From Pseudomonadales bacterium (GTDB taxonomy: Bacteria; Pseudomonadota; Gammaproteobacteria; Pseudomonadales; Azotimanducaceae), in the NCBI GenBank assembly GCA_047518105.1, contig JAKZRQ010000134.1, positions 1 to 61,784 of the forward strand: 61,784 nt of DNA, written 5' to 3'. The translations under genes were made by a program, and so were the position numbers. Below are positions 1-61,784 of the stretch, one piece after another (position 1 is the first letter of the stretch; every line of letters begins with the position of its first letter). A model generated the notes under the pieces. It did not search any database and was not told the DNA's origin. It saw only the letters and a list, made by a program, of their open reading frames with translations.

Positions 1-98
1 TCCCTTCGATCAGTCTCTGCTGACGGCGGGTGTACCTTGGATCAGTGCCCTGCTGACGGTGGGTGTCCCTTCGATCAGTCTGCCCAGTGCTGCGGTCA
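1..98. repeat. ~33-bp tandem direct repeat, about three units, running off the left window edge
   Basis: Units read directly: cccttcgatcagtctctgctgacggcgggtgta / ccttggatcagtgccctgctgacggtgggtgtc / ccttcgatcagtctgcccagtgctgcggtcacc. The third unit degenerates into the stop codon (96-98) of minus-strand CDS 96..1688. Confidence 0.7.
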
Positions 99-1688
99 CC
101 TCCGGCTGGTCAGGTAGGTGAGTCGCCCGTCATGTACCTGCAACCCTCTCACAAAGTCGCCAGTCCCACAGCCACCATCGGCCTCGACTCGAAACTCGGG
201 TCCGCCGTGGACTCCGACCTTCGAGAGATCAAACGCGTCATAGAAACCGCGCGAGTGCTGACCTCGGCCAACCACATGGTAGAGCATCAATCGGTTGCCG
301 CGAAATCCAAATCCGCCGATCCCGCCGACATCGTTCACGGTCGCGTCCGGTCCCAGGACACTCCGAAGCCTAGCCAGAGCCGCCACGTCGTAGGCATGGC
401 CGATGTGGTCCACGCGTCTTCCCGGATACGTCTCACCCCGAAGGTGCGGTGGCACTTGAAGGCCAAGATCCTCGGTCGTCGGAAACGCGAACACGATATC
501 GCCCGTGGCAGCGTCGAGAGCCCACACGCGACCGCCATCCTGAAGGGCCAGCCAGTCACCGTTGTTGGACAGGACCATGCTGCCCAAGAGACGACCGGGG
601 ATCGTCCGGGACCACTGATCCGTGCGTTCTGGTCCTCCAGATTCGCCATAGCGCTGGTATCGTGTCTTGACGACCTCGAACTCCTGTCTGTCCGTCGTGC
701 GCCGATCAACAAGGTAGTACGCGACTTCGCTGGACTCGAAATAGACCCGATCCTTGACTGGCCGAAGCGCTCCACCCCTGAGGATGCGTTCCACACGCAC
801 CTGCTGCGCATCGAGAAGGTCCGCCGATGCACCCGGGCGGCGGGGAATGTCGACTGACTCAATCCTGACGACGCGGGCAGGTCGCCCGTCGGTCGGATAG
901 AACCAGTAGTCGCCCCTTGGTGTGTCCTCCAGTTCCTGTGGTGGCCAGAACATGACCTCCGCACCGTCGGTCGAATAGAACGAGACGTAGGGAACCTCGT
1001 AGGCATCAGGCGAACTGAACTCGATGCCCAGATCGTAGTGATGTTCCTCCCCGGCGTCGAGATCCCGCACGACCAGTCGTGATGCCTCCCCCGCCAAGGG
1101 CTCGATCACGTAGAAGGACGAACCGTCCGACGCGACGCCGAACCGCCACGCTTTGTCGTTTTCATAGACGAGTTGTCCGTCCCTATAGATGTGGACGGGC
1201 TCCGGCGCCTCGGGCGGACGAAACACCTTTGAATTCAACCTCAGGTCAGCGAGACCGGCGACCACTGTGCCGTCGGCACGCTTTCCTATCCGGTAGTCGT
1301 TCGGGTCGAAGGGCAGTTCGCCGCCAAACACCGTTCCCCCGCCGTCGAGTACTGCGAACCGGGCACCGGCCTCGCCGGAAAGGACATAGATGGCCGAGTC
1401 GTCGGCATTCCCCAAGCCAGCCGTGAAGTTGCAGTCAGGATTATCGATCACCTCCTCGGGTGAGAACTCCCATGATGGTGACCGTGAGATCACCGGTTCG
1501 ACTGCTTCGATCGCCAATTCAGGCCCCGACGTCGTGCCCACAGCCGGGACTACAGACTCGGGAGCGGAATCCAACGGATCACGGTCCCCGTCCCTTGGCC
1601 ACAGCAGCATGGCCATCGTAGCAGCGACGCATACGACAGCCGCTGCCACGACGCAATCGTGACGACGGGATATTCCCGGTCCGCTCAT
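96..1688 (-). CDS. hypothetical N-terminally membrane-anchored protein (530 aa), possible beta-propeller-like exported domain
   Basis: Long ORF with protein-like composition. Its ATG lies 2 nt after the stop of the M23 ORF. It has an N-terminal hydrophobic helix (VVAAAVVCVAATMAMLLW) and blade-like strings such as RVWALDAATGDIVFAF. I recognise no named family. Confidence 0.7.
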   Translation of the reverse strand: MSGPGISRRHDCVVAAAVVCVAATMAMLLWPRDGDRDPLDSAPESVVPAVGTTSGPELAIEAVEPVISRSPSWEFSPEEVIDNPDCNFTAGLGNADDSAIYVLSGEAGARFAVLDGGGTVFGGELPFDPNDYRIGKRADGTVVAGLADLRLNSKVFRPPEAPEPVHIYRDGQLVYENDKAWRFGVASDGSSFYVIEPLAGEASRLVVRDLDAGEEHHYDLGIEFSSPDAYEVPYVSFYSTDGAEVMFWPPQELEDTPRGDYWFYPTDGRPARVVRIESVDIPRRPGASADLLDAQQVRVERILRGGALRPVKDRVYFESSEVAYYLVDRRTTDRQEFEVVKTRYQRYGESGGPERTDQWSRTIPGRLLGSMVLSNNGDWLALQDGGRVWALDAATGDIVFAFPTTEDLGLQVPPHLRGETYPGRRVDHIGHAYDVAALARLRSVLGPDATVNDVGGIGGFGFRGNRLMLYHVVGRGQHSRGFYDAFDLSKVGVHGGPEFRVEADGGCGTGDFVRGLQVHDGRLTYLTSRR

Positions 1689-1690
1689 TG

Positions 1691-2420
1691 TTAGCAGTCG
1701 TACTCTTGCGTCGGATCCAAATATTGATCGCTAGTTCCCACGTCGTAGTGGAGGTGAGGACGTGTTGAGGCACCGGTGTCATTCACGTCCCCAAGATATT
1801 CACCCACCGAAACCTGATCTCTCAAGCGTACCTGAAGGTTTGGTAGAAGGTGGAGATAGCGGGCGGTCTTGCCGCTCTCGTAGTTGATTTGGACGAAGTT
1901 CCCGCGCGTCAGGGGTCCGGCCCAGTGCTTCTGGCCCTCCGCGAATCCACTGTATGCGGAAACTACAGTACCGTTCTCAGCGGCATACACGGGGGTACCG
2001 GTCGATGCTCCGATATCGATACCTTGTGCGGGCCTTTGTCACGTGGTTCTTGGAAAGCACTCGTGATTGGTGCACTCCAGTTCCCCGTAAGTCCCTGCCA
2101 ACAGTCCAACACGCCGTCCGCGTCGATGTCCCTGGGTGGATTCGGCGACACGTTGGCGAAGTAGCCATCCACTTCCTCGCCCAACGAGTCGAGGTACCCA
2201 TCCTCGACCTCGATCTGGTTCGGGCGGTGATTGATACTGCCGCGTCCGAGGCATGTCGCTCCGTCAGGACACGAACCGCCAGCGTACACATATATACACT
2301 CAACGTTCGGTGGGCACTCCTCCTCTTCGTCGGCCAACGCCCGCCACGGAACCGTCGTGCCGGAGAGGCAGCACGCGACTGTGACAAGAGCGACCGCGAG
2401 AATCCGCGCGCGAGTGTCTC
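1691..2420 (-). pseudogene. M23 (LytM-type) metallopeptidase, frameshifted and without an in-frame canonical start
   Basis: The 3' frame (ORF 1691..1990, open upstream to ~2021) reads GIDIGASTGTPVYAAENGTVV...RPHLHYDV, giving HxxxD and HxH signatures. The 5' part (lipobox-like LVTVAC, Cys-rich linker, ...PRDKGPHK) is in the frame of ORF 1963..2682. The junction CACAAGGTATCGAT needs one extra G to read HKGIDIG. No ATG/GTG/TTG precedes the signal-like segment. Confidence 0.7.
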
Positions 2421-2449
2421 CGCCTGCCCTCGGCGCATGGTTGGAAGCG

Positions 2450-2682
2450 CTATCCCCCCCCGCTCGTCGATCGCCTCGAGCACCCTCGGCGGCGACAGCG
2501 GCAGGTCGTCGATGCGGAACCCTAGCTGGTCCCGGACTGCGTTCGACAGCGCCGCCAACGGGGCCACGATGGGGGTCTCGCCGACGCCGCGCACGCCGTA
2601 GTTGGAACGGGTTCGGCACCTTGCCGCAGATCGGTAGGTCCACGTAGAGCTTGCGCGCCAGTTCATCGATGGCCGACGCCAT
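2450..2682 (-). pseudogene. decayed fragment of a Mo-hydroxylase large-subunit gene (C-terminal ~55 codons joined to a short AIDELARKL piece)
   Basis: 2450-2617 aligns by eye with 5542-5715 (…NPF..YGVRGVGETPIVAPLAALSNAVRDQLGFRIDDLPLSPPRVLEAIDE.GG) with scattered substitutions. 2618-2682 encodes MASAIDELARKLYVDLP, resembling residues encoded near 6630-6660. Confidence 0.8.
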
Positions 2683-2888
2683 GTGGTGGGTTTCCCAATC
2701 GAGTCCGTGTTGTGGGTGTCCCTAATCGGGTGTCCAGTCAAATCCGCTGTCAATCCGTTTGGAATAGTGGATGTCCCTATCGTACCCCCTGGGCGATGTA
2801 GTACCCCCGTCGAGGAGCGGGCGACCGGAGCGGCAGCGACGGGCGGCCGTCGCTCGACGGGAGGCGGATGGGTTGGGCCAGAAGCGAA

Positions 2889-3305
2889 GCGATGGGGCGC
2901 TCGCAGGCCTGGATCACGGCCAAGCCGCGGCCGGCCCCCTCGGGTACCGGCGCCTTGTAGTTCGGGTGCTCCTTGGCGGCCTCCAGGCACGCGCGCAGGC
3001 CGATGGCCGGGAAGCGCGGGCCGTACGGCGCCACGGTGCCCTCGCCCGCCGCGTTCTTGAGCCGGAGGGATGGGTGATCCATGTCCAGCTTGCGCGCCAG
3101 TTCGTCGATGGCGCACTCCATGGCGTGCATCGACTGCGGCGCACCCGGGGCGCGGTAGGCGCAGACCTTGGGCTTGTTGACCAGCACGTCGTTGCCCTCG
3201 ATCACCAGGTTCGGCACCTCGTAGGGCGCCAGCACGGACATGCAGCCGGGGCCGATGGGGTACCGGGAAAGGCGCCGGCCTCATAGGCGAGCCACGCGGA
3301 GGCGA
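2889..3305 (-). pseudogene. decayed internal fragment of a Mo-hydroxylase large-subunit gene with a ~250-bp internal deletion
   Basis: ORF 2777..3241 reads MSVLAPYEVPNLVIEGNDVLVNKPKVCAYRAPGAPQSMHAMECAIDELARKLDMD...GPRFPAIGLRACL.AAKEHPNY. This is nearly identical to the intact gene (6470-6850). It then jumps to AVIQACE (= 6190-6222). Confidence 0.85.
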
Positions 3306-3492
3306 CGTTCTTGTCGGAGTGGCTTCAGTGGGACCACACGGCGGACTTGCCTGTCCTGGTTCACTGCCGTGCCCGAAATCACCGCGAGATCACTTGTGGG
3401 ACGCCAATCGCGTGTGTCCCGAACTCCCCTCGCTCCTCATCCACCGCTCCGAACTCCCCGCTAGCCACCAAGTCCTGCGGCAAATCGGCAAA

Positions 3493-4590
3493 TCAGATGC
3501 CTTGACCGCTCACGGGCGTCCAACCTCGAGACACAATCCACTCCGCCCTGGCAGACGCCTGGCTAAGTACCTCAGGCGAGTGGCGACTCAAGTCCAACCG
3601 AATGCGATGCGCTGGTATGCCTTGCCGTAACGCGTGCTTGGCCCCAGCGATTTCGTACGCTAGCCGGTCGTGTGAGCCGCCGTGATACCTCCTTGCGAGG
3701 TTTGCGTAAGCCCGTGCAACATCGAACTGAGCCAACGCGTTGATGTGAGCCGCGTCACCCAAATAGTAGGCTTGGGCCCACTCGCTACCAAGTCGAGCCG
3801 CAGCAGCCATCAATTCGATTGTCTGTCCATGGGGAAAGCGTCTCTCGTTCTGCGAGTCAGCCGATGGGGATCTCAACGCTCCGATGAAGACCAAGGCTTC
3901 AGCAGGTACAGTTCGACACTTGGATAATCTCCACGATAGCCAGTACCACTGATCTTCGAGATCCTCTCGACGACTGTAGTAGTCCGCTTGGTCCGATGCT
4001 TCCCTATCGAGTCTGGCGATCTCGAAATCCCACTCGCGCTCCAAGTCCGTGATGTCCCTCGTCGCATCGTCCCGAAGTACTGCAATGCATGCCTGATGGA
4101 GCACTGCCAACTTCGCAATCTCGTCTGCAGCGCAGCTTGACTTCAAGTCGTTGCGGATTTGACCATTGGATACGTGACACTCTGGATTGCTCAGTGCTCT
4201 TGCGCTAGCGACTCGTGTGTCCATCGGACTCGAGAACACTTCTCGCCACGTGAGTGGCTTCGAAACGGCGAGAATCGGTTCAGGTCGCCACCTGTCCGCA
4301 GGCGCGTCGAGATACCGAAGTTCCAATGCGGCGAAGCATTCAGGCATCCAATCAATGACTGAGTGACAGAAGTCGGTGATATCCACCTGGTGCTCACCCG
4401 TGTTTTCCTCAATTGGCAGCTCTTTAGACCGTGGTGTTGGTATTTGGTCCGAAACTTGCTGGCCTACCGGCACCTCGGGAGGCGGAGATTCCCGGCGTTC
4501 CTCGAGACACTCAACCGTGAACCATGCCGCGAGGAGCAGAACAACGAACAGCGACGGCCAACCAATCCACTTTACGACTGTGGTAGACAA
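3493..4590 (-). CDS. hypothetical N-terminally membrane-anchored, Cys-containing helical protein (365 aa), partner of the HExxH protein
   Basis: TTG start at 4588-4590 is preceded by GGGAG. It overlaps the stop of the upstream CDS by 19 nt. TM helix WPSLFVVLLLAAWF is present. Low-GC coding sequence. No family recognised. Confidence 0.7.
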   Translation of the reverse strand: MSTTVVKWIGWPSLFVVLLLAAWFTVECLEERRESPPPEVPVGQQVSDQIPTPRSKELPIEENTGEHQVDITDFCHSVIDWMPECFAALELRYLDAPADRWRPEPILAVSKPLTWREVFSSPMDTRVASARALSNPECHVSNGQIRNDLKSSCAADEIAKLAVLHQACIAVLRDDATRDITDLEREWDFEIARLDREASDQADYYSRREDLEDQWYWLSWRLSKCRTVPAEALVFIGALRSPSADSQNERRFPHGQTIELMAAAARLGSEWAQAYYLGDAAHINALAQFDVARAYANLARRYHGGSHDRLAYEIAGAKHALRQGIPAHRIRLDLSRHSPEVLSQASARAEWIVSRGWTPVSGQGI

Positions 4591-5480
4591 TTGGGGCTCC
4601 CGTCTCGATCATGTCGATACGAAGGATGCTGGTAGCCGTAGACGCCAAACGTATCGTAGTAGTGGATGTTCGCTCGACGATCAGTATGCTGTTCATCCGA
4701 TGTTCCGCAGCGACACTGCACCATGTCGAGTACGTGGTAGGCTTCATGTATCAACGTACCAGCCAATACCTGCCAATGCGATATTGGGATGCCTGCATTT
4801 CGCCAACCGGTAACTTCCGTGTCTATGGCTTCCTTGTCTATCACCATGTGAATATCACCGGTTGTGGGATCCTTGTAGGCATGACCTAAGGCACCTTTCG
4901 CATCACCGTAGCCTGTGTGGATTATTGGGCGCATATTGACCGGGAGGGAAGCCACCTCAGAGTCTAGTAACGAAAACACACTCCGATGGCCAGAGGTCAC
5001 GGGATTGGCGGCACAGGACAGGACGGTTTCGGAATCAGCGGCAAAGTCTCCGAGTGATGATGAATCTGTCGCCTCACTCTCGTCCTCGCCGTCCGAAACG
5101 CACGCTCCACCGCAGGCAACACCCCCGCCTCCACCGAAACTGTAGTACTCCGGACAGTCCTCGGGGCGCGAGACAACCAGCCCCGTGTAGGGACAGACGA
5201 CAGTTGTCGGTGTTGGGACGGGGGCAGGTTCCGGCACGGGTGTCCCGGTGACGACTACCTCCTCCACCGGAGTGTAGTCCTCCCAGCGCTCGTCGTTGTT
5301 CCAACAGTCCCCCGCGCGACTGACCAATTCAGCATCGTTCCATGGGTCGGGAGATTGTTGCCAGTGTTCACAGATGCCGCGGCAAATGGTGTTCTCCTCC
5401 AGGGCCTCACATGCTTCATGACCCTCGGTCTGGGCCTCCGACACACCCGCCGACAATACCCACGATGCAGCCAGCGCCAA
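4572..5480 (-). CDS. exported Cys-rich protein with C-terminal HExxH (zincin-like) motif (302 aa as drawn, start uncertain)
   Basis: Contains LIHEAYHVLD. It has 14 Cys, a Pro-rich linker PVPEPAPVPTPTT and a signal-like N-terminus LALAASWVLSAGVSEA. The only in-frame start is TTG at 5480 with no obvious SD. The frame stays open upstream into the Mo-subunit 3' end. Confidence 0.65.
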   Translation of the reverse strand: MALAASWVLSAGVSEAQTEGHEACEALEENTICRGICEHWQQSPDPWNDAELVSRAGDCWNNDERWEDYTPVEEVVVTGTPVPEPAPVPTPTTVVCPYTGLVVSRPEDCPEYYSFGGGGGVACGGACVSDGEDESEATDSSSLGDFAADSETVLSCAANPVTSGHRSVFSLLDSEVASLPVNMRPIIHTGYGDAKGALGHAYKDPTTGDIHMVIDKEAIDTEVTGWRNAGIPISHWQVLAGTLIHEAYHVLDMVQCRCGTSDEQHTDRRANIHYYDTFGVYGYQHPSYRHDRDGSPNCLPQS

Positions 5481-5541
5481 GGCGGCGTAGCTGCCGCTCG
5501 ACCCGAAGCGATGTCGCCGACCGGGAGGGTCGGAAGGAGAG

Positions 5542-7773
5542 CTACTCGCCCCCCCCCTGCTCGTCGATCGCCTCGAGCACCCTCGGCGGTGACAGAGGCA
5601 GGTCGTCGATGCGGAACCCGAGCTGGTCGCGGACCGCGTTGGACAGCGCCGCCAACGGGGCCACGATGGGGGTCTCGCCGACGCCGCGCACGCCGTAGGG
5701 GTGGAACGGGTTCGGCACTTCGATGATCTGGGTGTCGATCATCGGCATGTCCGAGGCCATCGGCACCCGGTAGTCGAGGAAGCCGGGGTTCTCCATGACG
5801 CCGTTGGCGTCGTAGATGTGCTCCTCGTTCAGTGCCCAGCCGAGGCCCTGCACTGCGCCGCCCTGCATCTGGCCTTCGACGTAGGACGGGTGGATGGCCC
5901 GGCCGGCATCCTGGATCGCGGTGAAGCTCAGGATGTCAACCTTGCCAGTCTCCGGGTCCACCTTGGCGTCCGTGAAGTTGCAGGAGAACGATGCGCCTGC
6001 GCCTTGGGCGTTCAGGCTCGCCCGACCGAGAAGCGGCCCGCCCGTCCGGCCAGCGCGACGGGCGATGTCGGCCAGCGACAGCGGCTTCACGTCGGCGTTG
6101 ACGCCCGGCTTCGGTACCGCTTCGCCGTCGTCCCAGTCCACCTGCTCTTCGTCGAGGTCCCAGGTCAGCGCCGCGCGCTGCTTGCATTGGGCGATGATGT
6201 CCTCGCAGGCTTGGATCACCGCCATGCCGGTGGCGAACGTGGTGCGGCTGCCACCGGTGACGTTGCAGAAGCCGGTCGCCTCGGTGTCGCCGACGTGGGC
6301 CTTGATCCGCTCGTAGGGTACGCCCAAGGTCTCGGCCGCCATCAACGCCATGGAGGCGCGGGAACCGCCGATGTCGGGGCTGCCTTCCATCACCGTCACC
6401 ATGCCGTCTTCGGCGATCCGCACTTCGGCGCTCGACTGCATGCCGATGTTGAACCAGAAACCGACGGCGACGCCGCGGCCCGCGCCCTCGGGGATGGGTT
6501 TGCTGTAGTTCGGGTGCTCCTTGGCGGCGTTGAGACACGCGCGCAGACCGATGGCCGGGAAGCGTGGCCCGTAGGGCGCGACCGTGCCCTCGCCGGCGGC
6601 GTTCTTCAGCCGGAGATCGATGGGATCCATGTCGAGCTTGCGCGCCAGTTCGTCGATGGCGCACTCCATGGCATGCATGGACTGCGGCGCGCCGGGGGCG
6701 CGGTAGGCGCAGACCTTGGGCTTGTTGACCAGAACGTCGTTGCCTTCGATGACCAGATTCGGCACTTCGTAGGGTGCCAGCACGGACATGCAACCCGGGC
6801 CGATGGGCGCGCCGGGGAAGGCACCGGCCTCGTAGGCGAGCCAGGCTTGGGCCGCCGTGAACGTGCCGTCGTTCCTGGCGCCGATCTTCACCTTGCACCA
6901 GGTGGCGGAAGTCGGACCGGTGGCCCGGAAGACCTCTTCCCGGCTCATCGTCATCTTCACCGGCCGGCCGGCCATCTGCGACATCTTCACCGCCAACGGT
7001 TCCAGGTAGACGATGGTCTTGCCGCCGAAACCGCCGCCGATCTCGGACGGAATGACCTTGATGTTGCCGACGCTCTGTCCCAGAACCTGGGCGGTCATGG
7101 AACGCACGTCGAAGTGGCCTTGGGTGCAGCACCAGACGGTGGCCTTGCCGTCCTCGTTGACCGTCGCCGTACACGCATGGGGTTCGATGTAGCCCTGGTG
7201 GGCGGTGGGTACCCGGTGTTCGCTCTCGACGATCACGTCCGCTTCGGCGAACCCGGCGTCGATATCGCCGCGCTCGAAGCGCTGGGTGGCGGCGACATTG
7301 CTCGCTGGCTTCGATGCGTCGCCATTGGTGTGCTGGGTCTCGTTGACCAGCGTGGCGCCTTCCGCCATCGCTTGATCCAGGGACAGAACCGGTTCGAGAA
7401 CCTCGTATTCGACATCGATGAGATCGAGCGCCGCTTCCGCCTGGTGCAGGGTCTTCGCGGCTACCGCGGCTACCGCGTGGCCGTGGTAGAGCACCTTGTC
7501 GCGGGCCATGACGTTCTTGCCGAGGTCGCTCACGCCCTCGCCCGGGAAATCCGCTCCGGATACAGCGGCCATCACGCCGTCGGCCGCCCGTGCGCGGCTC
7601 AGGTCCACGCTCTTGACCCGGGCGTGGGCGTGGGGGCTGCGCAACACCTTGCCATGCAGCATGTTCGGCAAATTGAGATCCGCGCCGAATGCTGCCCGGC
7701 CGGTTACCTTGTCGATGCCATCGGGTCGTACCGGCCGAGTGCCGATTGCCTTGAAATCTACCGCTTCTGCCAC
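5542..7773 (-). CDS. xanthine dehydrogenase family molybdopterin-binding large subunit (aldehyde oxidoreductase-like, 743 aa)
   Basis: GTG at 7771-7773 lies 7 nt after AAGGAG. Sequence reads VAEAVDFKAIGTRPVRPDGIDKVTGRAAFGADL...GGGFGGK...CAYRAPGAPQ...GVGETPIVAP. The rest of the 1133-aa ORF upstream is out-of-frame read-through. Confidence 0.9.
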   Translation of the reverse strand: MAEAVDFKAIGTRPVRPDGIDKVTGRAAFGADLNLPNMLHGKVLRSPHAHARVKSVDLSRARAADGVMAAVSGADFPGEGVSDLGKNVMARDKVLYHGHAVAAVAAKTLHQAEAALDLIDVEYEVLEPVLSLDQAMAEGATLVNETQHTNGDASKPASNVAATQRFERGDIDAGFAEADVIVESEHRVPTAHQGYIEPHACTATVNEDGKATVWCCTQGHFDVRSMTAQVLGQSVGNIKVIPSEIGGGFGGKTIVYLEPLAVKMSQMAGRPVKMTMSREEVFRATGPTSATWCKVKIGARNDGTFTAAQAWLAYEAGAFPGAPIGPGCMSVLAPYEVPNLVIEGNDVLVNKPKVCAYRAPGAPQSMHAMECAIDELARKLDMDPIDLRLKNAAGEGTVAPYGPRFPAIGLRACLNAAKEHPNYSKPIPEGAGRGVAVGFWFNIGMQSSAEVRIAEDGMVTVMEGSPDIGGSRASMALMAAETLGVPYERIKAHVGDTEATGFCNVTGGSRTTFATGMAVIQACEDIIAQCKQRAALTWDLDEEQVDWDDGEAVPKPGVNADVKPLSLADIARRAGRTGGPLLGRASLNAQGAGASFSCNFTDAKVDPETGKVDILSFTAIQDAGRAIHPSYVEGQMQGGAVQGLGWALNEEHIYDANGVMENPGFLDYRVPMASDMPMIDTQIIEVPNPFHPYGVRGVGETPIVAPLAALSNAVRDQLGFRIDDLPLSPPRVLEAIDEQGGGE

Positions 7774-7835
7774 CTGTCGTCTCCTTACCTTAGGATCAGT
7801 CTCTTGGTTGTTCGTGCCTCTCGATGCGTGCTGGC

Positions 7836-8315
7836 CTACGCTTCGTAGGCCAGCGTCTCGGCCGCGTCCTGGACGGCGCGGACGATCTTGTCGTAGCCGG
7901 TGCAGCGGCACAGGTTGCCCGCGAGCCAGTAACGGATGGTGGTCTCGTCGGGGTTGGGGTTCTTGTCCAGCAACGCCTTGGTGGCGACGATGAAACCCGG
8001 TGTGCAGATGCCGCATTGCAGTGCCGCGTGTTCCAGGTACTTTTTCTGGATGACGTGCAGGCCGTCGGGGCTCGCGATGCCCTCGATGGTGGTCAACGCC
8101 ACCCCGTCGGCCTCGACGCCGAGCATCAGGCAGGAGCAGACCAGGCGACCATCGACCAGCACCGAACAGGCGCCGCAGTCGCCCGTGGCGCAGCCTTCCT
8201 TGGTGCCGGTGAGGCCGAGTTCGTCGCGAAGTACTTCCAGCAGTGACTGGTACGGCTCGCAGAGGAATTCCACCTCGTCCCCGTTGATCGTGGTGGACAC
8301 ATGTTGTTTGCTCAT
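7836..8315 (-). CDS. (2Fe-2S)-binding small subunit of the Mo-hydroxylase
   Basis: Reads [17 protein letters not shown]...[12 protein letters not shown]...CGICTPGF...[14 protein letters not shown] lies ~10 nt upstream of ATG 8313-8315. Confidence 0.9.
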
Positions 8316-8358
8316 CTTCGTTCCAATCTCCTTGTGAGCCGTGCTCAAAACAGCCGCC

Positions 8359-8424
8359 AGTGCGCCAAGGCGCCGAGTCCGCTGAAGCGCGAGTGCGCCA
8401 AGGCGCCAAGTGCGCTAAAGCGCG
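8359..8424. repeat. 33-bp tandem duplication at the FAD-subunit / 2Fe-2S-subunit junction
   Basis: agtgcgccaaggcgccgagtccgctgaagcgcg is followed by agtgcgccaaggcgccaagtgcgctaaagcgcg. The second unit contains the stop codon of the FAD-subunit gene. Confidence 0.8.
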
Positions 8425-9293
8425 AGCGCACGGTCGCGGGCGATCGCGGCGGCCCGCTTGGTGAGCACGCCGACCACCTTCCTGCGGTATTCGACGGTGC
8501 CGCGCTTGTCGGTAATGGGTTTCGCCATCGCGCTCGACGCGTCCGCCGCGGCGGCCAAGGCCGCGTCGTCCACCTTGGTACCGACGAGCGCCGCCGCTGC
8601 ATCGGGTACGATCAGGGCGGTGATGGCGACCGCGCCGATGCACACCTTGGCGGCGGTGCAGATGCCGGATTCGTCCAGCGTCAGCGAGACGCCGGCGCCG
8701 CAGACGGCGATATCCATCTCGGTGCGTGGAATGAAACGCAGATAGGCGTCCCGGGTACGGCCCTTGGGACGCGGAATCCTGAGGCCCACCAGGAACTCCG
8801 TGGGCTCGAGAATGTTGGTGCCGACCCCGGTGACGAATTCCTCCGTGGATACTTCCCTGTTGCCGCCCGGCGAAGCGACGACGCAAACGGCGCCGCAAGC
8901 GATGAGAGCCGGAATGGTGTCGCCGGCGGGGGACGAGTTGCACAGGTTGCCGCCGATGGTGGCGCGACCCTGAATCTGGGTGGAGCCGATCAGGTCGGCC
9001 GCCTCGATGAGGCCCGGCAGGATGCTCTTCAACTCGTCGTTCTCGTTCAGCACCGCGGACGCGATCGCCGCCCCGATGAACACTTCGTCGGCGCCAATGC
9101 GCAACGCGTTGGCCTCCGCCACGTGTTTGACGTCAACGAACGTACGCGGTCCCTTGTCGGTCGACCGCATCTGCACCATGACATCGGTGCCGCCGGCCAG
9201 AATCTGCGTGCGATTGCCCGCGGACGTCTCGTGCGCGAGCGTGGCCAGTGCTTCGTCGACAGTCGTCGGTGCTTTGTAGGCGAATGCCCCCAT
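8415..9293 (-). CDS. FAD-binding medium subunit of the Mo-hydroxylase
   Basis: Reads MGAFAYKAPTTVDEALATLA...ILAGGTDVMVQM...GSTQIQGRATIGGNLCNSSPAGD. SD GGAG lies upstream. Confidence 0.9.
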   Translation of the reverse strand: MGAFAYKAPTTVDEALATLAHETSAGNRTQILAGGTDVMVQMRSTDKGPRTFVDVKHVAEANALRIGADEVFIGAAIASAVLNENDELKSILPGLIEAADLIGSTQIQGRATIGGNLCNSSPAGDTIPALIACGAVCVVASPGGNREVSTEEFVTGVGTNILEPTEFLVGLRIPRPKGRTRDAYLRFIPRTEMDIAVCGAGVSLTLDESGICTAAKVCIGAVAITALIVPDAAAALVGTKVDDAALAAAADASSAMAKPITDKRGTVEYRRKVVGVLTKRAAAIARDRALAL

Positions 9294-9415
9294 GGTTTCT
9301 CCCTTCCTGGTGAGCGAAGCGCCTATGTATATCAGAAAGGCGAAACCGATTCACGACGCAATCGCCGTGCCAAATTCCTACAATGGCGCCCCAACCCATC
9401 GGCTTGGATTGCTCA

Positions 9416-10756
9416 ATGACCAGCCCCCCTTTCGACAACGAGGCCTATCTCGCGCACATCGCTGCGATGCAGCAGCAATGGGAAGGCGCCCTCGCCGCCA
9501 ACGGTCATGGCGCGGCCGTGGTGCCCGCCGGGGCGGCGCAGCTGTACTTCCAGGACGACCAGGCGCCGCCGTTCCACCCGAATCCCCACTTCGCGCGCTT
9601 CTACCCCGACGACAACTGCGAGCACAGCGTGCTCCTGGTGCGGCCGGCCGACAGGCCCAAGCTCTACTTCCATCGCGAAGCCAGCTTTTGGTACCAGCCG
9701 CCGGCGCTGCCGGACTGGGCCGAAGCGGTGTTCGAGATCGAGGTGCATCACGACAACGACGAGCTGATGAAATCTCTCGTCCATGACCTGTCGGCGTTCA
9801 ACCGCGTTGCTCTCGTCGGGCCTGCGGAGTCCTACGATCTGAACCTGCCGTTGGCGGCGGTGAACCCGAAGACGCTGGTCAGCCGGCTGCAATTCGTTCG
9901 TGCCGCCAAAACACCGTTCGAAATTGCCCGGATGCGCGAGGCGACCGAGACCGGGGTGCGCGGTCACTTGGCCGCAAGGGATGCCTTCTACGGGGGCGGC
10001 AGCGAGTTCGACATCCACATGGCCTACTTGGCCGCAAGCGCTCAACAGGAGAGCAAGCTGCCGTACCAGAACATCATCGCGCTGAACGAGCACGCCGGCA
10101 TTCTTCACTACCAGCACTACGACCGGACCCGGCCCTCGGCAGGGACGAAGAGCCTCCTGATCGACGCCGGAGGGCGCTCCGGCGGCTACCACTCGGACAT
10201 CACGCGCACCTACAGCGCAGACCCGGGCGATGCATTCGACGAACTGATCGCCGCCTTGGACGAGAAGCAGCGCAGAGCCATCGATCTGGTACGCCCCGGT
10301 CTTCTCTACACCGAGTTGCACACCTGGATGCACCGCGAGGTGGCCGAGTTGCTGGTGCGCTTCGATCTGATTCGGTGCAGTGCCGAGAGCGCTTTCGACC
10401 GGGAAATGACCGACAAGTTCTTCCCCCATGGACTCGGCCATCTCATCGGCCTGCAGACCCACGACGTCGGCGGCCAGTTCACCACCGAGGATGGCGATGA
10501 AGGCGAACCGCCGGAACGGTTTCCCAAGCTTCGTTTCACCCGGTCGCTCGAAGCCGGCCACGTGTTCACCGTGGAACCGGGGATCTACTTCATCCCTGCC
10601 CTGCTTGAAGGACTAGCGGACGACGATTCCGGCCGGGACGTGAATTGGGCTCGGGTGGATGAATTGCGACCCTGTGGCGGCATCCGCATCGAGGACAACG
10701 TGGTGGTGACCGACATCGGTGCGGAAAACCTCACCCGAACGGTGTTCGACCACTAG
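9416..10756 (+). CDS. pepQ: Xaa-Pro dipeptidase
   Basis: M24B motifs HGLGHLIGLQTHDVGG, VFTVEPGIYF and GGIRIEDNVVV. The N-terminus resembles PepQ. The alternative ATG at 9383 is less likely. Confidence 0.85.
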   Translation: MTSPPFDNEAYLAHIAAMQQQWEGALAANGHGAAVVPAGAAQLYFQDDQAPPFHPNPHFARFYPDDNCEHSVLLVRPADRPKLYFHREASFWYQPPALPDWAEAVFEIEVHHDNDELMKSLVHDLSAFNRVALVGPAESYDLNLPLAAVNPKTLVSRLQFVRAAKTPFEIARMREATETGVRGHLAARDAFYGGGSEFDIHMAYLAASAQQESKLPYQNIIALNEHAGILHYQHYDRTRPSAGTKSLLIDAGGRSGGYHSDITRTYSADPGDAFDELIAALDEKQRRAIDLVRPGLLYTELHTWMHREVAELLVRFDLIRCSAESAFDREMTDKFFPHGLGHLIGLQTHDVGGQFTTEDGDEGEPPERFPKLRFTRSLEAGHVFTVEPGIYFIPALLEGLADDDSGRDVNWARVDELRPCGGIRIEDNVVVTDIGAENLTRTVFDH

Positions 10757-10885
10757 GCATTTGCGGTTCCCGCGCCGACCTCCTCGACGACGGGTCGATT
10801 TCCGCCAGTCCGTGGAGCCAATGTCGCACACGCCCTGCGCCAGACTTGTGTTCTCCTAGGGGTTTCCGGGCGGGAAGCCCATCCC

Positions 10886-11242
10886 ATGGACATTGAAGGC
10901 GAAACCGGTACGCAACGGCTGCTCTCGGTGGCGTTCGAAGACCCCGGCGTCCTGCAAGCGGCCTATATGCCATTCATCCAGAACGGCGGGCTGTTCATTC
11001 CGACGACGCGATCCTTCGTACTCGGCGACGAGGTGTTCGTGCTGCTGCGCTTGGCGGACGATGCCGCCAGCATTCCCGTCGCGGGCAAAGTCGTCTGGAT
11101 CACGCCCCAGCAAGCCCAGGGCGGAAAGGAGGCTGGCATCGGCATCCAGTTCAACGACCATGACGACGTCGCGCGAGGGCGCATCGAGGCCACCCTGGCC
11201 GGACTTGCGCCCGCCGGCGGACAAGCCGGCTACACCATGTGA
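10886..11242 (+). CDS. pilZ: PilZ domain protein (type IV pilus PilZ-like)
   Basis: 118 aa. Reads LLSVAFEDPGVLQAAYMPFIQNGGLFIPT...DEVFVLL...VAGKVVWITP...GIGIQF, typical of the PilZ found next to holB. Confidence 0.75.
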   Translation: MDIEGETGTQRLLSVAFEDPGVLQAAYMPFIQNGGLFIPTTRSFVLGDEVFVLLRLADDAASIPVAGKVVWITPQQAQGGKEAGIGIQFNDHDDVARGRIEATLAGLAPAGGQAGYTM

Positions 11243-11276
11243 TCCGGGCCCCATTCACGCGGGCTCGCAGTCGGCG

Positions 11277-12173
11277 TCAAGGCGAGGTCGAGGCCGGTGG
11301 TTGCATCGGCAGGCGTTGCCAAAGATCCGCCCAGAGGAGCGCCAGTCGATGAAGCTGCATCGAACGGTTCAGGCCGGTGTTGAGCAACGCCGCTTGCCGG
11401 GTCCTCAGCAGTTCGTCGACGAAGGGCAACGCCAGCGCGGCGCTCGTCACCGGCCACTGCCGCACCAGCCAATGCGCGATGCGCAGCCATCGGTCCACGA
11501 CATCCGCCAATTTCTCTTCCCGGTTGACCAGGGCCACCTCGCCAGCGGCGGCAGGTGTTCGCGCCACCTTCGCCAAAACCGGCCATAGGGGTGCCTGACC
11601 CCCCTCGGCCGCGGCGAGAATTGCGAACGGTGCGCCGCCATGCTCCATCGCCAGGGGCTCGATGAGATCTTCGGCAACGCCGGCTTCGAGGAGCCAAGCG
11701 TGCACCGTTCTACCATCGCCGCGCTGCACTTCGAGGCGCTGGCAGCGGCTGCGGACCGTGGCGGGCAAGCGCTCGGCCGCACCGGTCGACAACGCGATGA
11801 AGCTCTCCGGGGGTGGTTCCTCCAAGGACTTCAGGAGCGCATTGGCCGCGTTGACGTTCATTCGGTCCGCGTCTTCGATCACCGCGATCTTCCGACCGGC
11901 AACCAGGGGGGTCTGAACCAGGAAGTCGACGATGGCGCGGATGTCGTCCACCTTGATCATGCCGCCTTCGGGTGAGAGCCAGCGCAGATCCGGGTGGGCG
12001 ACGTCGCGGGCTTCACGGCCAGGCGCCAGGCGCATGAGGTCTACCGCGAGGGCATTGGCGACGCGTTCTTCGCCCCAGCCGCCCGGACCGTGGATCATAA
12101 GCGCATGGGGAAGGCGCTCGCCGAGTCCACGAATGGTCTCCAGCGCCGGGACGAGCCAGGCGGGCTCCTTCAC
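11277..12173 (-). CDS. holB: DNA polymerase III delta' subunit
   Basis: HALMIHGPGGWGEE P-loop-like region, KSLEEPP and RSRCQ motifs. GTG start overlaps the tmk stop (GTGA). Confidence 0.85.
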   Translation of the reverse strand: MKEPAWLVPALETIRGLGERLPHALMIHGPGGWGEERVANALAVDLMRLAPGREARDVAHPDLRWLSPEGGMIKVDDIRAIVDFLVQTPLVAGRKIAVIEDADRMNVNAANALLKSLEEPPPESFIALSTGAAERLPATVRSRCQRLEVQRGDGRTVHAWLLEAGVAEDLIEPLAMEHGGAPFAILAAAEGGQAPLWPVLAKVARTPAAAGEVALVNREEKLADVVDRWLRIAHWLVRQWPVTSAALALPFVDELLRTRQAALLNTGLNRSMQLHRLALLWADLWQRLPMQPPASTSP

Positions 12174-12802
12174 GTCGAATCCAGGAAGCGCGTCAGGGCC
12201 ACGGCGATGTCCTGTTGAACCTTGGCCAGTTCCCTACTGGCGTCGATCCTGACGATGCGGGATTGTTCATTGGCGCGGCGCAGGTAGGCGGCACGTACCC
12301 GCTCGAAGAAGGCACGGCGCTCGCGCTCGAAGCGATCCAGGCCACGGTCGGCGATCCGCGCCATGGCATCGTCCACTGGGGCGTCGAGATAGAGCGTGAG
12401 ATCGGGCCAGCAGTGGCCGTGGACCATGGCCGCGAGGCGTTCGACCGCCTCCCCGGCGACGCCGCGTCCGCCGACCTGGTAGGCAAAGGTCGAGTCCGTG
12501 AAGCGTTCGCACAGCACCCAGCGGCCGGCGCGGAGGCTGGGTTCGATCACCCTGGCGAAATGCTGGGCGCGGGCGGCGAAGACCAGGAGCGTCTCGGCGA
12601 GCGGGTCCACGGCTTCGTCCCGCTCCATCAGCAGGACGGAGCGGATCTCCTCCGCCAGCGGAGTCCCGCCCGGTTCCCGGGTGGCCACAACGTCGTGGCC
12701 GCAGCTCCGGAGGGTGGCCAGGACGAAGTCGACGTTCGTGCTCTTGCCCGCCCCTTCGCCGCCTTCGATGGTGATGAAACGACCTCGCGACACGCGCATC
12801 AC
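12170..12802 (-). CDS. tmk: thymidylate kinase
   Basis: Reads FITIEGGEGAGKST...TREPGGTPLAEEIR. Confidence 0.9.
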   Translation of the reverse strand: MMRVSRGRFITIEGGEGAGKSTNVDFVLATLRSCGHDVVATREPGGTPLAEEIRSVLLMERDEAVDPLAETLLVFAARAQHFARVIEPSLRAGRWVLCERFTDSTFAYQVGGRGVAGEAVERLAAMVHGHCWPDLTLYLDAPVDDAMARIADRGLDRFERERRAFFERVRAAYLRRANEQSRIVRIDASRELAKVQQDIAVALTRFLDST

Positions 12803-13818
12803 CTCCGCTGGTAAGTTCGCACGGCTTCGTTGTGGTCGTCGAGCGTGTCGGAGAACTGGCTTGTCCCGTCGCCCCGCGAGACGAAGTAGAGGGCCGTGCC
12901 GTCCTCGGGATGCAGGGCCGCTTCGATGGAGGCGCGTCCAGGCAAGGCGATGGGTGTCGGCGGCAGGCCGGACCGCCGATAGGTGTTGTACGGGCCGTCG
13001 GTCTCCAACTGCACCTTGGTCAGGTTGCCGTCATAGGCGCTGCCGAGACCGTAGATGACCGTCGGATCGGACTGCAAGCGCATCGGTTTGCCGAGACGCC
13101 GGGCGAATACGCCCGCGATCCGTCGCCGATCGGCGGCAACAGCGGTTTCCTTCTCGACGATCGAGGCCAAGATCAACGCATCGTAGGGATCCGCCACAGG
13201 GGCGTCGGGGGCGCGTGCCTGCCAGGCCTTGGCCAGAACCGCATTCATCTTCCGATTGGCCCGGGCAAGTAGTGCCGAGGCGCCGTGCCCGCGCTTGAAC
13301 CGGTATGTATCGGGGAAGAACTGTCCCTCCGGATAGTCTGCGGGCAAGCCGAGATGGACCATGAGGTCTTCAAACGCAACGCCTGCCAGATCGAAATCGA
13401 TCCGGTCGTCGGCCGCTAGGCGCTCGAACACGGTACGGGCCGTGCTTCCCTCCACGATCAGGAAGCGGTGCACGACCACGTCGCCTCCGGTCAGCCGGTC
13501 AAGCAAGCCGTCCGCGGTCTCCCCTGGAAGCACGCGGTACTCGCCGCTTTGCACCGATCCGTGCAGGCCGCGCTGGCCCGCGCGCAGCGAAAACCGCCAA
13601 GGCGCGACGATGCCTTTCTCGTGAAGGGTGCTGGCCACATCCGTGAACGTCTCCGACGGCTGGACGACAAACACGGTCTCCTCGAACACCGGCAGTTCCC
13701 GCGCCGACCAGTGGTCCAGGTAGATGTGGAATCCGACCAGAAACGCGATGCCGAGCATGATCACGGCGACCGGAATCAGCAATAGCCGTTGGTTCACTTG
13801 GGTAGACTCCTTGAGCAA
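12799..13818 (-). CDS. mltG: endolytic murein transglycosylase (YceG family)
   Basis: N-terminal TM helix. YceG-like C-terminus LASIVEKET...DPTVIYG...YNTY....LPPTPI. Position between fabF and tmk fits. Confidence 0.85.
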   Translation of the reverse strand: MLKESTQVNQRLLLIPVAVIMLGIAFLVGFHIYLDHWSARELPVFEETVFVVQPSETFTDVASTLHEKGIVAPWRFSLRAGQRGLHGSVQSGEYRVLPGETADGLLDRLTGGDVVVHRFLIVEGSTARTVFERLAADDRIDFDLAGVAFEDLMVHLGLPADYPEGQFFPDTYRFKRGHGASALLARANRKMNAVLAKAWQARAPDAPVADPYDALILASIVEKETAVAADRRRIAGVFARRLGKPMRLQSDPTVIYGLGSAYDGNLTKVQLETDGPYNTYRRSGLPPTPIALPGRASIEAALHPEDGTALYFVSRGDGTSQFSDTLDDHNEAVRTYQRR

Positions 13819-13873
13819 CGAGGATGTCTACGAAGAGGCAATTGCAACGTTCCGTTGAAACCGGAGGCGGAGT

Positions 13874-15106
13874 TCACACTTCCGCGAAAATCAACGTTCC
13901 GTTGGTGCCGCCGAAGCCGAACGAGTTGGACAATGCCGCGTGGATAGGCATCTGCCGCGGTTCGTGCGGCACGTAGTCCAGGTCGCATTCGGGATCCGGG
14001 TTGTCGAGGTTGATGGTCGGCGGCGCGACGTTCCTCGCCACGGCGAGGACGGCGTAGATACCCTCAACGGCACCTGCAGCGCCAAGGAGATGACCGACCA
14101 TCGATTTGGTGGAGCTGATCGCCACGTCGGGAGCATCGCCGAACACCGCCTTGATCGACAGGGTCTCCGCAATGTCTCCTTGGGGCGTCGATGTGCCGTG
14201 GGCATTGATGTAGTCGATGTCCCCGGGTTCCATGCCAGCGTCCGTCATCGCATTGCGCATGGACGCCACCGCACCGTGACCGTCGTCGGGCGGACTGGTG
14301 ATGTGGAACGCATCCGCGCTCATTCCGAAGCCCACGACTTCGCAATAGATACGTGCGCCGCGCGCCCGTGCATGCTCGTATTCTTCGAGTACGAGAACGC
14401 CGGCGCCGTCGCCGAGGACGAAGCCGTCCCGATCGCGGTCCCACGGCCGGCTCGCGCGCTCGGGATCGTCATTGCGCGTGGACAGCGCCTTCATGGAGGC
14501 GAATCCAGCCAGCGTCACGGGTGATGTGGCCTGCTCGGCGCCACCGGCGACCATGACGTCGGCTTCGCCGTGCTGGATCATGCGCATGCCGAAGCCGATG
14601 TTGTGCGTACCGGTGGCACAGGCCGTGACCACCGCGATGTTCGGTCCCCGGAAGCCGAACTGGATGGAGAGCTTGCCGGAAATCATGTTGATGATGCTCG
14701 ACGGCACAAAGAAGGGAGACACGCGCCCTGGACCGCGGTCGAGACAAGTCGAATGGGTCGCCTCGATGGTGTTGATGCCGCCGATTCCGGAGCCGATGGC
14801 GACCCCCACGCGGTTCCCGTCCACTGCGCCTTCGAGTCGGGCATCGCGCACGGCCTGGATGCCGGCGATCAGGCCGTACTGGATGAAGGAATCGAGGCGG
14901 CGGGCCTCCTTGCGTTCGAGGTAGTTCTCCACCGCAAGATTCCTGACGCCCGCGCCAATCTTGACGCTATGGTAGGTGGTGTCGAAGTCGGTGATTGCGC
15001 GCGCGCCGCTCATCCCCGCCAAGGCGTTGTTCCAGCCTTCCTCGACGGTGTTGCCGATGGGCGACAACATGCCGAGCCCGGTTATCACAACTCGTCGCCT
15101 TGCCAT
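13874..15106 (-). CDS. fabF: beta-ketoacyl-ACP synthase II
   Basis: Reads MARRRVVITGLGMLSPIGN...ACATG...HGTSTP.GD...GHLLGAAG. ATG at 15104-15106. Confidence 0.95.
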   Translation of the reverse strand: MARRRVVITGLGMLSPIGNTVEEGWNNALAGMSGARAITDFDTTYHSVKIGAGVRNLAVENYLERKEARRLDSFIQYGLIAGIQAVRDARLEGAVDGNRVGVAIGSGIGGINTIEATHSTCLDRGPGRVSPFFVPSSIINMISGKLSIQFGFRGPNIAVVTACATGTHNIGFGMRMIQHGEADVMVAGGAEQATSPVTLAGFASMKALSTRNDDPERASRPWDRDRDGFVLGDGAGVLVLEEYEHARARGARIYCEVVGFGMSADAFHITSPPDDGHGAVASMRNAMTDAGMEPGDIDYINAHGTSTPQGDIAETLSIKAVFGDAPDVAISSTKSMVGHLLGAAGAVEGIYAVLAVARNVAPPTINLDNPDPECDLDYVPHEPRQMPIHAALSNSFGFGGTNGTLIFAEV

Positions 15107-15151
15107 AGGATGCGGGTGCCCGTCGCGGGCGGGTTGCAAGCGCCGACAGGC

Positions 15152-15385
15152 TTACTGATGGGCCAGAATGTAGTCGATGGCTTCCTTGACGGTGGTGATG
15201 TTCTCGGCTTCCTCGTCGGGAATCTCGGTCTCGAACTCCTCCTCCAGCGCCATCACGAGTTCCACCGTATCCAACGAATCCGCCCCTAGATCGTCGACGA
15301 AAGATGACTCGTCCTTCACCTCCTCCTCCTTGACCCCCAGCTGCTCGCAGATGAGTCGTTTGACTCGCTCGTCGACACTGCTCAT
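15152..15385 (-). CDS. acpP: acyl carrier protein
   Basis: 77 aa with [19 protein letters not shown]. Confidence 0.95.
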
Positions 15386-15583
15386 GGTTCGAGACTCCTT
15401 TTCAAGTACTCACGTATGCTCATGCCTGCCCATCCGGACGAAATCGTGGAGCGCCCGCGTAACGGCGGATGCGTTCAATACGTGGGCACTGCCACCCGTC
15501 CAAGGGCGCCCACCGTGTGGGCGCGTAAGTGTACCGCTTTTGTAGGGGGCTAACACTGCCGACGCGAAATTAGTATCGATCCG

Positions 15584-16318
15584 CTACGCAAAATGCAGTC
15601 CGCCGTTGACGTGCAGCGTCTCGCCGGTGATGTAGCCCGCCGCGTCGCTTACCAGGAAGGATACCGCATGGGCCACGTCTTCGATCGTACCCATGCGGCC
15701 TAGGGCCGTACGCTCGACCATGCCTTGTCTTTGGGCGTCGGAAAGTTCGCGTGTCATGTCGGTATCCACGAACCCCGGCGCCACCGCGTTGACCGTGATC
15801 CCGCGACTGCCGACCTCTTGCGCAAGCGAACGGGTGAAGGCTTCGACGCCTGCCTTGGTGGCCGCGTAGTTGGCCTGCCCGGCATTGCCCATGCGCGCCA
15901 CGACCGAGCTCAGGTTGACGATCCGTCCCCAGCGCGCGCGCATCATGCCCCTGAGCAGCGGCCGGCTGAGGCGGTATACGCCTGTTAGGTTGGTATCCAG
16001 GACTTCCGACCATTGCGCCGGGGTCATGCGTATCAGAAGGTTGTCCCGGGTGACGCCCGCGTTGTTGACGAGCACCAGCGGCGTGCCGAATCGCGCCTCT
16101 ACGTCCTTCAGGCCGATCGCGACGGCGTCGTCGTCGATTCGGAGCACAACGCCGGCGCCGTCGGTTCCGAGGTATCGAGCAACCGCATCGGCGCCTTCGC
16201 TGGTCGTCGCCGTGCCGACCACGAACAGGCCATCGGCCGCAAGCCGCGCGGCGATTCCCTTGCCGATGCCCCGGCTCGCGCCGGTAACCAAGGCGATCCT
16301 GCGTTCGCCGGCCGTCAT
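15584..16318 (-). CDS. fabG: 3-oxoacyl-ACP reductase
   Basis: Reads MTAGERRIALVTGASRGIGKGIA...NAGVTRD...YAATKAG. ATG overlaps the fabD stop (ATGA). Confidence 0.9.
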   Translation of the reverse strand: MTAGERRIALVTGASRGIGKGIAARLAADGLFVVGTATTSEGADAVARYLGTDGAGVVLRIDDDAVAIGLKDVEARFGTPLVLVNNAGVTRDNLLIRMTPAQWSEVLDTNLTGVYRLSRPLLRGMMRARWGRIVNLSSVVARMGNAGQANYAATKAGVEAFTRSLAQEVGSRGITVNAVAPGFVDTDMTRELSDAQRQGMVERTALGRMGTIEDVAHAVSFLVSDAAGYITGETLHVNGGLHFA

Positions 16319-17241
16319 GCTTGGACGTCCAACGCCGCGGCCAAGCGGTGGACGTTGTCGATCGGGGCCATGGCAAGTGATCGATCGATGCGCCGCGCCA
16401 GCCCGGAGAGCACGTTCCCCGGGCCGCATTCGATGAAGTTCCGAACGCCTGCTGCGGCCATTGCCTGTACGGATTCGGACCACCGGACCGGCGACACCAA
16501 TTGGCGCACGAGGTTGGCTCGAACGGTTGCGGCATCCCTGGCCGCCTCGGCGGTGACGTTCTGAACCACGGGCACGGCGGGGTCGCACAGTTCGATGGCG
16601 TCGAGCAGTTCCGCCAACGGTTCGGCCGCCGGCGACATGAGCGAACAATGGGAGGGTACGCTGACATCCAGAACCACGGCGCGACGGGCGCCCGCAGCCT
16701 GGCAAGCGGCGATGGCCGCATCGACGGCGGCTCGGGATCCGGCAACGACGACCTGGCCGGGCGAGTTGTAGTTGGCTGGCGTCACGGTGCCGTCGATGCC
16801 GGCGCAACATCGCTCCACGACTGCATCATCAAGCCCCAGGATGGCCGCCATCGCCCCTGCTCCGGAGGGGACCGCAGCTTGCATCAGCCGACCCCGCTCA
16901 TGGACCAGGCGCGTCGCGTTGGCGAATTCCAGGACGCCGGCGACAACCAACGCCGAGTACTCGCCCAGGCTGTGGCCGGCGACTACGGCGGGAGCAGCGC
17001 CCCCACGCTTCTTCCAGACGTCGTGCAGCGCCACCGAGACGGTCAGCATCGCGGGCTGGGTGATCGCGGTCTGGTTGAGCCGTTCGGGCGGACCCTCGCG
17101 AATCACCTTGCCGAGATCGAAGCCCACGGCCGCCGAGGCTTCCTCGAAACGCACCCCGACGAGGGGCTCCTGCGCGGCAATGTCCGCGATCATGCCGACC
17201 TGTTGCGCGCCCTGGCCGGGAAAGACGAATCCCAAGCTCAT
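16315..17241 (-). CDS. fabD: malonyl CoA-ACP transacylase
   Basis: Reads MSLGFVFPGQGAQQVGM...GHSLGEYSALV. Confidence 0.9.
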   Translation of the reverse strand: MSLGFVFPGQGAQQVGMIADIAAQEPLVGVRFEEASAAVGFDLGKVIREGPPERLNQTAITQPAMLTVSVALHDVWKKRGGAAPAVVAGHSLGEYSALVVAGVLEFANATRLVHERGRLMQAAVPSGAGAMAAILGLDDAVVERCCAGIDGTVTPANYNSPGQVVVAGSRAAVDAAIAACQAAGARRAVVLDVSVPSHCSLMSPAAEPLAELLDAIELCDPAVPVVQNVTAEAARDAATVRANLVRQLVSPVRWSESVQAMAAAGVRNFIECGPGNVLSGLARRIDRSLAMAPIDNVHRLAAALDVQA

Positions 17242-17281
17242 TGGTCCCCCAATACGGTCTGTGTCTGTTGCAACCATGCCG

Positions 17282-18277
17282 TTACCGCGTCGCGGCGGCG
17301 ATCCGATCCACCGACCCGGTTGCCAATGCGTCCATGGCCTGGGCCACGGCCCTTCCGAAGCCGTAGCGGTCGGCGCCACCGTGGCTCTTTACCACCACCC
17401 CGGCCAAGCCCAATAGGCTCGCGCCGTTGTAGCCTTGCGGATTGTACGCATCCCGCACGCGGTTCAGCCGCTTGCGCAGCATCGCCTTCGCCAATGCCAT
17501 CCCCCCGGAGGCGTCCGCGAGTTCCCGGCCGAGCAGGTAGCGCGCCATGTGCGCCGCCCCTTCCGCCGCCTTGAGCGCGATGTTGCCGGCGAAACCGTCG
17601 GTAACGACGATGTCGGTGCTTGCCTCGAACAACCGGTCGGGTTCGACGAATCCGGCGTAGCGAATTCGGTCGTCCTGCTCCAGCAGACGCGCAGCTGCCC
17701 GTACCGATTGGGGACCCTTGCTAACCTCCGAACCGATGTTGAGCAACCCCACGCTCGGCATTGGCCCTCCTGGGGGGGCGCGCGCGCGGGCGGGAGAATG
17801 GCCGCGACCAACCGCCGCTGCGGCGCCCATGAGCGCGAACTGGTGCAATTGCGCAGCGTCCGAGCCGATGTTGGCGCCGAGATCGAGCATTTGGAACACG
17901 CCGCCGTCCGCCGCACCCAAGGTCTTGATGATTGCCGGTCGGCGTATCCCGGGAAGCATGCCGATCAAGTGCCGCGACAATGCCACCATGGCACCCGTGC
18001 TGCCGGCGCTGACGACGGCATCCACTGCACCGCAGGCCAACGCGCCGATGGCAGCGCGCATGGACGAATCGGTCTGCCCGCGCAAGGTGGCGCGCAAGGA
18101 GTCGTCCACTTCGAGCCGCCGGGGCGCATCGACGACCTCGTGCGGCGAGTCCCGGACCAGCGGCGCGATGACGTTGGCGTCGCCGAAGAAAGTCAGTTCC
18201 ACGTGCGTGGGCCGTACGGACGCGAAGGCATCCAAGGCCCCTTGTACTAGAACCGTTGACGGGGCGTCTCCGCCCAA
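17282..18277 (-). CDS. plsX: phosphate acyltransferase PlsX (5' end uncertain)
   Basis: Reads GGD.AP..V..GA...SAGSTGA...LLNIGSE...TDGFAGNIALK. Conserved residues IRVAVDT extend upstream of the only canonical start (TTG 18277). Confidence 0.85.
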   Translation of the reverse strand: MGGDAPSTVLVQGALDAFASVRPTHVELTFFGDANVIAPLVRDSPHEVVDAPRRLEVDDSLRATLRGQTDSSMRAAIGALACGAVDAVVSAGSTGAMVALSRHLIGMLPGIRRPAIIKTLGAADGGVFQMLDLGANIGSDAAQLHQFALMGAAAAVGRGHSPARARAPPGGPMPSVGLLNIGSEVSKGPQSVRAAARLLEQDDRIRYAGFVEPDRLFEASTDIVVTDGFAGNIALKAAEGAAHMARYLLGRELADASGGMALAKAMLRKRLNRVRDAYNPQGYNGASLLGLAGVVVKSHGGADRYGFGRAVAQAMDALATGSVDRIAAATR

Positions 18278-18333
18278 GGTGTCAACGGCGACGCGGATGG
18301 GCGGTGTCCGTCAGGCCAGCGACCGGCGTAGGG

Positions 18334-18510
18334 TCAGTTGCGTACCTCGACAATCTTGCGGCCGCGATAGTAGCCATCGTCCGCGACATGGTGGCGCCGA
18401 TGGGTCTCGCCCGTGGTCGGGTCCGTGGATAGCGTCGGGTTTGCCAGGGCGTGGTGCGATCGCCGCTTGTCGCGCCTTGCGCGGCTCACCTTGTTTTTCT
18501 GTACGGCCAT
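18334..18510 (-). CDS. rpmF: 50S ribosomal protein L32
   Basis: Hand translation: [58 protein letters not shown]. It is too short to appear in the ORF track. Confidence 0.9.
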
Positions 18511-18528
18511 GTTATGCCTCCGTTTCCG

Positions 18529-19065
18529 TTATTCGGGCGATCGGCCCGGCTTCAAACTCTTGATCGCTGCGAAAGGACTCTCTCGCGACATCCCCTCTCC
18601 TTCTCCCTCGACCTCCGAGCCGGGCTCGCGGAACTGGGACGCGTTCGGACACGAATCCCGATCTGCGCAGCCGATCTCGGGCATGTTCAGCAGCAAGTCG
18701 TCTTCGATCAATTCGGCGATCCTCATCGTCGGTCCGTTGCACACCACCGCATCGATATCCGGTGTCAGCGCCCCTGCCTCGGCCTCCGTGGCCACAACGC
18801 GAAAGTCGATGTCGCTGTCGACGTCCACCGCGACCTCCTCCGCACAACGACCGCAGCAGATCTCCGTTGTCAGCCGGCATCTCCCGGTGACCCGGGGCCG
18901 GCCTTGGTCGTCAACCGTGAAGTCCAGCGACACCTGGACGTCGCTGGCATCGTGGCTGCGCCCGAGTCGCTCGAACGCTGCTGCTGCGAGCGCGCCTCGC
19001 CACGAGGATCCGGTCCGGGCGAGCCTGGCGACGTTCAGTCGTGGCGACGACGGTTCCGATGCCAT
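18529..19065 (-). CDS. yceD: YceD (DUF177) family protein
   Basis: ATG at 19063-19065. CCGRC ... C motif region and acidic tail. Conserved position upstream of rpmF. Confidence 0.8.
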   Translation of the reverse strand: MASEPSSPRLNVARLARTGSSWRGALAAAAFERLGRSHDASDVQVSLDFTVDDQGRPRVTGRCRLTTEICCGRCAEEVAVDVDSDIDFRVVATEAEAGALTPDIDAVVCNGPTMRIAELIEDDLLLNMPEIGCADRDSCPNASQFREPGSEVEGEGEGMSRESPFAAIKSLKPGRSPE

Positions 19066-19217
19066 TGGTGGAGCGCTGCCTGTTGGCCTTGCGAACCTCG
19101 GCGTCCGCAATCCATCGCTGCAGGCACCTTGCCCCATGCGACGACCACTCCCGGTCCGGTGAACAAGTTCGGGGCGCGGATGATATGGTCGCCGCACCTG
19201 AGTGTCAAAATGATCCC

Positions 19218-19844
19218 ATGAACCGGGCCACCGACCGTACACGGACAATCGCGGCCGGACCGCGACTCGTCTTGGCATCCGGTTCGCGCTATCGCCGTCA
19301 CCTGCTCGAGCGTTTCGGCCTGCCCTTCGAGGTGGACGCACCGGCCATCGACGAAACACCTCGGCCCGGCGAGGCGCCGCGGCAGCTGGTTCTAAGGCTG
19401 TCTATCGCCAAGGCGCGCGCGGTTGCGCCGCGCTGGCCGAATGCCGTCGTCATCGGTTCGGATCAGGTGGCCACCAGCGACGATCGCATCGTCGGCAAGC
19501 CGGGCACGGTCGAGGCGGCCGTCGGGCAACTGCTCGCGTTCGTGGGCCGACGGGTTGACTTCCTCACCGGGATCGCCGTCCTGAACACCGCCGCGAACCG
19601 GATTGCGACCCACCTCGACACCACGTCGACACGGTTCCGGCAGGCGAGCGAAGACGAAATCCGGCGCTATGTCCACCTCGACCAGCCGCTCGATTGCGCG
19701 GGGGGCATCCGATTGGAAGGATTCGGGCCATGGTTGCTCGACGGCGTCGACACCGAGGACCCCAGCGCCGCCATCGGACTCCCGTTGATCAAGCTGGGCG
19801 CGCTGCTGCGAGCAGAAGGCATCAATCCGCTCGCGACGGCCTAG
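19218..19844 (+). CDS. maf: Maf-like nucleoside triphosphate pyrophosphatase
   Basis: Reads LVLASGSRYRRHLLERFGLPFEV...GSDQV...KP...GG..LE. The stop TAG is part of the CTAG bounding the adjacent MITE. Confidence 0.85.
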   Translation: MNRATDRTRTIAAGPRLVLASGSRYRRHLLERFGLPFEVDAPAIDETPRPGEAPRQLVLRLSIAKARAVAPRWPNAVVIGSDQVATSDDRIVGKPGTVEAAVGQLLAFVGRRVDFLTGIAVLNTAANRIATHLDTTSTRFRQASEDEIRRYVHLDQPLDCAGGIRLEGFGPWLLDGVDTEDPSAAIGLPLIKLGALLRAEGINPLATA

Positions 19845-20034
19845 CCCGCATTTCTCACCAGGCCGCTTCTCGGCGTCAAAAGAGCTCATGGTTTCAAGAA
19901 GTTGACCGCGATGCGAACGATCGTGCCGGTGCAGACTGCGCTGGCCGTGCCCTCGCGGGTCTTTTGGCCCCGTGTGTACACGGGGCCAAAATCCTCCGCG
20001 ATCATCACGGCCCCTGGTGAAAAATGCGGGCTAG
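19841..20034 (+). mobile_element. MITE family 1, short variant (copy A, 194 bp)
   Basis: Bounded by CTAG at both ends. Terminal inverted repeats are ctagcccgcatttctcaccagg ... cctggtgaaaaatgcgggctag. Homologous to 35268-35514, 38095-38375 and 61509-61784. Confidence 0.85.
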
Positions 20035-20124
20035 GACCTTGACTCAATCCCTTGTGCGAGAACGTCGAATTCCGGCGCAAGAAAATGCCCCACCCATCGC
20101 CGGTCCATCCGACGCGAACGAACG

Positions 20125-20335
20125 ATGTTGCAGCGATATCAAAAGTAAGACCGAAATCCCGTGTGTCCCAATCAGTCAATGTTGCAGCGATATCAAACGT
20201 GAGACGAAATCCCGTGTGTCCCACTCTCATGCGCCAATATCAAACGTGAGACGAAATCCCGTGTGTCCCACTCTCACTGTCCACTCTCACTGTGGAGACG
20301 AAATCCCGTGTGTCCCACTCTCACACTCTCATGCG
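20125..20335. repeat. tandem array, four units of ~47-53 bp sharing a perfect 19-nt core cgaaatcccgtgtgtccca
   Basis: Core copies at 20152-20170, 20205-20223, 20252-20270 and 20299-20317. The flanking parts of the units are also related (atgttgcagcgatatcaaa.gt.aga; actctca). Confidence 0.85.
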
Positions 20336-20378
20336 ATACTGCGCGGGTCATGGCTAGCGGACTCGCTTGGGAGTAGAC

Positions 20379-20789
20379 ATGCTCGACCTCGCTGGACTGA
20401 ACTGGTGGGCCATCCTGGTTGCCACCGCCGCCGCGTTCGTCCTGGGCTTCTTCTGGTATGGCCCGGTGTTCGGCAAGGCCTGGCTTGCCGCCCTCGGCAA
20501 GACCGAAAGCGAAATCGAACCGTCTCCGACGCCGTTCGTCGTGAGCGTGGTCGCCGCGCTCGCCACCTGCGTGGTGGTCGCGGCGCTGATGCGGGGCCTC
20601 GGCATGACCGGAGTCCTGGATGGCGCGGTGCTGGGGCTGGTGACCGGGGTTGGCTTTATCGCCGCGTCCATGGCTTCCGACACCGCTTTCTGCCGCTCGG
20701 GTTGGAAGCTGTGGGCAATCCAGGCCGGCTACCGGGTCACCTACTCGGTGGTCATGGGCGCGATCATCGGCGTCTGGCCAAGCGGCTAG
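20379..20789 (+). CDS. DUF1761-like small membrane protein
   Basis: Reads MLDLAGLNWWAILVATAAAFVLGFFWYGPVFGKAW and has four hydrophobic segments. The stop TAG lies inside the CTAG that starts the next repeat. Confidence 0.7.
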   Translation: MLDLAGLNWWAILVATAAAFVLGFFWYGPVFGKAWLAALGKTESEIEPSPTPFVVSVVAALATCVVVAALMRGLGMTGVLDGAVLGLVTGVGFIAASMASDTAFCRSGWKLWAIQAGYRVTYSVVMGAIIGVWPSG

Positions 20790-20915
20790 GCGCTGCATGT
20801 GCAGCGCGATCGAGAACGCTTGCGCACTCTTGAACCTTCCCGGTAGGGCACGCATTCTACCGGCCTCGTTCGAAATGCAACCCAAGGGTCAACATTCAGA
20901 GCGCCCAAGGACTCC
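20786..20915 (+). repeat. repeat family 2 element (hairpin-containing, ~130-150 bp)
   Basis: ctaggcgctgcatgtgca...cccggtagggcacgcattctaccggcctcgttcgaaatgcaacccaagggtcaacattcagagcgcccaaggactcc. Homologous to 35121-35271 (inverted), 56159-56310 and 56307-56453. Confidence 0.8.
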
Positions 20916-20982
20916 AGTCGTCGACACGACCCCTTTGCGGCGTTCCGAAGTCGGTGTTCGGATCGGCATCGCTTCGGCGCGT

Positions 20983-21870
20983 ATGGCGGCCGGGATGCTG
21001 TCTCGGCTCGGCATTGGCGCCATGCGCGCCATGGGCACCGGCGGCGGCGCGTTGGCGTCGTGTCTCAACGGACGCGCCGCGCACGTCACAAGGGTCAACG
21101 TTGATCGGGTCTACGCGCACAAGGATCCGGCGTGGCGGCACCGGCTCGTCCGGCAAAGCCTCCAGCAGACCGCCATGACCCTGTTCGAGGCTGCCGCCCT
21201 ATGGACCTGGCCGCTGCCGCGTCTGGCCAAGCTCCTGAAGAGCAGCGAAGGCGAGGAGCTGTTGCGCGATCGAGCGCCGGGCCGCGGTGCCGTCGTGCTC
21301 ATTCCCCACTTCGGCAACTGGGAGTTTCTCGGCTACCACCTCAATACCATCGAACCGTTGACGCCCCTCTACCAGCGCCGCCGCTCCCAAGCCGTCGACG
21401 AGGCGTTGTCGGTGGCCCGGAACCGGTTGGGCAGCCGACCGGCCGGCGGCTCCGTGTCCGGCCTGCGCAACCTTGTGAAGGCCCTCCGGAGCGGAGGCAT
21501 GGTGGCAATTCTGCCCGACCAGGTGCCGAGTCCGGATTCCGGCCTGGTCGTACCGTTCTTCGGTCTCCCCGCGCTCACGATGTCCCTGGTCTCGAAGCTC
21601 CTGCAGCGCAGCGACATCGAGATCGTTGTCGGAACGGCGACCCGGGTACGGGGCGGATTCTCCATCCGCATCGAAGCCATCGACGACGCCGTGCGCAATG
21701 CAGACCCGTTGGTCAGCGCTCGAACCATCAACGCCGCCATCGAGACCGTGGTCGCCCGCGACCGCGCCCAGTATCAGTGGGAGTACAAACGCTATCGGCT
21801 ACCCGACGAACCTGACATCTACAAGCAACGCCCGCGAGACACACGTCGAAGCGCTACACCCGCTTCATGA
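20983..21870 (+). CDS. lipid A biosynthesis (Kdo)2-lipid IVA acyltransferase family protein (LpxL/HtrB-like)
   Basis: HFGNWE acyltransferase motif, ILPDQ motif, ~295 aa. Start choice (ATG 20983) is tentative. Confidence 0.75.
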   Translation: MAAGMLSRLGIGAMRAMGTGGGALASCLNGRAAHVTRVNVDRVYAHKDPAWRHRLVRQSLQQTAMTLFEAAALWTWPLPRLAKLLKSSEGEELLRDRAPGRGAVVLIPHFGNWEFLGYHLNTIEPLTPLYQRRRSQAVDEALSVARNRLGSRPAGGSVSGLRNLVKALRSGGMVAILPDQVPSPDSGLVVPFFGLPALTMSLVSKLLQRSDIEIVVGTATRVRGGFSIRIEAIDDAVRNADPLVSARTINAAIETVVARDRAQYQWEYKRYRLPDEPDIYKQRPRDTRRSATPAS

Positions 21871-23173
21871 ACTCGTCCCAAGGGCCGGTGATCGCCAAGG
21901 TGATCCCCGGAATTTGCAGATTCGCAAACACCCAGTCGCCCGCTTGGCAGACGCCGCACCACTCGGAATCGCGGAAGTCGCCGTTGAATCCCCTGGTTCC
22001 CTCCAGCACGACATTGTTCTCCGCGAAGCTCGTCAGCGCGCCGGACGGCGCCAGCATCGACAGGCGACTCGGCGTGCCGCCGTCTTCGCAGAGCAGCAAC
22101 GTGCCGTTGGTCATCATCACCAGGTTGTCCGGGCTGTCGAGAACCGTTCGCCCCGGCGATTCGTAAAGTAGCCTCAGGCGTGCCGCCGACGCGTCGAGTT
22201 CCCAAATCTGCCCTTTGCCGGCCGTACCGCCGGTGGTGGACACGAAGTAGAGGTGCCCGTCGTCCCACCAGCAGCCCTCCAGGCGTTCGAATCGCATCGC
22301 GCCCCGGGCGTGGCCTTGCCGGAAGACGGATCGACCACCGGAGCGCGTCGGATCGTCGATGTCCACCCAGGAGACGGGCAGGGACAGGCCCGCCGGCCAA
22401 CGTCCCGTGAAGTTCGACCGGCCTTCGATGGCCAGCATCTGCAAGCGCCCAGGTCCACGCAGGCTTCGACCGTCCGCCGGGTCGCGACCGTTGGGCACGA
22501 ATCGGTAGAGGCCGCAACGTGTTTCGTCTTCGGTCAGGTAAACGATTCCCGTAGACGGATCGATGGCGGCGGCTTCGTGCTTGAAGCGCCCGAGACCCGT
22601 CAGCGGGCTCGGGTCGCCAACTCCGTTGGCCGGCACTTCGAATACGAATCCGTGGGGACGTTCGACGCCGGTGGTCGCGGGATCGGCCAACGCTTCCTCG
22701 CAGGTCAGCCAGCTTCCCCAAGGCGTCGGCCCGCCCGCGCAGTTCTTGTAGGTGCCGGCAAGCGAGACCCTCGAGTCGAGCCACTCGCCCTGCGCGAGGT
22801 CGAAGCGAACCGTTGTCGTCCCTCCGCCGCAGCGCGGGTCGTAGACGGCCGCATCGCCGATGAGGGGGGCCTCGGTGATTTCGTGGTTGCGCACCAGGAT
22901 CACCGTGCGACCGTCGTCCTGGACGAATGCGCCCATGCCGTCGTGCAGTCCTGGCACCCGATTGCCGTCATCCATGGGATCCCGTCGCCAGCCATGGGAG
23001 ACGTAGCGGAAATCCGGCGGCAGCTTGAGCAGCGGCACCCCGGTCGTACCGTCCGGGACAGGCCGCAGTTCAGGCGCGGATGTGCGCGCCAGGGGACGCC
23101 ATGCGAGGCCCGCGATGATGCTCGCAGTCGCGGTGAAGGCGATGAAATCGCGTCGGGTGGCCATGCGGGTCAT
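21854..23173 (-). CDS. PhoX/DUF839-family exported protein with Tat signal
   Basis: Reads MTRMATRRDFIAFTATASIIAG (twin-arginine). Also NCAGGPTPWGSWLTCEE, GRFKHEAAA and YLTEDE. Confidence 0.8.
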   Translation of the reverse strand: MTRMATRRDFIAFTATASIIAGLAWRPLARTSAPELRPVPDGTTGVPLLKLPPDFRYVSHGWRRDPMDDGNRVPGLHDGMGAFVQDDGRTVILVRNHEITEAPLIGDAAVYDPRCGGGTTTVRFDLAQGEWLDSRVSLAGTYKNCAGGPTPWGSWLTCEEALADPATTGVERPHGFVFEVPANGVGDPSPLTGLGRFKHEAAAIDPSTGIVYLTEDETRCGLYRFVPNGRDPADGRSLRGPGRLQMLAIEGRSNFTGRWPAGLSLPVSWVDIDDPTRSGGRSVFRQGHARGAMRFERLEGCWWDDGHLYFVSTTGGTAGKGQIWELDASAARLRLLYESPGRTVLDSPDNLVMMTNGTLLLCEDGGTPSRLSMLAPSGALTSFAENNVVLEGTRGFNGDFRDSEWCGVCQAGDWVFANLQIPGITLAITGPWDEFMKRV

Positions 23174-23231
23174 GGTATCAGCAGCGTCAACCGCACTACA
23201 CTGCCGGGGCCAAAAAAGCGGTGAGGAAGCA

Positions 23232-24361
23232 TTGAAGGTCGTCCAGGTGCTGCCGGCCTTGGAGAGCGGTGGCGTCGAACAGGGAACCTTGGAAATCGCC
23301 CGGGCGCTAGTGGCTCGGGGGCACGCGTCCGTGGTCGTGTCCAAGGGCGGTCGTCTCGTCGCGCAACTCGAACGGGAGGGCAGCCACCACGTGACCTGGG
23401 ACATCGGTCGCAAGCACCCCGCCGCGTTGCTCGGCGTGCGACGGTTCAGAGGTTGGCTCGCGGCCGAAGCGCCCGCCATTGTCCACGCGCGCTCGCGCAT
23501 GCCCGCCTGGGTCTGCTGGCTGGCCTGGCGACACATGCCCGAAGGCCGACGACCATGTTTTGTCACCACCGTGCACGGGCTGTATTCGGCAAGCCGGTAC
23601 AGCGCGATCATGACGCGCGGCGAGCGTGTGATCGCCGTCTCCGAAACCGCCCGGCGCTACATCGGCGACAACTATCCCCGGACCGACCCGAACAAGGTCA
23701 CGCGCATCTACCGTGGCGTGGACCCGGGGCGGTTCCATCGCGACTTCCGCCCAAGTCCGGATTGGCTTTCCGGTTGGCGGCAAGACTTCCCCGGTCTGGA
23801 CGGCAAACGGCTCATTGCCCTGCCCGGTCGCCTCACCCGCCTAAAAGGCCACGCCGACTTCCTCCAGGTGATGGAACGCTTGCGGGTCTCGCACCCCGAA
23901 GCCGTGGGGCTCGTCGTCGGTGGCGTCGATCCCCGCCATCGCGGCTACGCCGATGATCTCCGGCGTCGCGGCACCAACATCGTGTTCACCGGTCACCGTT
24001 CCGACCTGCGCGAGATCATGGCGGTCTCGTCGGCGGTGGTGTCGCTTTCCCAAAAACCCGAGTCGTTCGGCCGCACGGTGCTCGAAGCGCTCTCCCTCGG
24101 AATCCCGGTGGTCGGCTACGACCACGGCGGCGTCGGCGAGGTGCTCGCCCAGGTCTACCCGCCAGGCGGCGCGCCGGCCGGCGACAGGGGCGCGGTGGCG
24201 GCGAGACTTGCGGGGATTCTCGACGATCCGACGGCAGCGAGACAGGCCATACGCGACCATGAATTCGATGTTGAAGGGATGTGCGACCAGACCCTTGCCT
24301 TGTACGGAACGCTCGCGCAGGCAAGTCCGTCGGCCGATCAAGGCACGAGGCCTGGGACACA

Positions 24362-24365
<4 letters not shown>
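23232..24365 (+). CDS. glycosyltransferase family 4 (GT-B)
   Basis: TTG start after gaggaag. Reads KVVQVLPALESGGVEQ...ESFGRTVLEALSLGIPVV. Confidence 0.8.
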
Positions 24366-25252
<887 letters not shown>

Positions 25253-25273
25253 TCGGATGAAACCGGTTGGTTC

Positions 25274-26260
25274 ATGAACATCTGCGAGGTCATGGCTGGC
25301 GATGAGGAGGGGGGCCTGGAGACCCACTTCGTGGACCTCGCCAACGGTTTGTCCGGGCTCGGCGACGACGTCGCCGTCATCGCCCACGAGCGCTACGGGG
25401 ATCGTTTCTCGGCCGACGTGCGGTTTCTGCCCTTGGACCTGACCGGCGGTCGTCGCAATCCGTGGCTGCGGCGCGGGCTTCGAAGGCTGATCGATTCCGT
25501 CGCACCCGAGATCGTCCATGCCCACGCCGGCAAGGCGGCAGCCCTTGTCGCGGCAGTCGCCCCGAACGCGAGGACGGTCGGTACGGTACACGGACAGAAG
25601 AAGAGCCTCGTCGCATACCGGCGCTTCGATGCCGTCATCGGCGTGAGCAAAGGCGTCATCGACGCGCTCGACCATCCCGCGAAAACCGTCGTCTACAACG
25701 GTGTCCACCCGGCCCCCGACGCTGTCACCGCGGCAGAACTGCGACGACTATTCGCCATCGACTCCGAGGCCATGGTGACGTTGGCGGCAGGCCGCCTGGT
25801 TCCGGTGAAGGGCTACGACCGTCTGATTCAGCTCTGGAACGACAGCCTGGGCCACCTCGTCATCGCAGGCGACGGTCCCGAACGTGCCCGCCTCGAAACG
25901 CTTGCCAAGGGCAAGCGAGTAACCCTTGCCGGCTTTCGCTCCGACGTCCGCTCGTTGATGGGCGCCGCCGACCTCATGGTCTTCGCGTCGGAACGCGAAG
26001 GACTGAGCTACGCACTCGCGGAAGCGCTGATGGCGCGTTTGCCAGTCGTGTCGACGCCGGTGCCGGGGGCCGAGGAACTGCTACCGGCGAGCCACTTGGC
26101 GAGCCTCGAGGAACTCCACAAGGTCATTGCCGCAAACCTCGCGGACCCGAGTGCTGCACGGGCGCGCATGCTCGGCCTATTCGACTGGGCTGCACAGGCG
26201 CTGACGGTGGACCGGATGGTGCACTCGACGCGTCGGGTCTACCGCGGATGCCGGGATTGA
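25274..26260 (+). CDS. glycosyltransferase family 4 (GT-B)
   Basis: Reads GGLETHFVDLANGL...AGRLVPVKG...EREGLSYALAEALMARLPVV. Confidence 0.8.
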   Translation: MNICEVMAGDEEGGLETHFVDLANGLSGLGDDVAVIAHERYGDRFSADVRFLPLDLTGGRRNPWLRRGLRRLIDSVAPEIVHAHAGKAAALVAAVAPNARTVGTVHGQKKSLVAYRRFDAVIGVSKGVIDALDHPAKTVVYNGVHPAPDAVTAAELRRLFAIDSEAMVTLAAGRLVPVKGYDRLIQLWNDSLGHLVIAGDGPERARLETLAKGKRVTLAGFRSDVRSLMGAADLMVFASEREGLSYALAEALMARLPVVSTPVPGAEELLPASHLASLEELHKVIAANLADPSAARARMLGLFDWAAQALTVDRMVHSTRRVYRGCRD

Positions 26261-26274
26261 CTGCGGTGCCTGGC

Positions 26275-26955
26275 ATGCTGATTCTCCGCGACATCGAGCC
26301 CTTCGCCATCGGCGGCACCCGCCGCTGTTACGTTCACCCCGACGACGAGACCCGCTGCGTCAAGGTCCTGCGTGCGGATCGCACGCCACGTGCGCGACGC
26401 GACGCGGTCGCGGGCTGGCGGCGCTTCAAGCCGTTGCGGAGCTTCGACGACCAACGCAAGGAGAATAGGGCCTACCGGCACCTCAAGCGCCGGGGCCAAC
26501 TCGACTGGACACACGTGGCGCGCTACTACGGCACCGTCGAAACCGACCTGGGGCTAGGCATCGTCACCGCGTTGTACCGGGACTGGGACGGCAGCTTCCC
26601 CAGGAATCTCGAGGAGCTTCTGCCTGCGGGAATGACAGACTCCATCGAAGCGGCGATTCGCGAGTTCAAGGTCTGGCTGCGTCGGGAGTTGTTTCTCAGC
26701 CGCGATCTGCTGCCGCACAACATCATCGCAGTCGCGGACAGTGCCGAACGTTATCGCCTGCTCATTGTCGATGGAATCGGCAACAGCGAGTTCATACCCG
26801 TGTCCCATTGGCTCAAGTCCTTCGCGCGCCTGAAGATCGAGCGGAAAATTCGCAAGTTCGACTACCGCACGCGCATCCTCCTGCCCGGCGAGCGCTCGGC
26901 AGCGGACCGCGAGGGACGGGCCCCGCGCAAGGGTCGGACCGATGCGGGTTCTTGA
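26275..26955 (+). CDS. YrbL family (PhoP regulatory network, kinase-like fold) protein
   Basis: Reads IGGTRRCYVHPDDETRCVKV, YYGTVETDLGLGIV and IVDGIGNSEFIPVSHWLK, matching E. coli YrbL as I remember it. The alternative ATG at 26248 overlaps the upstream gene. Confidence 0.75.
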   Translation: MLILRDIEPFAIGGTRRCYVHPDDETRCVKVLRADRTPRARRDAVAGWRRFKPLRSFDDQRKENRAYRHLKRRGQLDWTHVARYYGTVETDLGLGIVTALYRDWDGSFPRNLEELLPAGMTDSIEAAIREFKVWLRRELFLSRDLLPHNIIAVADSAERYRLLIVDGIGNSEFIPVSHWLKSFARLKIERKIRKFDYRTRILLPGERSAADREGRAPRKGRTDAGS

Positions 26956-27685
26956 ACGGCTCGAAGCGAGAATCCGCCGCTTGCGACGGCGGGCGTCGCC
27001 CCTGGTCTGGGCTGGCGATGCCGTGCACTGTCCCGTATGCGACAGATCGTTTCGCGGGTTCCGCCCGGCAGGGAAACGACGGGCGCGGCGGGAGAACGCG
27101 ATCTGCCCCTATTGCGCTTCTCGGGAACGCGATCGACTGGCATTCCTGTTCCTGTGCGGCGCCGAGGCGCCGCGACCGGGTTCGCCGTTCCTGCACATCG
27201 CCCCGGAGGCCTGCCTGCAGCCCAGGCTCCGGCAACTGGCCGGAAGCGACTACCGAACCGCCGATCTCCTTCGAACGGATGTGGACGAGCGCTTCGACGT
27301 GATGGCGATGCCCCACGACGATGCCACCTTCCATGCCGTCTATTGCAGCCACGTTCTGCAGGACGTGGCTGACGACATTCAGGCGATGGCCGAGTTGTTC
27401 CGGGTCTTGAAGCCGGGAGGATGGGCGATCCTCAACGTGCCCGTCACCGCCCAAGTCTCGGTGGATCATCGGGATGCGCCTCTACTTGAGCGGAGCCAGC
27501 GGGACCGCCGTCCGCCCGAGCATCTTCGAACCTATGGCTTGGACTTTCCGAAACGCATGGCTTCGGTCGGCTTCAAGGTGCGCGTGATCGGCCCCGACGA
27601 CGTGGCCGGCCCGGACGAGCAGGCGAGGTTCGGCATCGCGGGAAATGCCAGCGGGTCGATCTACTTGGGCCTCAAGTCGTCGTGA
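26942..27685 (+). CDS. class I SAM-dependent methyltransferase with N-terminal CxxC...CxxC zinc ribbon
   Basis: Contains CPVCDRSF...CPYCAS, then HVLQDV....ELFRVLKPGGWAIL. Overlaps both neighbours. Confidence 0.75.
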   Translation: MRVLERLEARIRRLRRRASPLVWAGDAVHCPVCDRSFRGFRPAGKRRARRENAICPYCASRERDRLAFLFLCGAEAPRPGSPFLHIAPEACLQPRLRQLAGSDYRTADLLRTDVDERFDVMAMPHDDATFHAVYCSHVLQDVADDIQAMAELFRVLKPGGWAILNVPVTAQVSVDHRDAPLLERSQRDRRPPEHLRTYGLDFPKRMASVGFKVRVIGPDDVAGPDEQARFGIAGNASGSIYLGLKSS

Positions 27686-28380
27686 AGTCGGGATCGCACT
27701 GTTGGGTGTCGCTTGCACTGTTGGTCTCCGCCCCGCTGGCGGCGGAGCAAATTCACTACGACGCCCAAGTCGCCTGGCTGCAGGCCGGCAAGATCGTCAT
27801 GTCCCTGCAGCAAGATGGCGACCACTATGAACTCTCAGGCTTGGTGACGACCTCCGGCACCATGAACCGACTGTTCAAATGGCGCGGAAAATTCGCCGCA
27901 ACCGGTCGTTTCGTCGATGGCTTTCCCCAGACCAGCGCCTACCTGCTGCTAGCCGAGGGTCGCGAGTCGCGCGCGGTGCTGCTCGCCTTCGACGGCAAGA
28001 CCACGATCCACGCGACCGACGACGAGTCCGAAGAGCTTCCCCTGCCCCCGGGCTCCGACCTGATGTCCGTGATGTTCCTCGCCCCGCACTGCCTCGGCGA
28101 AACCACCGTCCACGACGGCGAAGACGCCTACCACCTGGTACCCGAACGGACGTTGCGGCAAGGCCTGCGCGAGAGGTCCGGCTACTATTCGGGCGACACC
28201 GTGCGCTGCGACTATCGCTTTCGCTACGGCGACGGCAGCACGCGACGCGTGTCGGTGTGGACTGCCGAGGGGCAGGGACAACGATTGCCCGTGCGTGTCC
28301 AGATCCGCGTTCCGCTGCTTCCCGACGGCATCTTGCGGCTTCGGGTGGACGGGCCATCGCCCGCGGACGACGACTCGTAG
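27682..28380 (+). CDS. exported hypothetical protein (DUF3108-like)
   Basis: GTGA overlap with the upstream stop. Signal peptide SLALLVSAPLAAEQ. Beta-rich composition. The family call is tentative. Confidence 0.55.
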   Translation: MKSGSHCWVSLALLVSAPLAAEQIHYDAQVAWLQAGKIVMSLQQDGDHYELSGLVTTSGTMNRLFKWRGKFAATGRFVDGFPQTSAYLLLAEGRESRAVLLAFDGKTTIHATDDESEELPLPPGSDLMSVMFLAPHCLGETTVHDGEDAYHLVPERTLRQGLRERSGYYSGDTVRCDYRFRYGDGSTRRVSVWTAEGQGQRLPVRVQIRVPLLPDGILRLRVDGPSPADDDS

Positions 28381-28523
28381 CATCGCAAAGCGATCCATGA
28401 ACATTCCCAGTGCCCGCCACTGCGCAAACCACCTCCTCGCCCACCGCCAGGCGTTGGCCGACGCAGACGGTCGGGTGCGTGCCGCGTAGACTTGACCATC
28501 CACATCAGCGGCCTGCACCGATC

Positions 28524-29555
28524 TTGATCCTCCGACTCGGCGTTCTCGACCAATCTCCCATCGGCCGCGGCGAAGATGCGACCGCCGCCGTGGCGAACAC
28601 CATGGCGCTCGCCAAACGCTGCGACGAGCTCGGCTACCACCGCTACTGGGTTGCCGAGCACCACGCCTCCGACACCCTGGCGAGTTCGTCGCCGGAGATC
28701 CTCATCACCCGCCTGGCGGCAGAGACCGAACGTATTCGGGTCGGTTCCGGTGGCGTCATGCTGTCGCACTATTCGCCGTTCAAGGTGGCGGAGAACTTCC
28801 GGATGCTGGAACTGCTCTACCCGGGCCGGATCGACTTAGGTGTCGGTCGCGCACCCGGAAGCGACGGGCTGACCGCGGCGGCGCTGGCCTACGGCAACCC
28901 CCTCGGGATCGAGTACTACCCGGCCAAGGTCAAGGACCTCGTCGCGTTCGTCTCCGGCCAGACGCCAATCACCGAAGCGTTCCGGGATCTCAAGGCCACG
29001 CCAAAGACCGCGACGGTCCCGGAAGTCTGGATGCTCGGCTCCAGCTTCGACTCCGCCGCCTACGCCGCGCGTTTCGGCCTTGCCTACTCCCACGCCCACT
29101 TCATCGCGCCGCAGCCAGCCGTCGAGGCGCTGCGCCACTACCGCGAACGGTTCGTTCCCGAGCACTTGGCAAAGCCCTATGCGTCCATTGGCGTCTTCGC
29201 CATCGCCGTCGAAGATGCCGAACGCGCGGATCTGTTTCGCCGCATGCGCGAAATCCAGCGCATTCGACGCGACCGGGGCCAACGCGGTCCCGCGCCCACG
29301 CTGGAGGAAGCCGCAGCCTGGCCGTTCACGGACGAGGAACTCGAAGCCATGCGCGCTCGCCGGTCGCGGCAGATCATCGGCACGGCCGAGGACGTCAAGG
29401 CCGACATTGAAGCGCTTGCGGCCGAGTCCGGTGCCGACGAAGCGGTCCTCCTGACCATCACGCCGTCGTTCGAGGATCGGCTGAAATCCTACGAGTTGAT
29501 TGCCAACGCCTTTGGCCTCGAACGAGCCCCTGGGGGACCCCACGCCGGCCCGTAG
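28524..29555 (+). CDS. LLM-class (luciferase-like) flavin-dependent oxidoreductase
   Basis: Reads LGVLDQSPI...LGYHRYWVAEHH......SSPEILI..LA..T..IRVGSGGVML.HYSP.KVAE.F. TTG start at 28524 is tentative. Confidence 0.8.
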   Translation: MILRLGVLDQSPIGRGEDATAAVANTMALAKRCDELGYHRYWVAEHHASDTLASSSPEILITRLAAETERIRVGSGGVMLSHYSPFKVAENFRMLELLYPGRIDLGVGRAPGSDGLTAAALAYGNPLGIEYYPAKVKDLVAFVSGQTPITEAFRDLKATPKTATVPEVWMLGSSFDSAAYAARFGLAYSHAHFIAPQPAVEALRHYRERFVPEHLAKPYASIGVFAIAVEDAERADLFRRMREIQRIRRDRGQRGPAPTLEEAAAWPFTDEELEAMRARRSRQIIGTAEDVKADIEALAAESGADEAVLLTITPSFEDRLKSYELIANAFGLERAPGGPHAGP

Positions 29556-29566
29556 GATCGGCGATA

Positions 29567-31390
29567 ATGCGGCCCGGACACCACATCGGGAAAACGGTCA
29601 TGCGCTATTCGGTCGCCACGGCACTCGTGGCCTGCGGCCTTGTCGGCTGCGAGCAGACATCGTCGCCCCAGGACGATTCCTCCTCGACACAAGCATCCGT
29701 CGCGACGACGGCCGTGGAGGCAGTGCCCGCACCGGTCATCCACCATTGGACCAATCAGGAGGAGATTGGCAACGGCAATGGCCCGGTGACCGCCGAGCAC
29801 CTGCTGAACTCGCCATCGAATACCGAGCAGTGGCTGCTCTACGGCGGGGACTACGCGAACCACCGCCACTCGCCCGTGGACGACATCACCCCCGAAAACG
29901 CCGCCAGACTGCAGGTGGCCTGGGCCTTCCCAACGGGGACCAGCGAACAGTTCGAGGTATCACCCACCGTGTACGACGGCATCATGTACGTGACCACCTC
30001 GTACAACCGGATTTTCGCCCTGGATGCGGCGACCGGCGAGATTCACTGGCGCTACGACCACCAGCAGCCGGACGACCTGCGCCTGTGCTGCGGCAAAGTG
30101 AACCGGGGTGCGGCCATCGCCGGCGATCTCGTGCTGATGGCGACGTTGGATGCCAAGCTGATCGCCTTCCACCGCCTGACCGGCGAAATCAAGTGGCAGT
30201 TGGCGCTCGCCGACTACGCCGACGGATTCAGCGCCACCTCCATGCCGCTGATCGTCAAGGACATGGCCATCATCGGCGTGGCCGGCGGCGAGTTCGGGGT
30301 GCGGGGCTTCTTCGACGCCTACGACGTGGCCACCGGCGAGTTGCGCTGGCGGCACTACACCATTCCCGCCGAGGGCGAGCCCGGCATCGAGACCTGGGCC
30401 GGCGATTCCTACAAGACCGGCGGCGGGCCTGCCTGGACCAGCGGCGCCTACGATCCCGAGACCGACATCCTGTACTGGACAACCGGAAACCCCTCGCCCG
30501 ACTGGAACGGCGACCTGCGCGCCGGCGACAACCTGTTCTCCAACAGCCTGTTGGCCGTGAACCCCGACACCGGCGAACGTCTCTGGCACTTCCAGTTCAC
30601 GCCCCACGACGTCTGGGACTACGATGGCAATACCCACATCTTCCTGACCGACGTCGATCACGACGGCGAGATGGTCAAGGCCATCGTGCAAGCCAACCGC
30701 AACGGCTATTTCTACACCCTGGACCGGGCCACCGGCGCTTTCCTGGGCGCTTCCCAATACATCGAGCAACTGAACTGGGCGACCATCGACGAAACGGGCC
30801 GACCCGTCGTCGACCCAAGGGCCAATCCGACCGAGGAACCCGACTTCCGCGTCTGCCCCGGCAATCTCGGCGGCATGAACGGCGCCTGGACGGGTGCCTT
30901 GAACCCGGATCTCGGCCTTGCCTATATCCCGGTCATCGAGTCCTGCCAGTACTTCCACAAGGGGATCGTCGCCTTTGTCGAGGGCCAGCCGTTCATGGGC
31001 GGTCTGCCGATCACGGTGGATGTCCTGAACGGCACCGACTACGGCCACCTCTCCGCCGTCGACATCCACACCGGCGAGGTGCGTTGGCGCTACAAGGACC
31101 CGGAACCGATGATGGCCGGCGCCCTGTCCACGGCGGGTGGCGTGGTCTTCACCGGCAACCGGGACGGGTTCGCCCTGGCACTCGACGCGGCGAGCGGCGA
31201 ACTGCTGTGGAAGTTCCGCATGGGCGGGGGCGTACGCAGCCAGCCCGTCGCCTACCAGGCGGGCGGCAAGAGCTATGTCGCCATCGGTTCGGGCAACGAC
31301 ATCACCATCGCCGGCTTCGCGGCGGGTTCCGTCGCCGTCCCCGAGGGCGGCCACCTGTTCGTGTTCTCGCTCCCGGAGCTCCCGGAATAG
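29567..31390 (+). CDS. PQQ-dependent alcohol dehydrogenase (methanol/ethanol family), lipoprotein, predicted lanthanide-type
   Basis: Lipobox LVGC. Vicinal LCCG disulfide motif (about 30086-30091). ALDAATGEIHW propeller repeats. PHDVWDYDG with Asp two residues after the catalytic Asp (30617-30625). The alternative start is 29600. Confidence 0.85.
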   Translation: MRPGHHIGKTVMRYSVATALVACGLVGCEQTSSPQDDSSSTQASVATTAVEAVPAPVIHHWTNQEEIGNGNGPVTAEHLLNSPSNTEQWLLYGGDYANHRHSPVDDITPENAARLQVAWAFPTGTSEQFEVSPTVYDGIMYVTTSYNRIFALDAATGEIHWRYDHQQPDDLRLCCGKVNRGAAIAGDLVLMATLDAKLIAFHRLTGEIKWQLALADYADGFSATSMPLIVKDMAIIGVAGGEFGVRGFFDAYDVATGELRWRHYTIPAEGEPGIETWAGDSYKTGGGPAWTSGAYDPETDILYWTTGNPSPDWNGDLRAGDNLFSNSLLAVNPDTGERLWHFQFTPHDVWDYDGNTHIFLTDVDHDGEMVKAIVQANRNGYFYTLDRATGAFLGASQYIEQLNWATIDETGRPVVDPRANPTEEPDFRVCPGNLGGMNGAWTGALNPDLGLAYIPVIESCQYFHKGIVAFVEGQPFMGGLPITVDVLNGTDYGHLSAVDIHTGEVRWRYKDPEPMMAGALSTAGGVVFTGNRDGFALALDAASGELLWKFRMGGGVRSQPVAYQAGGKSYVAIGSGNDITIAGFAAGSVAVPEGGHLFVFSLPELPE

Positions 31391-31410
31391 CGCTTCGACG
31401 ACCCGGCGCC

Positions 31411-31848
31411 ATGCCCGACTACGAAGCCGCGTCGCCAAGAGCGGCCCGATCCCTCTTGGCGGCGATGGCGTTGACGCTCGCGCAAGGGCCTGTAGTGCGA
31501 GCCGTCGCCCTGATCGCCCTGTCCATCACCGTCGCCGGCTGCGGTCCGAAGTCTCCGGCAGACGCCTACCGGTCCGATCCGGATGCCCTGAAGCGTGCCA
31601 AGTCGGTGTTCATCGGCACCTGCGCCGGCTACTGCCACACCACGACGGCAACCAATCGCGACGCCCCCTACCTGTTCGACGACCAGTGGCTGCACGGCGG
31701 CGCAGACCAGGAGATCTTCGACACCATCGCCAAGGGCGTGCCCGGCACCACGATGATCGGCTTCAAGGGCAATCTGCCCGAAGGGGACGACGATATCTGG
31801 CGGCTCGTGGCCTACATCACCGCAACGGGAGCGCGTTCGGCCCCGTAG
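31411..31848 (+). CDS. small c-type cytochrome, lipoprotein, with atypical CAGYCH haem motif
   Basis: Lipobox VAGC. TGC GCC GGC TAC TGC CAC at 31621-31638. Distal Met candidate GTTMIGF. Class I-like C-terminal helix DDIWRLVAYI. The alternative start is 31465. Confidence 0.7.
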   Translation: MPDYEAASPRAARSLLAAMALTLAQGPVVRAVALIALSITVAGCGPKSPADAYRSDPDALKRAKSVFIGTCAGYCHTTTATNRDAPYLFDDQWLHGGADQEIFDTIAKGVPGTTMIGFKGNLPEGDDDIWRLVAYITATGARSAP

Positions 31849-31920
31849 GGTCGGTTTGTCCGCTGACCGGCCCGCCGCGTTATTCTCCGACTCACGCCAC
31901 CGAGCCAGCAGGGAACACGA

Positions 31921-33135
31921 TTGGCCACGCGCCACCCACACGGATTCGACGACCTCGAACGCCGTCTCGACGACCTCCGGAGCCGCGACATGTACCGCAC
32001 CCGGCGCACGCTTGAGAGCCCCCAGGGGCGCGAGGTCGTGGTCGACAGTCGCCGGCTGGTCAACTTCTGCAGCAACGACTACCTGGGTCTGGCGGGCGAT
32101 CCGCGCCTGGCCGAGGCCTTCGAGCGGGGCATCGCCAGGTGGGGTACCGGCACCGGCGCCTCGCACCTGGTGTGCGGACACACGTCCGCCCACGAGGAGT
32201 TGGAAGAGGCATTGGCGGCGTTCGCCGGCCGACCCAGAGCGCTCCTCCACGGCAGCGGCTATGCCGCCAACGTCGGCGTCGTCAACGCCCTGTTGAGCGT
32301 CGGCGACTTCGTATTCGAGGACCGGTTGAATCACGCTTCGCTGCTCGATGGCGGCTGGATCAGTCGCGCGGGGTTCTCGTGGTTCGAACACCGCGACGTC
32401 GCGGACCTGGGGCGCAAACTCGCGCAGGTCGACCGCGAGCCGACGCGCAAGCTCATCGTCAGCGACGGAACATTCAGCATGGACGGCGACCCCTGTCCGC
32501 TGGATGAACTCGTCGCCGCAGCGAACCGGCATGGCGCCTGGACGATGATCGACGACGCCCACGGCATGGGCGTGCACGGTGCAAACGGCGTCGGCCTGGT
32601 GGATCCGGCGCGCTACTCCACCTCGGACGTGCCTGTGCTGGTCGGCACGCTGGGCAAGGCTTTCGGAACCTCGGGCGCATTCGTCGCCGGTGACGAGCCC
32701 CTCATCGAGACGCTGATCCAGCGCTCGCGCAACTACATCTTCACCACGGCGATGCCCAGCGCGCTGGCCGTGGCGACACTCAAGAGCCTCGAAATCGCGA
32801 CCGTCGAGGCCTGGCGGCGCGATCACCTCGCCGCGTTGATCGTCCGTTTCCGCGCCGGTGCCCGTGCATTGGGGCTCGCGCTGATGCCTTCGACATCGCC
32901 CATCCAGCCGCTTGTTGTCGGCGACCCGGCCCGTGCGCTGGCGATGAGCCGCACGCTGGAGCGGCAGGGGTTGCTGATCGGCGCCATTCGCCCGCCGACG
33001 GTGCCCGAGGGTACATCCAGACTACGGGTGACGCTGACCGCCGCCCACCAACCGGCAGACGTGGACCGCCTGCTTGACGCGTTGGGTGCCTTGGCGGTTT
33101 GCGGGCCGCCCGCGACGGCGGATCGCGACGGCTGA
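31921..33135 (+). CDS. bioF: 8-amino-7-oxononanoate synthase
   Basis: Reads NFCSNDYLGL...ASHLVCGH...GSGYAAN...TLGKAFG. Confidence 0.9.
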   Translation: MATRHPHGFDDLERRLDDLRSRDMYRTRRTLESPQGREVVVDSRRLVNFCSNDYLGLAGDPRLAEAFERGIARWGTGTGASHLVCGHTSAHEELEEALAAFAGRPRALLHGSGYAANVGVVNALLSVGDFVFEDRLNHASLLDGGWISRAGFSWFEHRDVADLGRKLAQVDREPTRKLIVSDGTFSMDGDPCPLDELVAAANRHGAWTMIDDAHGMGVHGANGVGLVDPARYSTSDVPVLVGTLGKAFGTSGAFVAGDEPLIETLIQRSRNYIFTTAMPSALAVATLKSLEIATVEAWRRDHLAALIVRFRAGARALGLALMPSTSPIQPLVVGDPARALAMSRTLERQGLLIGAIRPPTVPEGTSRLRVTLTAAHQPADVDRLLDALGALAVCGPPATADRDG

Positions 33136-33824
33136 TGTTGCGCGCACCCTTCTTCGTCACCGGCACGGACACGGACGTCGGCAAGACATTCGTCGCCGCG
33201 GCACTCCTGGAACTGGCGCGGGAACGTGGCTTGCACTGCGCCGCGCTCAAACCCGTCGCCGCGGGTTGCGCGCGCGTCAACGGCGAGCTCATCAACGACG
33301 ACGCCCTCGAGTTGATCGCGGCCAGCGGCACCGACCTCGACTACGGCACCGTCAATCCCATCGCCCTGGAGCCCCCGATCGCGCCGCATATCGCGGCACG
33401 GCAAGCAGGCATCGGGCTCAGCGCTTCGGCCCTCGCCCGGCATTGCCGCAAGGCGCTCGCCGGCGACATCGACTTCGCCCTCATCGAGGGTGCCGGCGGT
33501 TGGCTGGTACCGCTCAACGCCACCGAAACCTTGGCGGACGTCTGCGTCGACCTCGGCGCCCGCCCCGTCCTGGTGGTCGGCATGAAGCTCGGTTGCCTGA
33601 ACCACGCGCTCCTCACCGCCGACGCCATCGCCGCATCGGGCAGCGAACTCGCCGGCTGGGTCGCCAACTGCCCGACGCCGGAGATGGCGGCGTTCCACGA
33701 CAACGTCGCGACGCTCCGGGAAAAACTGACGGCGCCGTGCCTGGGTGTCGTTCCGCATCTCGGCGTCGACGCGACGCGCCGGAGCGCTGTTCCGCATCTC
33801 GATATCGACCCGCTCCTGGCATGA
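33135..33824 (+). CDS. bioD: dethiobiotin synthase
   Basis: Reads FFVTGTDTDVGKT...EGAGGW. ATG overlaps the bioF stop (TGATG). Confidence 0.9.
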   Translation: MLRAPFFVTGTDTDVGKTFVAAALLELARERGLHCAALKPVAAGCARVNGELINDDALELIAASGTDLDYGTVNPIALEPPIAPHIAARQAGIGLSASALARHCRKALAGDIDFALIEGAGGWLVPLNATETLADVCVDLGARPVLVVGMKLGCLNHALLTADAIAASGSELAGWVANCPTPEMAAFHDNVATLREKLTAPCLGVVPHLGVDATRRSAVPHLDIDPLLA

Positions 33825-35110
33825 ACGACCCGCTTCAATTCGACCGCGACCACATCTGGCATCCCTACACGTCCATGGTCGACCCGCTGCCTGTCTACGC
33901 CGTGGCGTCCGCCGAGGGCGTACGCATCCGTCTCGCCGACGGGCGGGAACTGATCGACGGCATGTCGTCCTGGTGGTGCGCCATTCACGGCTACAACCAC
34001 CCTGCCCTGAACGCCGCCGTGCGCGCCCAACTCGACGACGCCGCCCACGTCATGTTCGGGGGTCTGACCCACGGACCCGCCATCGAACTCGCGCGGACAC
34101 TCGTCGACCTGACCCCACCTGGTCTCCAGCATGTCTTCTTCTGCGACTCCGGCTCCGTCGCCGTCGAAGTCGCCATCAAGATGGCGATCCAATACTGGGG
34201 AGCGGTGGGACGCCCGGGAAAACACCGGCTGGCGACCATCCGCGGCGGCTACCACGGCGACACCTTCGGCGCGATGAGTGTCTGCGACCCGACAACGGGC
34301 ATGCACGAACGGTTCAGGCCGGTGCTGCCCCAACACCTGTTCGCCGACCGGCCCCGCGCTCGCCCCGGCGAGCCGCTGCATCCAGACGACGTGGCCGGCA
34401 TCGAGGATCTACTTGCCAACCACCACCCGGAACTGGCCGCGGTCATCCTGGAGCCCGTGGTGCAGGGCGCCGGCGGCATGTGGTTCTACGCCCCCGAATA
34501 CCTCAACCACGTCAAAGCACTTTGCGAACGGTTCGACGTGCTCTTGATCCTCGACGAAATCGCCACCGGGTTCGGTCGCACCGGTAGGCTGTTCGCCTGC
34601 GAGCACGCCGGGATCGAGCCGGACATCCTCTGTCTCGGCAAGGCGTTGACCGGGGGCTACATGAGCCTGGCCGCGACCCTGACGTCCACCCGGATCGCCC
34701 ACGGGCTCTCGGAGGACGGTGGCGTACTGATGCACGGCCCCACCTTCATGGCGAATCCGTTGGCCTGCGCGGTGGCCAAGCGCAGCATCGAACTGTTGGA
34801 GGAGATCGACTGGCGAGCACGGGTCATCGCCATCGAAGCCCAGCTAACCGAAGAGTTGGCGCAATACGCCGGTCACCCCGTCGTGCTGGACGTCCGCGTG
34901 CTCGGTGCCATCGGCGTGGTTCAAACCAAGGCGCCGGTACCCGTTGCAGCGATGCAGGAGGTGTTCGTGGATGCCGGCGTCTGGATTCGGCCGTTCAACG
35001 ATCTGGTCTACCTGATGCCGCCGTTCGTGACCAACGAGGACGACCTACGCCAGTTGACGAAAGCCATCAGTCTCGGTCTGGACGCGGTAGACCTCCCGTC
35101 CGGCGCGTGA
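33821..35110 (+). CDS. bioA: adenosylmethionine-8-amino-7-oxononanoate aminotransferase
   Basis: Reads [12 protein letters not shown]...[13 protein letters not shown]...[11 protein letters not shown]...KALTGGY. ATGA overlap with bioD. Confidence 0.9.
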
Positions 35111-35120
35111 CCCTGCGGGG

Positions 35121-35271
35121 CTAGCTCGGCTGGAGTCCTCGAGCGCTCCGAACGTTGACGCATGGGTTGCATTGCGAACGAGGCCGGGAGAATGCGTAAG
35201 CATTCCCAAACGCGCCCGTCGGGCGCGCACTCGCACCGCGAGGCGCCGCTGCCATATGCAGCACGCGCTAG
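35121..35271 (-). repeat. repeat family 2 element (inverted copy), sharing its terminal CTAG with MITE copy B
   Basis: The reverse complement aligns with 56307-56453 (ctag..gcgcgcccgacgggcgcgtttgggaatgcttacgcattctcccggcctcgttcg.aatgcaaccca..gtcaacgttcggagcgctc.aggact). Confidence 0.8.
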
Positions 35272-35514
35272 CCCGCATTTCTCACCAGGGGCCGTGATGA
35301 TCGCGGAGGATTTTGGCCCTGTTCGCGTGCTCGCGACCGAGAGCATAGCGGGGCCTACGGTTGAGGGAGCATGTGCGCGCACGGGGCCAAAAGACCCGCG
35401 AGGGCACGGCCAGCGCAGTCTGCAACCGGCACGATCATTGGCATCGCGGTCAACTTCTTGAAACCATGAGCTCTTTTGACGCCGAGAAGCGGCCTGGTGA
35501 GAAATGCGGGCTAG
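35268..35514 (-). mobile_element. MITE family 1, intermediate variant (copy B, 247 bp)
   Basis: CTAG-bounded. Same TIRs, in inverted orientation relative to copies A and C. Confidence 0.85.
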
Positions 35515-35555
35515 AGACCACGGATCCACGCACTCCTTGGCAACGCGCTGCCGAC

Positions 35556-36524
35556 TTGTATCCCGGTGCAACCGTTTCGCTCCTGCTCGCGCTTGCGGCC
35601 TACGCCTTGGCCGAACACTACGGCGCCCCCGTGATGCTGCTCGCTCTGCTGCTCGGCATCGCGGTGAATTTTCTGAGCGAAGACGAGCGCTGCAGGCCCG
35701 GCATCGAGTTCTGCGCGAAGACGGTGCTGCGCATCGGGGTCGCGTTGCTGGGCGTGCGCATTACTGCGGGACATCTGATCGATCTGGGTTGGTCGGCTGC
35801 GCTGCTCATCGCGTTGGTCGTCATCCTGACGGTCGTGTTTGGGGCCCTGTTCGCCCGCAGGTTGCGTCTGGGAACGGAATTCGGAGTCCTGACCGGCGGC
35901 TCGGTTGCGATATGCGGCGTCTCGGCAGCCATCGCCATCTCCTCCGTCCTGCCGAAACGGGACAACGCGGACCGGGAGCTGGTGTTCGCCATCGTTGGCG
36001 TCACCACGCTCAGCACCCTGGCGATGGTCGTCTATCCCGCCATTGCGGGCGCGCTCGGTCTCGGCGACGTGGCGGCCGGCGTCTTTCTGGGCGGCACGAT
36101 TCACGATGTGGCTCAGGTGGTGGGTGCTGGCTATTCCATATCCGATGAAACGGGAGACCTCGCCACGATCGTCAAACTGCTCCGGGTGGCCATGCTGGTG
36201 CCTGTGGTCCTGGTGGTGATGTTCGTGTTTCGGCAACGCCTTGCGGCCGCCGCCTACGGCAAGGGGACCATCCCCGCTTTCCTGGTCGCATTCGTTGCGC
36301 TGGCGGTCGTCAATAGTTTCGGTCTGATTCCCGAGGTGGTGGTTGACGCAGGGAATGCGCTCTCCCGGTGGTGCCTAATCGTGGCGATTGCCGCCGTCGG
36401 CGTAAAGACGCTGCTGCGTGAGGTCGCGCAGCTCGGTTGGCCACCGATCATCCTGATGTTCGGGGAGACCGCCTTCATCTCCGTCTTTGTGCTCACTGCC
36501 TACGCGCTGGTCGTGGGAATCTGA
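35556..36524 (+). CDS. yeiH: YeiH/UPF0324 family membrane protein (start uncertain)
   Basis: Multi-TM. Reads GGSVAICGVSAAIA...GGTIHDVAQVVGAG. The only upstream ATG of the ORF (35361) lies inside the MITE. TTG at 35556 is the first start outside it. Confidence 0.75.
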   Translation: MYPGATVSLLLALAAYALAEHYGAPVMLLALLLGIAVNFLSEDERCRPGIEFCAKTVLRIGVALLGVRITAGHLIDLGWSAALLIALVVILTVVFGALFARRLRLGTEFGVLTGGSVAICGVSAAIAISSVLPKRDNADRELVFAIVGVTTLSTLAMVVYPAIAGALGLGDVAAGVFLGGTIHDVAQVVGAGYSISDETGDLATIVKLLRVAMLVPVVLVVMFVFRQRLAAAAYGKGTIPAFLVAFVALAVVNSFGLIPEVVVDAGNALSRWCLIVAIAAVGVKTLLREVAQLGWPPIILMFGETAFISVFVLTAYALVVGI

Positions 36525-36563
36525 CGAGACTGCCGCGTAGCCGTGCTCCCAACGGAGGGGCGC

Positions 36564-37793
36564 CTATCCCCGGACGACATCCCGGACCGCGCCGGGACCG
36601 CGAACGCCCTTGGCCGCGACGATCAGCGGGAGCAGCAGACCGACGCAGATGACCAGGCTCGTCGCCGCCAGCGCCAGGAACGCGACCCGCAAGTTCCACA
36701 AGTCCAGAACCGCGCCGACGGCCGGTGCCGCCAACGCGACCGCGACGCGAAAACCCATGCTTGCGAAGGAGTTCGCCGTGGCCCGAAACGTACTCGGCAC
36801 GCGCTTGTTCAACGCCTGGCGCAGGACGACGATTCCGAAGCCCCTGCAGGCGAAGAACAGCGCGCTGACCAGTACGCCGCCCACCGCCCCGAGCGTGCCG
36901 AGACCGAGATAGCCGATGATCGGAGCGGACCCGATGACAAGCAGCATCGCGGTGCTGCCGAAGCGGTTCTCCAGGTCCAGCGCGTACTTCCCCGCCGCTG
37001 CGGAAACGAGCGTCAGCCCGCACCACAGATAGCCGAAGTAGAGGATGTCGATGCCTTGATCCTGCCAGTGCTTCTGCAGCAGCCAGACCGCGAGAAACGT
37101 CGTCAACGGCCAGACCGACAGCGCGAGAAACGTCAGGCGCAGGAGCGGTCCGTTCGCGACCATGTGGCTGAGCGCTCGCCACAGGTTCTGCGAGTGGCTG
37201 CCGTGTTGCATCCGCTCGCGCACCGGCTCGACCAGAGCGAACGTCAGCCCGAAGGCGATCCAGGCGGACGCCACCTGCGCGTAGACGGCGACATCCATCG
37301 ACCACAACAGGACGACGCTGCAAGCCGCCGCTGCGAGCGCTTCGGAGAGATTGCGCACGAAAAAAAGCCGACCGACGGCTTTGCGCCTGCGGTCCGTCGC
37401 ATCGCGTAGCGCAAGTTCGGTGTCGTAGAGCAGCGCCAGATCCGCCCCGGAGATCAGGCTGAAGCCGAGGGCGAGAAAGGCTTCGAAAATCGCGAGTTGC
37501 CAGAACCCTTCGGCGAACAGCAGCACGCTGTGTCCCACGGCGGCGAAGAACGTGCCGACGATCAGCGTGCTCTTGCGTCCAAGCAGGTCCGCGAGGTAGC
37601 CCGACGGCACCTCGAAGACGAGCACGAGGCATCCGAACACGGTCTGCAACAGCAGGACATCGGACAGGCTCAGCCCCCGGCTCTCGAAGAAGAGCACGAT
37701 GACGGGCATCAGCACCATGAACACCTGGAAGAACGACAGCGCCAGCGTTCGCCGGATGTTCCGCTCAAGTTGTCGCCGAGTCGGCGTCGACAT
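36564..37793 (-). CDS. MFS transporter
   Basis: 12-TM-like profile. Contains G.LADLLGRK. ATG at 37791-37793. Confidence 0.8.
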   Translation of the reverse strand: MSTPTRRQLERNIRRTLALSFFQVFMVLMPVIVLFFESRGLSLSDVLLLQTVFGCLVLVFEVPSGYLADLLGRKSTLIVGTFFAAVGHSVLLFAEGFWQLAIFEAFLALGFSLISGADLALLYDTELALRDATDRRRKAVGRLFFVRNLSEALAAAACSVVLLWSMDVAVYAQVASAWIAFGLTFALVEPVRERMQHGSHSQNLWRALSHMVANGPLLRLTFLALSVWPLTTFLAVWLLQKHWQDQGIDILYFGYLWCGLTLVSAAAGKYALDLENRFGSTAMLLVIGSAPIIGYLGLGTLGAVGGVLVSALFFACRGFGIVVLRQALNKRVPSTFRATANSFASMGFRVAVALAAPAVGAVLDLWNLRVAFLALAATSLVICVGLLLPLIVAAKGVRGPGAVRDVVRG

Positions 37794-37810
37794 CGATTTT
37801 TGTCCTATGC

Positions 37811-37856
37811 AAAAAGAAGAACCCCGAAGGCTCGGGGGCTTCGGGGCTCTTTTTCG
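37811..37856. terminator. strong bidirectional intrinsic-terminator-like hairpin
   Basis: aaaaagaagaaCCCCGAAGgctcgggggCTTCGGGGctcttttt. The minus-strand reading is followed by TTCTTCTTTTT and lies ~20 nt upstream of the MFS start codon. Confidence 0.65.
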
Positions 37857-38094
37857 AACGATGTGGTGTCGCGAAACTACCCGCTGCCAGCGCCTCGGAT
37901 GCGGCAGTGCACTTGGAACCACACACGACCCCACGCCGTCGAACGGGACGCGACGTCGCGGAAGATGTGGTGCGGTTGCCCGGTCATGGCGCCCTGGGCC
38001 TCGGATCGAAGGCGCGGCACTCTATCAGGTCGGAATGGGAAACGCGACGGCACTCACGCGCCCGGGGCGCCGGAGCCTGAGTGCCCTGAGTGCC

Positions 38095-38375
38095 CTAGCC
38101 CGCATTTCTCACCAGGCCGCTTCTCGGCGTCAAAAGAGCTCATGGTTTCAAGAAGTTGACCGCGATGCCAACGATCGTGCCGGTTGCAGACTGCGCTGGC
38201 CGTGCCCTCGCGGGTCTTGTGGCCCCGTGTACACACGGGCCCGTGCGCGCACATGCTCCCTCAACCGTAGGCCCCGCTATGCTCTCGGTCGCGAGCACGC
38301 GCACGTGCCCGTTGTGTACAACGGGGCCAAAATCCTCCGCGATCATCACGGCCCCTGGTGAGAAATGCGGGCCAG
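38095..38375 (+). mobile_element. MITE family 1, long variant (copy C, 281 bp)
   Basis: ctagcccgcatttctcaccagg...cctggtgagaaatgcgggccag. Contains an ~85-bp internal palindrome-rich block that is absent from copy A. Confidence 0.85.
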
Positions 38376-38380
38376 GGCCG

Positions 38381-38950
38381 TGGCAGCCCGCTGTCCAATG
38401 AGAAAGTGAGGGTGGAATCGCCCGAACCGTGAAGCGTTCGGTACACCTCGAACTGGCGCCGCAGGACTTCGCGGGTGGCCCAGCCCGGACATCTGTCCGT
38501 AGGCTTCGTCGACCTCCGCCGGCAGCCGGATGTCCACCGCCGCGTACTTGCGCGCGAACGGCCAGCACGCGGCCGCCGCCGCGCCGGTCCCGCACCGCGC
38601 CCGTCTCGCGCCACTGCCGCACCAGGCACTCCATCTGCTGGCGCGAGACGCCCGTCGCGGCCGCGAGGAACTTGAGCACCGCGCCCTTGTCCCGCTTGCC
38701 GAGCCTGCGGTAGCCGAAGCGCTCCAGCGTCTCCGGGACGAACCCGTAGGTCTCGTCCCGGTGCCGAGGTTGGAAGTCCACAGCTTCGTTGCCCTCGACG
38801 AAGGCCCGAAGCTGCCCGATTGTGCGTAGCCGCCGCGTCTGGATGTCCACGATCATCGCCGAATGATGCGCCGGACACCCGTTTCACCCTCACTTCGCGT
38901 TGGAATCGGCCCTTCGCTTCACCCTCACTTCCCGCTGGACAGTGCGGGCA
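38381..38950 (-). mobile_element. internally deleted IS/transposon remnant bounded by ~30-bp imperfect inverted repeats
   Basis: The reverse complement of 38385-38420 (gattccaccctcactttctcattggacagcgggc) matches 38918-38949 (ttcaccctcacttcccgctggacagtgcgggc). An extra subterminal direct copy lies at 38883-38912. Confidence 0.6.
38400..38856 (-). pseudogene. N-terminal remnant of a DDE (rve-type) integrase/transposase with several frameshifts
   Basis: Frame a: MIVDIQTRRLRTIGQLRAFVEGNEAVDF...GVSRQQMECLVRQWRETGAVRDRRGGG. Frame b: PFARKYAAVDIRLPAEVDEAYGQMSG. Frame c: ATREVLRRQFEVY. No catalytic domain follows. The resemblance to ISNCY-type integrases is from memory. Confidence 0.6.
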
Positions 38951-39121
38951 ATTCAAGAACAAATTTGATAGCCTCGATGTTGACTATGGAAGGTGTTGTT
39001 CCGGCGTTGCGCGCCGAGTCGAGGCGCCATTGATCGGCAGCGGTTTCAAAGTCGAGCAACGAGTAACGATCCGCTTGTTCCTACCGGTGGTCGTCGACAA
39101 GTGCAGAAGGAGCGCAAACGA

Positions 39122-42100
39122 ATGCTCCCATACGCTCTCCAGGGTATTGGCCCCGGAAAATCCGCCGTCTGGGCAGGTCTGTTTGCCCTGTTGTCGCCTT
39201 CCTTGGCAACCGCAAATGCCGGAAACGACCAGATTGTCCTGATCGTGTCGACTGCGGTCGGTGCCTCGGATTCGGCCATTGCACGCGCTCCTTGTTGGGA
39301 TGAGGCACCGCCGGACGCCAAGGTGTTGTGCCGTCCGGAGACCCCGGAGCACGCCGGAACCATCGGTATCCGGCTGACGACCAGCAATGGCCAACCGGCC
39401 AAGGGACGGATCACGGCGGACTACGCGACCTTCGAGATCACGGCCACCTCCCCTGGGGACTACATCCACCGGCAGAGTATGCTGGTCATCGAGGATGGCG
39501 AGGTCGGAAGCCAAATAGAAGAAATCACGCTCCTGGACGACAACGTTGCCGAGGAGACCGAGACGTTCGGAGTGCGAGTCACCAACTTCGTGGCGCCTCC
39601 GCAATACAGCCTGACTTACGATCACAGCATAGAGACGATCCTCGACAACGACCGTGAAACGACCTTTTTCGACCTCTCGGCAAGTCCCTCGATCATCTCG
39701 GAGGATGAGGGAGCGACCTCGGTCGAGGTCACGGCCACGGCGGACGGCAATGTCCTCGACACACAAACGACGATAACGGTTTCCGTATCGGGTAGCGGTG
39801 CCAACATCGCGGTGGCCTTCGAGCCGGTTTCGGACTTCACGATCACCGTACCTGCAAACGAGCGTTCGGGGTCGGCGAGGTTCACGCTGACGCCGGTGGA
39901 CGACGAGGTCCTCCAAGTAAGCGAAACGGTGGTTCTGGCCGGCACGGTACCCGGCTTGGCGGTGAACGGGACCACGTTGCGCTTGGTCGACCATGAGGTC
40001 TTGACGTTCGCCGTGGCAGACGCGTCCGGTCCGGAAGACGGGCCCCCTTTGGCGTTTGAGGTGTCGCTCGGCGTGGAAGTGGTCTTGCCCACAGAGGTGG
40101 TATACCAAACGGAGGCCGGGACAGCTACGTACTTCTGGGACTACGAGGTAACTGTCGGCGTGTTGACCTTCGCGCCCGGCGAGAAGTCGAAGACAGTCAA
40201 CGTGCGGTTGATCGACGATTCGCTGTACGAGGACGACGAGAAGTTCGACTTGGCTCTCCTCTACACCTCCATCGGCGGTATCTCCTACCATCGTTTGCAA
40301 GTCAGCGGAACCGGGACCATCATCGACGACGACAAACCGCCCGTGATCCAGGCCGTCCATGCCTCGGCCAACGAGGGCGACCAACTCCTGTTCGAGGTGA
40401 AACTGGAGGGGGAGAGCGAGTTGCCGGCGCTGGTGGAATACGCCACCTCGGACGGGACTGCAACGGAAGGCGACGACTATCTTCCGGCGGCGGGCACACT
40501 GACTTTCTCACCGGGCGAGCAGTCGCACACGATCACGGTTTCGACGATCAACGACGACATTGTGGAAGGACGCGAGGACGTTGCGCTAACCCTGCTCCGC
40601 GCGGAAGACGCGACCCTGGACCCTTCCTCCCGCGAAGCGGTGGGAACGATCATCGACGACGACACCGTGTCGCTGACGGTAGCCGACGCGGCGGCGGTAG
40701 AGGATGGGGCCGCTCTGGCCTTTCGCGTCACCCTCTCGCCGTCGAGCCCGCTGGCGGTGACGGCAGACTTCGCAACATCGGACACCACTGCAATCGCAGG
40801 CGAAGACTACGAGGCGGCGTCGGGCACGCTGACCTTCCCGGCGGGAACGACTTCGGCAACGGTTCTCGTGGAGGTGCTGGACGACAGCATCTACGAAGAA
40901 GAAGAGACGTTGACCCTCGCGTTTTCCAACGCGGCGAACGCCGACGCGCCCGACAAGCCCGCAACGGGAACGATACGCGACGACGACGACCCACCCGATA
41001 TCGTCGTCGACCCGGCCTCCGCCCTCGAAGGCGGAGGCCCGCTCGCGTTCACGGTACGCCTCACCGAGACGAGCGGAGCACAAGCGACAGTTTCCTACCG
41101 AACCTCGCCGGGCTCGGCTTCGGCCGGTTCGGACTACACGCCGGTCTCCGGAAACCTGACGTTCGAGCCCGGCGATACCAGGCGCACCATCGAGGTGGCG
41201 CTGCTCGACGACGACGTGGACGAGGCGGACGAGACCTTTTCCATGACCTTGACCGCGGCGAACGGCGCGACCTTGGGGAGATCGACCGCGCAGGGGACGA
41301 TTCGCGACGACGATCTACCCGCCGTCTCCGTCCGCGCCCTGACGGCATCGGTGGTGGAAGGCGCACCTGCGACGTTCGAGGTCACCGTCGCGGGCATCGC
41401 GGCACCCGCCACCGGAGTCCGGGTGCGGCTGACCGGGATTGGCGGCTTCCTGGCATCGGGCCCGACAACCAGGACCATCGCGTTCGTCGCGGGCAGCAAG
41501 ACGGCGCGCCTGGTTGCGCCGACCGAAGACGACGCCCGGGACGAACCGGACGGTGAGGTAACGGCGACGCTGGTGGCAGGTTCCGGCTACCGGATCGGAA
41601 CTCCCTCGAGCGCTACGGCTGCGGTGCTGGACAATGACCAGCGCGCGGTGCTCGTTCAGCCGACGGCGCTGGCCGTGGTGGAAGGCGCCCAGTCCAGCTA
41701 CACGATCGGCCTCGCCAGCGAACCGTCGGGAGAGGTGACCGTCGCAGTGACGGTCCCGGGAAGCACGGACGTGTCGGCAGCGCCAGCGGCGGTGACCTTC
41801 ACAGCCATCGACTGGCAAACACCGCGCCGCATCACGGTGTCGGCAGCGGAGGATGACGACCTCCTGGCGGATGCACCGGTGCGTCTGGCCCACGCGGCAA
41901 AAGGCGCCGACTACGACGGGACAACCGGCGATTCGGTGACGGTGACGGTCGTGGAGAACGACTCGGCGGCGTTCTGGATTGGCGATGTCTCCGCGGCCGA
42001 GTCCGACGGCATGCTGCGCTTCGTCGTGTCGCTGAGCGTGGCCAGTCCGGCGACGGCGACCGTCGACTACGCCACGATGGACGGCTCGGCAACAGCGGAC

Positions 42101-45100
42101 AGCGACTATCGGGCCACTGCGGGAACGCTCACCTTCCTGCCCGGAGAGACCTCGAAGACGGTCGTCGTCGAGCTGCACGACGACGACCTGCACGAGGCGG
42201 ACGAGACCTTGCGCCTAACGCTGTCGAACGCCGTCGATGCGGTGATCGCCAAGGTAGGGGGCACCGGCACAATCGCCGACGACGACAGCGCGCCCGTGCT
42301 GGCGGTGGGCGACGCCATGGCGGTGGAGAGTGCGGGCAGAATCAGCTTTCCGATCACCATGGACGGAGCGACCGGCGACAACGTCACCATCGCCTACGCG
42401 ACTGAAGACGCCACGGCAGCGGCAGGCGCGGACTACCTGGCCGCGTCGGGCTCGCTGACCTTCGCCTCCGGCGAGATTTCGAAGACGGTCACCGTTACGT
42501 TGCTCGACGATTCGCGGTACGAGGCGGACGAGACCTTTCGCATGACGCTCGCGAGTCCCGTCAACGCCGTTGTCGACAAGGACGCCGGTACCGGAACGAT
42601 CACCGACGACGACGAACCCCCGGTGCTCGCCGTCGCGGACATGTCAGCCTCCGAGAACGCCGGCACGATGGCATTCGAGGTCACGCTCCGCGAGGTCGCC
42701 GCGACAAGGGTGGCCGTCGACTACGCCACGGCCGACGCCACGGCGCTTGCCGGGCAGGACTACTCCGCGGCGGCGGGGACACTGGCCTTCCTTCCCGGCG
42801 AGACCACAAGGACCATCATCGTCCCCTTGCTCGATGATGCGCTCCACGAGATGGACGAGACGTTTCGCGTAACCCTGGCCAATCCGGTCGGCGCAATCGT
42901 CGCCGACGACGAGGCGACCGGGACGATCACCGACGACGACGAAGCGGCGACGTTGTCGGTCGGCGATCAGTCGGCTGTCGAGAGCCTCGGCGAGATTGTC
43001 TTCGAGATCTCGCTCGCCGGACAAAGCGCGATGCCGGTGACCGTCGAATACGCGACGGCGAACGGCACTGCAAATGCCCAGGAGGACTACGAGGCGACCA
43101 CCGGAACACTGACATTCGACCCCGGCGAGAGGTCGCAGACGATCATCGTCCCCTTGCTCGACGACGCCGTTCACGAAGCGACCGAGACATTCCAGCTAGA
43201 GCTGTCGAGCCCTTTCGGCGCCAATCTCGCCCACGGCGTCGGTACAGGAACGATCACCGACGACGACCCGGTACCGAGGCTGACGGCACGGGACGCAACG
43301 GCCTCGGAGGACGCCGGCGAGCTGACCTTCGAGATTGTGATGACGGGCGAAAGCGACAGCCCGGCCACCGTCGACTACGCCACGTCGGACGACACCGCTT
43401 TGGCGGCCGCCGACTACGAAGCGATCTCAGGCACGCTCACCTTCGTTCCAGGCGAGAGCTCGAAGACGATCGCCGTTCCGCTGCTCGACGATGAGGTGCA
43501 CGAGGCGGACGAGACCTTGTTCCTGACGCTGGCCAGTCCCGACGGCGCCACTCTCCCGACCGCGGCCGATGCCGACGCTACCGGAACCATCACCAACGAC
43601 GACGGCGAACCGACGTTGGCGGTAGCGGACGCCACGGCTTCGGAGGACGTCGGCAAACTCGCGTTCGTGATCGCCATGACGGGCGCGAGCGACCGCCCGG
43701 CAACCGTCGACTACGCCACGTCGGATGGCACAGCCACGGCCACACAAGACTATGTTGCGACGGCGGGAACGCTCACCTTCGCGCCGGGCGAGGCGTCGAA
43801 GGCGATTGTTGTCCGGGTACTCGGCGACACGCTGCCGGAACCCGACGAAACCCTGCAGATGACACTGTCGAACGCGGCGGGCGCTGCGGTGGCCGATGGC
43901 GTCGGCATGGGAACCATCCAGGACGACGACGAGACGCCGCCAGAGACCGCACGGCCAATCGACGACATGGTCATTGCGCTGGGCACCACACGGGATCTGA
44001 ACCTGACGCCGCACTTCGTGGGCGTACCGACCAGCTATTCGGCACAGGCGGCCAACGAGGCCGTTGGGGTGTCGGTGGACGGTGCGGTGCTGACCGTGCA
44101 CGGCAACGCGGTCGGTGCAGCCGAGGTGACCGTCACCGCCGCCAACGGCGCCGGCGAGGCGACGCAGACATTCACCGTAACCGTGGTGGCGCCGCCAACG
44201 GCCTTGAGAACGCTACCGCAGATGGCGCTATGCGTGGGCGGCGAACCGCGCTCGGTAGACTTGGCGACTTATTTCGACGGCAGTTCGCTGCGCTACAGCG
44301 CAATGGTGTCCGACCCGAACACGGCGAGTGTGACACTCGATGGCACGACCCTTGCCGTAGCGCCGAGAAACGAGGGCGTAGCCACGGTGACCGTCACCGC
44401 GGGCAACGCGCTCGGCGAGGCGAGCCAAGTCTTCGGTGTCACCGTGGTGAAGGACGAAGCGGAACTGGCGGCTGCGGAAGCAGCCCTGGCGGCGGTGGCG
44501 CGCAGCCTTCTCGCGAGCATCGGGGATGCGGTGGCCGAGCGTCTACGCGGTTCGCGACGGGCATCCCGTCCGGCGGCGCAGGACCTCGGCCCCGGGCATC
44601 GGTACGCGCACCTCGCCGCGGCACGGTCGAACCCATTCGACGAGCCGACAACGGATTTCGACACGGGTTCCGGTCTCGCACCGGACCAGGGCCGGCAGCA
44701 GCTTCGACGCCTGCCCCCCTTCTCGCTATCGGTTGCCGCCGCCGATGCCCCATCGTCCACCGCGTATTGGGTCCGCGGCGACTGGCGCCGCTTCGAAAGT
44801 CGCGACGGCGACAACCAACGCGACGGCACGCTGGGCACCTTGCATCTCGGCATCGACAGGTCGTTCGGCAAGGCCGTGGTCGGCATCGCCGCATCGCTCT
44901 TTGCCGCACAGGTCGACTACCGCTTCGAGCGCAGTTCGGCGGCGTGCGGCACCTCATTGGGCAAAGGCCTGCTGGAGACCGACCTTGTAGGCGTGCACCC
45001 CTATGCGAGTTGGCCGATCGGCCGCGGCAAGATGTGGGCGTTCTTGGGGGCCGGGCGCGGCGACGTGGCGCTTCGCCGCTGCGATTCCGAACGCGGTCAG

Positions 45101-45868
45101 GAAACCGATCTCGCGATGCGGATGGCGTCGCTCGGCGGTCGCTGGCCACTTGGTCGCGCGTCCACCGAAGGCGTTGCCTGGTCCGTGGTGCAGGACGTCG
45201 GCATGGTGCGTTTGGAGACCGGCGACCACGCGGGGCCGCTGCACAAGCGCTCGGTAACCGCAACGCGGGTGCGCGTAGGCATCGAGGCGATCCGGTCGGC
45301 CGGGAGCGCGCGGCCGTTCCTAAGTGTCATGGCGCGCCACGACGGCGGCGACGGCGAAACGGGAGGCGGGCTCGAGGTGGCCGGCGGGCTGCGCTACGAG
45401 CACCCGGTTCGTCGACTCGAGATCACCGCCGAGGGGCGGGCGCTGGCCGTGCATTCGGCCCAAGTGCGGCGGGAGTTCGGCATTGCCCTGTCCGCGATGG
45501 TGCCGCCGAGAACCGACCTCACCGGCTTTTCCCTGAAGGTGGAGTCGCGATTCGGTGCCGATGCGCGCCGATCGAACCCCCTATGGGGCAATGCGATGCC
45601 GTGGGACACCCCCTCCAGGCAAGCGCTGGCACGCCAGGTGTGGACCATGGGCTGGGACATCGGCTACGGTTTCAGAACGCACGCCGGGGTTGCGACGCCG
45701 TTCGTGGAACTGGATGCGGGGCCCACCGGGCGCGCCGCTGCACTTGGGACGCGCTACCGCTTCGCCGCAGGCCCGGACCAGATCGACATCGAGTTGTCAG
45801 GTGGTGTCGAGGAGCGCCTTGGCGGGGTCTATACGCACATCGCGATCCGCGCCGCCCTGCACTTCTAG
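39122..45868 (+). CDS. giant (2248 aa) Calx-beta-repeat surface protein with C-terminal autotransporter-like beta-barrel
   Basis: GGAG lies 9 nt before the ATG. Signal peptide ...LLSPSLATANA. At least 11 canonical Calx-beta units (Y.T.DGTA..G.DY...G.L.F.PGE..K...V.L.DD...E..E.F). Two Ig-like modules at ~43931-44450. Helical linker AELAAAEAALAAVARSLL. About 368-aa C-terminus (AYWVRGDWRRFE...) ending IAIRAALHF. Confidence 0.85.
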   Translation: MLPYALQGIGPGKSAVWAGLFALLSPSLATANAGNDQIVLIVSTAVGASDSAIARAPCWDEAPPDAKVLCRPETPEHAGTIGIRLTTSNGQPAKGRITADYATFEITATSPGDYIHRQSMLVIEDGEVGSQIEEITLLDDNVAEETETFGVRVTNFVAPPQYSLTYDHSIETILDNDRETTFFDLSASPSIISEDEGATSVEVTATADGNVLDTQTTITVSVSGSGANIAVAFEPVSDFTITVPANERSGSARFTLTPVDDEVLQVSETVVLAGTVPGLAVNGTTLRLVDHEVLTFAVADASGPEDGPPLAFEVSLGVEVVLPTEVVYQTEAGTATYFWDYEVTVGVLTFAPGEKSKTVNVRLIDDSLYEDDEKFDLALLYTSIGGISYHRLQVSGTGTIIDDDKPPVIQAVHASANEGDQLLFEVKLEGESELPALVEYATSDGTATEGDDYLPAAGTLTFSPGEQSHTITVSTINDDIVEGREDVALTLLRAEDATLDPSSREAVGTIIDDDTVSLTVADAAAVEDGAALAFRVTLSPSSPLAVTADFATSDTTAIAGEDYEAASGTLTFPAGTTSATVLVEVLDDSIYEEEETLTLAFSNAANADAPDKPATGTIRDDDDPPDIVVDPASALEGGGPLAFTVRLTETSGAQATVSYRTSPGSASAGSDYTPVSGNLTFEPGDTRRTIEVALLDDDVDEADETFSMTLTAANGATLGRSTAQGTIRDDDLPAVSVRALTASVVEGAPATFEVTVAGIAAPATGVRVRLTGIGGFLASGPTTRTIAFVAGSKTARLVAPTEDDARDEPDGEVTATLVAGSGYRIGTPSSATAAVLDNDQRAVLVQPTALAVVEGAQSSYTIGLASEPSGEVTVAVTVPGSTDVSAAPAAVTFTAIDWQTPRRITVSAAEDDDLLADAPVRLAHAAKGADYDGTTGDSVTVTVVENDSAAFWIGDVSAAESDGMLRFVVSLSVASPATATVDYATMDGSATADSDYRATAGTLTFLPGETSKTVVVELHDDDLHEADETLRLTLSNAVDAVIAKVGGTGTIADDDSAPVLAVGDAMAVESAGRISFPITMDGATGDNVTIAYATEDATAAAGADYLAASGSLTFASGEISKTVTVTLLDDSRYEADETFRMTLASPVNAVVDKDAGTGTITDDDEPPVLAVADMSASENAGTMAFEVTLREVAATRVAVDYATADATALAGQDYSAAAGTLAFLPGETTRTIIVPLLDDALHEMDETFRVTLANPVGAIVADDEATGTITDDDEAATLSVGDQSAVESLGEIVFEISLAGQSAMPVTVEYATANGTANAQEDYEATTGTLTFDPGERSQTIIVPLLDDAVHEATETFQLELSSPFGANLAHGVGTGTITDDDPVPRLTARDATASEDAGELTFEIVMTGESDSPATVDYATSDDTALAAADYEAISGTLTFVPGESSKTIAVPLLDDEVHEADETLFLTLASPDGATLPTAADADATGTITNDDGEPTLAVADATASEDVGKLAFVIAMTGASDRPATVDYATSDGTATATQDYVATAGTLTFAPGEASKAIVVRVLGDTLPEPDETLQMTLSNAAGAAVADGVGMGTIQDDDETPPETARPIDDMVIALGTTRDLNLTPHFVGVPTSYSAQAANEAVGVSVDGAVLTVHGNAVGAAEVTVTAANGAGEATQTFTVTVVAPPTALRTLPQMALCVGGEPRSVDLATYFDGSSLRYSAMVSDPNTASVTLDGTTLAVAPRNEGVATVTVTAGNALGEASQVFGVTVVKDEAELAAAEAALAAVARSLLASIGDAVAERLRGSRRASRPAAQDLGPGHRYAHLAAARSNPFDEPTTDFDTGSGLAPDQGRQQLRRLPPFSLSVAAADAPSSTAYWVRGDWRRFESRDGDNQRDGTLGTLHLGIDRSFGKAVVGIAASLFAAQVDYRFERSSAACGTSLGKGLLETDLVGVHPYASWPIGRGKMWAFLGAGRGDVALRRCDSERGQETDLAMRMASLGGRWPLGRASTEGVAWSVVQDVGMVRLETGDHAGPLHKRSVTATRVRVGIEAIRSAGSARPFLSVMARHDGGDGETGGGLEVAGGLRYEHPVRRLEITAEGRALAVHSAQVRREFGIALSAMVPPRTDLTGFSLKVESRFGADARRSNPLWGNAMPWDTPSRQALARQVWTMGWDIGYGFRTHAGVATPFVELDAGPTGRAAALGTRYRFAAGPDQIDIELSGGVEERLGGVYTHIAIRAALHF

Positions 45869-46369
45869 CGACCACTCGCGACCGGCGGCGTTTGTTCCGT
45901 GTGGGATCGGCGTCGCTAGGCCGGAGAAGCTCGGTTGCTGCTGGCGACACCGGCCGGCCTCGGAGTGGCGTGCCGGCCAAAGGACTTCCGGCACTTGACC
46001 GACAACGGCGGCACGGCATAGGCACGCCATAGGCACGCCATAATGGTGGCATGGCATCACATCCTTTGAGGCTATGGCATCAGGCGAAGCACTGAATCGA
46101 GGATGCGGACGAGACTGCGGACGACGATCATTGCCGACCGGCAAGCCAGCGCGGCAGTCGCATCGGAGAATCCGCCGTGCGAACCCGCGACCGAGAGCCG
46201 TGGGACCTTGCTTGCATCCGATCATTGTCACCAAACGCCGTCTAAGGTAGAGTCCCGCCGCTTTGGGTTCTCCGCCTTACGAGGGGCGGCGGCGATGGCC
46301 TTCGGCATCCGCACAAAGCGGTTCCGGCTTGCCGACCGTACTTGCCAACTTGCCACGGGTCGATAGTTC

Positions 46370-48415
46370 ATGAATGTCCTTACGGTTACGCTAGCGTGCG
46401 GTCTGCTCGCGCTCGTCTACGGAATCCTCGCCGGCCGCTCGGTGCTGGCTGCCGACGCCGGCAGCCCACGCATGCAGGAAATCGCCGGTGCCATCCAGGA
46501 GGGCGCCGCAGCCTACCTCAACAGGCAGTACAGCACGATTGGCATCGTGGGCGTGGTGGTCGCCATCGTGCTTTGGCTGACGCTGGGCCACTGGGTGGCG
46601 ATCGGGTTCGTCGTTGGCGCCGTGCTGTCGGGAGCGGCGGGTTACATCGGCATGTACGTATCGGTGCGTGCCAACGTGCGTACCACCCAAGCCGCCCAGA
46701 CCGGTCTGAAGCCGGCATTGGCGATCGCCTTCCGCTCCGGTGCGGTCACCGGAATGCTCGTCGTCGGTCTGGGCCTCCTCGGCGTTGCCGGCTACTACGG
46801 GGTTCTCGGTGCCGTCGGCGTCGAACAACGGATGCTGATCGAGGCCTTGGTGGCGCTGTCGTTCGGCGGCTCGCTAATCTCCATTTTCGCGCGCCTCGGC
46901 GGCGGCATCTTCACCAAAGGCGCCGATATCGGCGCCGATCTGGTCGGCAAGATCGAGGCCGGCATTCCCGAGGACGATCCGCGCAACGCGGCCGTCATCG
47001 CGGACAACGTGGGCGACAACGTGGGCGACTGCGCAGGCATGGCGGCCGACCTGTTCGAGACCTACGCCGTGACCTTGGTGGCAACCATGCTGCTCGCCAC
47101 GATCTCGTTCTCCGGCGCCGACAATCTCGTCGCCGCCATGGAAGCACCGCTTGCCATCGGCGGCGTCTGCATCCTCGCATCCATCGTCGGCACATTCTTC
47201 GTCCGCCTGGGCAGTGGCACCAACATCATGGGCGCGCTCTACAAGGGCCTTGTCGTTACCGCCTTGATCTCCGCCGCGCTTGTTTTCGGCGTCACCAAGT
47301 ACCTGTTCGGCGACCAATTCATGGACTACTTCTGGTGCGCCATCGTCGGCTTGACGGTCACCGGCCTCATCGTCTGGGTCACCGAGTACTACACCTCGAC
47401 GGCTTACCGACCGGTGCGCTCGGTGGCGAAATCCTCGGAAACCGGCCACGCCACCAACGTCATCCAGGGCCTCGCCGTGTCGATGGAGGCAACGGCGGTC
47501 CCGGCCATCGTCGTCGCCGTCGGCATCGGGGTCGCATTCCAACTCGCCGGCATCTACGGCATCAGCATCGCTGCCACCACCATGCTGGCACTGGCTGGCA
47601 TGGTCATCGCGCTCGACGCGTACGGTCCGGTAACCGACAATGCCGGCGGAATCGCCGAGATGGCCGACCTCGACGAGCATGTGCGCAAGACCACGGACGC
47701 CCTCGATGCCGTGGGGAACACCACCAAGGCGGTTACCAAGGGCTACGCGATCGGCTCTGCCGGGTTGGCGGCACTGGTGCTGTTCTCGGCCTATACCCAG
47801 GATCTCGATCACTACTTTCCCGAGTTGACCTTCGACTTCACCCTGTCGAGCCCCTACGTGGTCATCGGCCTGCTGATCGGCGGCATGCTGCCGTATCTTT
47901 TCGGCGCGCTTGGCATGCAAGCCGTCGGCCGCGCGGGCGGCGAAGTGGTGGAGGAGGTGCGTCGGCAGTTCAGGGAGATTCCCGGCATCATGGAAGGCAC
48001 GGGTCGCCCGGACTACAGCCGCGCGGTCGATCTCCTGACCCGTTCCGCCATTCGGGAAATGATCGTGCCCTCGCTCCTGCCGGTGCTCGCGCCCATCGTC
48101 GTGTACTTCGTCGTCGAGTTGCTCATCGACCAGGCCAAGGCGCTTACCACCGTCGGCGCCATGCTGCTCGGCACCATCGTGACCGGCTTGTTCGTGGCGA
48201 TTTCGATGACGGCCGGCGGCGGTGCCTGGGACAATGCCAAGAAGTACATCGAAGACGGCCACCACGGCGGCAAGGGCTCGAACGCGCACATGGCCGCCAT
48301 CACCGGCGACACCGTTGGCGACCCCTACAAGGACACGGCTGGACCGGCGGTGAACCCGATGATCAAGATCATCAATATCGTGGCGCTGCTGCTGCTTGCG
48401 GCACTCGGAGGCTGA
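46370..48415 (+). CDS. hppA: membrane-bound proton-translocating pyrophosphatase
   Basis: 681 aa. Reads [40 protein letters not shown] and [14 protein letters not shown]. Confidence 0.95.
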
Positions 48416-48520
48416 TCGGCGGGCGACCCGTCCGGCCCCGCCAGATCACCCAAGCACGACGGCGTCGCCACTTGGGCGGCATTCGAACCAAGCCGGGAGA
48501 AGACGCAAGCATTCTTCAAA

Positions 48521-48538
48521 CGCGCCCGCCAGGGCGCG
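48521..48538. terminator. GC hairpin between convergent hppA and pfp (core of a partial family 2 repeat)
   Basis: CGCGCCCgccaGGGCGCG. The flanking sequence gcaagcattcttcaaa resembles the family 2 consensus. There is no clear T-tract. Confidence 0.4.
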
Positions 48539-48547
48539 CGCGTCCCC

Positions 48548-49813
48548 CTACATGTCGAACGGATCGAGCTTCTTCGCAACAGTTGGATTGGCCAGCACGG
48601 CGTAGTCGGGCAAGCCGTCGGTGAACGGCGGGTAGTCCTCGCCGGCGACCAGCGGCGCCAGGTAGCGATGCGCCGCCTTGGTGATGCCGAAGCCGTCGCG
48701 GCTGATGAACGCCTTCGGCATCTTGCGCTCGATATTGGCGACCCGTTGGAGCGGGGCATCGCCGAGTTCCCAGCCGTAGGGTTCGTCCGCCGTCCGCACG
48801 ATCGTCGCCATGACGGCGTTCTTCCCCGACAGCGCGAGTTCCACGGCATGACGGCCAACGGCATAGGCCTGTTCCACGTCGGTGGCCGAGGCGATGTGGC
48901 GCGCGGCGCGTTGCAGGTAGTCGGCCACCGCGTAGTGGTACTTGTAGCCGAGCCGGTCCCGCACCAGTCCCGCCAACATGGGCGCGACGCCGCCGAGTTG
49001 GGCATGACCGAAGGCGTCTCTCCCGCCGGCATCGGCGAGAAAGCGACCGTCCGCATAGCGGGCCCCCTCCGAGACCACGATCACGCAGTAGCCGAAACGG
49101 CGCACGGCGATGTCGGTTCTGGCGAGGAAGCGCCCTTCGTCGAACGCGACTTCGGGAAAGACGATGACGTGCGGCGCATCGTCGCGGTGGCGCTTGGCGA
49201 GTCCGCCCGACGCCGCGATCCAACCGGCGTGACGGCCCATGACTTCCAGGATGAATACCTTGGTGGAGGTTTCGCACATCGACGCGACATCCAGAGCGGC
49301 TTCGCGAACGGACACCGCCACGTATTTCGCCACGGAACCGAAGCCAGGGCACGTATCCGTGATCGGCAGGTCGTTGTCCACGGTCTTGGGAATGCCGATG
49401 CAGGTCACCGGATAGCCTAGGCGATCGCCGAGGAGCGAGACCTTGTGTGCGGTGTCCTGAGAGTCGCCACCCCCATTGTAGAAGAAGTAGCCGACATCGT
49501 GCGCCTTGAACACGTCGATGAGGCGCCGGTACTCCCGCTCCCCACCGTCGGCATCCAAGGAAGCGAGTTTGTAGCGGCAGGAGCCGAATGCCCCGCCGGG
49601 CGTGGACCGCAAACGCGCGATCACGGCATCGGATTCCCGGCCGGTGTCGATCAACTCCTCCCGCAACGCGCCGAGGATGCCGTTCCTGCCGGCGAACACG
49701 GTGCCAATCCGGTCCCGGTTCCCGCGCGCCGCCTCGATCACGCCGCAGGCGGAGGCGTTGATTACCGCGGTAACGCCCCCCGATTGGGCATAGAACGCGT
49801 TCCTCTTTGTCAT
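48548..49813 (-). CDS. pfp: 6-phosphofructokinase, probably pyrophosphate-dependent type (421 aa)
   Basis: Reads NAFYAQSGGVTAVINA, YNGGGDSQDT, IPKTVDNDL and EVMGRHAGW. The length and the neighbouring PPase fit a PPi-PFK. The phosphoryl donor cannot be proven from sequence here. Confidence 0.75.
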   Translation of the reverse strand: MTKRNAFYAQSGGVTAVINASACGVIEAARGNRDRIGTVFAGRNGILGALREELIDTGRESDAVIARLRSTPGGAFGSCRYKLASLDADGGEREYRRLIDVFKAHDVGYFFYNGGGDSQDTAHKVSLLGDRLGYPVTCIGIPKTVDNDLPITDTCPGFGSVAKYVAVSVREAALDVASMCETSTKVFILEVMGRHAGWIAASGGLAKRHRDDAPHVIVFPEVAFDEGRFLARTDIAVRRFGYCVIVVSEGARYADGRFLADAGGRDAFGHAQLGGVAPMLAGLVRDRLGYKYHYAVADYLQRAARHIASATDVEQAYAVGRHAVELALSGKNAVMATIVRTADEPYGWELGDAPLQRVANIERKMPKAFISRDGFGITKAAHRYLAPLVAGEDYPPFTDGLPDYAVLANPTVAKKLDPFDM

Positions 49814-50007
49814 CGACCCGTGCATCGACGGTACTCCCGGGCTTCTGCCCATTGTTGAGACAGCCGCAACGCGGCGAAGTCGGCGGCCCGGATTGCGTCG
49901 CCAACCCGTCAGGGAGTGGCGCAAACGGACCGCCGCCCGAAAAGGTAATTTAACGAATTACGCCTATGGGCAACCACGTCCACGAGGGATTGTGCCAAAA
50001 TCAACCC

Positions 50008-50529
50008 ATGACCGCGTTCCTGCGCCTGTTTTGGAACATCTGCCTGCTGCGCGATGGTCCCGAAGCGGTTCCGACACAAACCTGGTTCCTGAGCACGTTG
50101 ATTGCGGCCGAGCTGGCGATCAGCGTCATCGTGTTCCGCGTGGTGTGGCCCGAGGTGTCGTCCTGGCTGGGGTTCAACTGGGCATTGATCGGCCTCGCGG
50201 TCACCGCATCCATCGCCTGGTTCGCCCTCTACCTGCGCGATCAAGAAGCGCGGTTCCCCGCGACCCTTGGCGCGGTGTTGGGCACCAAGGTGCTGATCGG
50301 CGCGGTGGGTTCGCTGATCCTCGCCACCACCAGCGGGGCGGTCGAGCAAGGCGTGGGTTGGGTATTGACCCTCTGGGGTGTCGTCGTGGTGGGCTTCATC
50401 CTGCATCGCGCGTTGGCCACGCGGCTTTGGACGGGCATTCTCCTGTCCCTGGTCATAGTGGCCATTGGCTACGTCGTCGCGGCCGGAGTGCTCGGCGGCG
50501 CGATCAATGCCGACGTTGGTTCCGGGTAG
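50008..50529 (+). CDS. hypothetical integral membrane protein
   Basis: Five hydrophobic segments. ATG at 50008. Sits 8 nt upstream of mpl. Confidence 0.6.
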   Translation: MTAFLRLFWNICLLRDGPEAVPTQTWFLSTLIAAELAISVIVFRVVWPEVSSWLGFNWALIGLAVTASIAWFALYLRDQEARFPATLGAVLGTKVLIGAVGSLILATTSGAVEQGVGWVLTLWGVVVVGFILHRALATRLWTGILLSLVIVAIGYVVAAGVLGGAINADVGSG

Positions 50530-50537
50530 CCGATCCC

Positions 50538-51938
50538 GTGCGCCTCTACTTCCTCGGCATTGGCGGCACCCTGATGGGCAGCCTCGCGCTGCTCGCGAAA
50601 CAACAGGGTCACCAGGTCAGCGGCTTCGACAGGGCGTTCTATCCCCCCATGAGCGATCAGCTTGCCGCATCCGCCATCCGGGTGTTCGAAGGCTTCGACC
50701 CTGCCCAACTGCGCCCCAAACCGGACCTGGCGGTCATCGGCAACGCCGGGCTGCCCCGCGGTCACGATGCGGTCGAATACGTCCTGGACAACGACCTGCC
50801 GTACCTTTCCGGCGCCGAGTGGTTGGGCACCGAGGTGCTGCGGGGCCGCTGGACGATCGCCGTTGCCGGCACCCACGGCAAGACCACGACCGCAAGCATG
50901 GTCGCGCACATTCTCGATCAAGCCGGCCTCGCCCCTGGATTTCTAATCGGCGGCGCGCCGGGCAATTTCGATGCATCCGCCCGGCTAGGGGCGGGTCACT
51001 GCTTCGTCGTGGAAGCGGACGAGTACGACACTTCCTACTTCGACCGCCGGTCGAAGTTCCTCCACTACCGGCCCAAGACGCTGATCCTGAACAACTTGGA
51101 GTTCGAACACGCCGACATCTTCGACGACCTCGCCGAAATCCAGTTCCAGTTCCATCACCTGGTGCGCGCGGTGCCGTCCAACGGGTTGATCGTCGCGCCC
51201 GGCAACGACCGCCATGTCGACGATGTCCTCCGACAGGGTTGCTGGACACCCGTCGTCAGATTCGGTTCCGCCGCTTGGCGGCGCGCAGTGGTCGATTCCG
51301 AACTGACGAGCGATCAGTGGCGTTCCACGAACGTCGCATCCGACGGCAGTCGATTCGGCGTGACGTTGAACGCCCGGAACGTGGGATCGGTGAACTGGGC
51401 GCTCATCGGTCGGCACAATGTCGACAACGCCTTGGCGGCAGTGGCGGCGGCACGGCACGCCGGGGTACGGCCCACGGACAGCGTGGCCGCGTTGAACTCC
51501 TTCAAGAACTGCAAGCGGCGCATGGAATTGATCGTCGATCGGCCGGGGCTCAAGGTCTACGACGACTTCGCCCACCACCCCACGGCCATCAGGGCCACCT
51601 TGGAAAGCTTGCGGGCACGGGTTGGCAACCAACGCATCGTGGCAGTCGTGGAACCGAGCACGCACACGATGTCCCTCGGCACACTGCGCGAGGAACTGAC
51701 GAATTGCTGCGCCGCCGCCGACGAGTCCGTCTGGTTCCGGGGCGACAACATCCAATGGAACGTCGCCGAAATCGCCCGGGCGAGCTTGGTGCCCGCCACC
51801 GTCGAGAGCGACGTCGGCCGGTTGACCACGCAGATCGTGGCACTGGACGGCGGCACCGAGCGTTGCACCCATGTTGTGATCATGAGCAACGGCGCCTTCG
51901 GCGGCATCTACGAACGCCTCCAGAAACGCCTTCGATAG
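50538..51938 (+). CDS. mpl: UDP-N-acetylmuramate:L-alanyl-gamma-D-glutamyl-meso-diaminopimelate ligase
   Basis: GTG start. Reads LYFLGIGGTLMGSLA, AVAGTHGKTTT, EADEYD and DDFAHHPTAI. Confidence 0.9.
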   Translation: MRLYFLGIGGTLMGSLALLAKQQGHQVSGFDRAFYPPMSDQLAASAIRVFEGFDPAQLRPKPDLAVIGNAGLPRGHDAVEYVLDNDLPYLSGAEWLGTEVLRGRWTIAVAGTHGKTTTASMVAHILDQAGLAPGFLIGGAPGNFDASARLGAGHCFVVEADEYDTSYFDRRSKFLHYRPKTLILNNLEFEHADIFDDLAEIQFQFHHLVRAVPSNGLIVAPGNDRHVDDVLRQGCWTPVVRFGSAAWRRAVVDSELTSDQWRSTNVASDGSRFGVTLNARNVGSVNWALIGRHNVDNALAAVAAARHAGVRPTDSVAALNSFKNCKRRMELIVDRPGLKVYDDFAHHPTAIRATLESLRARVGNQRIVAVVEPSTHTMSLGTLREELTNCCAAADESVWFRGDNIQWNVAEIARASLVPATVESDVGRLTTQIVALDGGTERCTHVVIMSNGAFGGIYERLQKRLR

Positions 51939-52005
51939 GTCGCGGACGTTCCGCGTCCACGAGGCGGTCTCGTCTTTCGGACGTGCCGGGCCGGCACCGG
52001 GGCGC

Positions 52006-53739
52006 TCAGAAGAACTCCTCGGGCAATGCCATGACGCTGGTCGCGCCCGCAGCGATGCTACGTCTCAGGGTGAACGTCCTCGGTAGCAGCTTGGCGTAGA
52101 AGAACCGGGCCACCTCGGTCTTCGAACGGCGGGGCCCGCCCGCGCCGTCGACGAGAGCCATCCGCGCCCAGAGCCACGCGTAGATGCCGAGTCCGGTCAA
52201 TTCGAGGAAGTCCACCGAAACGGCTCCGGGCATGTCCGGGTCTTGCGCGGCACCCGCCAGCAGTTGCCGGATCGCTTCGGCGATGGCGTCGAACGCGTCT
52301 GCCAAGGGCGCCGAGAACTCCGCAGGCACGTCCGAGCCGCTCATTTCTTCAAGCACCCGACCTAGCGTTTCGCCGCCGTCGCGGAGGACCTTGCGGACCG
52401 TGAAATCCAGCGCCTGGACGCCGTTGGTACCCTCGTAGATCTGCGCGATGCGGGCGTCGCGGACGATCTGTTCGACGCCATGCTCGACAATGTAGCCGTG
52501 GCCGCCAAACACCTGCTGCGCCATCAGCGCCCCTTCCATGGCGCGATCCGTAACGAAGGCCTTGGCCAGCGGGGTGAGCAACTCCACGATTCGCCGCGCG
52601 GCCTCCCGATCATCCGCTTCCGGGCCGTGCTTGGCGCGGTCGAGCATCAAGGCGACGTAGGCAGCGAATGCCCGGCTGCCTTCCGCGAAGGCCCGCTGAG
52701 TCAACAGCATCCGGCGGACATCGGGGTGGACGAGGATCGAGTCGGCGTCGGCGGACGGGTTGTTCGGCCCCGTGGCGGCGCGTCCCTGGAGACGATCCCG
52801 CGCATAGGCCGTGGCGTTCTGAAGGGCCAGTTCGGCGAGCCCCAGGCCTTGGATGCCCACCGCCAGGCGGGCATGGTTCATCATCGTGAACATGTTGGCG
52901 AGCCCCCGGTTCGGTGCACCGATGAGATAGCCGGTGGCGCCGTCGTAGTCGATGACCGAGGTCGCGCTGCCGCGGATGCCCATTTTGTGCTCGATGGAAG
53001 CGCTCGCGAAGCCATTGCGGCTTGTGTCGGGCAGGAACTTCGGCACCAGCAACAGGGATATGCCGCGGCTGCCCGCAGGCGAGTCGGGCAGCTTTGCCAG
53101 CACCAGGTGAACGATGTTGTCCGCAAGGTCGTGTTCGCCGCTGGTAATGAATATCTTGGTGCCGGTGACCTTGTAGACGCCGTCGACAGCCGGTACGGCC
53201 CGAGTGCGGATCATCCCGAGGTCGGTACCCGCGTGGGCCTCGGTCAACGCCATGGCTGCGGTCCACTCGCCGCTGTATAGCCGCGGCAGGTAGGTGCGCT
53301 TCATCACCTCGTCGCCGTGCGTGTCGATGCAGACGGCGGCGCCGACGGTCAGGGCACCGTACAGGTAGAGGCCCGGGTTGGCGCTCCAGAACATCTCCTC
53401 GAGCGGCACCGCGAGCATCTTGGGCAAACCCTGTCCCGCGTAGGCCGGATTGCCGGATATTCCGAACCATCCGCCGTCGGCCAGCGCCCGGAACGCGTCC
53501 TTGAAGCCCGCCGGGGCCGTTACCCGACCGTCGCGCCAATGCGCGCCTTCCGCGTCGCCCGCCTGGTAGAGCGGCGCCAGCACGTCCGCCGCAAGTTTGC
53601 CGCCCTCGGCCAGCACGGCGAGCGCAAGCGCCTTGTCGAGGTCCGCGAAAGCAGGCATGCGTGCCCACACCGCGTCTGCTTCGAGCAGGTCGAACAGCAC
53701 GAACGCCATATCATCCAGCGGTGGCGAGTATGCGAGCAT
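52006..53739 (-). CDS. long-form acyl-CoA dehydrogenase (577 aa)
   Basis: Reads TAAMALTEAHAGTDLG, KIFITSGEHD, GGHGYIVE and IYEGTNGVQALD. ATG at 53737-53739. Confidence 0.85.
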   Translation of the reverse strand: MLAYSPPLDDMAFVLFDLLEADAVWARMPAFADLDKALALAVLAEGGKLAADVLAPLYQAGDAEGAHWRDGRVTAPAGFKDAFRALADGGWFGISGNPAYAGQGLPKMLAVPLEEMFWSANPGLYLYGALTVGAAVCIDTHGDEVMKRTYLPRLYSGEWTAAMALTEAHAGTDLGMIRTRAVPAVDGVYKVTGTKIFITSGEHDLADNIVHLVLAKLPDSPAGSRGISLLLVPKFLPDTSRNGFASASIEHKMGIRGSATSVIDYDGATGYLIGAPNRGLANMFTMMNHARLAVGIQGLGLAELALQNATAYARDRLQGRAATGPNNPSADADSILVHPDVRRMLLTQRAFAEGSRAFAAYVALMLDRAKHGPEADDREAARRIVELLTPLAKAFVTDRAMEGALMAQQVFGGHGYIVEHGVEQIVRDARIAQIYEGTNGVQALDFTVRKVLRDGGETLGRVLEEMSGSDVPAEFSAPLADAFDAIAEAIRQLLAGAAQDPDMPGAVSVDFLELTGLGIYAWLWARMALVDGAGGPRRSKTEVARFFYAKLLPRTFTLRRSIAAGATSVMALPEEFF

Positions 53740-53829
53740 TCGAGAATCCCGAGAGCGGTGCCCCGATCGACCTGCCGAGTGTACGAGCATTCGCGTCAGT
53801 TTGGGGTCCGGATTGATTATCATCGCCGC

Positions 53830-55005
53830 ATGGTCCTGCGCACGTTCACACTGTTGGGGGTCGTCGCCAGCATGGTGGGCGGCGTGTGCATTGGCATCGG
53901 TGTGTTCTGGAGTACCACCTACTACAGCAACGAAACGCGACAGGAGCGCATGCTGGTGTCCATCGCGCGCGAAATCCACGAGCACTATGTCGAGGAAGTG
54001 CCGGATAGAAGCCTGGTGGACAACGCCATCCGCGGCATGGTCCAGGGGCTCGACGATCACTCGACATTTCTCGATGTGGACGCCTTGCTGGCACTCGAGG
54101 AGGACACCCGCGGCCGGTTCGGCGGCATCGGCATCGAAGTCGGCATGGTGGACGGCTTCGTCACGGTGTTGAGTCCGCTCGACGGCACGCCCGCTGCGCG
54201 CGCCGGAATCGCCGCAGGCGACCGGATCGTCGAGGTGGATCACGAATCGCTGAAGGGACGTACGCTGACCGAAGCCATCGGCGGGGTCCGTGGCAAGGTC
54301 GGCACGGTCGTCCACCTGCGCGTTCGCCGCGTGACCTTGGGCGAGACGTTGGACTTCGATGTCACCCGCGATCTGATCGCGAGCGTCACGGGCAGGATGC
54401 TGTCGCCGACTCACGGCTATGTGCGAATCGCCCAGTTCGACAGAACCACCGGGGACGATCTCGCCATGATGGTCGCCGACCTGCAACGCGACGGCCCGCT
54501 CGGCGGCCTGGTTCTGGATCTGCGCAACAATCCGGGAGGCCTCCTGGAGGCGGCCGTCGACGTCGCCGATGCGTTCCTGTCCGGCGGCTTGATCGTCTCT
54601 ACCGAAGGCCGACTGCCCGACAACCGCCAGGACCTGTATGCGGATGCCGATGACCTCGTCGGCGGCGCTCCGCTCGCCGTGCTCATCAACGGTCGTTCCG
54701 CATCGGCCTCGGAGGTCGTCGCGGGTGCCCTGCAGGACCGCGACCGCGCTACCGTGCTCGGTTCCGAGAGCTTTGGAAAGGGTTCCGTGCAGTCGGTGAT
54801 GCGCTTCGATGGCCGAGCCATAAAGCTCACCACGGCTCGCTACCTCACGCCCTCCGGGCGGTCGATCCAGGCGGGCGGCATAGAGCCGGACATCCGGTTG
54901 GCGCGCGTCGAGCGGGAAGGACGGGAAGACTACGACAAGCGTCTCTTGGCTGCGGCGCTGGACGCGCTCTCGGACTCTGCGACCGCGACCGCGCGCATCG
55001 ACTAG
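53830..55005 (+). CDS. S41 family C-terminal processing peptidase with PDZ domain
   Basis: N-terminal TM. Reads GIGIEV...V..P..GTPAARAGI..GD.I, LDLRNNPGGLL and SASASEVVAGALQD. Confidence 0.85.
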   Translation: MVLRTFTLLGVVASMVGGVCIGIGVFWSTTYYSNETRQERMLVSIAREIHEHYVEEVPDRSLVDNAIRGMVQGLDDHSTFLDVDALLALEEDTRGRFGGIGIEVGMVDGFVTVLSPLDGTPAARAGIAAGDRIVEVDHESLKGRTLTEAIGGVRGKVGTVVHLRVRRVTLGETLDFDVTRDLIASVTGRMLSPTHGYVRIAQFDRTTGDDLAMMVADLQRDGPLGGLVLDLRNNPGGLLEAAVDVADAFLSGGLIVSTEGRLPDNRQDLYADADDLVGGAPLAVLINGRSASASEVVAGALQDRDRATVLGSESFGKGSVQSVMRFDGRAIKLTTARYLTPSGRSIQAGGIEPDIRLARVEREGREDYDKRLLAAALDALSDSATATARID

Positions 55006-55028
55006 TGTGCCGCGTTGAGGCTCGGCGC

Positions 55029-56162
55029 ATGAACGCCCAATCCGAGGTCTTCGAACCCTCCGGCCAAGGCGGGCGAAGCCAACCCGTCGACGAAGCCATT
55101 CTCGTACCGGTGCTCAACGAGGAAGGGGTGATCGGGCCGTTCCTGGCCGAGCTGGCGCCCCATGCACGCAGCCGGCGGGTCTACCTGCTGGATAGCGACT
55201 CCGCCGACGCTACCGTATCCGAGGCCGTGGAAGCTGCCCGCAGAGAAGGACTCGACTTGCGCGTCGTCCGCTGCCCGGCCGGTCTGGCGGAATCGATACG
55301 CACCGGTTTGACGAACTCGACCGAAGCTCGAATCGCGGTGCTCGATGGCGACGGCCAGCACGAACCCGATGTCGTCGCCGCCCTCTTCGATGCGGTGCGG
55401 TCGGAGGCCGACCTGGCCGTGGGGTCGCGCGCAGTGCCCGGGGCATCGGTGGCGGACGACTGGCCGTGGTACCGGTCCTGGGGTTCGCGCGCGTTGTCGT
55501 GGATCGCGCGGCTCGCAGCCCGACACCACCGTGTGCGCGACCCCTTGACGGGGTGCTTCGCGCTCAGGCGGGAGGCGTGGACCCGGGTCGCGCCCCGCTT
55601 CGAGACCGGGGGCTACAAGTTCCTGCTGGACTTCCTGGCCGCCTCGCAGGGGCGATTGGCCGTGGCGGAGGCGCCGTTGACGTTCAAGGCAAGGGCCGCT
55701 GGCGCCAGCAAGATGTCTCCTCGTGTGCTCTGGGAACTGTTGATCTCGTTGGAATACTGCGTGTTGCGCGGGCGAATTCGGCGACGCTGGCTGGGGTTCG
55801 CGAGCGTTGGTCTCATGGGCTTGGCCACCGACACCGTGCTCACCGGGCTCCTCGTCACGGTGGCGGGTGTTCCCTTCGCGTGGGCGCGGCCGCTGCCGGT
55901 ACTCGTCGCGATGACGCAAAACTACGCCCTGAACAACCGTTTCACGTTCGCCGATGCGCGCCGCAGCGGCACGAGCGCGCTGGCATCCGGCTGGGTGCTC
56001 TACGTCGCCTGCCAAGTGGTCGGAGCCACCGTCAACTGGGCGGTCTCCGTCCACGTCTACGGACTCGGGGTGCCGTGGTTCCTGGCGCTCCCCGTCGGCG
56101 TCGTTGCCGGTATGGTCGTGAACTTTGTTGCCGCGCGGCGGTTCGTATGGCCGAAGCGCTAG
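55029..56162 (+). CDS. family 2 glycosyltransferase (polyprenyl-phosphate sugar synthase-like) fused to a GtrA-like membrane domain
   Basis: Reads ILVPVLNEE...LDGDGQH...D.LTGCF, then four TM segments with YALNNRFTF and a NF.AARRFVW tail. The stop TAG lies inside the CTAG of the following repeat. Confidence 0.8.
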   Translation: MNAQSEVFEPSGQGGRSQPVDEAILVPVLNEEGVIGPFLAELAPHARSRRVYLLDSDSADATVSEAVEAARREGLDLRVVRCPAGLAESIRTGLTNSTEARIAVLDGDGQHEPDVVAALFDAVRSEADLAVGSRAVPGASVADDWPWYRSWGSRALSWIARLAARHHRVRDPLTGCFALRREAWTRVAPRFETGGYKFLLDFLAASQGRLAVAEAPLTFKARAAGASKMSPRVLWELLISLEYCVLRGRIRRRWLGFASVGLMGLATDTVLTGLLVTVAGVPFAWARPLPVLVAMTQNYALNNRFTFADARRSGTSALASGWVLYVACQVVGATVNWAVSVHVYGLGVPWFLALPVGVVAGMVVNFVAARRFVWPKR

Positions 56163-56310
56163 CGCGCCGCATGTGGCGGCGGCGTCTCGCGGTGCGAGTC
56201 GATCGAGAATGCTTGCGCATTCTTTAACGCGCCCGGTAGGGCGCGCATTCTCCCGGCTTCGTTCGAAATGCAACTCAAGTGTCAACATTCGGCGCGCTCA
56301 AGGAATCTAG
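56159..56310 (+). repeat. repeat family 2 element, first of a head-to-tail pair
   Basis: CTAG-bounded. Contains aacgcgcccggtagggcgcgcattctcccggcttcgttcgaaatgcaactcaagtgtcaacattcggcgcgctcaagga. Confidence 0.85.
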
Positions 56311-56453
56311 GCGCGCTGCATGTGCATCGGCGCGCCTGACGGCGCGTTTGGGAATGCCTACGCGTTCTTAAACGCGCCCGGTAGGGCGCGCATTCTCCCA
56401 GCCTCGTTCGAAATGCAACCCAAGAGTCGACGTTCGGAGCGCTCAAGGACTAG
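56307..56453 (+). repeat. repeat family 2 element, second of the pair (shares a CTAG with the first)
   Basis: ctaggcgcgctgcatgtgcatcggcgcgcctgacggcgcgtttgggaatgcctacgcgttcttaaacgcgcccggtagggcgcgcattctcccagcctcgttcgaaatgcaacccaagagtcgacgttcggagcgctcaaggactag. Confidence 0.85.
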
Positions 56454-56530
56454 GCAGGAATCGCCGCCGGCGGTCGAAAGCGGCTCTGCTGGCCCAAGCC
56501 GACGGTTTAGAGTGCCTCGCGGCAAAAAAA

Positions 56531-57268
56531 TTAGTCACCGTCCAGAAGGCGCTGGCCGTCCGGGAAGTCCAGCGTTCCCTCGTACAGCGCGGAGCCGCTG
56601 ATCACGCCCAAGAGCTTGTCGGGGCCGAGACCGAGGTCGCCGAGCGCGCGCAGATCCTCGAGGTTCCGGACGCCGCCGGACGCGATGATTGGCGCCGGGG
56701 TCACCTCCGCCAACCGACGGGTGGCACCCGCATTCACGCCCGTCAGCATGCCGTCGCGGCCGATGTCGGTATGGACGATGGCGAACAAGCCGAGACCGCC
56801 AAGTCCTGCGGCGAAGTCCACCGCGCACACCTCGCTCTCCATCGCCCATCCGCGGGTGGCGATCTGTCCGTCGCGGGCATCGAGGCCGAGTATCACCCGA
56901 CCGGGGAACGCCTCGGCGAGGGCGTGGAGGAAGTCCGGGTCTTCAACGGCCCGGGTGGCCGCAATCACCTGGCTGGCACCGCAGTCGAGATAGCTTCCTG
57001 CGGCATCGAGGCTGCGAATGCCTCCGCCGATCTGGACCGGAATGCCGCCGGCGGCGTCGACGATCTCGCCCACCAGGTTCCGGTTGATCGGCCGCCCGGC
57101 GAACGCGCCGTCCAGATCGACCACGTGCAGCCGGCGCGCACCCGCATCCACCCAGCGTTTGGCCATGCCCGGCGGATCGTCGGAATAGGTCGTCGCCGAC
57201 GCCATGACGCCCTGGCGCAACTGCACGCATTGCCCGTTCTTGAGGTCGATGGCCGGAATCAGCAGCAC
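56531..57268 (-). CDS. hisA: ProFAR isomerase
   Basis: Reads MLLIPAIDLKNGQCVQL...HVVDLDGA...GGGIRS...TDI.RDGM..G...ASGGV. Confidence 0.9.
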   Translation of the reverse strand: MLLIPAIDLKNGQCVQLRQGVMASATTYSDDPPGMAKRWVDAGARRLHVVDLDGAFAGRPINRNLVGEIVDAAGGIPVQIGGGIRSLDAAGSYLDCGASQVIAATRAVEDPDFLHALAEAFPGRVILGLDARDGQIATRGWAMESEVCAVDFAAGLGGLGLFAIVHTDIGRDGMLTGVNAGATRRLAEVTPAPIIASGGVRNLEDLRALGDLGLGPDKLLGVISGSALYEGTLDFPDGQRLLDGD

Positions 57269-57285
57269 GCCCTCGCTCCGTGGGC

Positions 57286-57876
57286 TTACAGCGAACCCTT
57301 GGTCGAAGGCGTGTCCGGCGTGCGCGGATCCCGTTCGAGGGCCATGCGCAACGCCCGACCGAACGCTTTGAAGATCGTCTCGGCTTGATGGTGGGCGTTC
57401 GAGCCCTTCAGGTTGTCCACATGAACCGTCACCTGGGCGTGGTTGACGAACCCCTGGAAGAACTCGTGCAGCAGATCGACGTCGAAATCCCCTACCCGGG
57501 CCCGGCTGAAGTCGACGCGGTATTCGAGCCCGGGGCGGCCCGAAAAGTCCACGACCACGCGCGATAGCGCCTCGTCCAACGGCACGTAGGCGTGGCCGTA
57601 GCGGAAGATGCCCCGCTTGTCGCCCACCGCGGCGGCCACCGCCTGCCCGAGGACAATGCCGACGTCCTCGACGGTGTGATGGGCGTCGACGTCCAGATCC
57701 CCTTTCGCGTCCACGCTGAGGTCGATCCGGCCGTGGCGGGCCACCTGGTCCAGCATGTGCTCGAAGAAGGGCAATCCCGTGGCGACCTGGGCATCCCCCG
57801 TGCCGTCCAGGTTCACGGCCACATCGATGCTCGTCTCCAGGGTCTTGCGGCTCTTCCTAGCCGTGCGGTCGGTCAT
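57286..57876 (-). CDS. hisB: imidazoleglycerol-phosphate dehydratase
   Basis: Reads [14 protein letters not shown]...TG..FF.HML......G..DL...A.GDL.VD.HHT.ED.GI and HH..E..FKA. Confidence 0.9.
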
Positions 57877-57937
57877 GCTTGGCTTTCGTCGGCGCAGCAA
57901 AGCCGCAGTATACCTGTAGACATTTGGGACGCGGGCT

Positions 57938-58345
57938 TCAGCCCTTCAGTCTGTCCGCGAGGCTGCCGTAGGGCAGGAAACGGTTGCCGCTCACCGACTT
58001 GATCCACGGCGTCAAGTTCGCCGGATAGTCGCCGCGCCCGCGCAGCAACCGGGCGAGGGCGATGACCGGCGACTTGGCCCCCGCATCGCAGCCCGGGATG
58101 GTCTCATCCGCCAGGGTCAGCACCCGCAGCCAGGCGACCAGGCGTCTGGAAGCGCGGTCCGAGAAGAAGCGCTCGCGTTCCGCCGCCTCCGCGTTGATGA
58201 TTTCCCGCAGGCGCGCTTTGCCGTCATCGTCCGCCTCGAGCACATCGCTTCCCGTCGCGACGCCGGCGGCAAGGCGGTCCAGAACGCGGGCGTGGTCGTC
58301 GCCCAACCTGGTCGGGGGTTCCCAGGCACCGATTTCTCCGTCCAT
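57938..58345 (-). CDS. hypothetical protein (135 aa)
   Basis: ORF with protein-like composition between divergent mutY and hisB. No recognised motif. Confidence 0.5.
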
Positions 58346-58398
58346 ACTCGTTTGTTGAGGAACAACACCGAAAACGATGGTGGAAGTCTAACCGAACG

Positions 58399-59487
58399 AT
58401 GGCCGAACGCGAACAATCGCCCGCGATGGCAGACGAGTTCGCGACGCGTCTATTGGCCTGGTGGGATGCGTACGGTCGCAAGGACTTGCCTTGGCAGCAA
58501 CCGCGTTCGCCCTACCGGGTGTGGGTCTCGGAGATCATGCTCCAACAGACCCGGGTCGCCGCAGTGGTGCCCTACTTCGAACGCTTCGTCGCGCGCTTCC
58601 CCGATGTCGAAGCATTGGCTGCGGCCGATCTCGATCAAGTGCTGCATCTGTGGAGCGGACTCGGCTACTACGCCCGGGCGCGCAATCTGCACCGCGCCGC
58701 ACGCCTTGTCGTGCGCGAACACGGCGGCGTTGTTCCGGCGTTCGAGGACGCGCTCCGCGACCTCCCCGGCATCGGCCGATCCACCGCGGCCGCCATCGTC
58801 GCCCAGGCCTTCGGCAAACGGGCACCGATCCTCGACGGCAACGTCAAGCGCGTGCTGGCAAGGCGACATCGGATCGCGGGTCCCGTTTCGTCGGCAGCGA
58901 CGCAGCAGACGCTTTGGCGGTTGGCACAACGGCACACGCCGGCGGATCGCGCGGCGGACTATACCCAAGCCATCATGGACGTCGGCGCCACGGTCTGCCG
59001 TCGCCGCCAACCCCAGTGCCGGACCTGCCCGGTTCGCAGTGGCTGCGAGGCCTACGCGGCCCGGGACGTGGAACGGTATCCCACGCCGGCGAAGCGACGG
59101 TCGCGACGTCTCGAACGACGGCGTTTCTTCGTTCTGACCGACCCGGATGGCGCCTGCTTCGTCGAACAACGCCCGCCGACGGGAATCTGGGGCGGTCTAT
59201 GGTCGCCGCCAGAACGCGACGCCGCGGTGACCGTGCGCGCCTTCCTGGACAACGCGGGCATCGACCGCGACCTGATCGAACACGCTGGCGCGTCGCCCGG
59301 CTTCCGCCACGCCTTCAGCCACTTCGACCTCGACGTCGAGCCGGTCTACGTTCGCCTCCGGGCCAGGCCGCTCGACGTGCGCGACGGGGGCGGCGCCTGG
59401 ATTCTGCCCGACGAGCACGGCTTTGGCTTGTCCGCGGTTGCCGTTAGACTGCTCGCTGCCACCAAGCCGACGGAGCTGTCTTCGTGA
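58399..59487 (+). CDS. mutY: A/G-specific adenine DNA glycosylase
   Basis: Reads LPWQ....PY.VWVSEIMLQQT, GLGYYARARNLH, a C..C...C.....C cluster and a NUDIX-like C-terminus. Confidence 0.9.
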   Translation: MAEREQSPAMADEFATRLLAWWDAYGRKDLPWQQPRSPYRVWVSEIMLQQTRVAAVVPYFERFVARFPDVEALAAADLDQVLHLWSGLGYYARARNLHRAARLVVREHGGVVPAFEDALRDLPGIGRSTAAAIVAQAFGKRAPILDGNVKRVLARRHRIAGPVSSAATQQTLWRLAQRHTPADRAADYTQAIMDVGATVCRRRQPQCRTCPVRSGCEAYAARDVERYPTPAKRRSRRLERRRFFVLTDPDGACFVEQRPPTGIWGGLWSPPERDAAVTVRAFLDNAGIDRDLIEHAGASPGFRHAFSHFDLDVEPVYVRLRARPLDVRDGGGAWILPDEHGFGLSAVAVRLLAATKPTELSS

Positions 59488-59753
59488 GCCGCAACGTGTT
59501 CTGCAAGAAATACCGCCAGGAGCTTCCCGCGCTCGCCGCGCCGCCGCTGCCGGGTCCCGTCGGCGAGGAGATCTTCGCCAACGTCTCGGCCAAGGCCTGG
59601 GGCGAATGGCAGCACCTCCAGACCATGCTCATCAACGAGCACCATCTGTCCATGGTGGATGCCAAAGCGCGGCAGTACCTAACCGAACAAATGCACCGGT
59701 TCCTCGCCGACGAAGACTACGAGCAGCCGGCCGGGTATGTGCCGCCGTCTTGA
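59484..59753 (+). CDS. yggX: Fe(2+)-trafficking protein YggX
   Basis: Reads MSRNVFCKKYRQELPAL...AWGEWQHLQTMLINEHHL. Overlaps the mutY stop. Confidence 0.9.
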   Translation: MSRNVFCKKYRQELPALAAPPLPGPVGEEIFANVSAKAWGEWQHLQTMLINEHHLSMVDAKARQYLTEQMHRFLADEDYEQPAGYVPPS

Positions 59754-59771
59754 GGGGTCTTCTGCGCGAAC

Positions 59772-60401
59772 TCAGGCGCTTGAACTGGGCCGGGCCGACA
59801 CCTGCGCATACCAGCGCTTGAGGTGCGGGTGCTCGTCGTCCGCCCGGATCTGTATCCACTTGGCGAAATCGACCACGCAAAACGCGGTGATGTCGGCAAT
59901 GGAGAACGCCTCGCCTGCAACGTACTCCGACTGCCCCAAGGTTTCGTTCAAGGCCGCGAAGAAACGCTCCGTCGCCGCCCGCCCGCGGTCGACGAGGGCG
60001 GGGATGGCAGGCACCCCCTCGCTGCCCGAAATGCCCCGGTCGGCGAACATCGGGTTGCCATTGCGGAATGCATCGGCCACGGACAGCAGGCCGTCCCATT
60101 CCATGTGTCTCTGGACCGACTCGACGACCGCCTTGGACTGGGCGTCCGTACCCATCAGCGGCGGTTCGGGATTCAGTTCCTCGAAGTAGCGGCAGATCGC
60201 CACCGTTTCGTCGATCACGGTACCGTCGTCGAGCACCAGCGTCGGCACCAGGCTGCGCGGATTGATGGCGCGGAAGGTTTCGCCAAGGTTCTCGCCGGAC
60301 GGAAGATCCACTTGAGCGGATTCGACTTCGATGCCCTTCTCGGCGAGGTACATGCGCACGCGCCGTGGATTGGGTGCCATGGTGTAGTCGTAGAGTTTCA
60401 T
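59772..60401 (-). CDS. glutathione S-transferase
   Basis: Reads MKLYDY..APNPRRVRMYLAEKGI...VPTLVLDDG. ATG at 60399-60401. Confidence 0.85.
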   Translation of the reverse strand: MKLYDYTMAPNPRRVRMYLAEKGIEVESAQVDLPSGENLGETFRAINPRSLVPTLVLDDGTVIDETVAICRYFEELNPEPPLMGTDAQSKAVVESVQRHMEWDGLLSVADAFRNGNPMFADRGISGSEGVPAIPALVDRGRAATERFFAALNETLGQSEYVAGEAFSIADITAFCVVDFAKWIQIRADDEHPHLKRWYAQVSARPSSSA

Positions 60402-60532
60402 TGTGCCGCCTGCTGCCACCTGCTTGGAAAGCCAAAGCATACCGCGATGCGGTTCAATGGAGTGACGCTGCGCTGGCATTGGGAGGCCGGTTCGCGTTTC
60501 ATGGGCGCACACGCGTTCACGTCGTGGCATGC

Positions 60533-60715
60533 ATGGAGAACATCGGCGACCCGGCAATCGATCTCGGCACCATCGGTGCTGTCGTCGTCTTCTGTTTCGG
60601 GCTTGCGCTGGGCCTCGGCGGAATGTGGCTCGCTTGGAGGATCGTCCGGCGGCTGCCGATCGACGATGCCCGCCAAGCGCCAGCCGACGATGCACGGCAG
60701 GACGAGGAGGCGTGA
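60533..60715 (+). CDS. possible small membrane protein (60 aa) translationally coupled to the downstream methyltransferase
   Basis: Reads MENIGDPAIDLGTIGAVVVFCFGLALGLGGMWLAWRIVRRL. Its TGA overlaps the GTG of the next gene (GTGA). No homology evidence. Confidence 0.35.
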   Translation: MENIGDPAIDLGTIGAVVVFCFGLALGLGGMWLAWRIVRRLPIDDARQAPADDARQDEEA

Positions 60716-61329
60716 GCCAGGCCGATCGAGACAAATGGGACGCGCGCTATCGGCAAGGCGCCTACGAATCGCGACATCATCCGAGCGCGTTGCTCGAGCA
60801 ATGCGCCGACCTTCTGCCGGCCGGCGGCAGCTTGGCGAAAACCGGCAGCCTGCCGAGGATCGGCAAGGCCTTGGATCTGGCCTGCGGCCGAGGGCGCAAC
60901 GCCGTGTTCCTCGCGCGCAGGGGCTTTCTAGTGGACGCCGTGGACATCTCGCCCGTGGCGCTCGCGCAGGGCCGCGCCGCTGCGGCCGATCTCCCAATCC
61001 GGTGGGTCGAGTGGGATTTGGACGACGGCTTCGACGCCTCGACCGACTACGACCTGATCGTCAACATCCGCTACCTGAATCCCGCGCTTGTCGCGTCGCT
61101 GGTGCCAGCGCTGCGCCCGGGCGGCTTGCTCGTGGTCGAACAGCATCTGCGGACTCGTCGGGAGGTTGTTGGTCCCAAGAATCCGGCCTTCCGCGTTGGC
61201 AAGGGAGAACTGGCGCAACTGGCTTGCGGACTCGCCATGGAACGCTTGGAGGAAGGCCTGTTCGAAGACCCCGACGGCGCCATCGCCTCACTCGCGCGCC
61301 TGGTGGCCCGAAAAGCAAACCCCCAATAG
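60712..61329 (+). CDS. class I SAM-dependent methyltransferase (TehB-like)
   Basis: GTG follows gaggagg. Reads ALDLACGRGRNAVFLARRGFLVDAVDIS and LRPGGLLVV. Confidence 0.8.
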   Translation: MSQADRDKWDARYRQGAYESRHHPSALLEQCADLLPAGGSLAKTGSLPRIGKALDLACGRGRNAVFLARRGFLVDAVDISPVALAQGRAAAADLPIRWVEWDLDDGFDASTDYDLIVNIRYLNPALVASLVPALRPGGLLVVEQHLRTRREVVGPKNPAFRVGKGELAQLACGLAMERLEEGLFEDPDGAIASLARLVARKANPQ

Positions 61330-61352
61330 CACGTTCGGCACGGTTGTTCATG

Positions 61353-61381
61353 TTGACGCGTTGCCGGCTACCCGATTAAAT
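61353..61381 (+). promoter_or_regulatory. putative sigma-70 promoter of tRNA-Phe
   Basis: TTGACG (61353-61358), 17-nt spacer, TTAAAT (61376-61381), then the GC-rich discriminator cgccgccc. The tRNA 5' end is 12 nt downstream. Confidence 0.5.
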
Positions 61382-61393
61382 ACGCCGCCCTTC

Positions 61394-61469
61394 GGCCAGG
61401 TAGCTCAGTCGGTAGAGCAGTGGACTGAAAATCCACGTGTCGGCAGTTCGATTCTGCCCCTGGCCACCA
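61394..61469 (+). tRNA. tRNA-Phe (anticodon GAA), CCA encoded
   Basis: 76 nt. GGCCAGGTAGCTCAGTCGGTAGAGCAGTGGACTGAAAATCCACGTGTCGGCAGTTCGATTCTGCCCCTGGCCACCA. Acceptor stem GGCCAGG/CCTGGCC. Close to E. coli tRNA-Phe. Confidence 0.95.
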
Positions 61470-61508
61470 TTTCTTCATCCGATACGGTCCCACGATGGCG
61501 GCAAGGCA

Positions 61509-61784
61509 ATAGCCCGCATTTCTCACCAGGGGCCGTGATGATCGCGGAGGATTTTGGCCCCGTTGTACACAACGGGCACGTGCGCGTGCTCGCGACCGAG
61601 AGCATAGCGGGGCCTACGGTTGAGGGAGCATGTGCGCGCACGGCCCGTGTACACACGGGGCCAAAAGACCCGCGAGGGCACGGCCAGCGCAGTCTGCAAC
61701 CGGCATGATCGTTGGCATCGCGGTCAACTTCTTGAAACCATGAGCTCTTTTGACGCCGAGAAGCGGCCTGGTGAGAAATGCGGG
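61509..61784 (-). mobile_element. MITE family 1, long variant (copy D), reaching the right window edge
   Basis: (a)tagcccgcatttctcaccagg...cctggtgagaaatgcggg. Nearly colinear with the reverse complement of copy C. Starts 40 nt after tRNA-Phe. Confidence 0.85.

What the first reader, a model, noticed from the sequence alone, without database searches (positions are those of the whole stretch)
1..5541. Low-GC accessory segment behind the Mo-hydroxylase operon holds two exported-peptidase plus membrane-partner pairs, each following a copy of the large-subunit 3' end
**Seen in sequence.** Everything left of the large-subunit stop (5542) differs in composition. My hand counts of 60-nt samples give 48% G+C (3901-3960) and 53% (4381-4440), against 72% in tmk (12301-12360).

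Read on the minus strand, the order is:
- intact large-subunit 3' end;
- Cys-rich exported HExxH protein (5480..4572);
- 365-aa membrane-anchored protein overlapping it by 19 nt (4590..3493);
- decayed large-subunit fragments (3305..2450);
- M23 peptidase (2420..1691, frameshifted);
- 530-aa membrane-anchored protein after a 2-nt gap (1688..96);
- 33-bp tandem repeats.

So the layout 'large-subunit 3' end / exported peptidase-type protein / tightly coupled anchored partner' occurs twice, once intact and once decaying.

**Inference.** These may be successive generations of an exported hydrolase plus cognate partner (toxin/immunity-like or enzyme/inhibitor) cassette. One may have displaced the other by recombination through the large-subunit 3' end. 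That resembles displaced orphan modules at polymorphic-toxin loci, but here the anchor is a housekeeping redox gene. No T6SS, CDI, Rhs or integrase gene is in view. Apart from the M23 domain, I cannot assign any of the four proteins to a named family.
Basis: partly seen in the sequence, partly recalled or inferred. Interest (0 to 1): 0.7.

Follow-up and report, generated by a model that had tools for sequence, protein, structure and literature searches.

The report
Swappable toxin cassettes behind enzyme gene
Behind a conserved molybdenum-enzyme gene of a sponge-symbiont bacterium sits an array of interchangeable "exported peptidase plus membrane-anchored partner" gene pairs, each preceded by a copy of the enzyme gene's tail, and the peptidase genes have no start codon of their own.

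Summary
Window 1-5541 holds two peptidase/partner pairs, each behind a copy of the Mo-hydroxylase large-subunit (LSU) 3' end, and the pairs are compositionally foreign (GC 0.57-0.62 vs 0.66).

Related long-read sponge-metagenome genomes show this is one state of a hypervariable array. Up to five cassettes follow the intact LSU, in the form [LSU 3' fragment]-[M23 or HExxH exported protein]-[TM-anchored partner]. The closest relative examined has LSU followed directly by core genes.

Pairing is class-specific:
- M23 always sits with a ~510-560-aa membrane-anchored beta-propeller.
- HExxH always sits with a ~320-490-aa anchored protein.

Alleles are only 30-60% identical. Cassettes switch exactly at the LSU fragments, and orphan partners occur without a peptidase gene.

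The conserved/variable boundary is a poly-G tract (5-16 G) in the last LSU codons. The peptidase ORFs are under purifying selection, yet lack any ATG/GTG/TTG before their signal peptide. In four lineages they lie +1 to the LSU stop. One G fewer gives a 1065-aa LSU-peptidase ORF.

Best reading: a Sec-type polymorphic toxin/immunity array anchored on a metabolic gene. Peptidase translation probably depends on LSU reading. Toxicity, immunity and frame-crossing are all inferred.

The parts
5542..7770 (-). Intact Mo-hydroxylase large subunit (LSU, 742 aa), last gene of a coxM/S/L-like operon. It is the conserved anchor of the array.
   Evidence: Pfam Ald_Xan_dh_C + MoCoBD_1 + MoCoBD_2. dN/dS 0.06-0.10 between lineages. 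Synteny pepQ-FAD-Fer2-LSU in all relatives.
5549..5557 (-). Poly-G tract (9 G on the coding strand) encoding the GGG of ...EAIDEQGGGE*. It marks the boundary between conserved LSU and the variable cassette.
   Evidence: G8 or G11 would create a 1065/1066-aa LSU-HExxH ORF. Tracts at equivalent junctions vary from 5 to 16 G.
4572..5546 (-). HExxH exported protein. Order of elements: leader and signal peptide (SSSPSDPPGRRHRFGSSGSYAALALAASWVLSAGVSEA|QTEG), Cys-rich pre-toxin region, CPYTG..PEDCPE motif, Gly linker, then a ~170-aa HEAYH domain. The ORF is +1 relative to LSU, open back through the G tract, with no start codon before TTG 5480.
   Evidence: dN/dS 0.25-0.42. Only 27 relatives among 1.84e9 representative proteins.
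3493..4590 (-). 365-aa partner with an N-terminal TM anchor. It has its own TTG start preceded by GGGAG and overlaps the HExxH gene by 19 nt. Presumed immunity protein.
   Evidence: Always follows HExxH-class genes. dN/dS 0.23-0.30.
3306..3492 (-). Inter-cassette spacer with short repeats and a GAGTTCGGGACACACGCGA motif shared with spacers of related arrays.
2916..3297 (-). Internal LSU fragment (LSU nt 925-1307). It is 92% identical to the LSU of lineage L001 but 87% to the resident LSU.
   Evidence: The same fragment follows HExxH+partner in L087 and L096.
2454..2683 (-). Composite LSU 3' fragment: a 62-nt cap (LSU nt 1101-1162; window 2623-2683) joined to LSU nt 2053-2220 (window 2454-2619). 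It ends in an 8-G tract (2454-2461). The same composite precedes other cassettes in L087 and L096.
   Evidence: G-tract length at this junction in seven assemblies: 8, 8, 8, 9, 9, 10, 11.
1691..2453 (-). M23 peptidase cassette gene (allele 'M23c'): leader and signal peptide with no start codon, Cys-rich region, then the M23 domain. It is inactivated here by a 1-nt deletion at 2022-2023, inside the HxxxD motif.
   Evidence: Pfam PF01551, 50.8 bits. Reconstruction 100% identical to the intact L087/L004 allele. The frameshift is shared with L092.
96..1688 (-). 530-aa partner of M23c: TM helix, disordered linker, beta-propeller. It has its own ATG 2 nt after the M23 stop and is intact (100% identical to copies in L087, L088 and L089).
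   Evidence: AlphaFold2 pLDDT 82. Foldseek finds only generic propellers.
3..80 (-). 33-nt tandem repeats that begin the spacer after the M23c cassette. The window ends inside this repeat.

Best explanation
The segment is one state of a recombination-driven array of Sec-exported polymorphic toxin / immunity cassettes, grafted onto the 3' end of a conserved Mo-hydroxylase large-subunit gene in sponge-associated Gammaproteobacteria.

**Cassette structure.** Each cassette has two genes.
- An exported peptidase: either an M23 peptidoglycan endopeptidase or a zincin-like HExxH domain behind a shared Cys-rich pre-toxin region.
- A class-specific inner-membrane-anchored periplasmic partner, which I infer neutralises the peptidase.

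**How the array changes.** Cassettes are flanked on the left by the LSU 3' end and on the right by a spacer plus the next LSU fragment. Homologous recombination through these repeats adds, deletes, swaps and reorders cassettes within and between lineages. This leaves displaced 'orphan' cassettes, whose peptidase gene often decays while the partner gene stays intact. The window's M23c/P530c pair is an example.

**How the peptidase is expressed (second-level inference, about 0.4).** The peptidase genes lack their own start codon and lie +1 to the LSU stop, just after a G-rich tract. So they would be translated only by ribosomes that enter from LSU. Two routes are possible:
- a change in G-tract length, at DNA level (phase variation) or by transcriptional slippage;
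- a prfB-like +1 frameshift at the LSU stop.

Either route would give a low-level LSU-leader-peptidase precursor. Its internal signal sequence would export and release the peptidase. The partner is made from its own ribosome-binding site.
For: **Shown: array architecture**
- Arrays occur in L001, L002, L003, L006, L087-L089, L093/L097 and L094.
- L007 has LSU followed directly by the S49/ADH/VanY genes that also lie beyond the L094 array.
- Pairing is class-specific in every cassette seen.
- Alleles are very divergent: 32-59% for M23, 33-60% for P530, 25-30% among P365-type partners.

**Shown: recombination and exchange**
- L096 and the window switch cassettes at the LSU fragment.
- LSU fragments within a lineage share the same composite structure.
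- The window's fragment is closer to a foreign LSU than to its own.
- An orphan partner in the L001 genome (L095_500) is 79% identical to the partner at the main locus of L094.
- The peptidase is decayed but the partner intact in the window and in L092.

**Shown: the peptidase ORFs are real genes without starts**
- M23 domain with HxxxD and HxH motifs.
- HExxH is conserved in divergent C-terminal domains behind a shared pre-toxin region.
- Purifying selection on the peptidase ORFs: dN/dS 0.15-0.42.
- No ATG/GTG/TTG between the G tract and the signal-peptide core at 27 of 28 junctions. The partners have normal starts.
- Relatives elsewhere carry an ordinary Met plus signal peptide, so the hydrophobic segment is a genuine signal peptide.
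- The +1 arrangement holds at the intact LSU in WIN/L096, the L087 group, L094 and L097. L002 has an in-frame fusion.
- G8 or G11 gives a 1065/1066-aa ORF.
- G-tract length varies between assemblies, including Illumina scaffolds.

**Background.** Sec-dependent polymorphic toxins with zincin toxin domains and standalone cassettes are an established class (PMC3482391).
Against: - No toxicity, immunity or binding has been shown. The partners (320-560 aa) are large for immunity proteins.
- No route across the outer membrane or into a target cell is evident. No secretion-system gene was seen among the window ORFs scanned or in the called genes of the related loci.
- HExxH as a peptidase rests on the motif and a low-confidence model only (pLDDT 53; no significant fold or profile match).
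- At the intact LSU, the consensus state is out of frame with an LSU stop in 7 of 8 assemblies. A fusion has never been observed on an intact LSU: L002's LSU itself carries a frameshift.
- Lineages L001 and L097 have only 5-6 G.
- The P-site codons do not allow prfB-type re-pairing.
- One relative (L098) has a conventional GGGGG-N3-GTG start right after the LSU stop. LSU-dependent translation is therefore not universal.
- Homopolymer lengths in long-read assemblies are error-prone.
Confidence: 0.6

Rival explanations
1. An immunity-only ('acquired defence') island. Only the partner genes are expressed. The peptidase ORFs are silent relics that lost their starts, and the locus merely stockpiles protection against neighbours' exported peptidases.
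For: - Partners have their own starts and stay intact, while several peptidase genes are frameshifted or disrupted by IS elements.
- An orphan partner exists without a peptidase gene (L095_500).
- The peptidase ORF at the intact LSU is out of frame in most assemblies.
Against: - The peptidase ORFs are under purifying selection comparable to their partners (dN/dS 0.15-0.42).
- They stay open for 220-325 codons with catalytic motifs intact in most alleles.
- Somebody must make the toxins that the immunities counter, and these loci are the only places where the families were found.
Confidence: 0.15
2. Not antagonism. The pairs are exported cell-wall or host-matrix-remodelling enzymes with membrane-bound regulators or anchors. 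They sit in a hypervariable surface-variation locus, diversified by host or phage pressure.
For: - M23 proteins are commonly housekeeping murein endopeptidases with membrane regulators (NCBIfam hits to MepM, DipM and ShyA are all far below cut-off).
- The partners are large beta-propeller or helical proteins rather than small inhibitors.
- No delivery system was found.
Against: - Extreme allelic diversity.
- Multiple paralogous pairs per genome.
- Orphan partners matching other lineages' enzymes.
- A conserved pre-toxin region with variable C-terminal domains.

These are hallmarks of toxin/immunity systems, not of housekeeping enzymes. The closest relative examined lacks the array.
Confidence: 0.15
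3. Tandem accretion of integrase-driven integrative elements that target the LSU 3' end and carry a replacement copy of it, as genomic islands do at tRNA genes.
For: - The intact gene is followed by cargo and then by a displaced 3' copy, repeated several times.
- One ectopic cassette lies about 200 nt downstream of a tRNA-Glu gene.
Against: - No integrase or recombinase lies in or beside any array. Only secondary IS transposases are present.
- The repeated fragments range from about 96 to 1250 nt, with lineage-specific internal deletions rather than a fixed att core.
- Units are only 2.5-3 kb.
Confidence: 0.06
4. An assembly artefact. Repeated LSU tails caused chimeric joins, and homopolymer errors created the apparent frame relations.
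For: - The window ends in a repeat at the same base as an Illumina scaffold.
- Homopolymer lengths are error-prone.
Against: - The same architecture appears in several independent long-read contigs, including a circular 4.33-Mb genome, and in Illumina scaffolds from other samples.
- The window's arrangement is reproduced over 3.3 kb by L096.
- The absence of start codons does not depend on tract length.
Confidence: 0.03

Closest known systems
Polymorphic toxin systems with orphan toxin/immunity arrays (CdiA-CT/CdiI, Rhs, Neisseria MafB; Sec-dependent class of Zhang et al. 2012, PMC3482391; myxobacterial SitA/SitI, PMC5562445)
   Same: - Variable C-terminal toxin domains sit behind a conserved pre-toxin region.
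- An immunity-type gene lies immediately downstream.
- Displaced cassettes keep a piece of the conserved upstream coding sequence, which provides homology for swapping.
- Orphan immunity genes occur.
- Toxins with only a signal peptide, and zincin toxin domains, are known members.
   Different: - The conserved upstream sequence used for recombination is the 3' end of a cytoplasmic metabolic enzyme gene, not the toxin's own trafficking region.
- The toxin ORF is separated from that gene by a stop codon and a frame shift.
- The toxin ORF has no start codon.
- No secretion-system markers are present.
- The partners are unusually large membrane-anchored proteins.
Homopolymeric-tract contingency loci (poly-G phase variation in Neisseria, Haemophilus, Campylobacter; from general knowledge)
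   Same: A G run of 7-16 inside coding sequence, with length polymorphism at the same site among strains. A change of one base alters the reading frame.
   Different: The tract sits in the last codons of one gene and would switch between normal termination and read-through into a second, startless gene. It does not truncate a single gene. Switching has not been observed directly.
prfB-type programmed +1 ribosomal frameshifting (general knowledge: internal AGGGGG Shine-Dalgarno-like element, CUU UGA C shift site)
   Same: A G-rich SD-like element lies a few nt upstream of an in-frame stop followed by C. The downstream ORF is in the +1 frame and has no initiator.
   Different: There is no slippery P-site codon (GAG, GAC, AAG or GCU instead of CUU). 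The product would be a fusion of two unrelated proteins. In L097 the G run lies 12 nt from the shift codon.
Integron cassette arrays and recombinase-associated acquired interbacterial defence (rAID) islands of Bacteroidales (general knowledge)
   Same: Arrays of compact, promoterless cassettes separated by conserved repeats and expressed from an upstream resident promoter. They stockpile immunity genes with toxin-gene remnants.
   Different: No integrase and no attC-like fixed site. The repeats are fragments of a host gene, so turnover is best explained by homologous recombination.
M23 bacteriolytic enzymes with dedicated self-protection (lysostaphin/Lif, zoocin A/Zif; M23-domain T6SS effectors, e.g. 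PMC12992299 and PMC10763514 mention such effectors)
   Same: An M23 peptidoglycan endopeptidase domain used against other bacteria, with a linked protection gene.
   Different: Protection in those systems is by cell-wall modification or small periplasmic inhibitors. Here the partner is a TM-anchored beta-propeller of unknown family.

Membership tests
Polymorphic toxin system (Sec-dependent class) | Conserved N-terminal/pre-toxin region joined to alternative, unrelated or highly divergent C-terminal toxin domains | tested here: met
   The window protein and P0004 share the leader and Cys-rich region (73% identity) but have different HExxH C-terminal domains. P0005, P0043, P0046 and P0047 share CPYTG..PEDCPEF plus a Gly linker with other C-terminal domains. 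L093 puts M23 behind the same module.
Polymorphic toxin system (Sec-dependent class) | Cognate immunity gene immediately downstream of each toxin | tested here: inconclusive
   The synteny is perfect and class-specific (M23 with P530-type, HExxH with P365-type). Neutralisation itself cannot be tested here.
Polymorphic toxin system (Sec-dependent class) | Downstream orphan cassettes that retain 5' homology to the conserved upstream gene | tested here: met
   Every displaced cassette is preceded by an LSU 3' fragment of 96-1250 nt ending at the LSU stop.
Polymorphic toxin system (CdiA/Rhs type) | The toxin is the C-terminus of the same polypeptide as the conserved upstream region, which carries trafficking domains | tested here: not met
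   LSU ends with a stop in 7 of 8 assemblies. It is a cytoplasmic Moco enzyme subunit with no trafficking domain. In-frame fusions are seen only in L002 and in some orphans.
Peptidase family M23 | Pfam PF01551 above the gathering score, plus HxxxD and HxH zinc ligands | tested here: met
   50.8 bits against a cut-off of 28.7. HKGID and HLH are present in the intact allele. In the window, the 1-nt deletion splits HxxxD.
Zincin metallopeptidase (for the 302-aa protein) | HExxH on a helix following a beta-sheet, plus a significant profile or fold match to a zincin family | tested here: inconclusive
   HEAYH is conserved as HExxH in paralogues, and the predicted topology is three strands followed by a helix. 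There is no Pfam, NCBIfam or PDB profile hit, and no Foldseek hit with E<0.5.
Integron / integrase-driven cassette array or integrative island | An adjacent site-specific recombinase and fixed-length recombination sites | tested here: not met
   No integrase in any of about 10 loci, only IS transposases inside some arrays. Fragment lengths are variable.
Homopolymeric-tract phase-variable locus | A tract of 7 or more in coding sequence whose length differs among strains at the same site and sets the reading frame | tested here: met
   Tracts at 5549-5557 (9 G) and 2454-2461 (8 G). The same junction has 8-11 G in seven assemblies, and other junctions 7-16 G. The frame consequence was computed. 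Switching within a population was not testable.
prfB-like programmed +1 frameshift | An SD-like element upstream, a slippery P-site codon, an in-frame poor-context stop, and a +1 ORF without a start | tested here: inconclusive
   The G-rich element, stop+C and a startless +1 ORF are present in WIN, L087, L094 and L097. A slippery codon is absent. The spacing in L097 is unfavourable.

The most novel reading that the evidence does not exclude
A conserved metabolic enzyme gene serves as the translational entry point, and transiently as the N-terminal carrier, for startless exported toxins. A hypermutable or slippery G tract, and/or a +1 frameshift at the enzyme's stop codon, lets a small fraction of ribosomes or cells read from the Mo-hydroxylase large subunit into a signal peptide plus peptidase. 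Toxin output would then be stochastic, tied to expression of the host operon, and kept far below immunity output. Meanwhile the enzyme gene's tail doubles as the homology arm that lets cassettes circulate among co-resident symbiont lineages without any dedicated recombinase.
Probability: 0.3. Interest if true: 0.9.

Novelty: new variant of a known kind. Interest (0 to 1): 0.8.

Why it matters
**A new kind of anchor.** If correct, polymorphic toxin/immunity arrays can be built on an ordinary metabolic gene rather than on a secretion-system component. Searches keyed to Rhs, CdiA, LXG or PAAR markers would miss them.

**Integrase-free cassette exchange.** The locus gives a concrete, sequence-defined example of cassette exchange without an integrase, among uncultured sponge symbionts. 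Competition among such symbionts is hard to study.

**New protein families.** It defines three families with no annotation:
- an HExxH toxin with a Cys-rich pre-toxin module;
- a P365-type anchored partner;
- a P530-type anchored beta-propeller.

**An unusual expression design.** A peptidase gene under selection, yet without a start codon, sits +1 to a stop that follows a variable G tract. This is a testable candidate for phase-variable or recoded expression that fuses two unrelated proteins.

Tried and rejected
- **Family searches.** Pfam, NCBIfam and PADLOC scans of the 302-, 365- and 530-aa proteins and of seven further cassette proteins found nothing beyond M23 and sub-threshold noise.
- **PDB profile searches.** Searches with all three family alignments gave no hit below E 0.1.
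- **Structure of P530.** The AlphaFold2 model is good, but Foldseek finds only generic beta-propellers (TM 0.2-0.4). No specific family could be assigned.
- **Structure of the HExxH protein.** The model is poor, and its weak hits to MATCAP, HtpX, CapP and MMP-11 are non-significant. I do not use them as evidence.
- **Distant donors.** I first read the low amino-acid identity of some LSU fragments (65-72%) as a sign of distant donors. Nucleotide comparison shows 87-96% identity, so the low values come from frameshifts.
- **Spacer motif.** The GGGACACCC motif is clustered in spacers but is not enriched over shuffles window-wide.
- **Promoters and terminators.** Nothing above chance, and no terminator between LSU and the cassette.
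- **Leader codon positions.** A codon-position test across mixed leader subtypes was uninformative. Only qualitative support remains: synonymous third-position changes and a 3-nt indel.
- **Metagenome scans.** Two pattern scans of the JGI metagenome collection, meant to collect more junctions, returned nothing or unrelated chance matches.
- **Literature.** No paper was found that links polymorphic toxins to xanthine-dehydrogenase-family genes.
- **Window versus L087.** dN/dS for the HExxH gene (0.70) is not distinguishable from neutrality. Only the deeper comparisons show constraint.

Full report

Yes.

Sliding GC falls to 0.53-0.58 at 3500-5250 and to 0.59 at 1500-2250, against about 0.65-0.69 elsewhere.

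Against 173 background windows (0.660 +/- 0.020):
- the HExxH gene is at z -4.4, and its C-terminal half at -6.2;
- the 365-aa gene is at -4.8;
- M23 is at -3.6;
- the 530-aa gene is at -2.1.

GC3 is 0.55-0.69 in these genes against 0.87 in the large subunit (LSU). The tetranucleotide distance of 3493-5480 is z +5.6. The LSU fragments themselves are host-like in composition.

The duplicated LSU tail is confirmed:
- 2454-2619 matches LSU nt 2053-2220;
- 2623-2683 matches nt 1101-1162;
- 2916-3297 matches nt 925-1307.

Gene order, the 19-nt overlap, the 2-nt gap and the 33-nt repeats are as stated.

Only the M23 domain has a family hit (PF01551, 50.8 bits). The other three proteins match nothing in Pfam, NCBIfam, PADLOC or PDB profiles.

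**2. What the relatives show**

Homologues of the 302- and 365-aa proteins are extremely rare: 5 each among 5.8e9 clusters, and 27 for a profile among 1.84e9 representatives. The 530-aa family has 31 members at 33-60% identity. Those carrying a source name are annotated as Gammaproteobacteria MAGs.

Every context retrieved shows the same thing: pepQ, then the FAD subunit, the 2Fe-2S subunit and the LSU, followed by an array of units. Each unit is [LSU 3' fragment]-[M23 or HExxH exported protein]-[partner].

The fullest example, L087, reads:

LSU | M23a+P530a | frag | M23b+P530b | frag | M23c+P530c | frag | M23d+P530d | frag | HExxH+P365 | LSU N-terminal fragment.

M23c+P530c is the window's pair, with the partner 100% identical.

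Species representatives with LSU at about 88-91% amino-acid identity over the full length (91-93% over the C-terminal 300 aa) differ:
- L007 has LSU followed directly by S49 peptidase, ADH and VanY. These genes also lie beyond the array in L094. L008, L012 and L013 gave no cassette hits and show no exported ORF after the LSU stop.
- L009 and L011 keep only a short exported ORF after LSU.

The organisms are sponge-associated Gammaproteobacteria, placed by GTDB in Pseudomonadales.

**3. Evidence for cassette exchange by homologous recombination**

- An independent Illumina scaffold, L096, matches the window at 97.8% over 3.3 kb (LSU end, HExxH, P365, LSU fragments). It then switches, exactly at the LSU 3' fragment and G tract, to M23b+P530b instead of M23c+P530c.
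- Cassette order differs between the window (HExxH proximal, M23c distal) and L087 (M23c before HExxH).
- Within a lineage, all fragments share the same composite structure. In the window lineage it is a 62-nt cap (LSU nt 1101-1162) joined to nt 2053-2222 or nt 1519-2222. In the L093 lineage it is nt 568-623 joined to nt 984-2217.
- So conserved scaffolds (86-98% nt identity) flank cassettes whose proteins are only 30-40% identical.
- The window's internal fragment is 92% identical to the LSU of lineage L001 but 87% to its own LSU.
- Synonymous divergence between the window and L087 is 0.024 for LSU, 0.084 for HExxH and 0.042 for P365.
- No integrase is present in any locus. IS elements occur only as secondary insertions.

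**4. Evidence for a toxin/immunity logic (inferred)**

- Pairing is strictly class-specific across very divergent alleles. M23 always sits with a P530-type partner, and HExxH-class proteins with a P365-type partner. The latter are TM-anchored proteins of 320-500 aa (plus one 260-aa copy without an N-terminal anchor), 25-30% identical to each other.
- The exported proteins have a modular, polymorphic-toxin-like build: signal peptide, Cys-rich region, 'PHEPExVxVTG' and 'CPYTGxVVSRPEDCPEF' motifs, a Gly linker, then alternative C-terminal domains. These domains are HEAYH, HELVH, HEFVH and others, or M23 in L093.
- Orphan decay is asymmetric. In the window and in scaffold L092 the M23c gene carries the same 1-nt deletion in its HxxxD motif, while P530c is intact.
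- The genome that holds L001 also has an ectopic cassette about 200 nt after a tRNA-Glu gene. It carries two P365-type genes. One of them (L095_500) is 79% identical to the partner of the main-locus HExxH-class gene of lineage L094, and no gene was called between it and the preceding partner gene; the 630-nt gap was not checked for peptidase remnants.
- P530 is predicted with confidence (pLDDT 82) as TM helix, disordered linker, then beta-propeller. It resembles no specific family.
- The HExxH model is poor, and no fold match is significant.
- Sec-dependent polymorphic toxins with zincin domains and standalone cassettes are an established class (PMC3482391).

**5. The unnoticed feature: a G tract and startless peptidase genes**

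Aligning 29 LSU-tail junctions shows where the conserved/variable boundary lies. It is a poly-G tract in the last LSU codons (...EAIDEQ-GGG-E/D-stop), 5-16 G long.

In the window these tracts are at 5549-5557 (9 G) and 2454-2461 (8 G). They are two of only three G/C runs of 7 or more in 61.8 kb. Relatives without arrays have at most 5 G there.

At the same junction (M23c), seven independent assemblies, three of them Illumina, have 8, 8, 8, 9, 9, 10 and 11 G. Other orphan junctions range from 7 to 16 G. At the intact LSU the length is constant within an allele: 9 and 9; 7, 7, 7 and 7.

In every cassette type of this clade, the peptidase frame is open back through the tract. It contains no ATG, GTG or TTG before the hydrophobic core of its signal peptide. 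This holds at 27 of 28 junctions; in the exception, a G-to-A change inside the tract creates an ATG.

The window's TTG 5480 lies inside the hydrophobic core and has no Shine-Dalgarno sequence. P365 has GGGAG, and LSU has AAGGAGA. Gene callers accordingly give erratic lengths for the peptidases (89-336 aa) and stable ones for the partners.

Yet the peptidase ORFs are under purifying selection:

| Gene | dN/dS |
|---|---|
| HExxH | 0.25-0.42 |
| P365 | 0.23-0.30 |
| M23 | 0.15 |
| P530 | 0.14 |
| LSU | 0.06-0.10 |

Family members elsewhere have ordinary starts.
- The ectopic L095 copy has an ATG 13 codons upstream of a residual 'GCGATCGACGAGCAGGGGGG', giving a full signal peptide.
- L098 has LSU-stop-GGGGG-TCT-GTG, a conventional SD plus start.
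- Several distant homologues begin with Met plus a signal peptide.

So the hydrophobic segment is a real signal peptide, and the leader after the tract is coding.

At the intact LSU, the peptidase frame is +1 to LSU in four lineages: the window and L096, the L087 group, L094 and L097. The LSU stop lies one or two codons after the tract (five in L097) and is followed by C. L002 (8 G) is an in-frame fusion, although its LSU has a frameshift further upstream. L001 has an extra T in the leader.

Removing one G, or adding two, in the window yields a 1065/1066-aa LSU-HExxH ORF.

**6. How it most likely works**

*Shown:*
- an LSU-anchored array of class-paired cassettes;
- exchange at the LSU fragments;
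- peptidase ORFs that are startless but under selection, placed +1 behind a variable G tract;
- partner genes that can be translated independently.

*Inferred, moderate confidence:* the pairs are exported toxins and cognate periplasmic immunity proteins. Turnover is RecA-type recombination between LSU-derived repeats, including unequal crossover or excision and re-integration of circles, with exchange between co-resident lineages.

*Inferred, lower confidence:* peptidase synthesis requires ribosomes arriving from LSU, by one of three routes:
- (a) a change in DNA tract length (phase variation);
- (b) transcriptional slippage;
- (c) a prfB-like +1 shift at the stop, helped by the SD-like G run.

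The resulting LSU-leader-peptidase chain would use the internal signal sequence as a signal anchor and be cleaved after AxA. That would give rare or low-level toxin against constitutive immunity.

*Against this:*
- the consensus state is out of frame;
- two lineages have short tracts;
- no slippery codon is present;
- L098 uses a normal start;
- no outer-membrane export or delivery route is known.

**7. Comparison and novelty**

The closest known kind is the polymorphic toxin system with orphan cassettes: CDI, Rhs, MafB, and the Sec-only class that includes SitA-like lipoprotein toxins.

It shares with them variable C-terminal domains, downstream immunity-type genes, and orphans that retain upstream homology.

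It differs in four ways:
- the homology arm is the tail of a cytoplasmic Mo-hydroxylase gene;
- toxin and anchor gene are separated by a stop and a frame shift;
- the toxin gene has no start codon;
- no trafficking domain beyond a signal peptide is present.

It is not an integron or an integrative island, since it has no recombinase and no fixed site. No paper linking such toxins to xanthine-dehydrogenase-family genes was found.

I rate it a new variant of a known kind, with three unannotated protein families and an unusual, testable expression design.

**8. Caveats**

- All function is inferred from sequence.
- Homopolymer lengths may contain assembly errors, although Illumina scaffolds agree that they vary.
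- The window probably ends at an assembly break, so the distal part of its array is unseen.
- The independence of lineages for the +1 pattern is limited, because leaders and LSU tails are homologous. There are three leader types, so chance is about 0.04.

Noticed in passing
window 8355-8426: A 33-nt tandem repeat (2.2 copies, 89% match) lies between the FAD-subunit and 2Fe-2S-subunit genes of the Mo-hydroxylase operon. Its sequence is unrelated to the 33-nt repeats at 3-80.
   Followed up: no
window 20136-20324: A 47-nt tandem repeat (3.9 copies). Each unit contains GGGACACAC (minus strand), the same core motif that clusters in the inter-cassette spacers (2688-2777, 3412, 28-69). This may be a shared small repeat family.
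   Followed up: partly
window 38993-45868: A 2291-aa ORF with 11 Calx-beta domains (E 3e-192), including an internal 336-nt repeat at 43085-43725. It looks like a giant adhesin-type protein.
   Followed up: partly
window 24406-24481: A 9-nt tandem repeat (CTTCGCCGC, 8.4 copies).
   Followed up: no
window 17772-17778: The only other G/C homopolymer of 7 or more in the window (G7). Its context was not examined.
   Followed up: no
L095 9655-14281 (same 4.33-Mb genome as L001): An ectopic cassette about 200 nt downstream of tRNA-Glu. It keeps only the last ~20 nt of LSU plus G6, and has its own ATG and a full signal peptide. It is followed by two P365-family genes (433 and 500 aa), the second 79% identical to the partner at the main locus of lineage L094.
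   Followed up: partly
L098 449-3003: In another lineage, the LSU fragment ends ...AIDEH-TAA and is followed by GGGGG-TCT-GTG. Here the G run looks like a Shine-Dalgarno sequence for a conventional start of the homologous exported protein.
   Followed up: partly
L009 4381-4724 and L011 10894-11277: These array-poor relatives still have a short exported ORF (signal peptide plus ~70-110 aa) directly after LSU. It is in a shifted frame, has no start codon and no long G run, and is followed by a conserved minus-strand ORF of 277-298 aa of unknown function.
   Followed up: partly
L002 11313-11907; L093 15654-17464; L002 13076-14272: The distal ends of arrays carry toxin-antitoxin or abortive-infection genes (PhdYeFM/ParE, AbiEi/AbiEii, AAA_14/DUF4143). 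The locus therefore seems to act as a general variable or defence island.
   Followed up: no
L087 17784-19427 (also in L003, L004, L006): After the last cassette lies a large decayed LSU fragment covering the N-terminal and central parts (aa 1-133 and 232-598) but lacking the 3' end. This may be the remnant of an older LSU copy, or of an inversion or duplication event.
   Followed up: no
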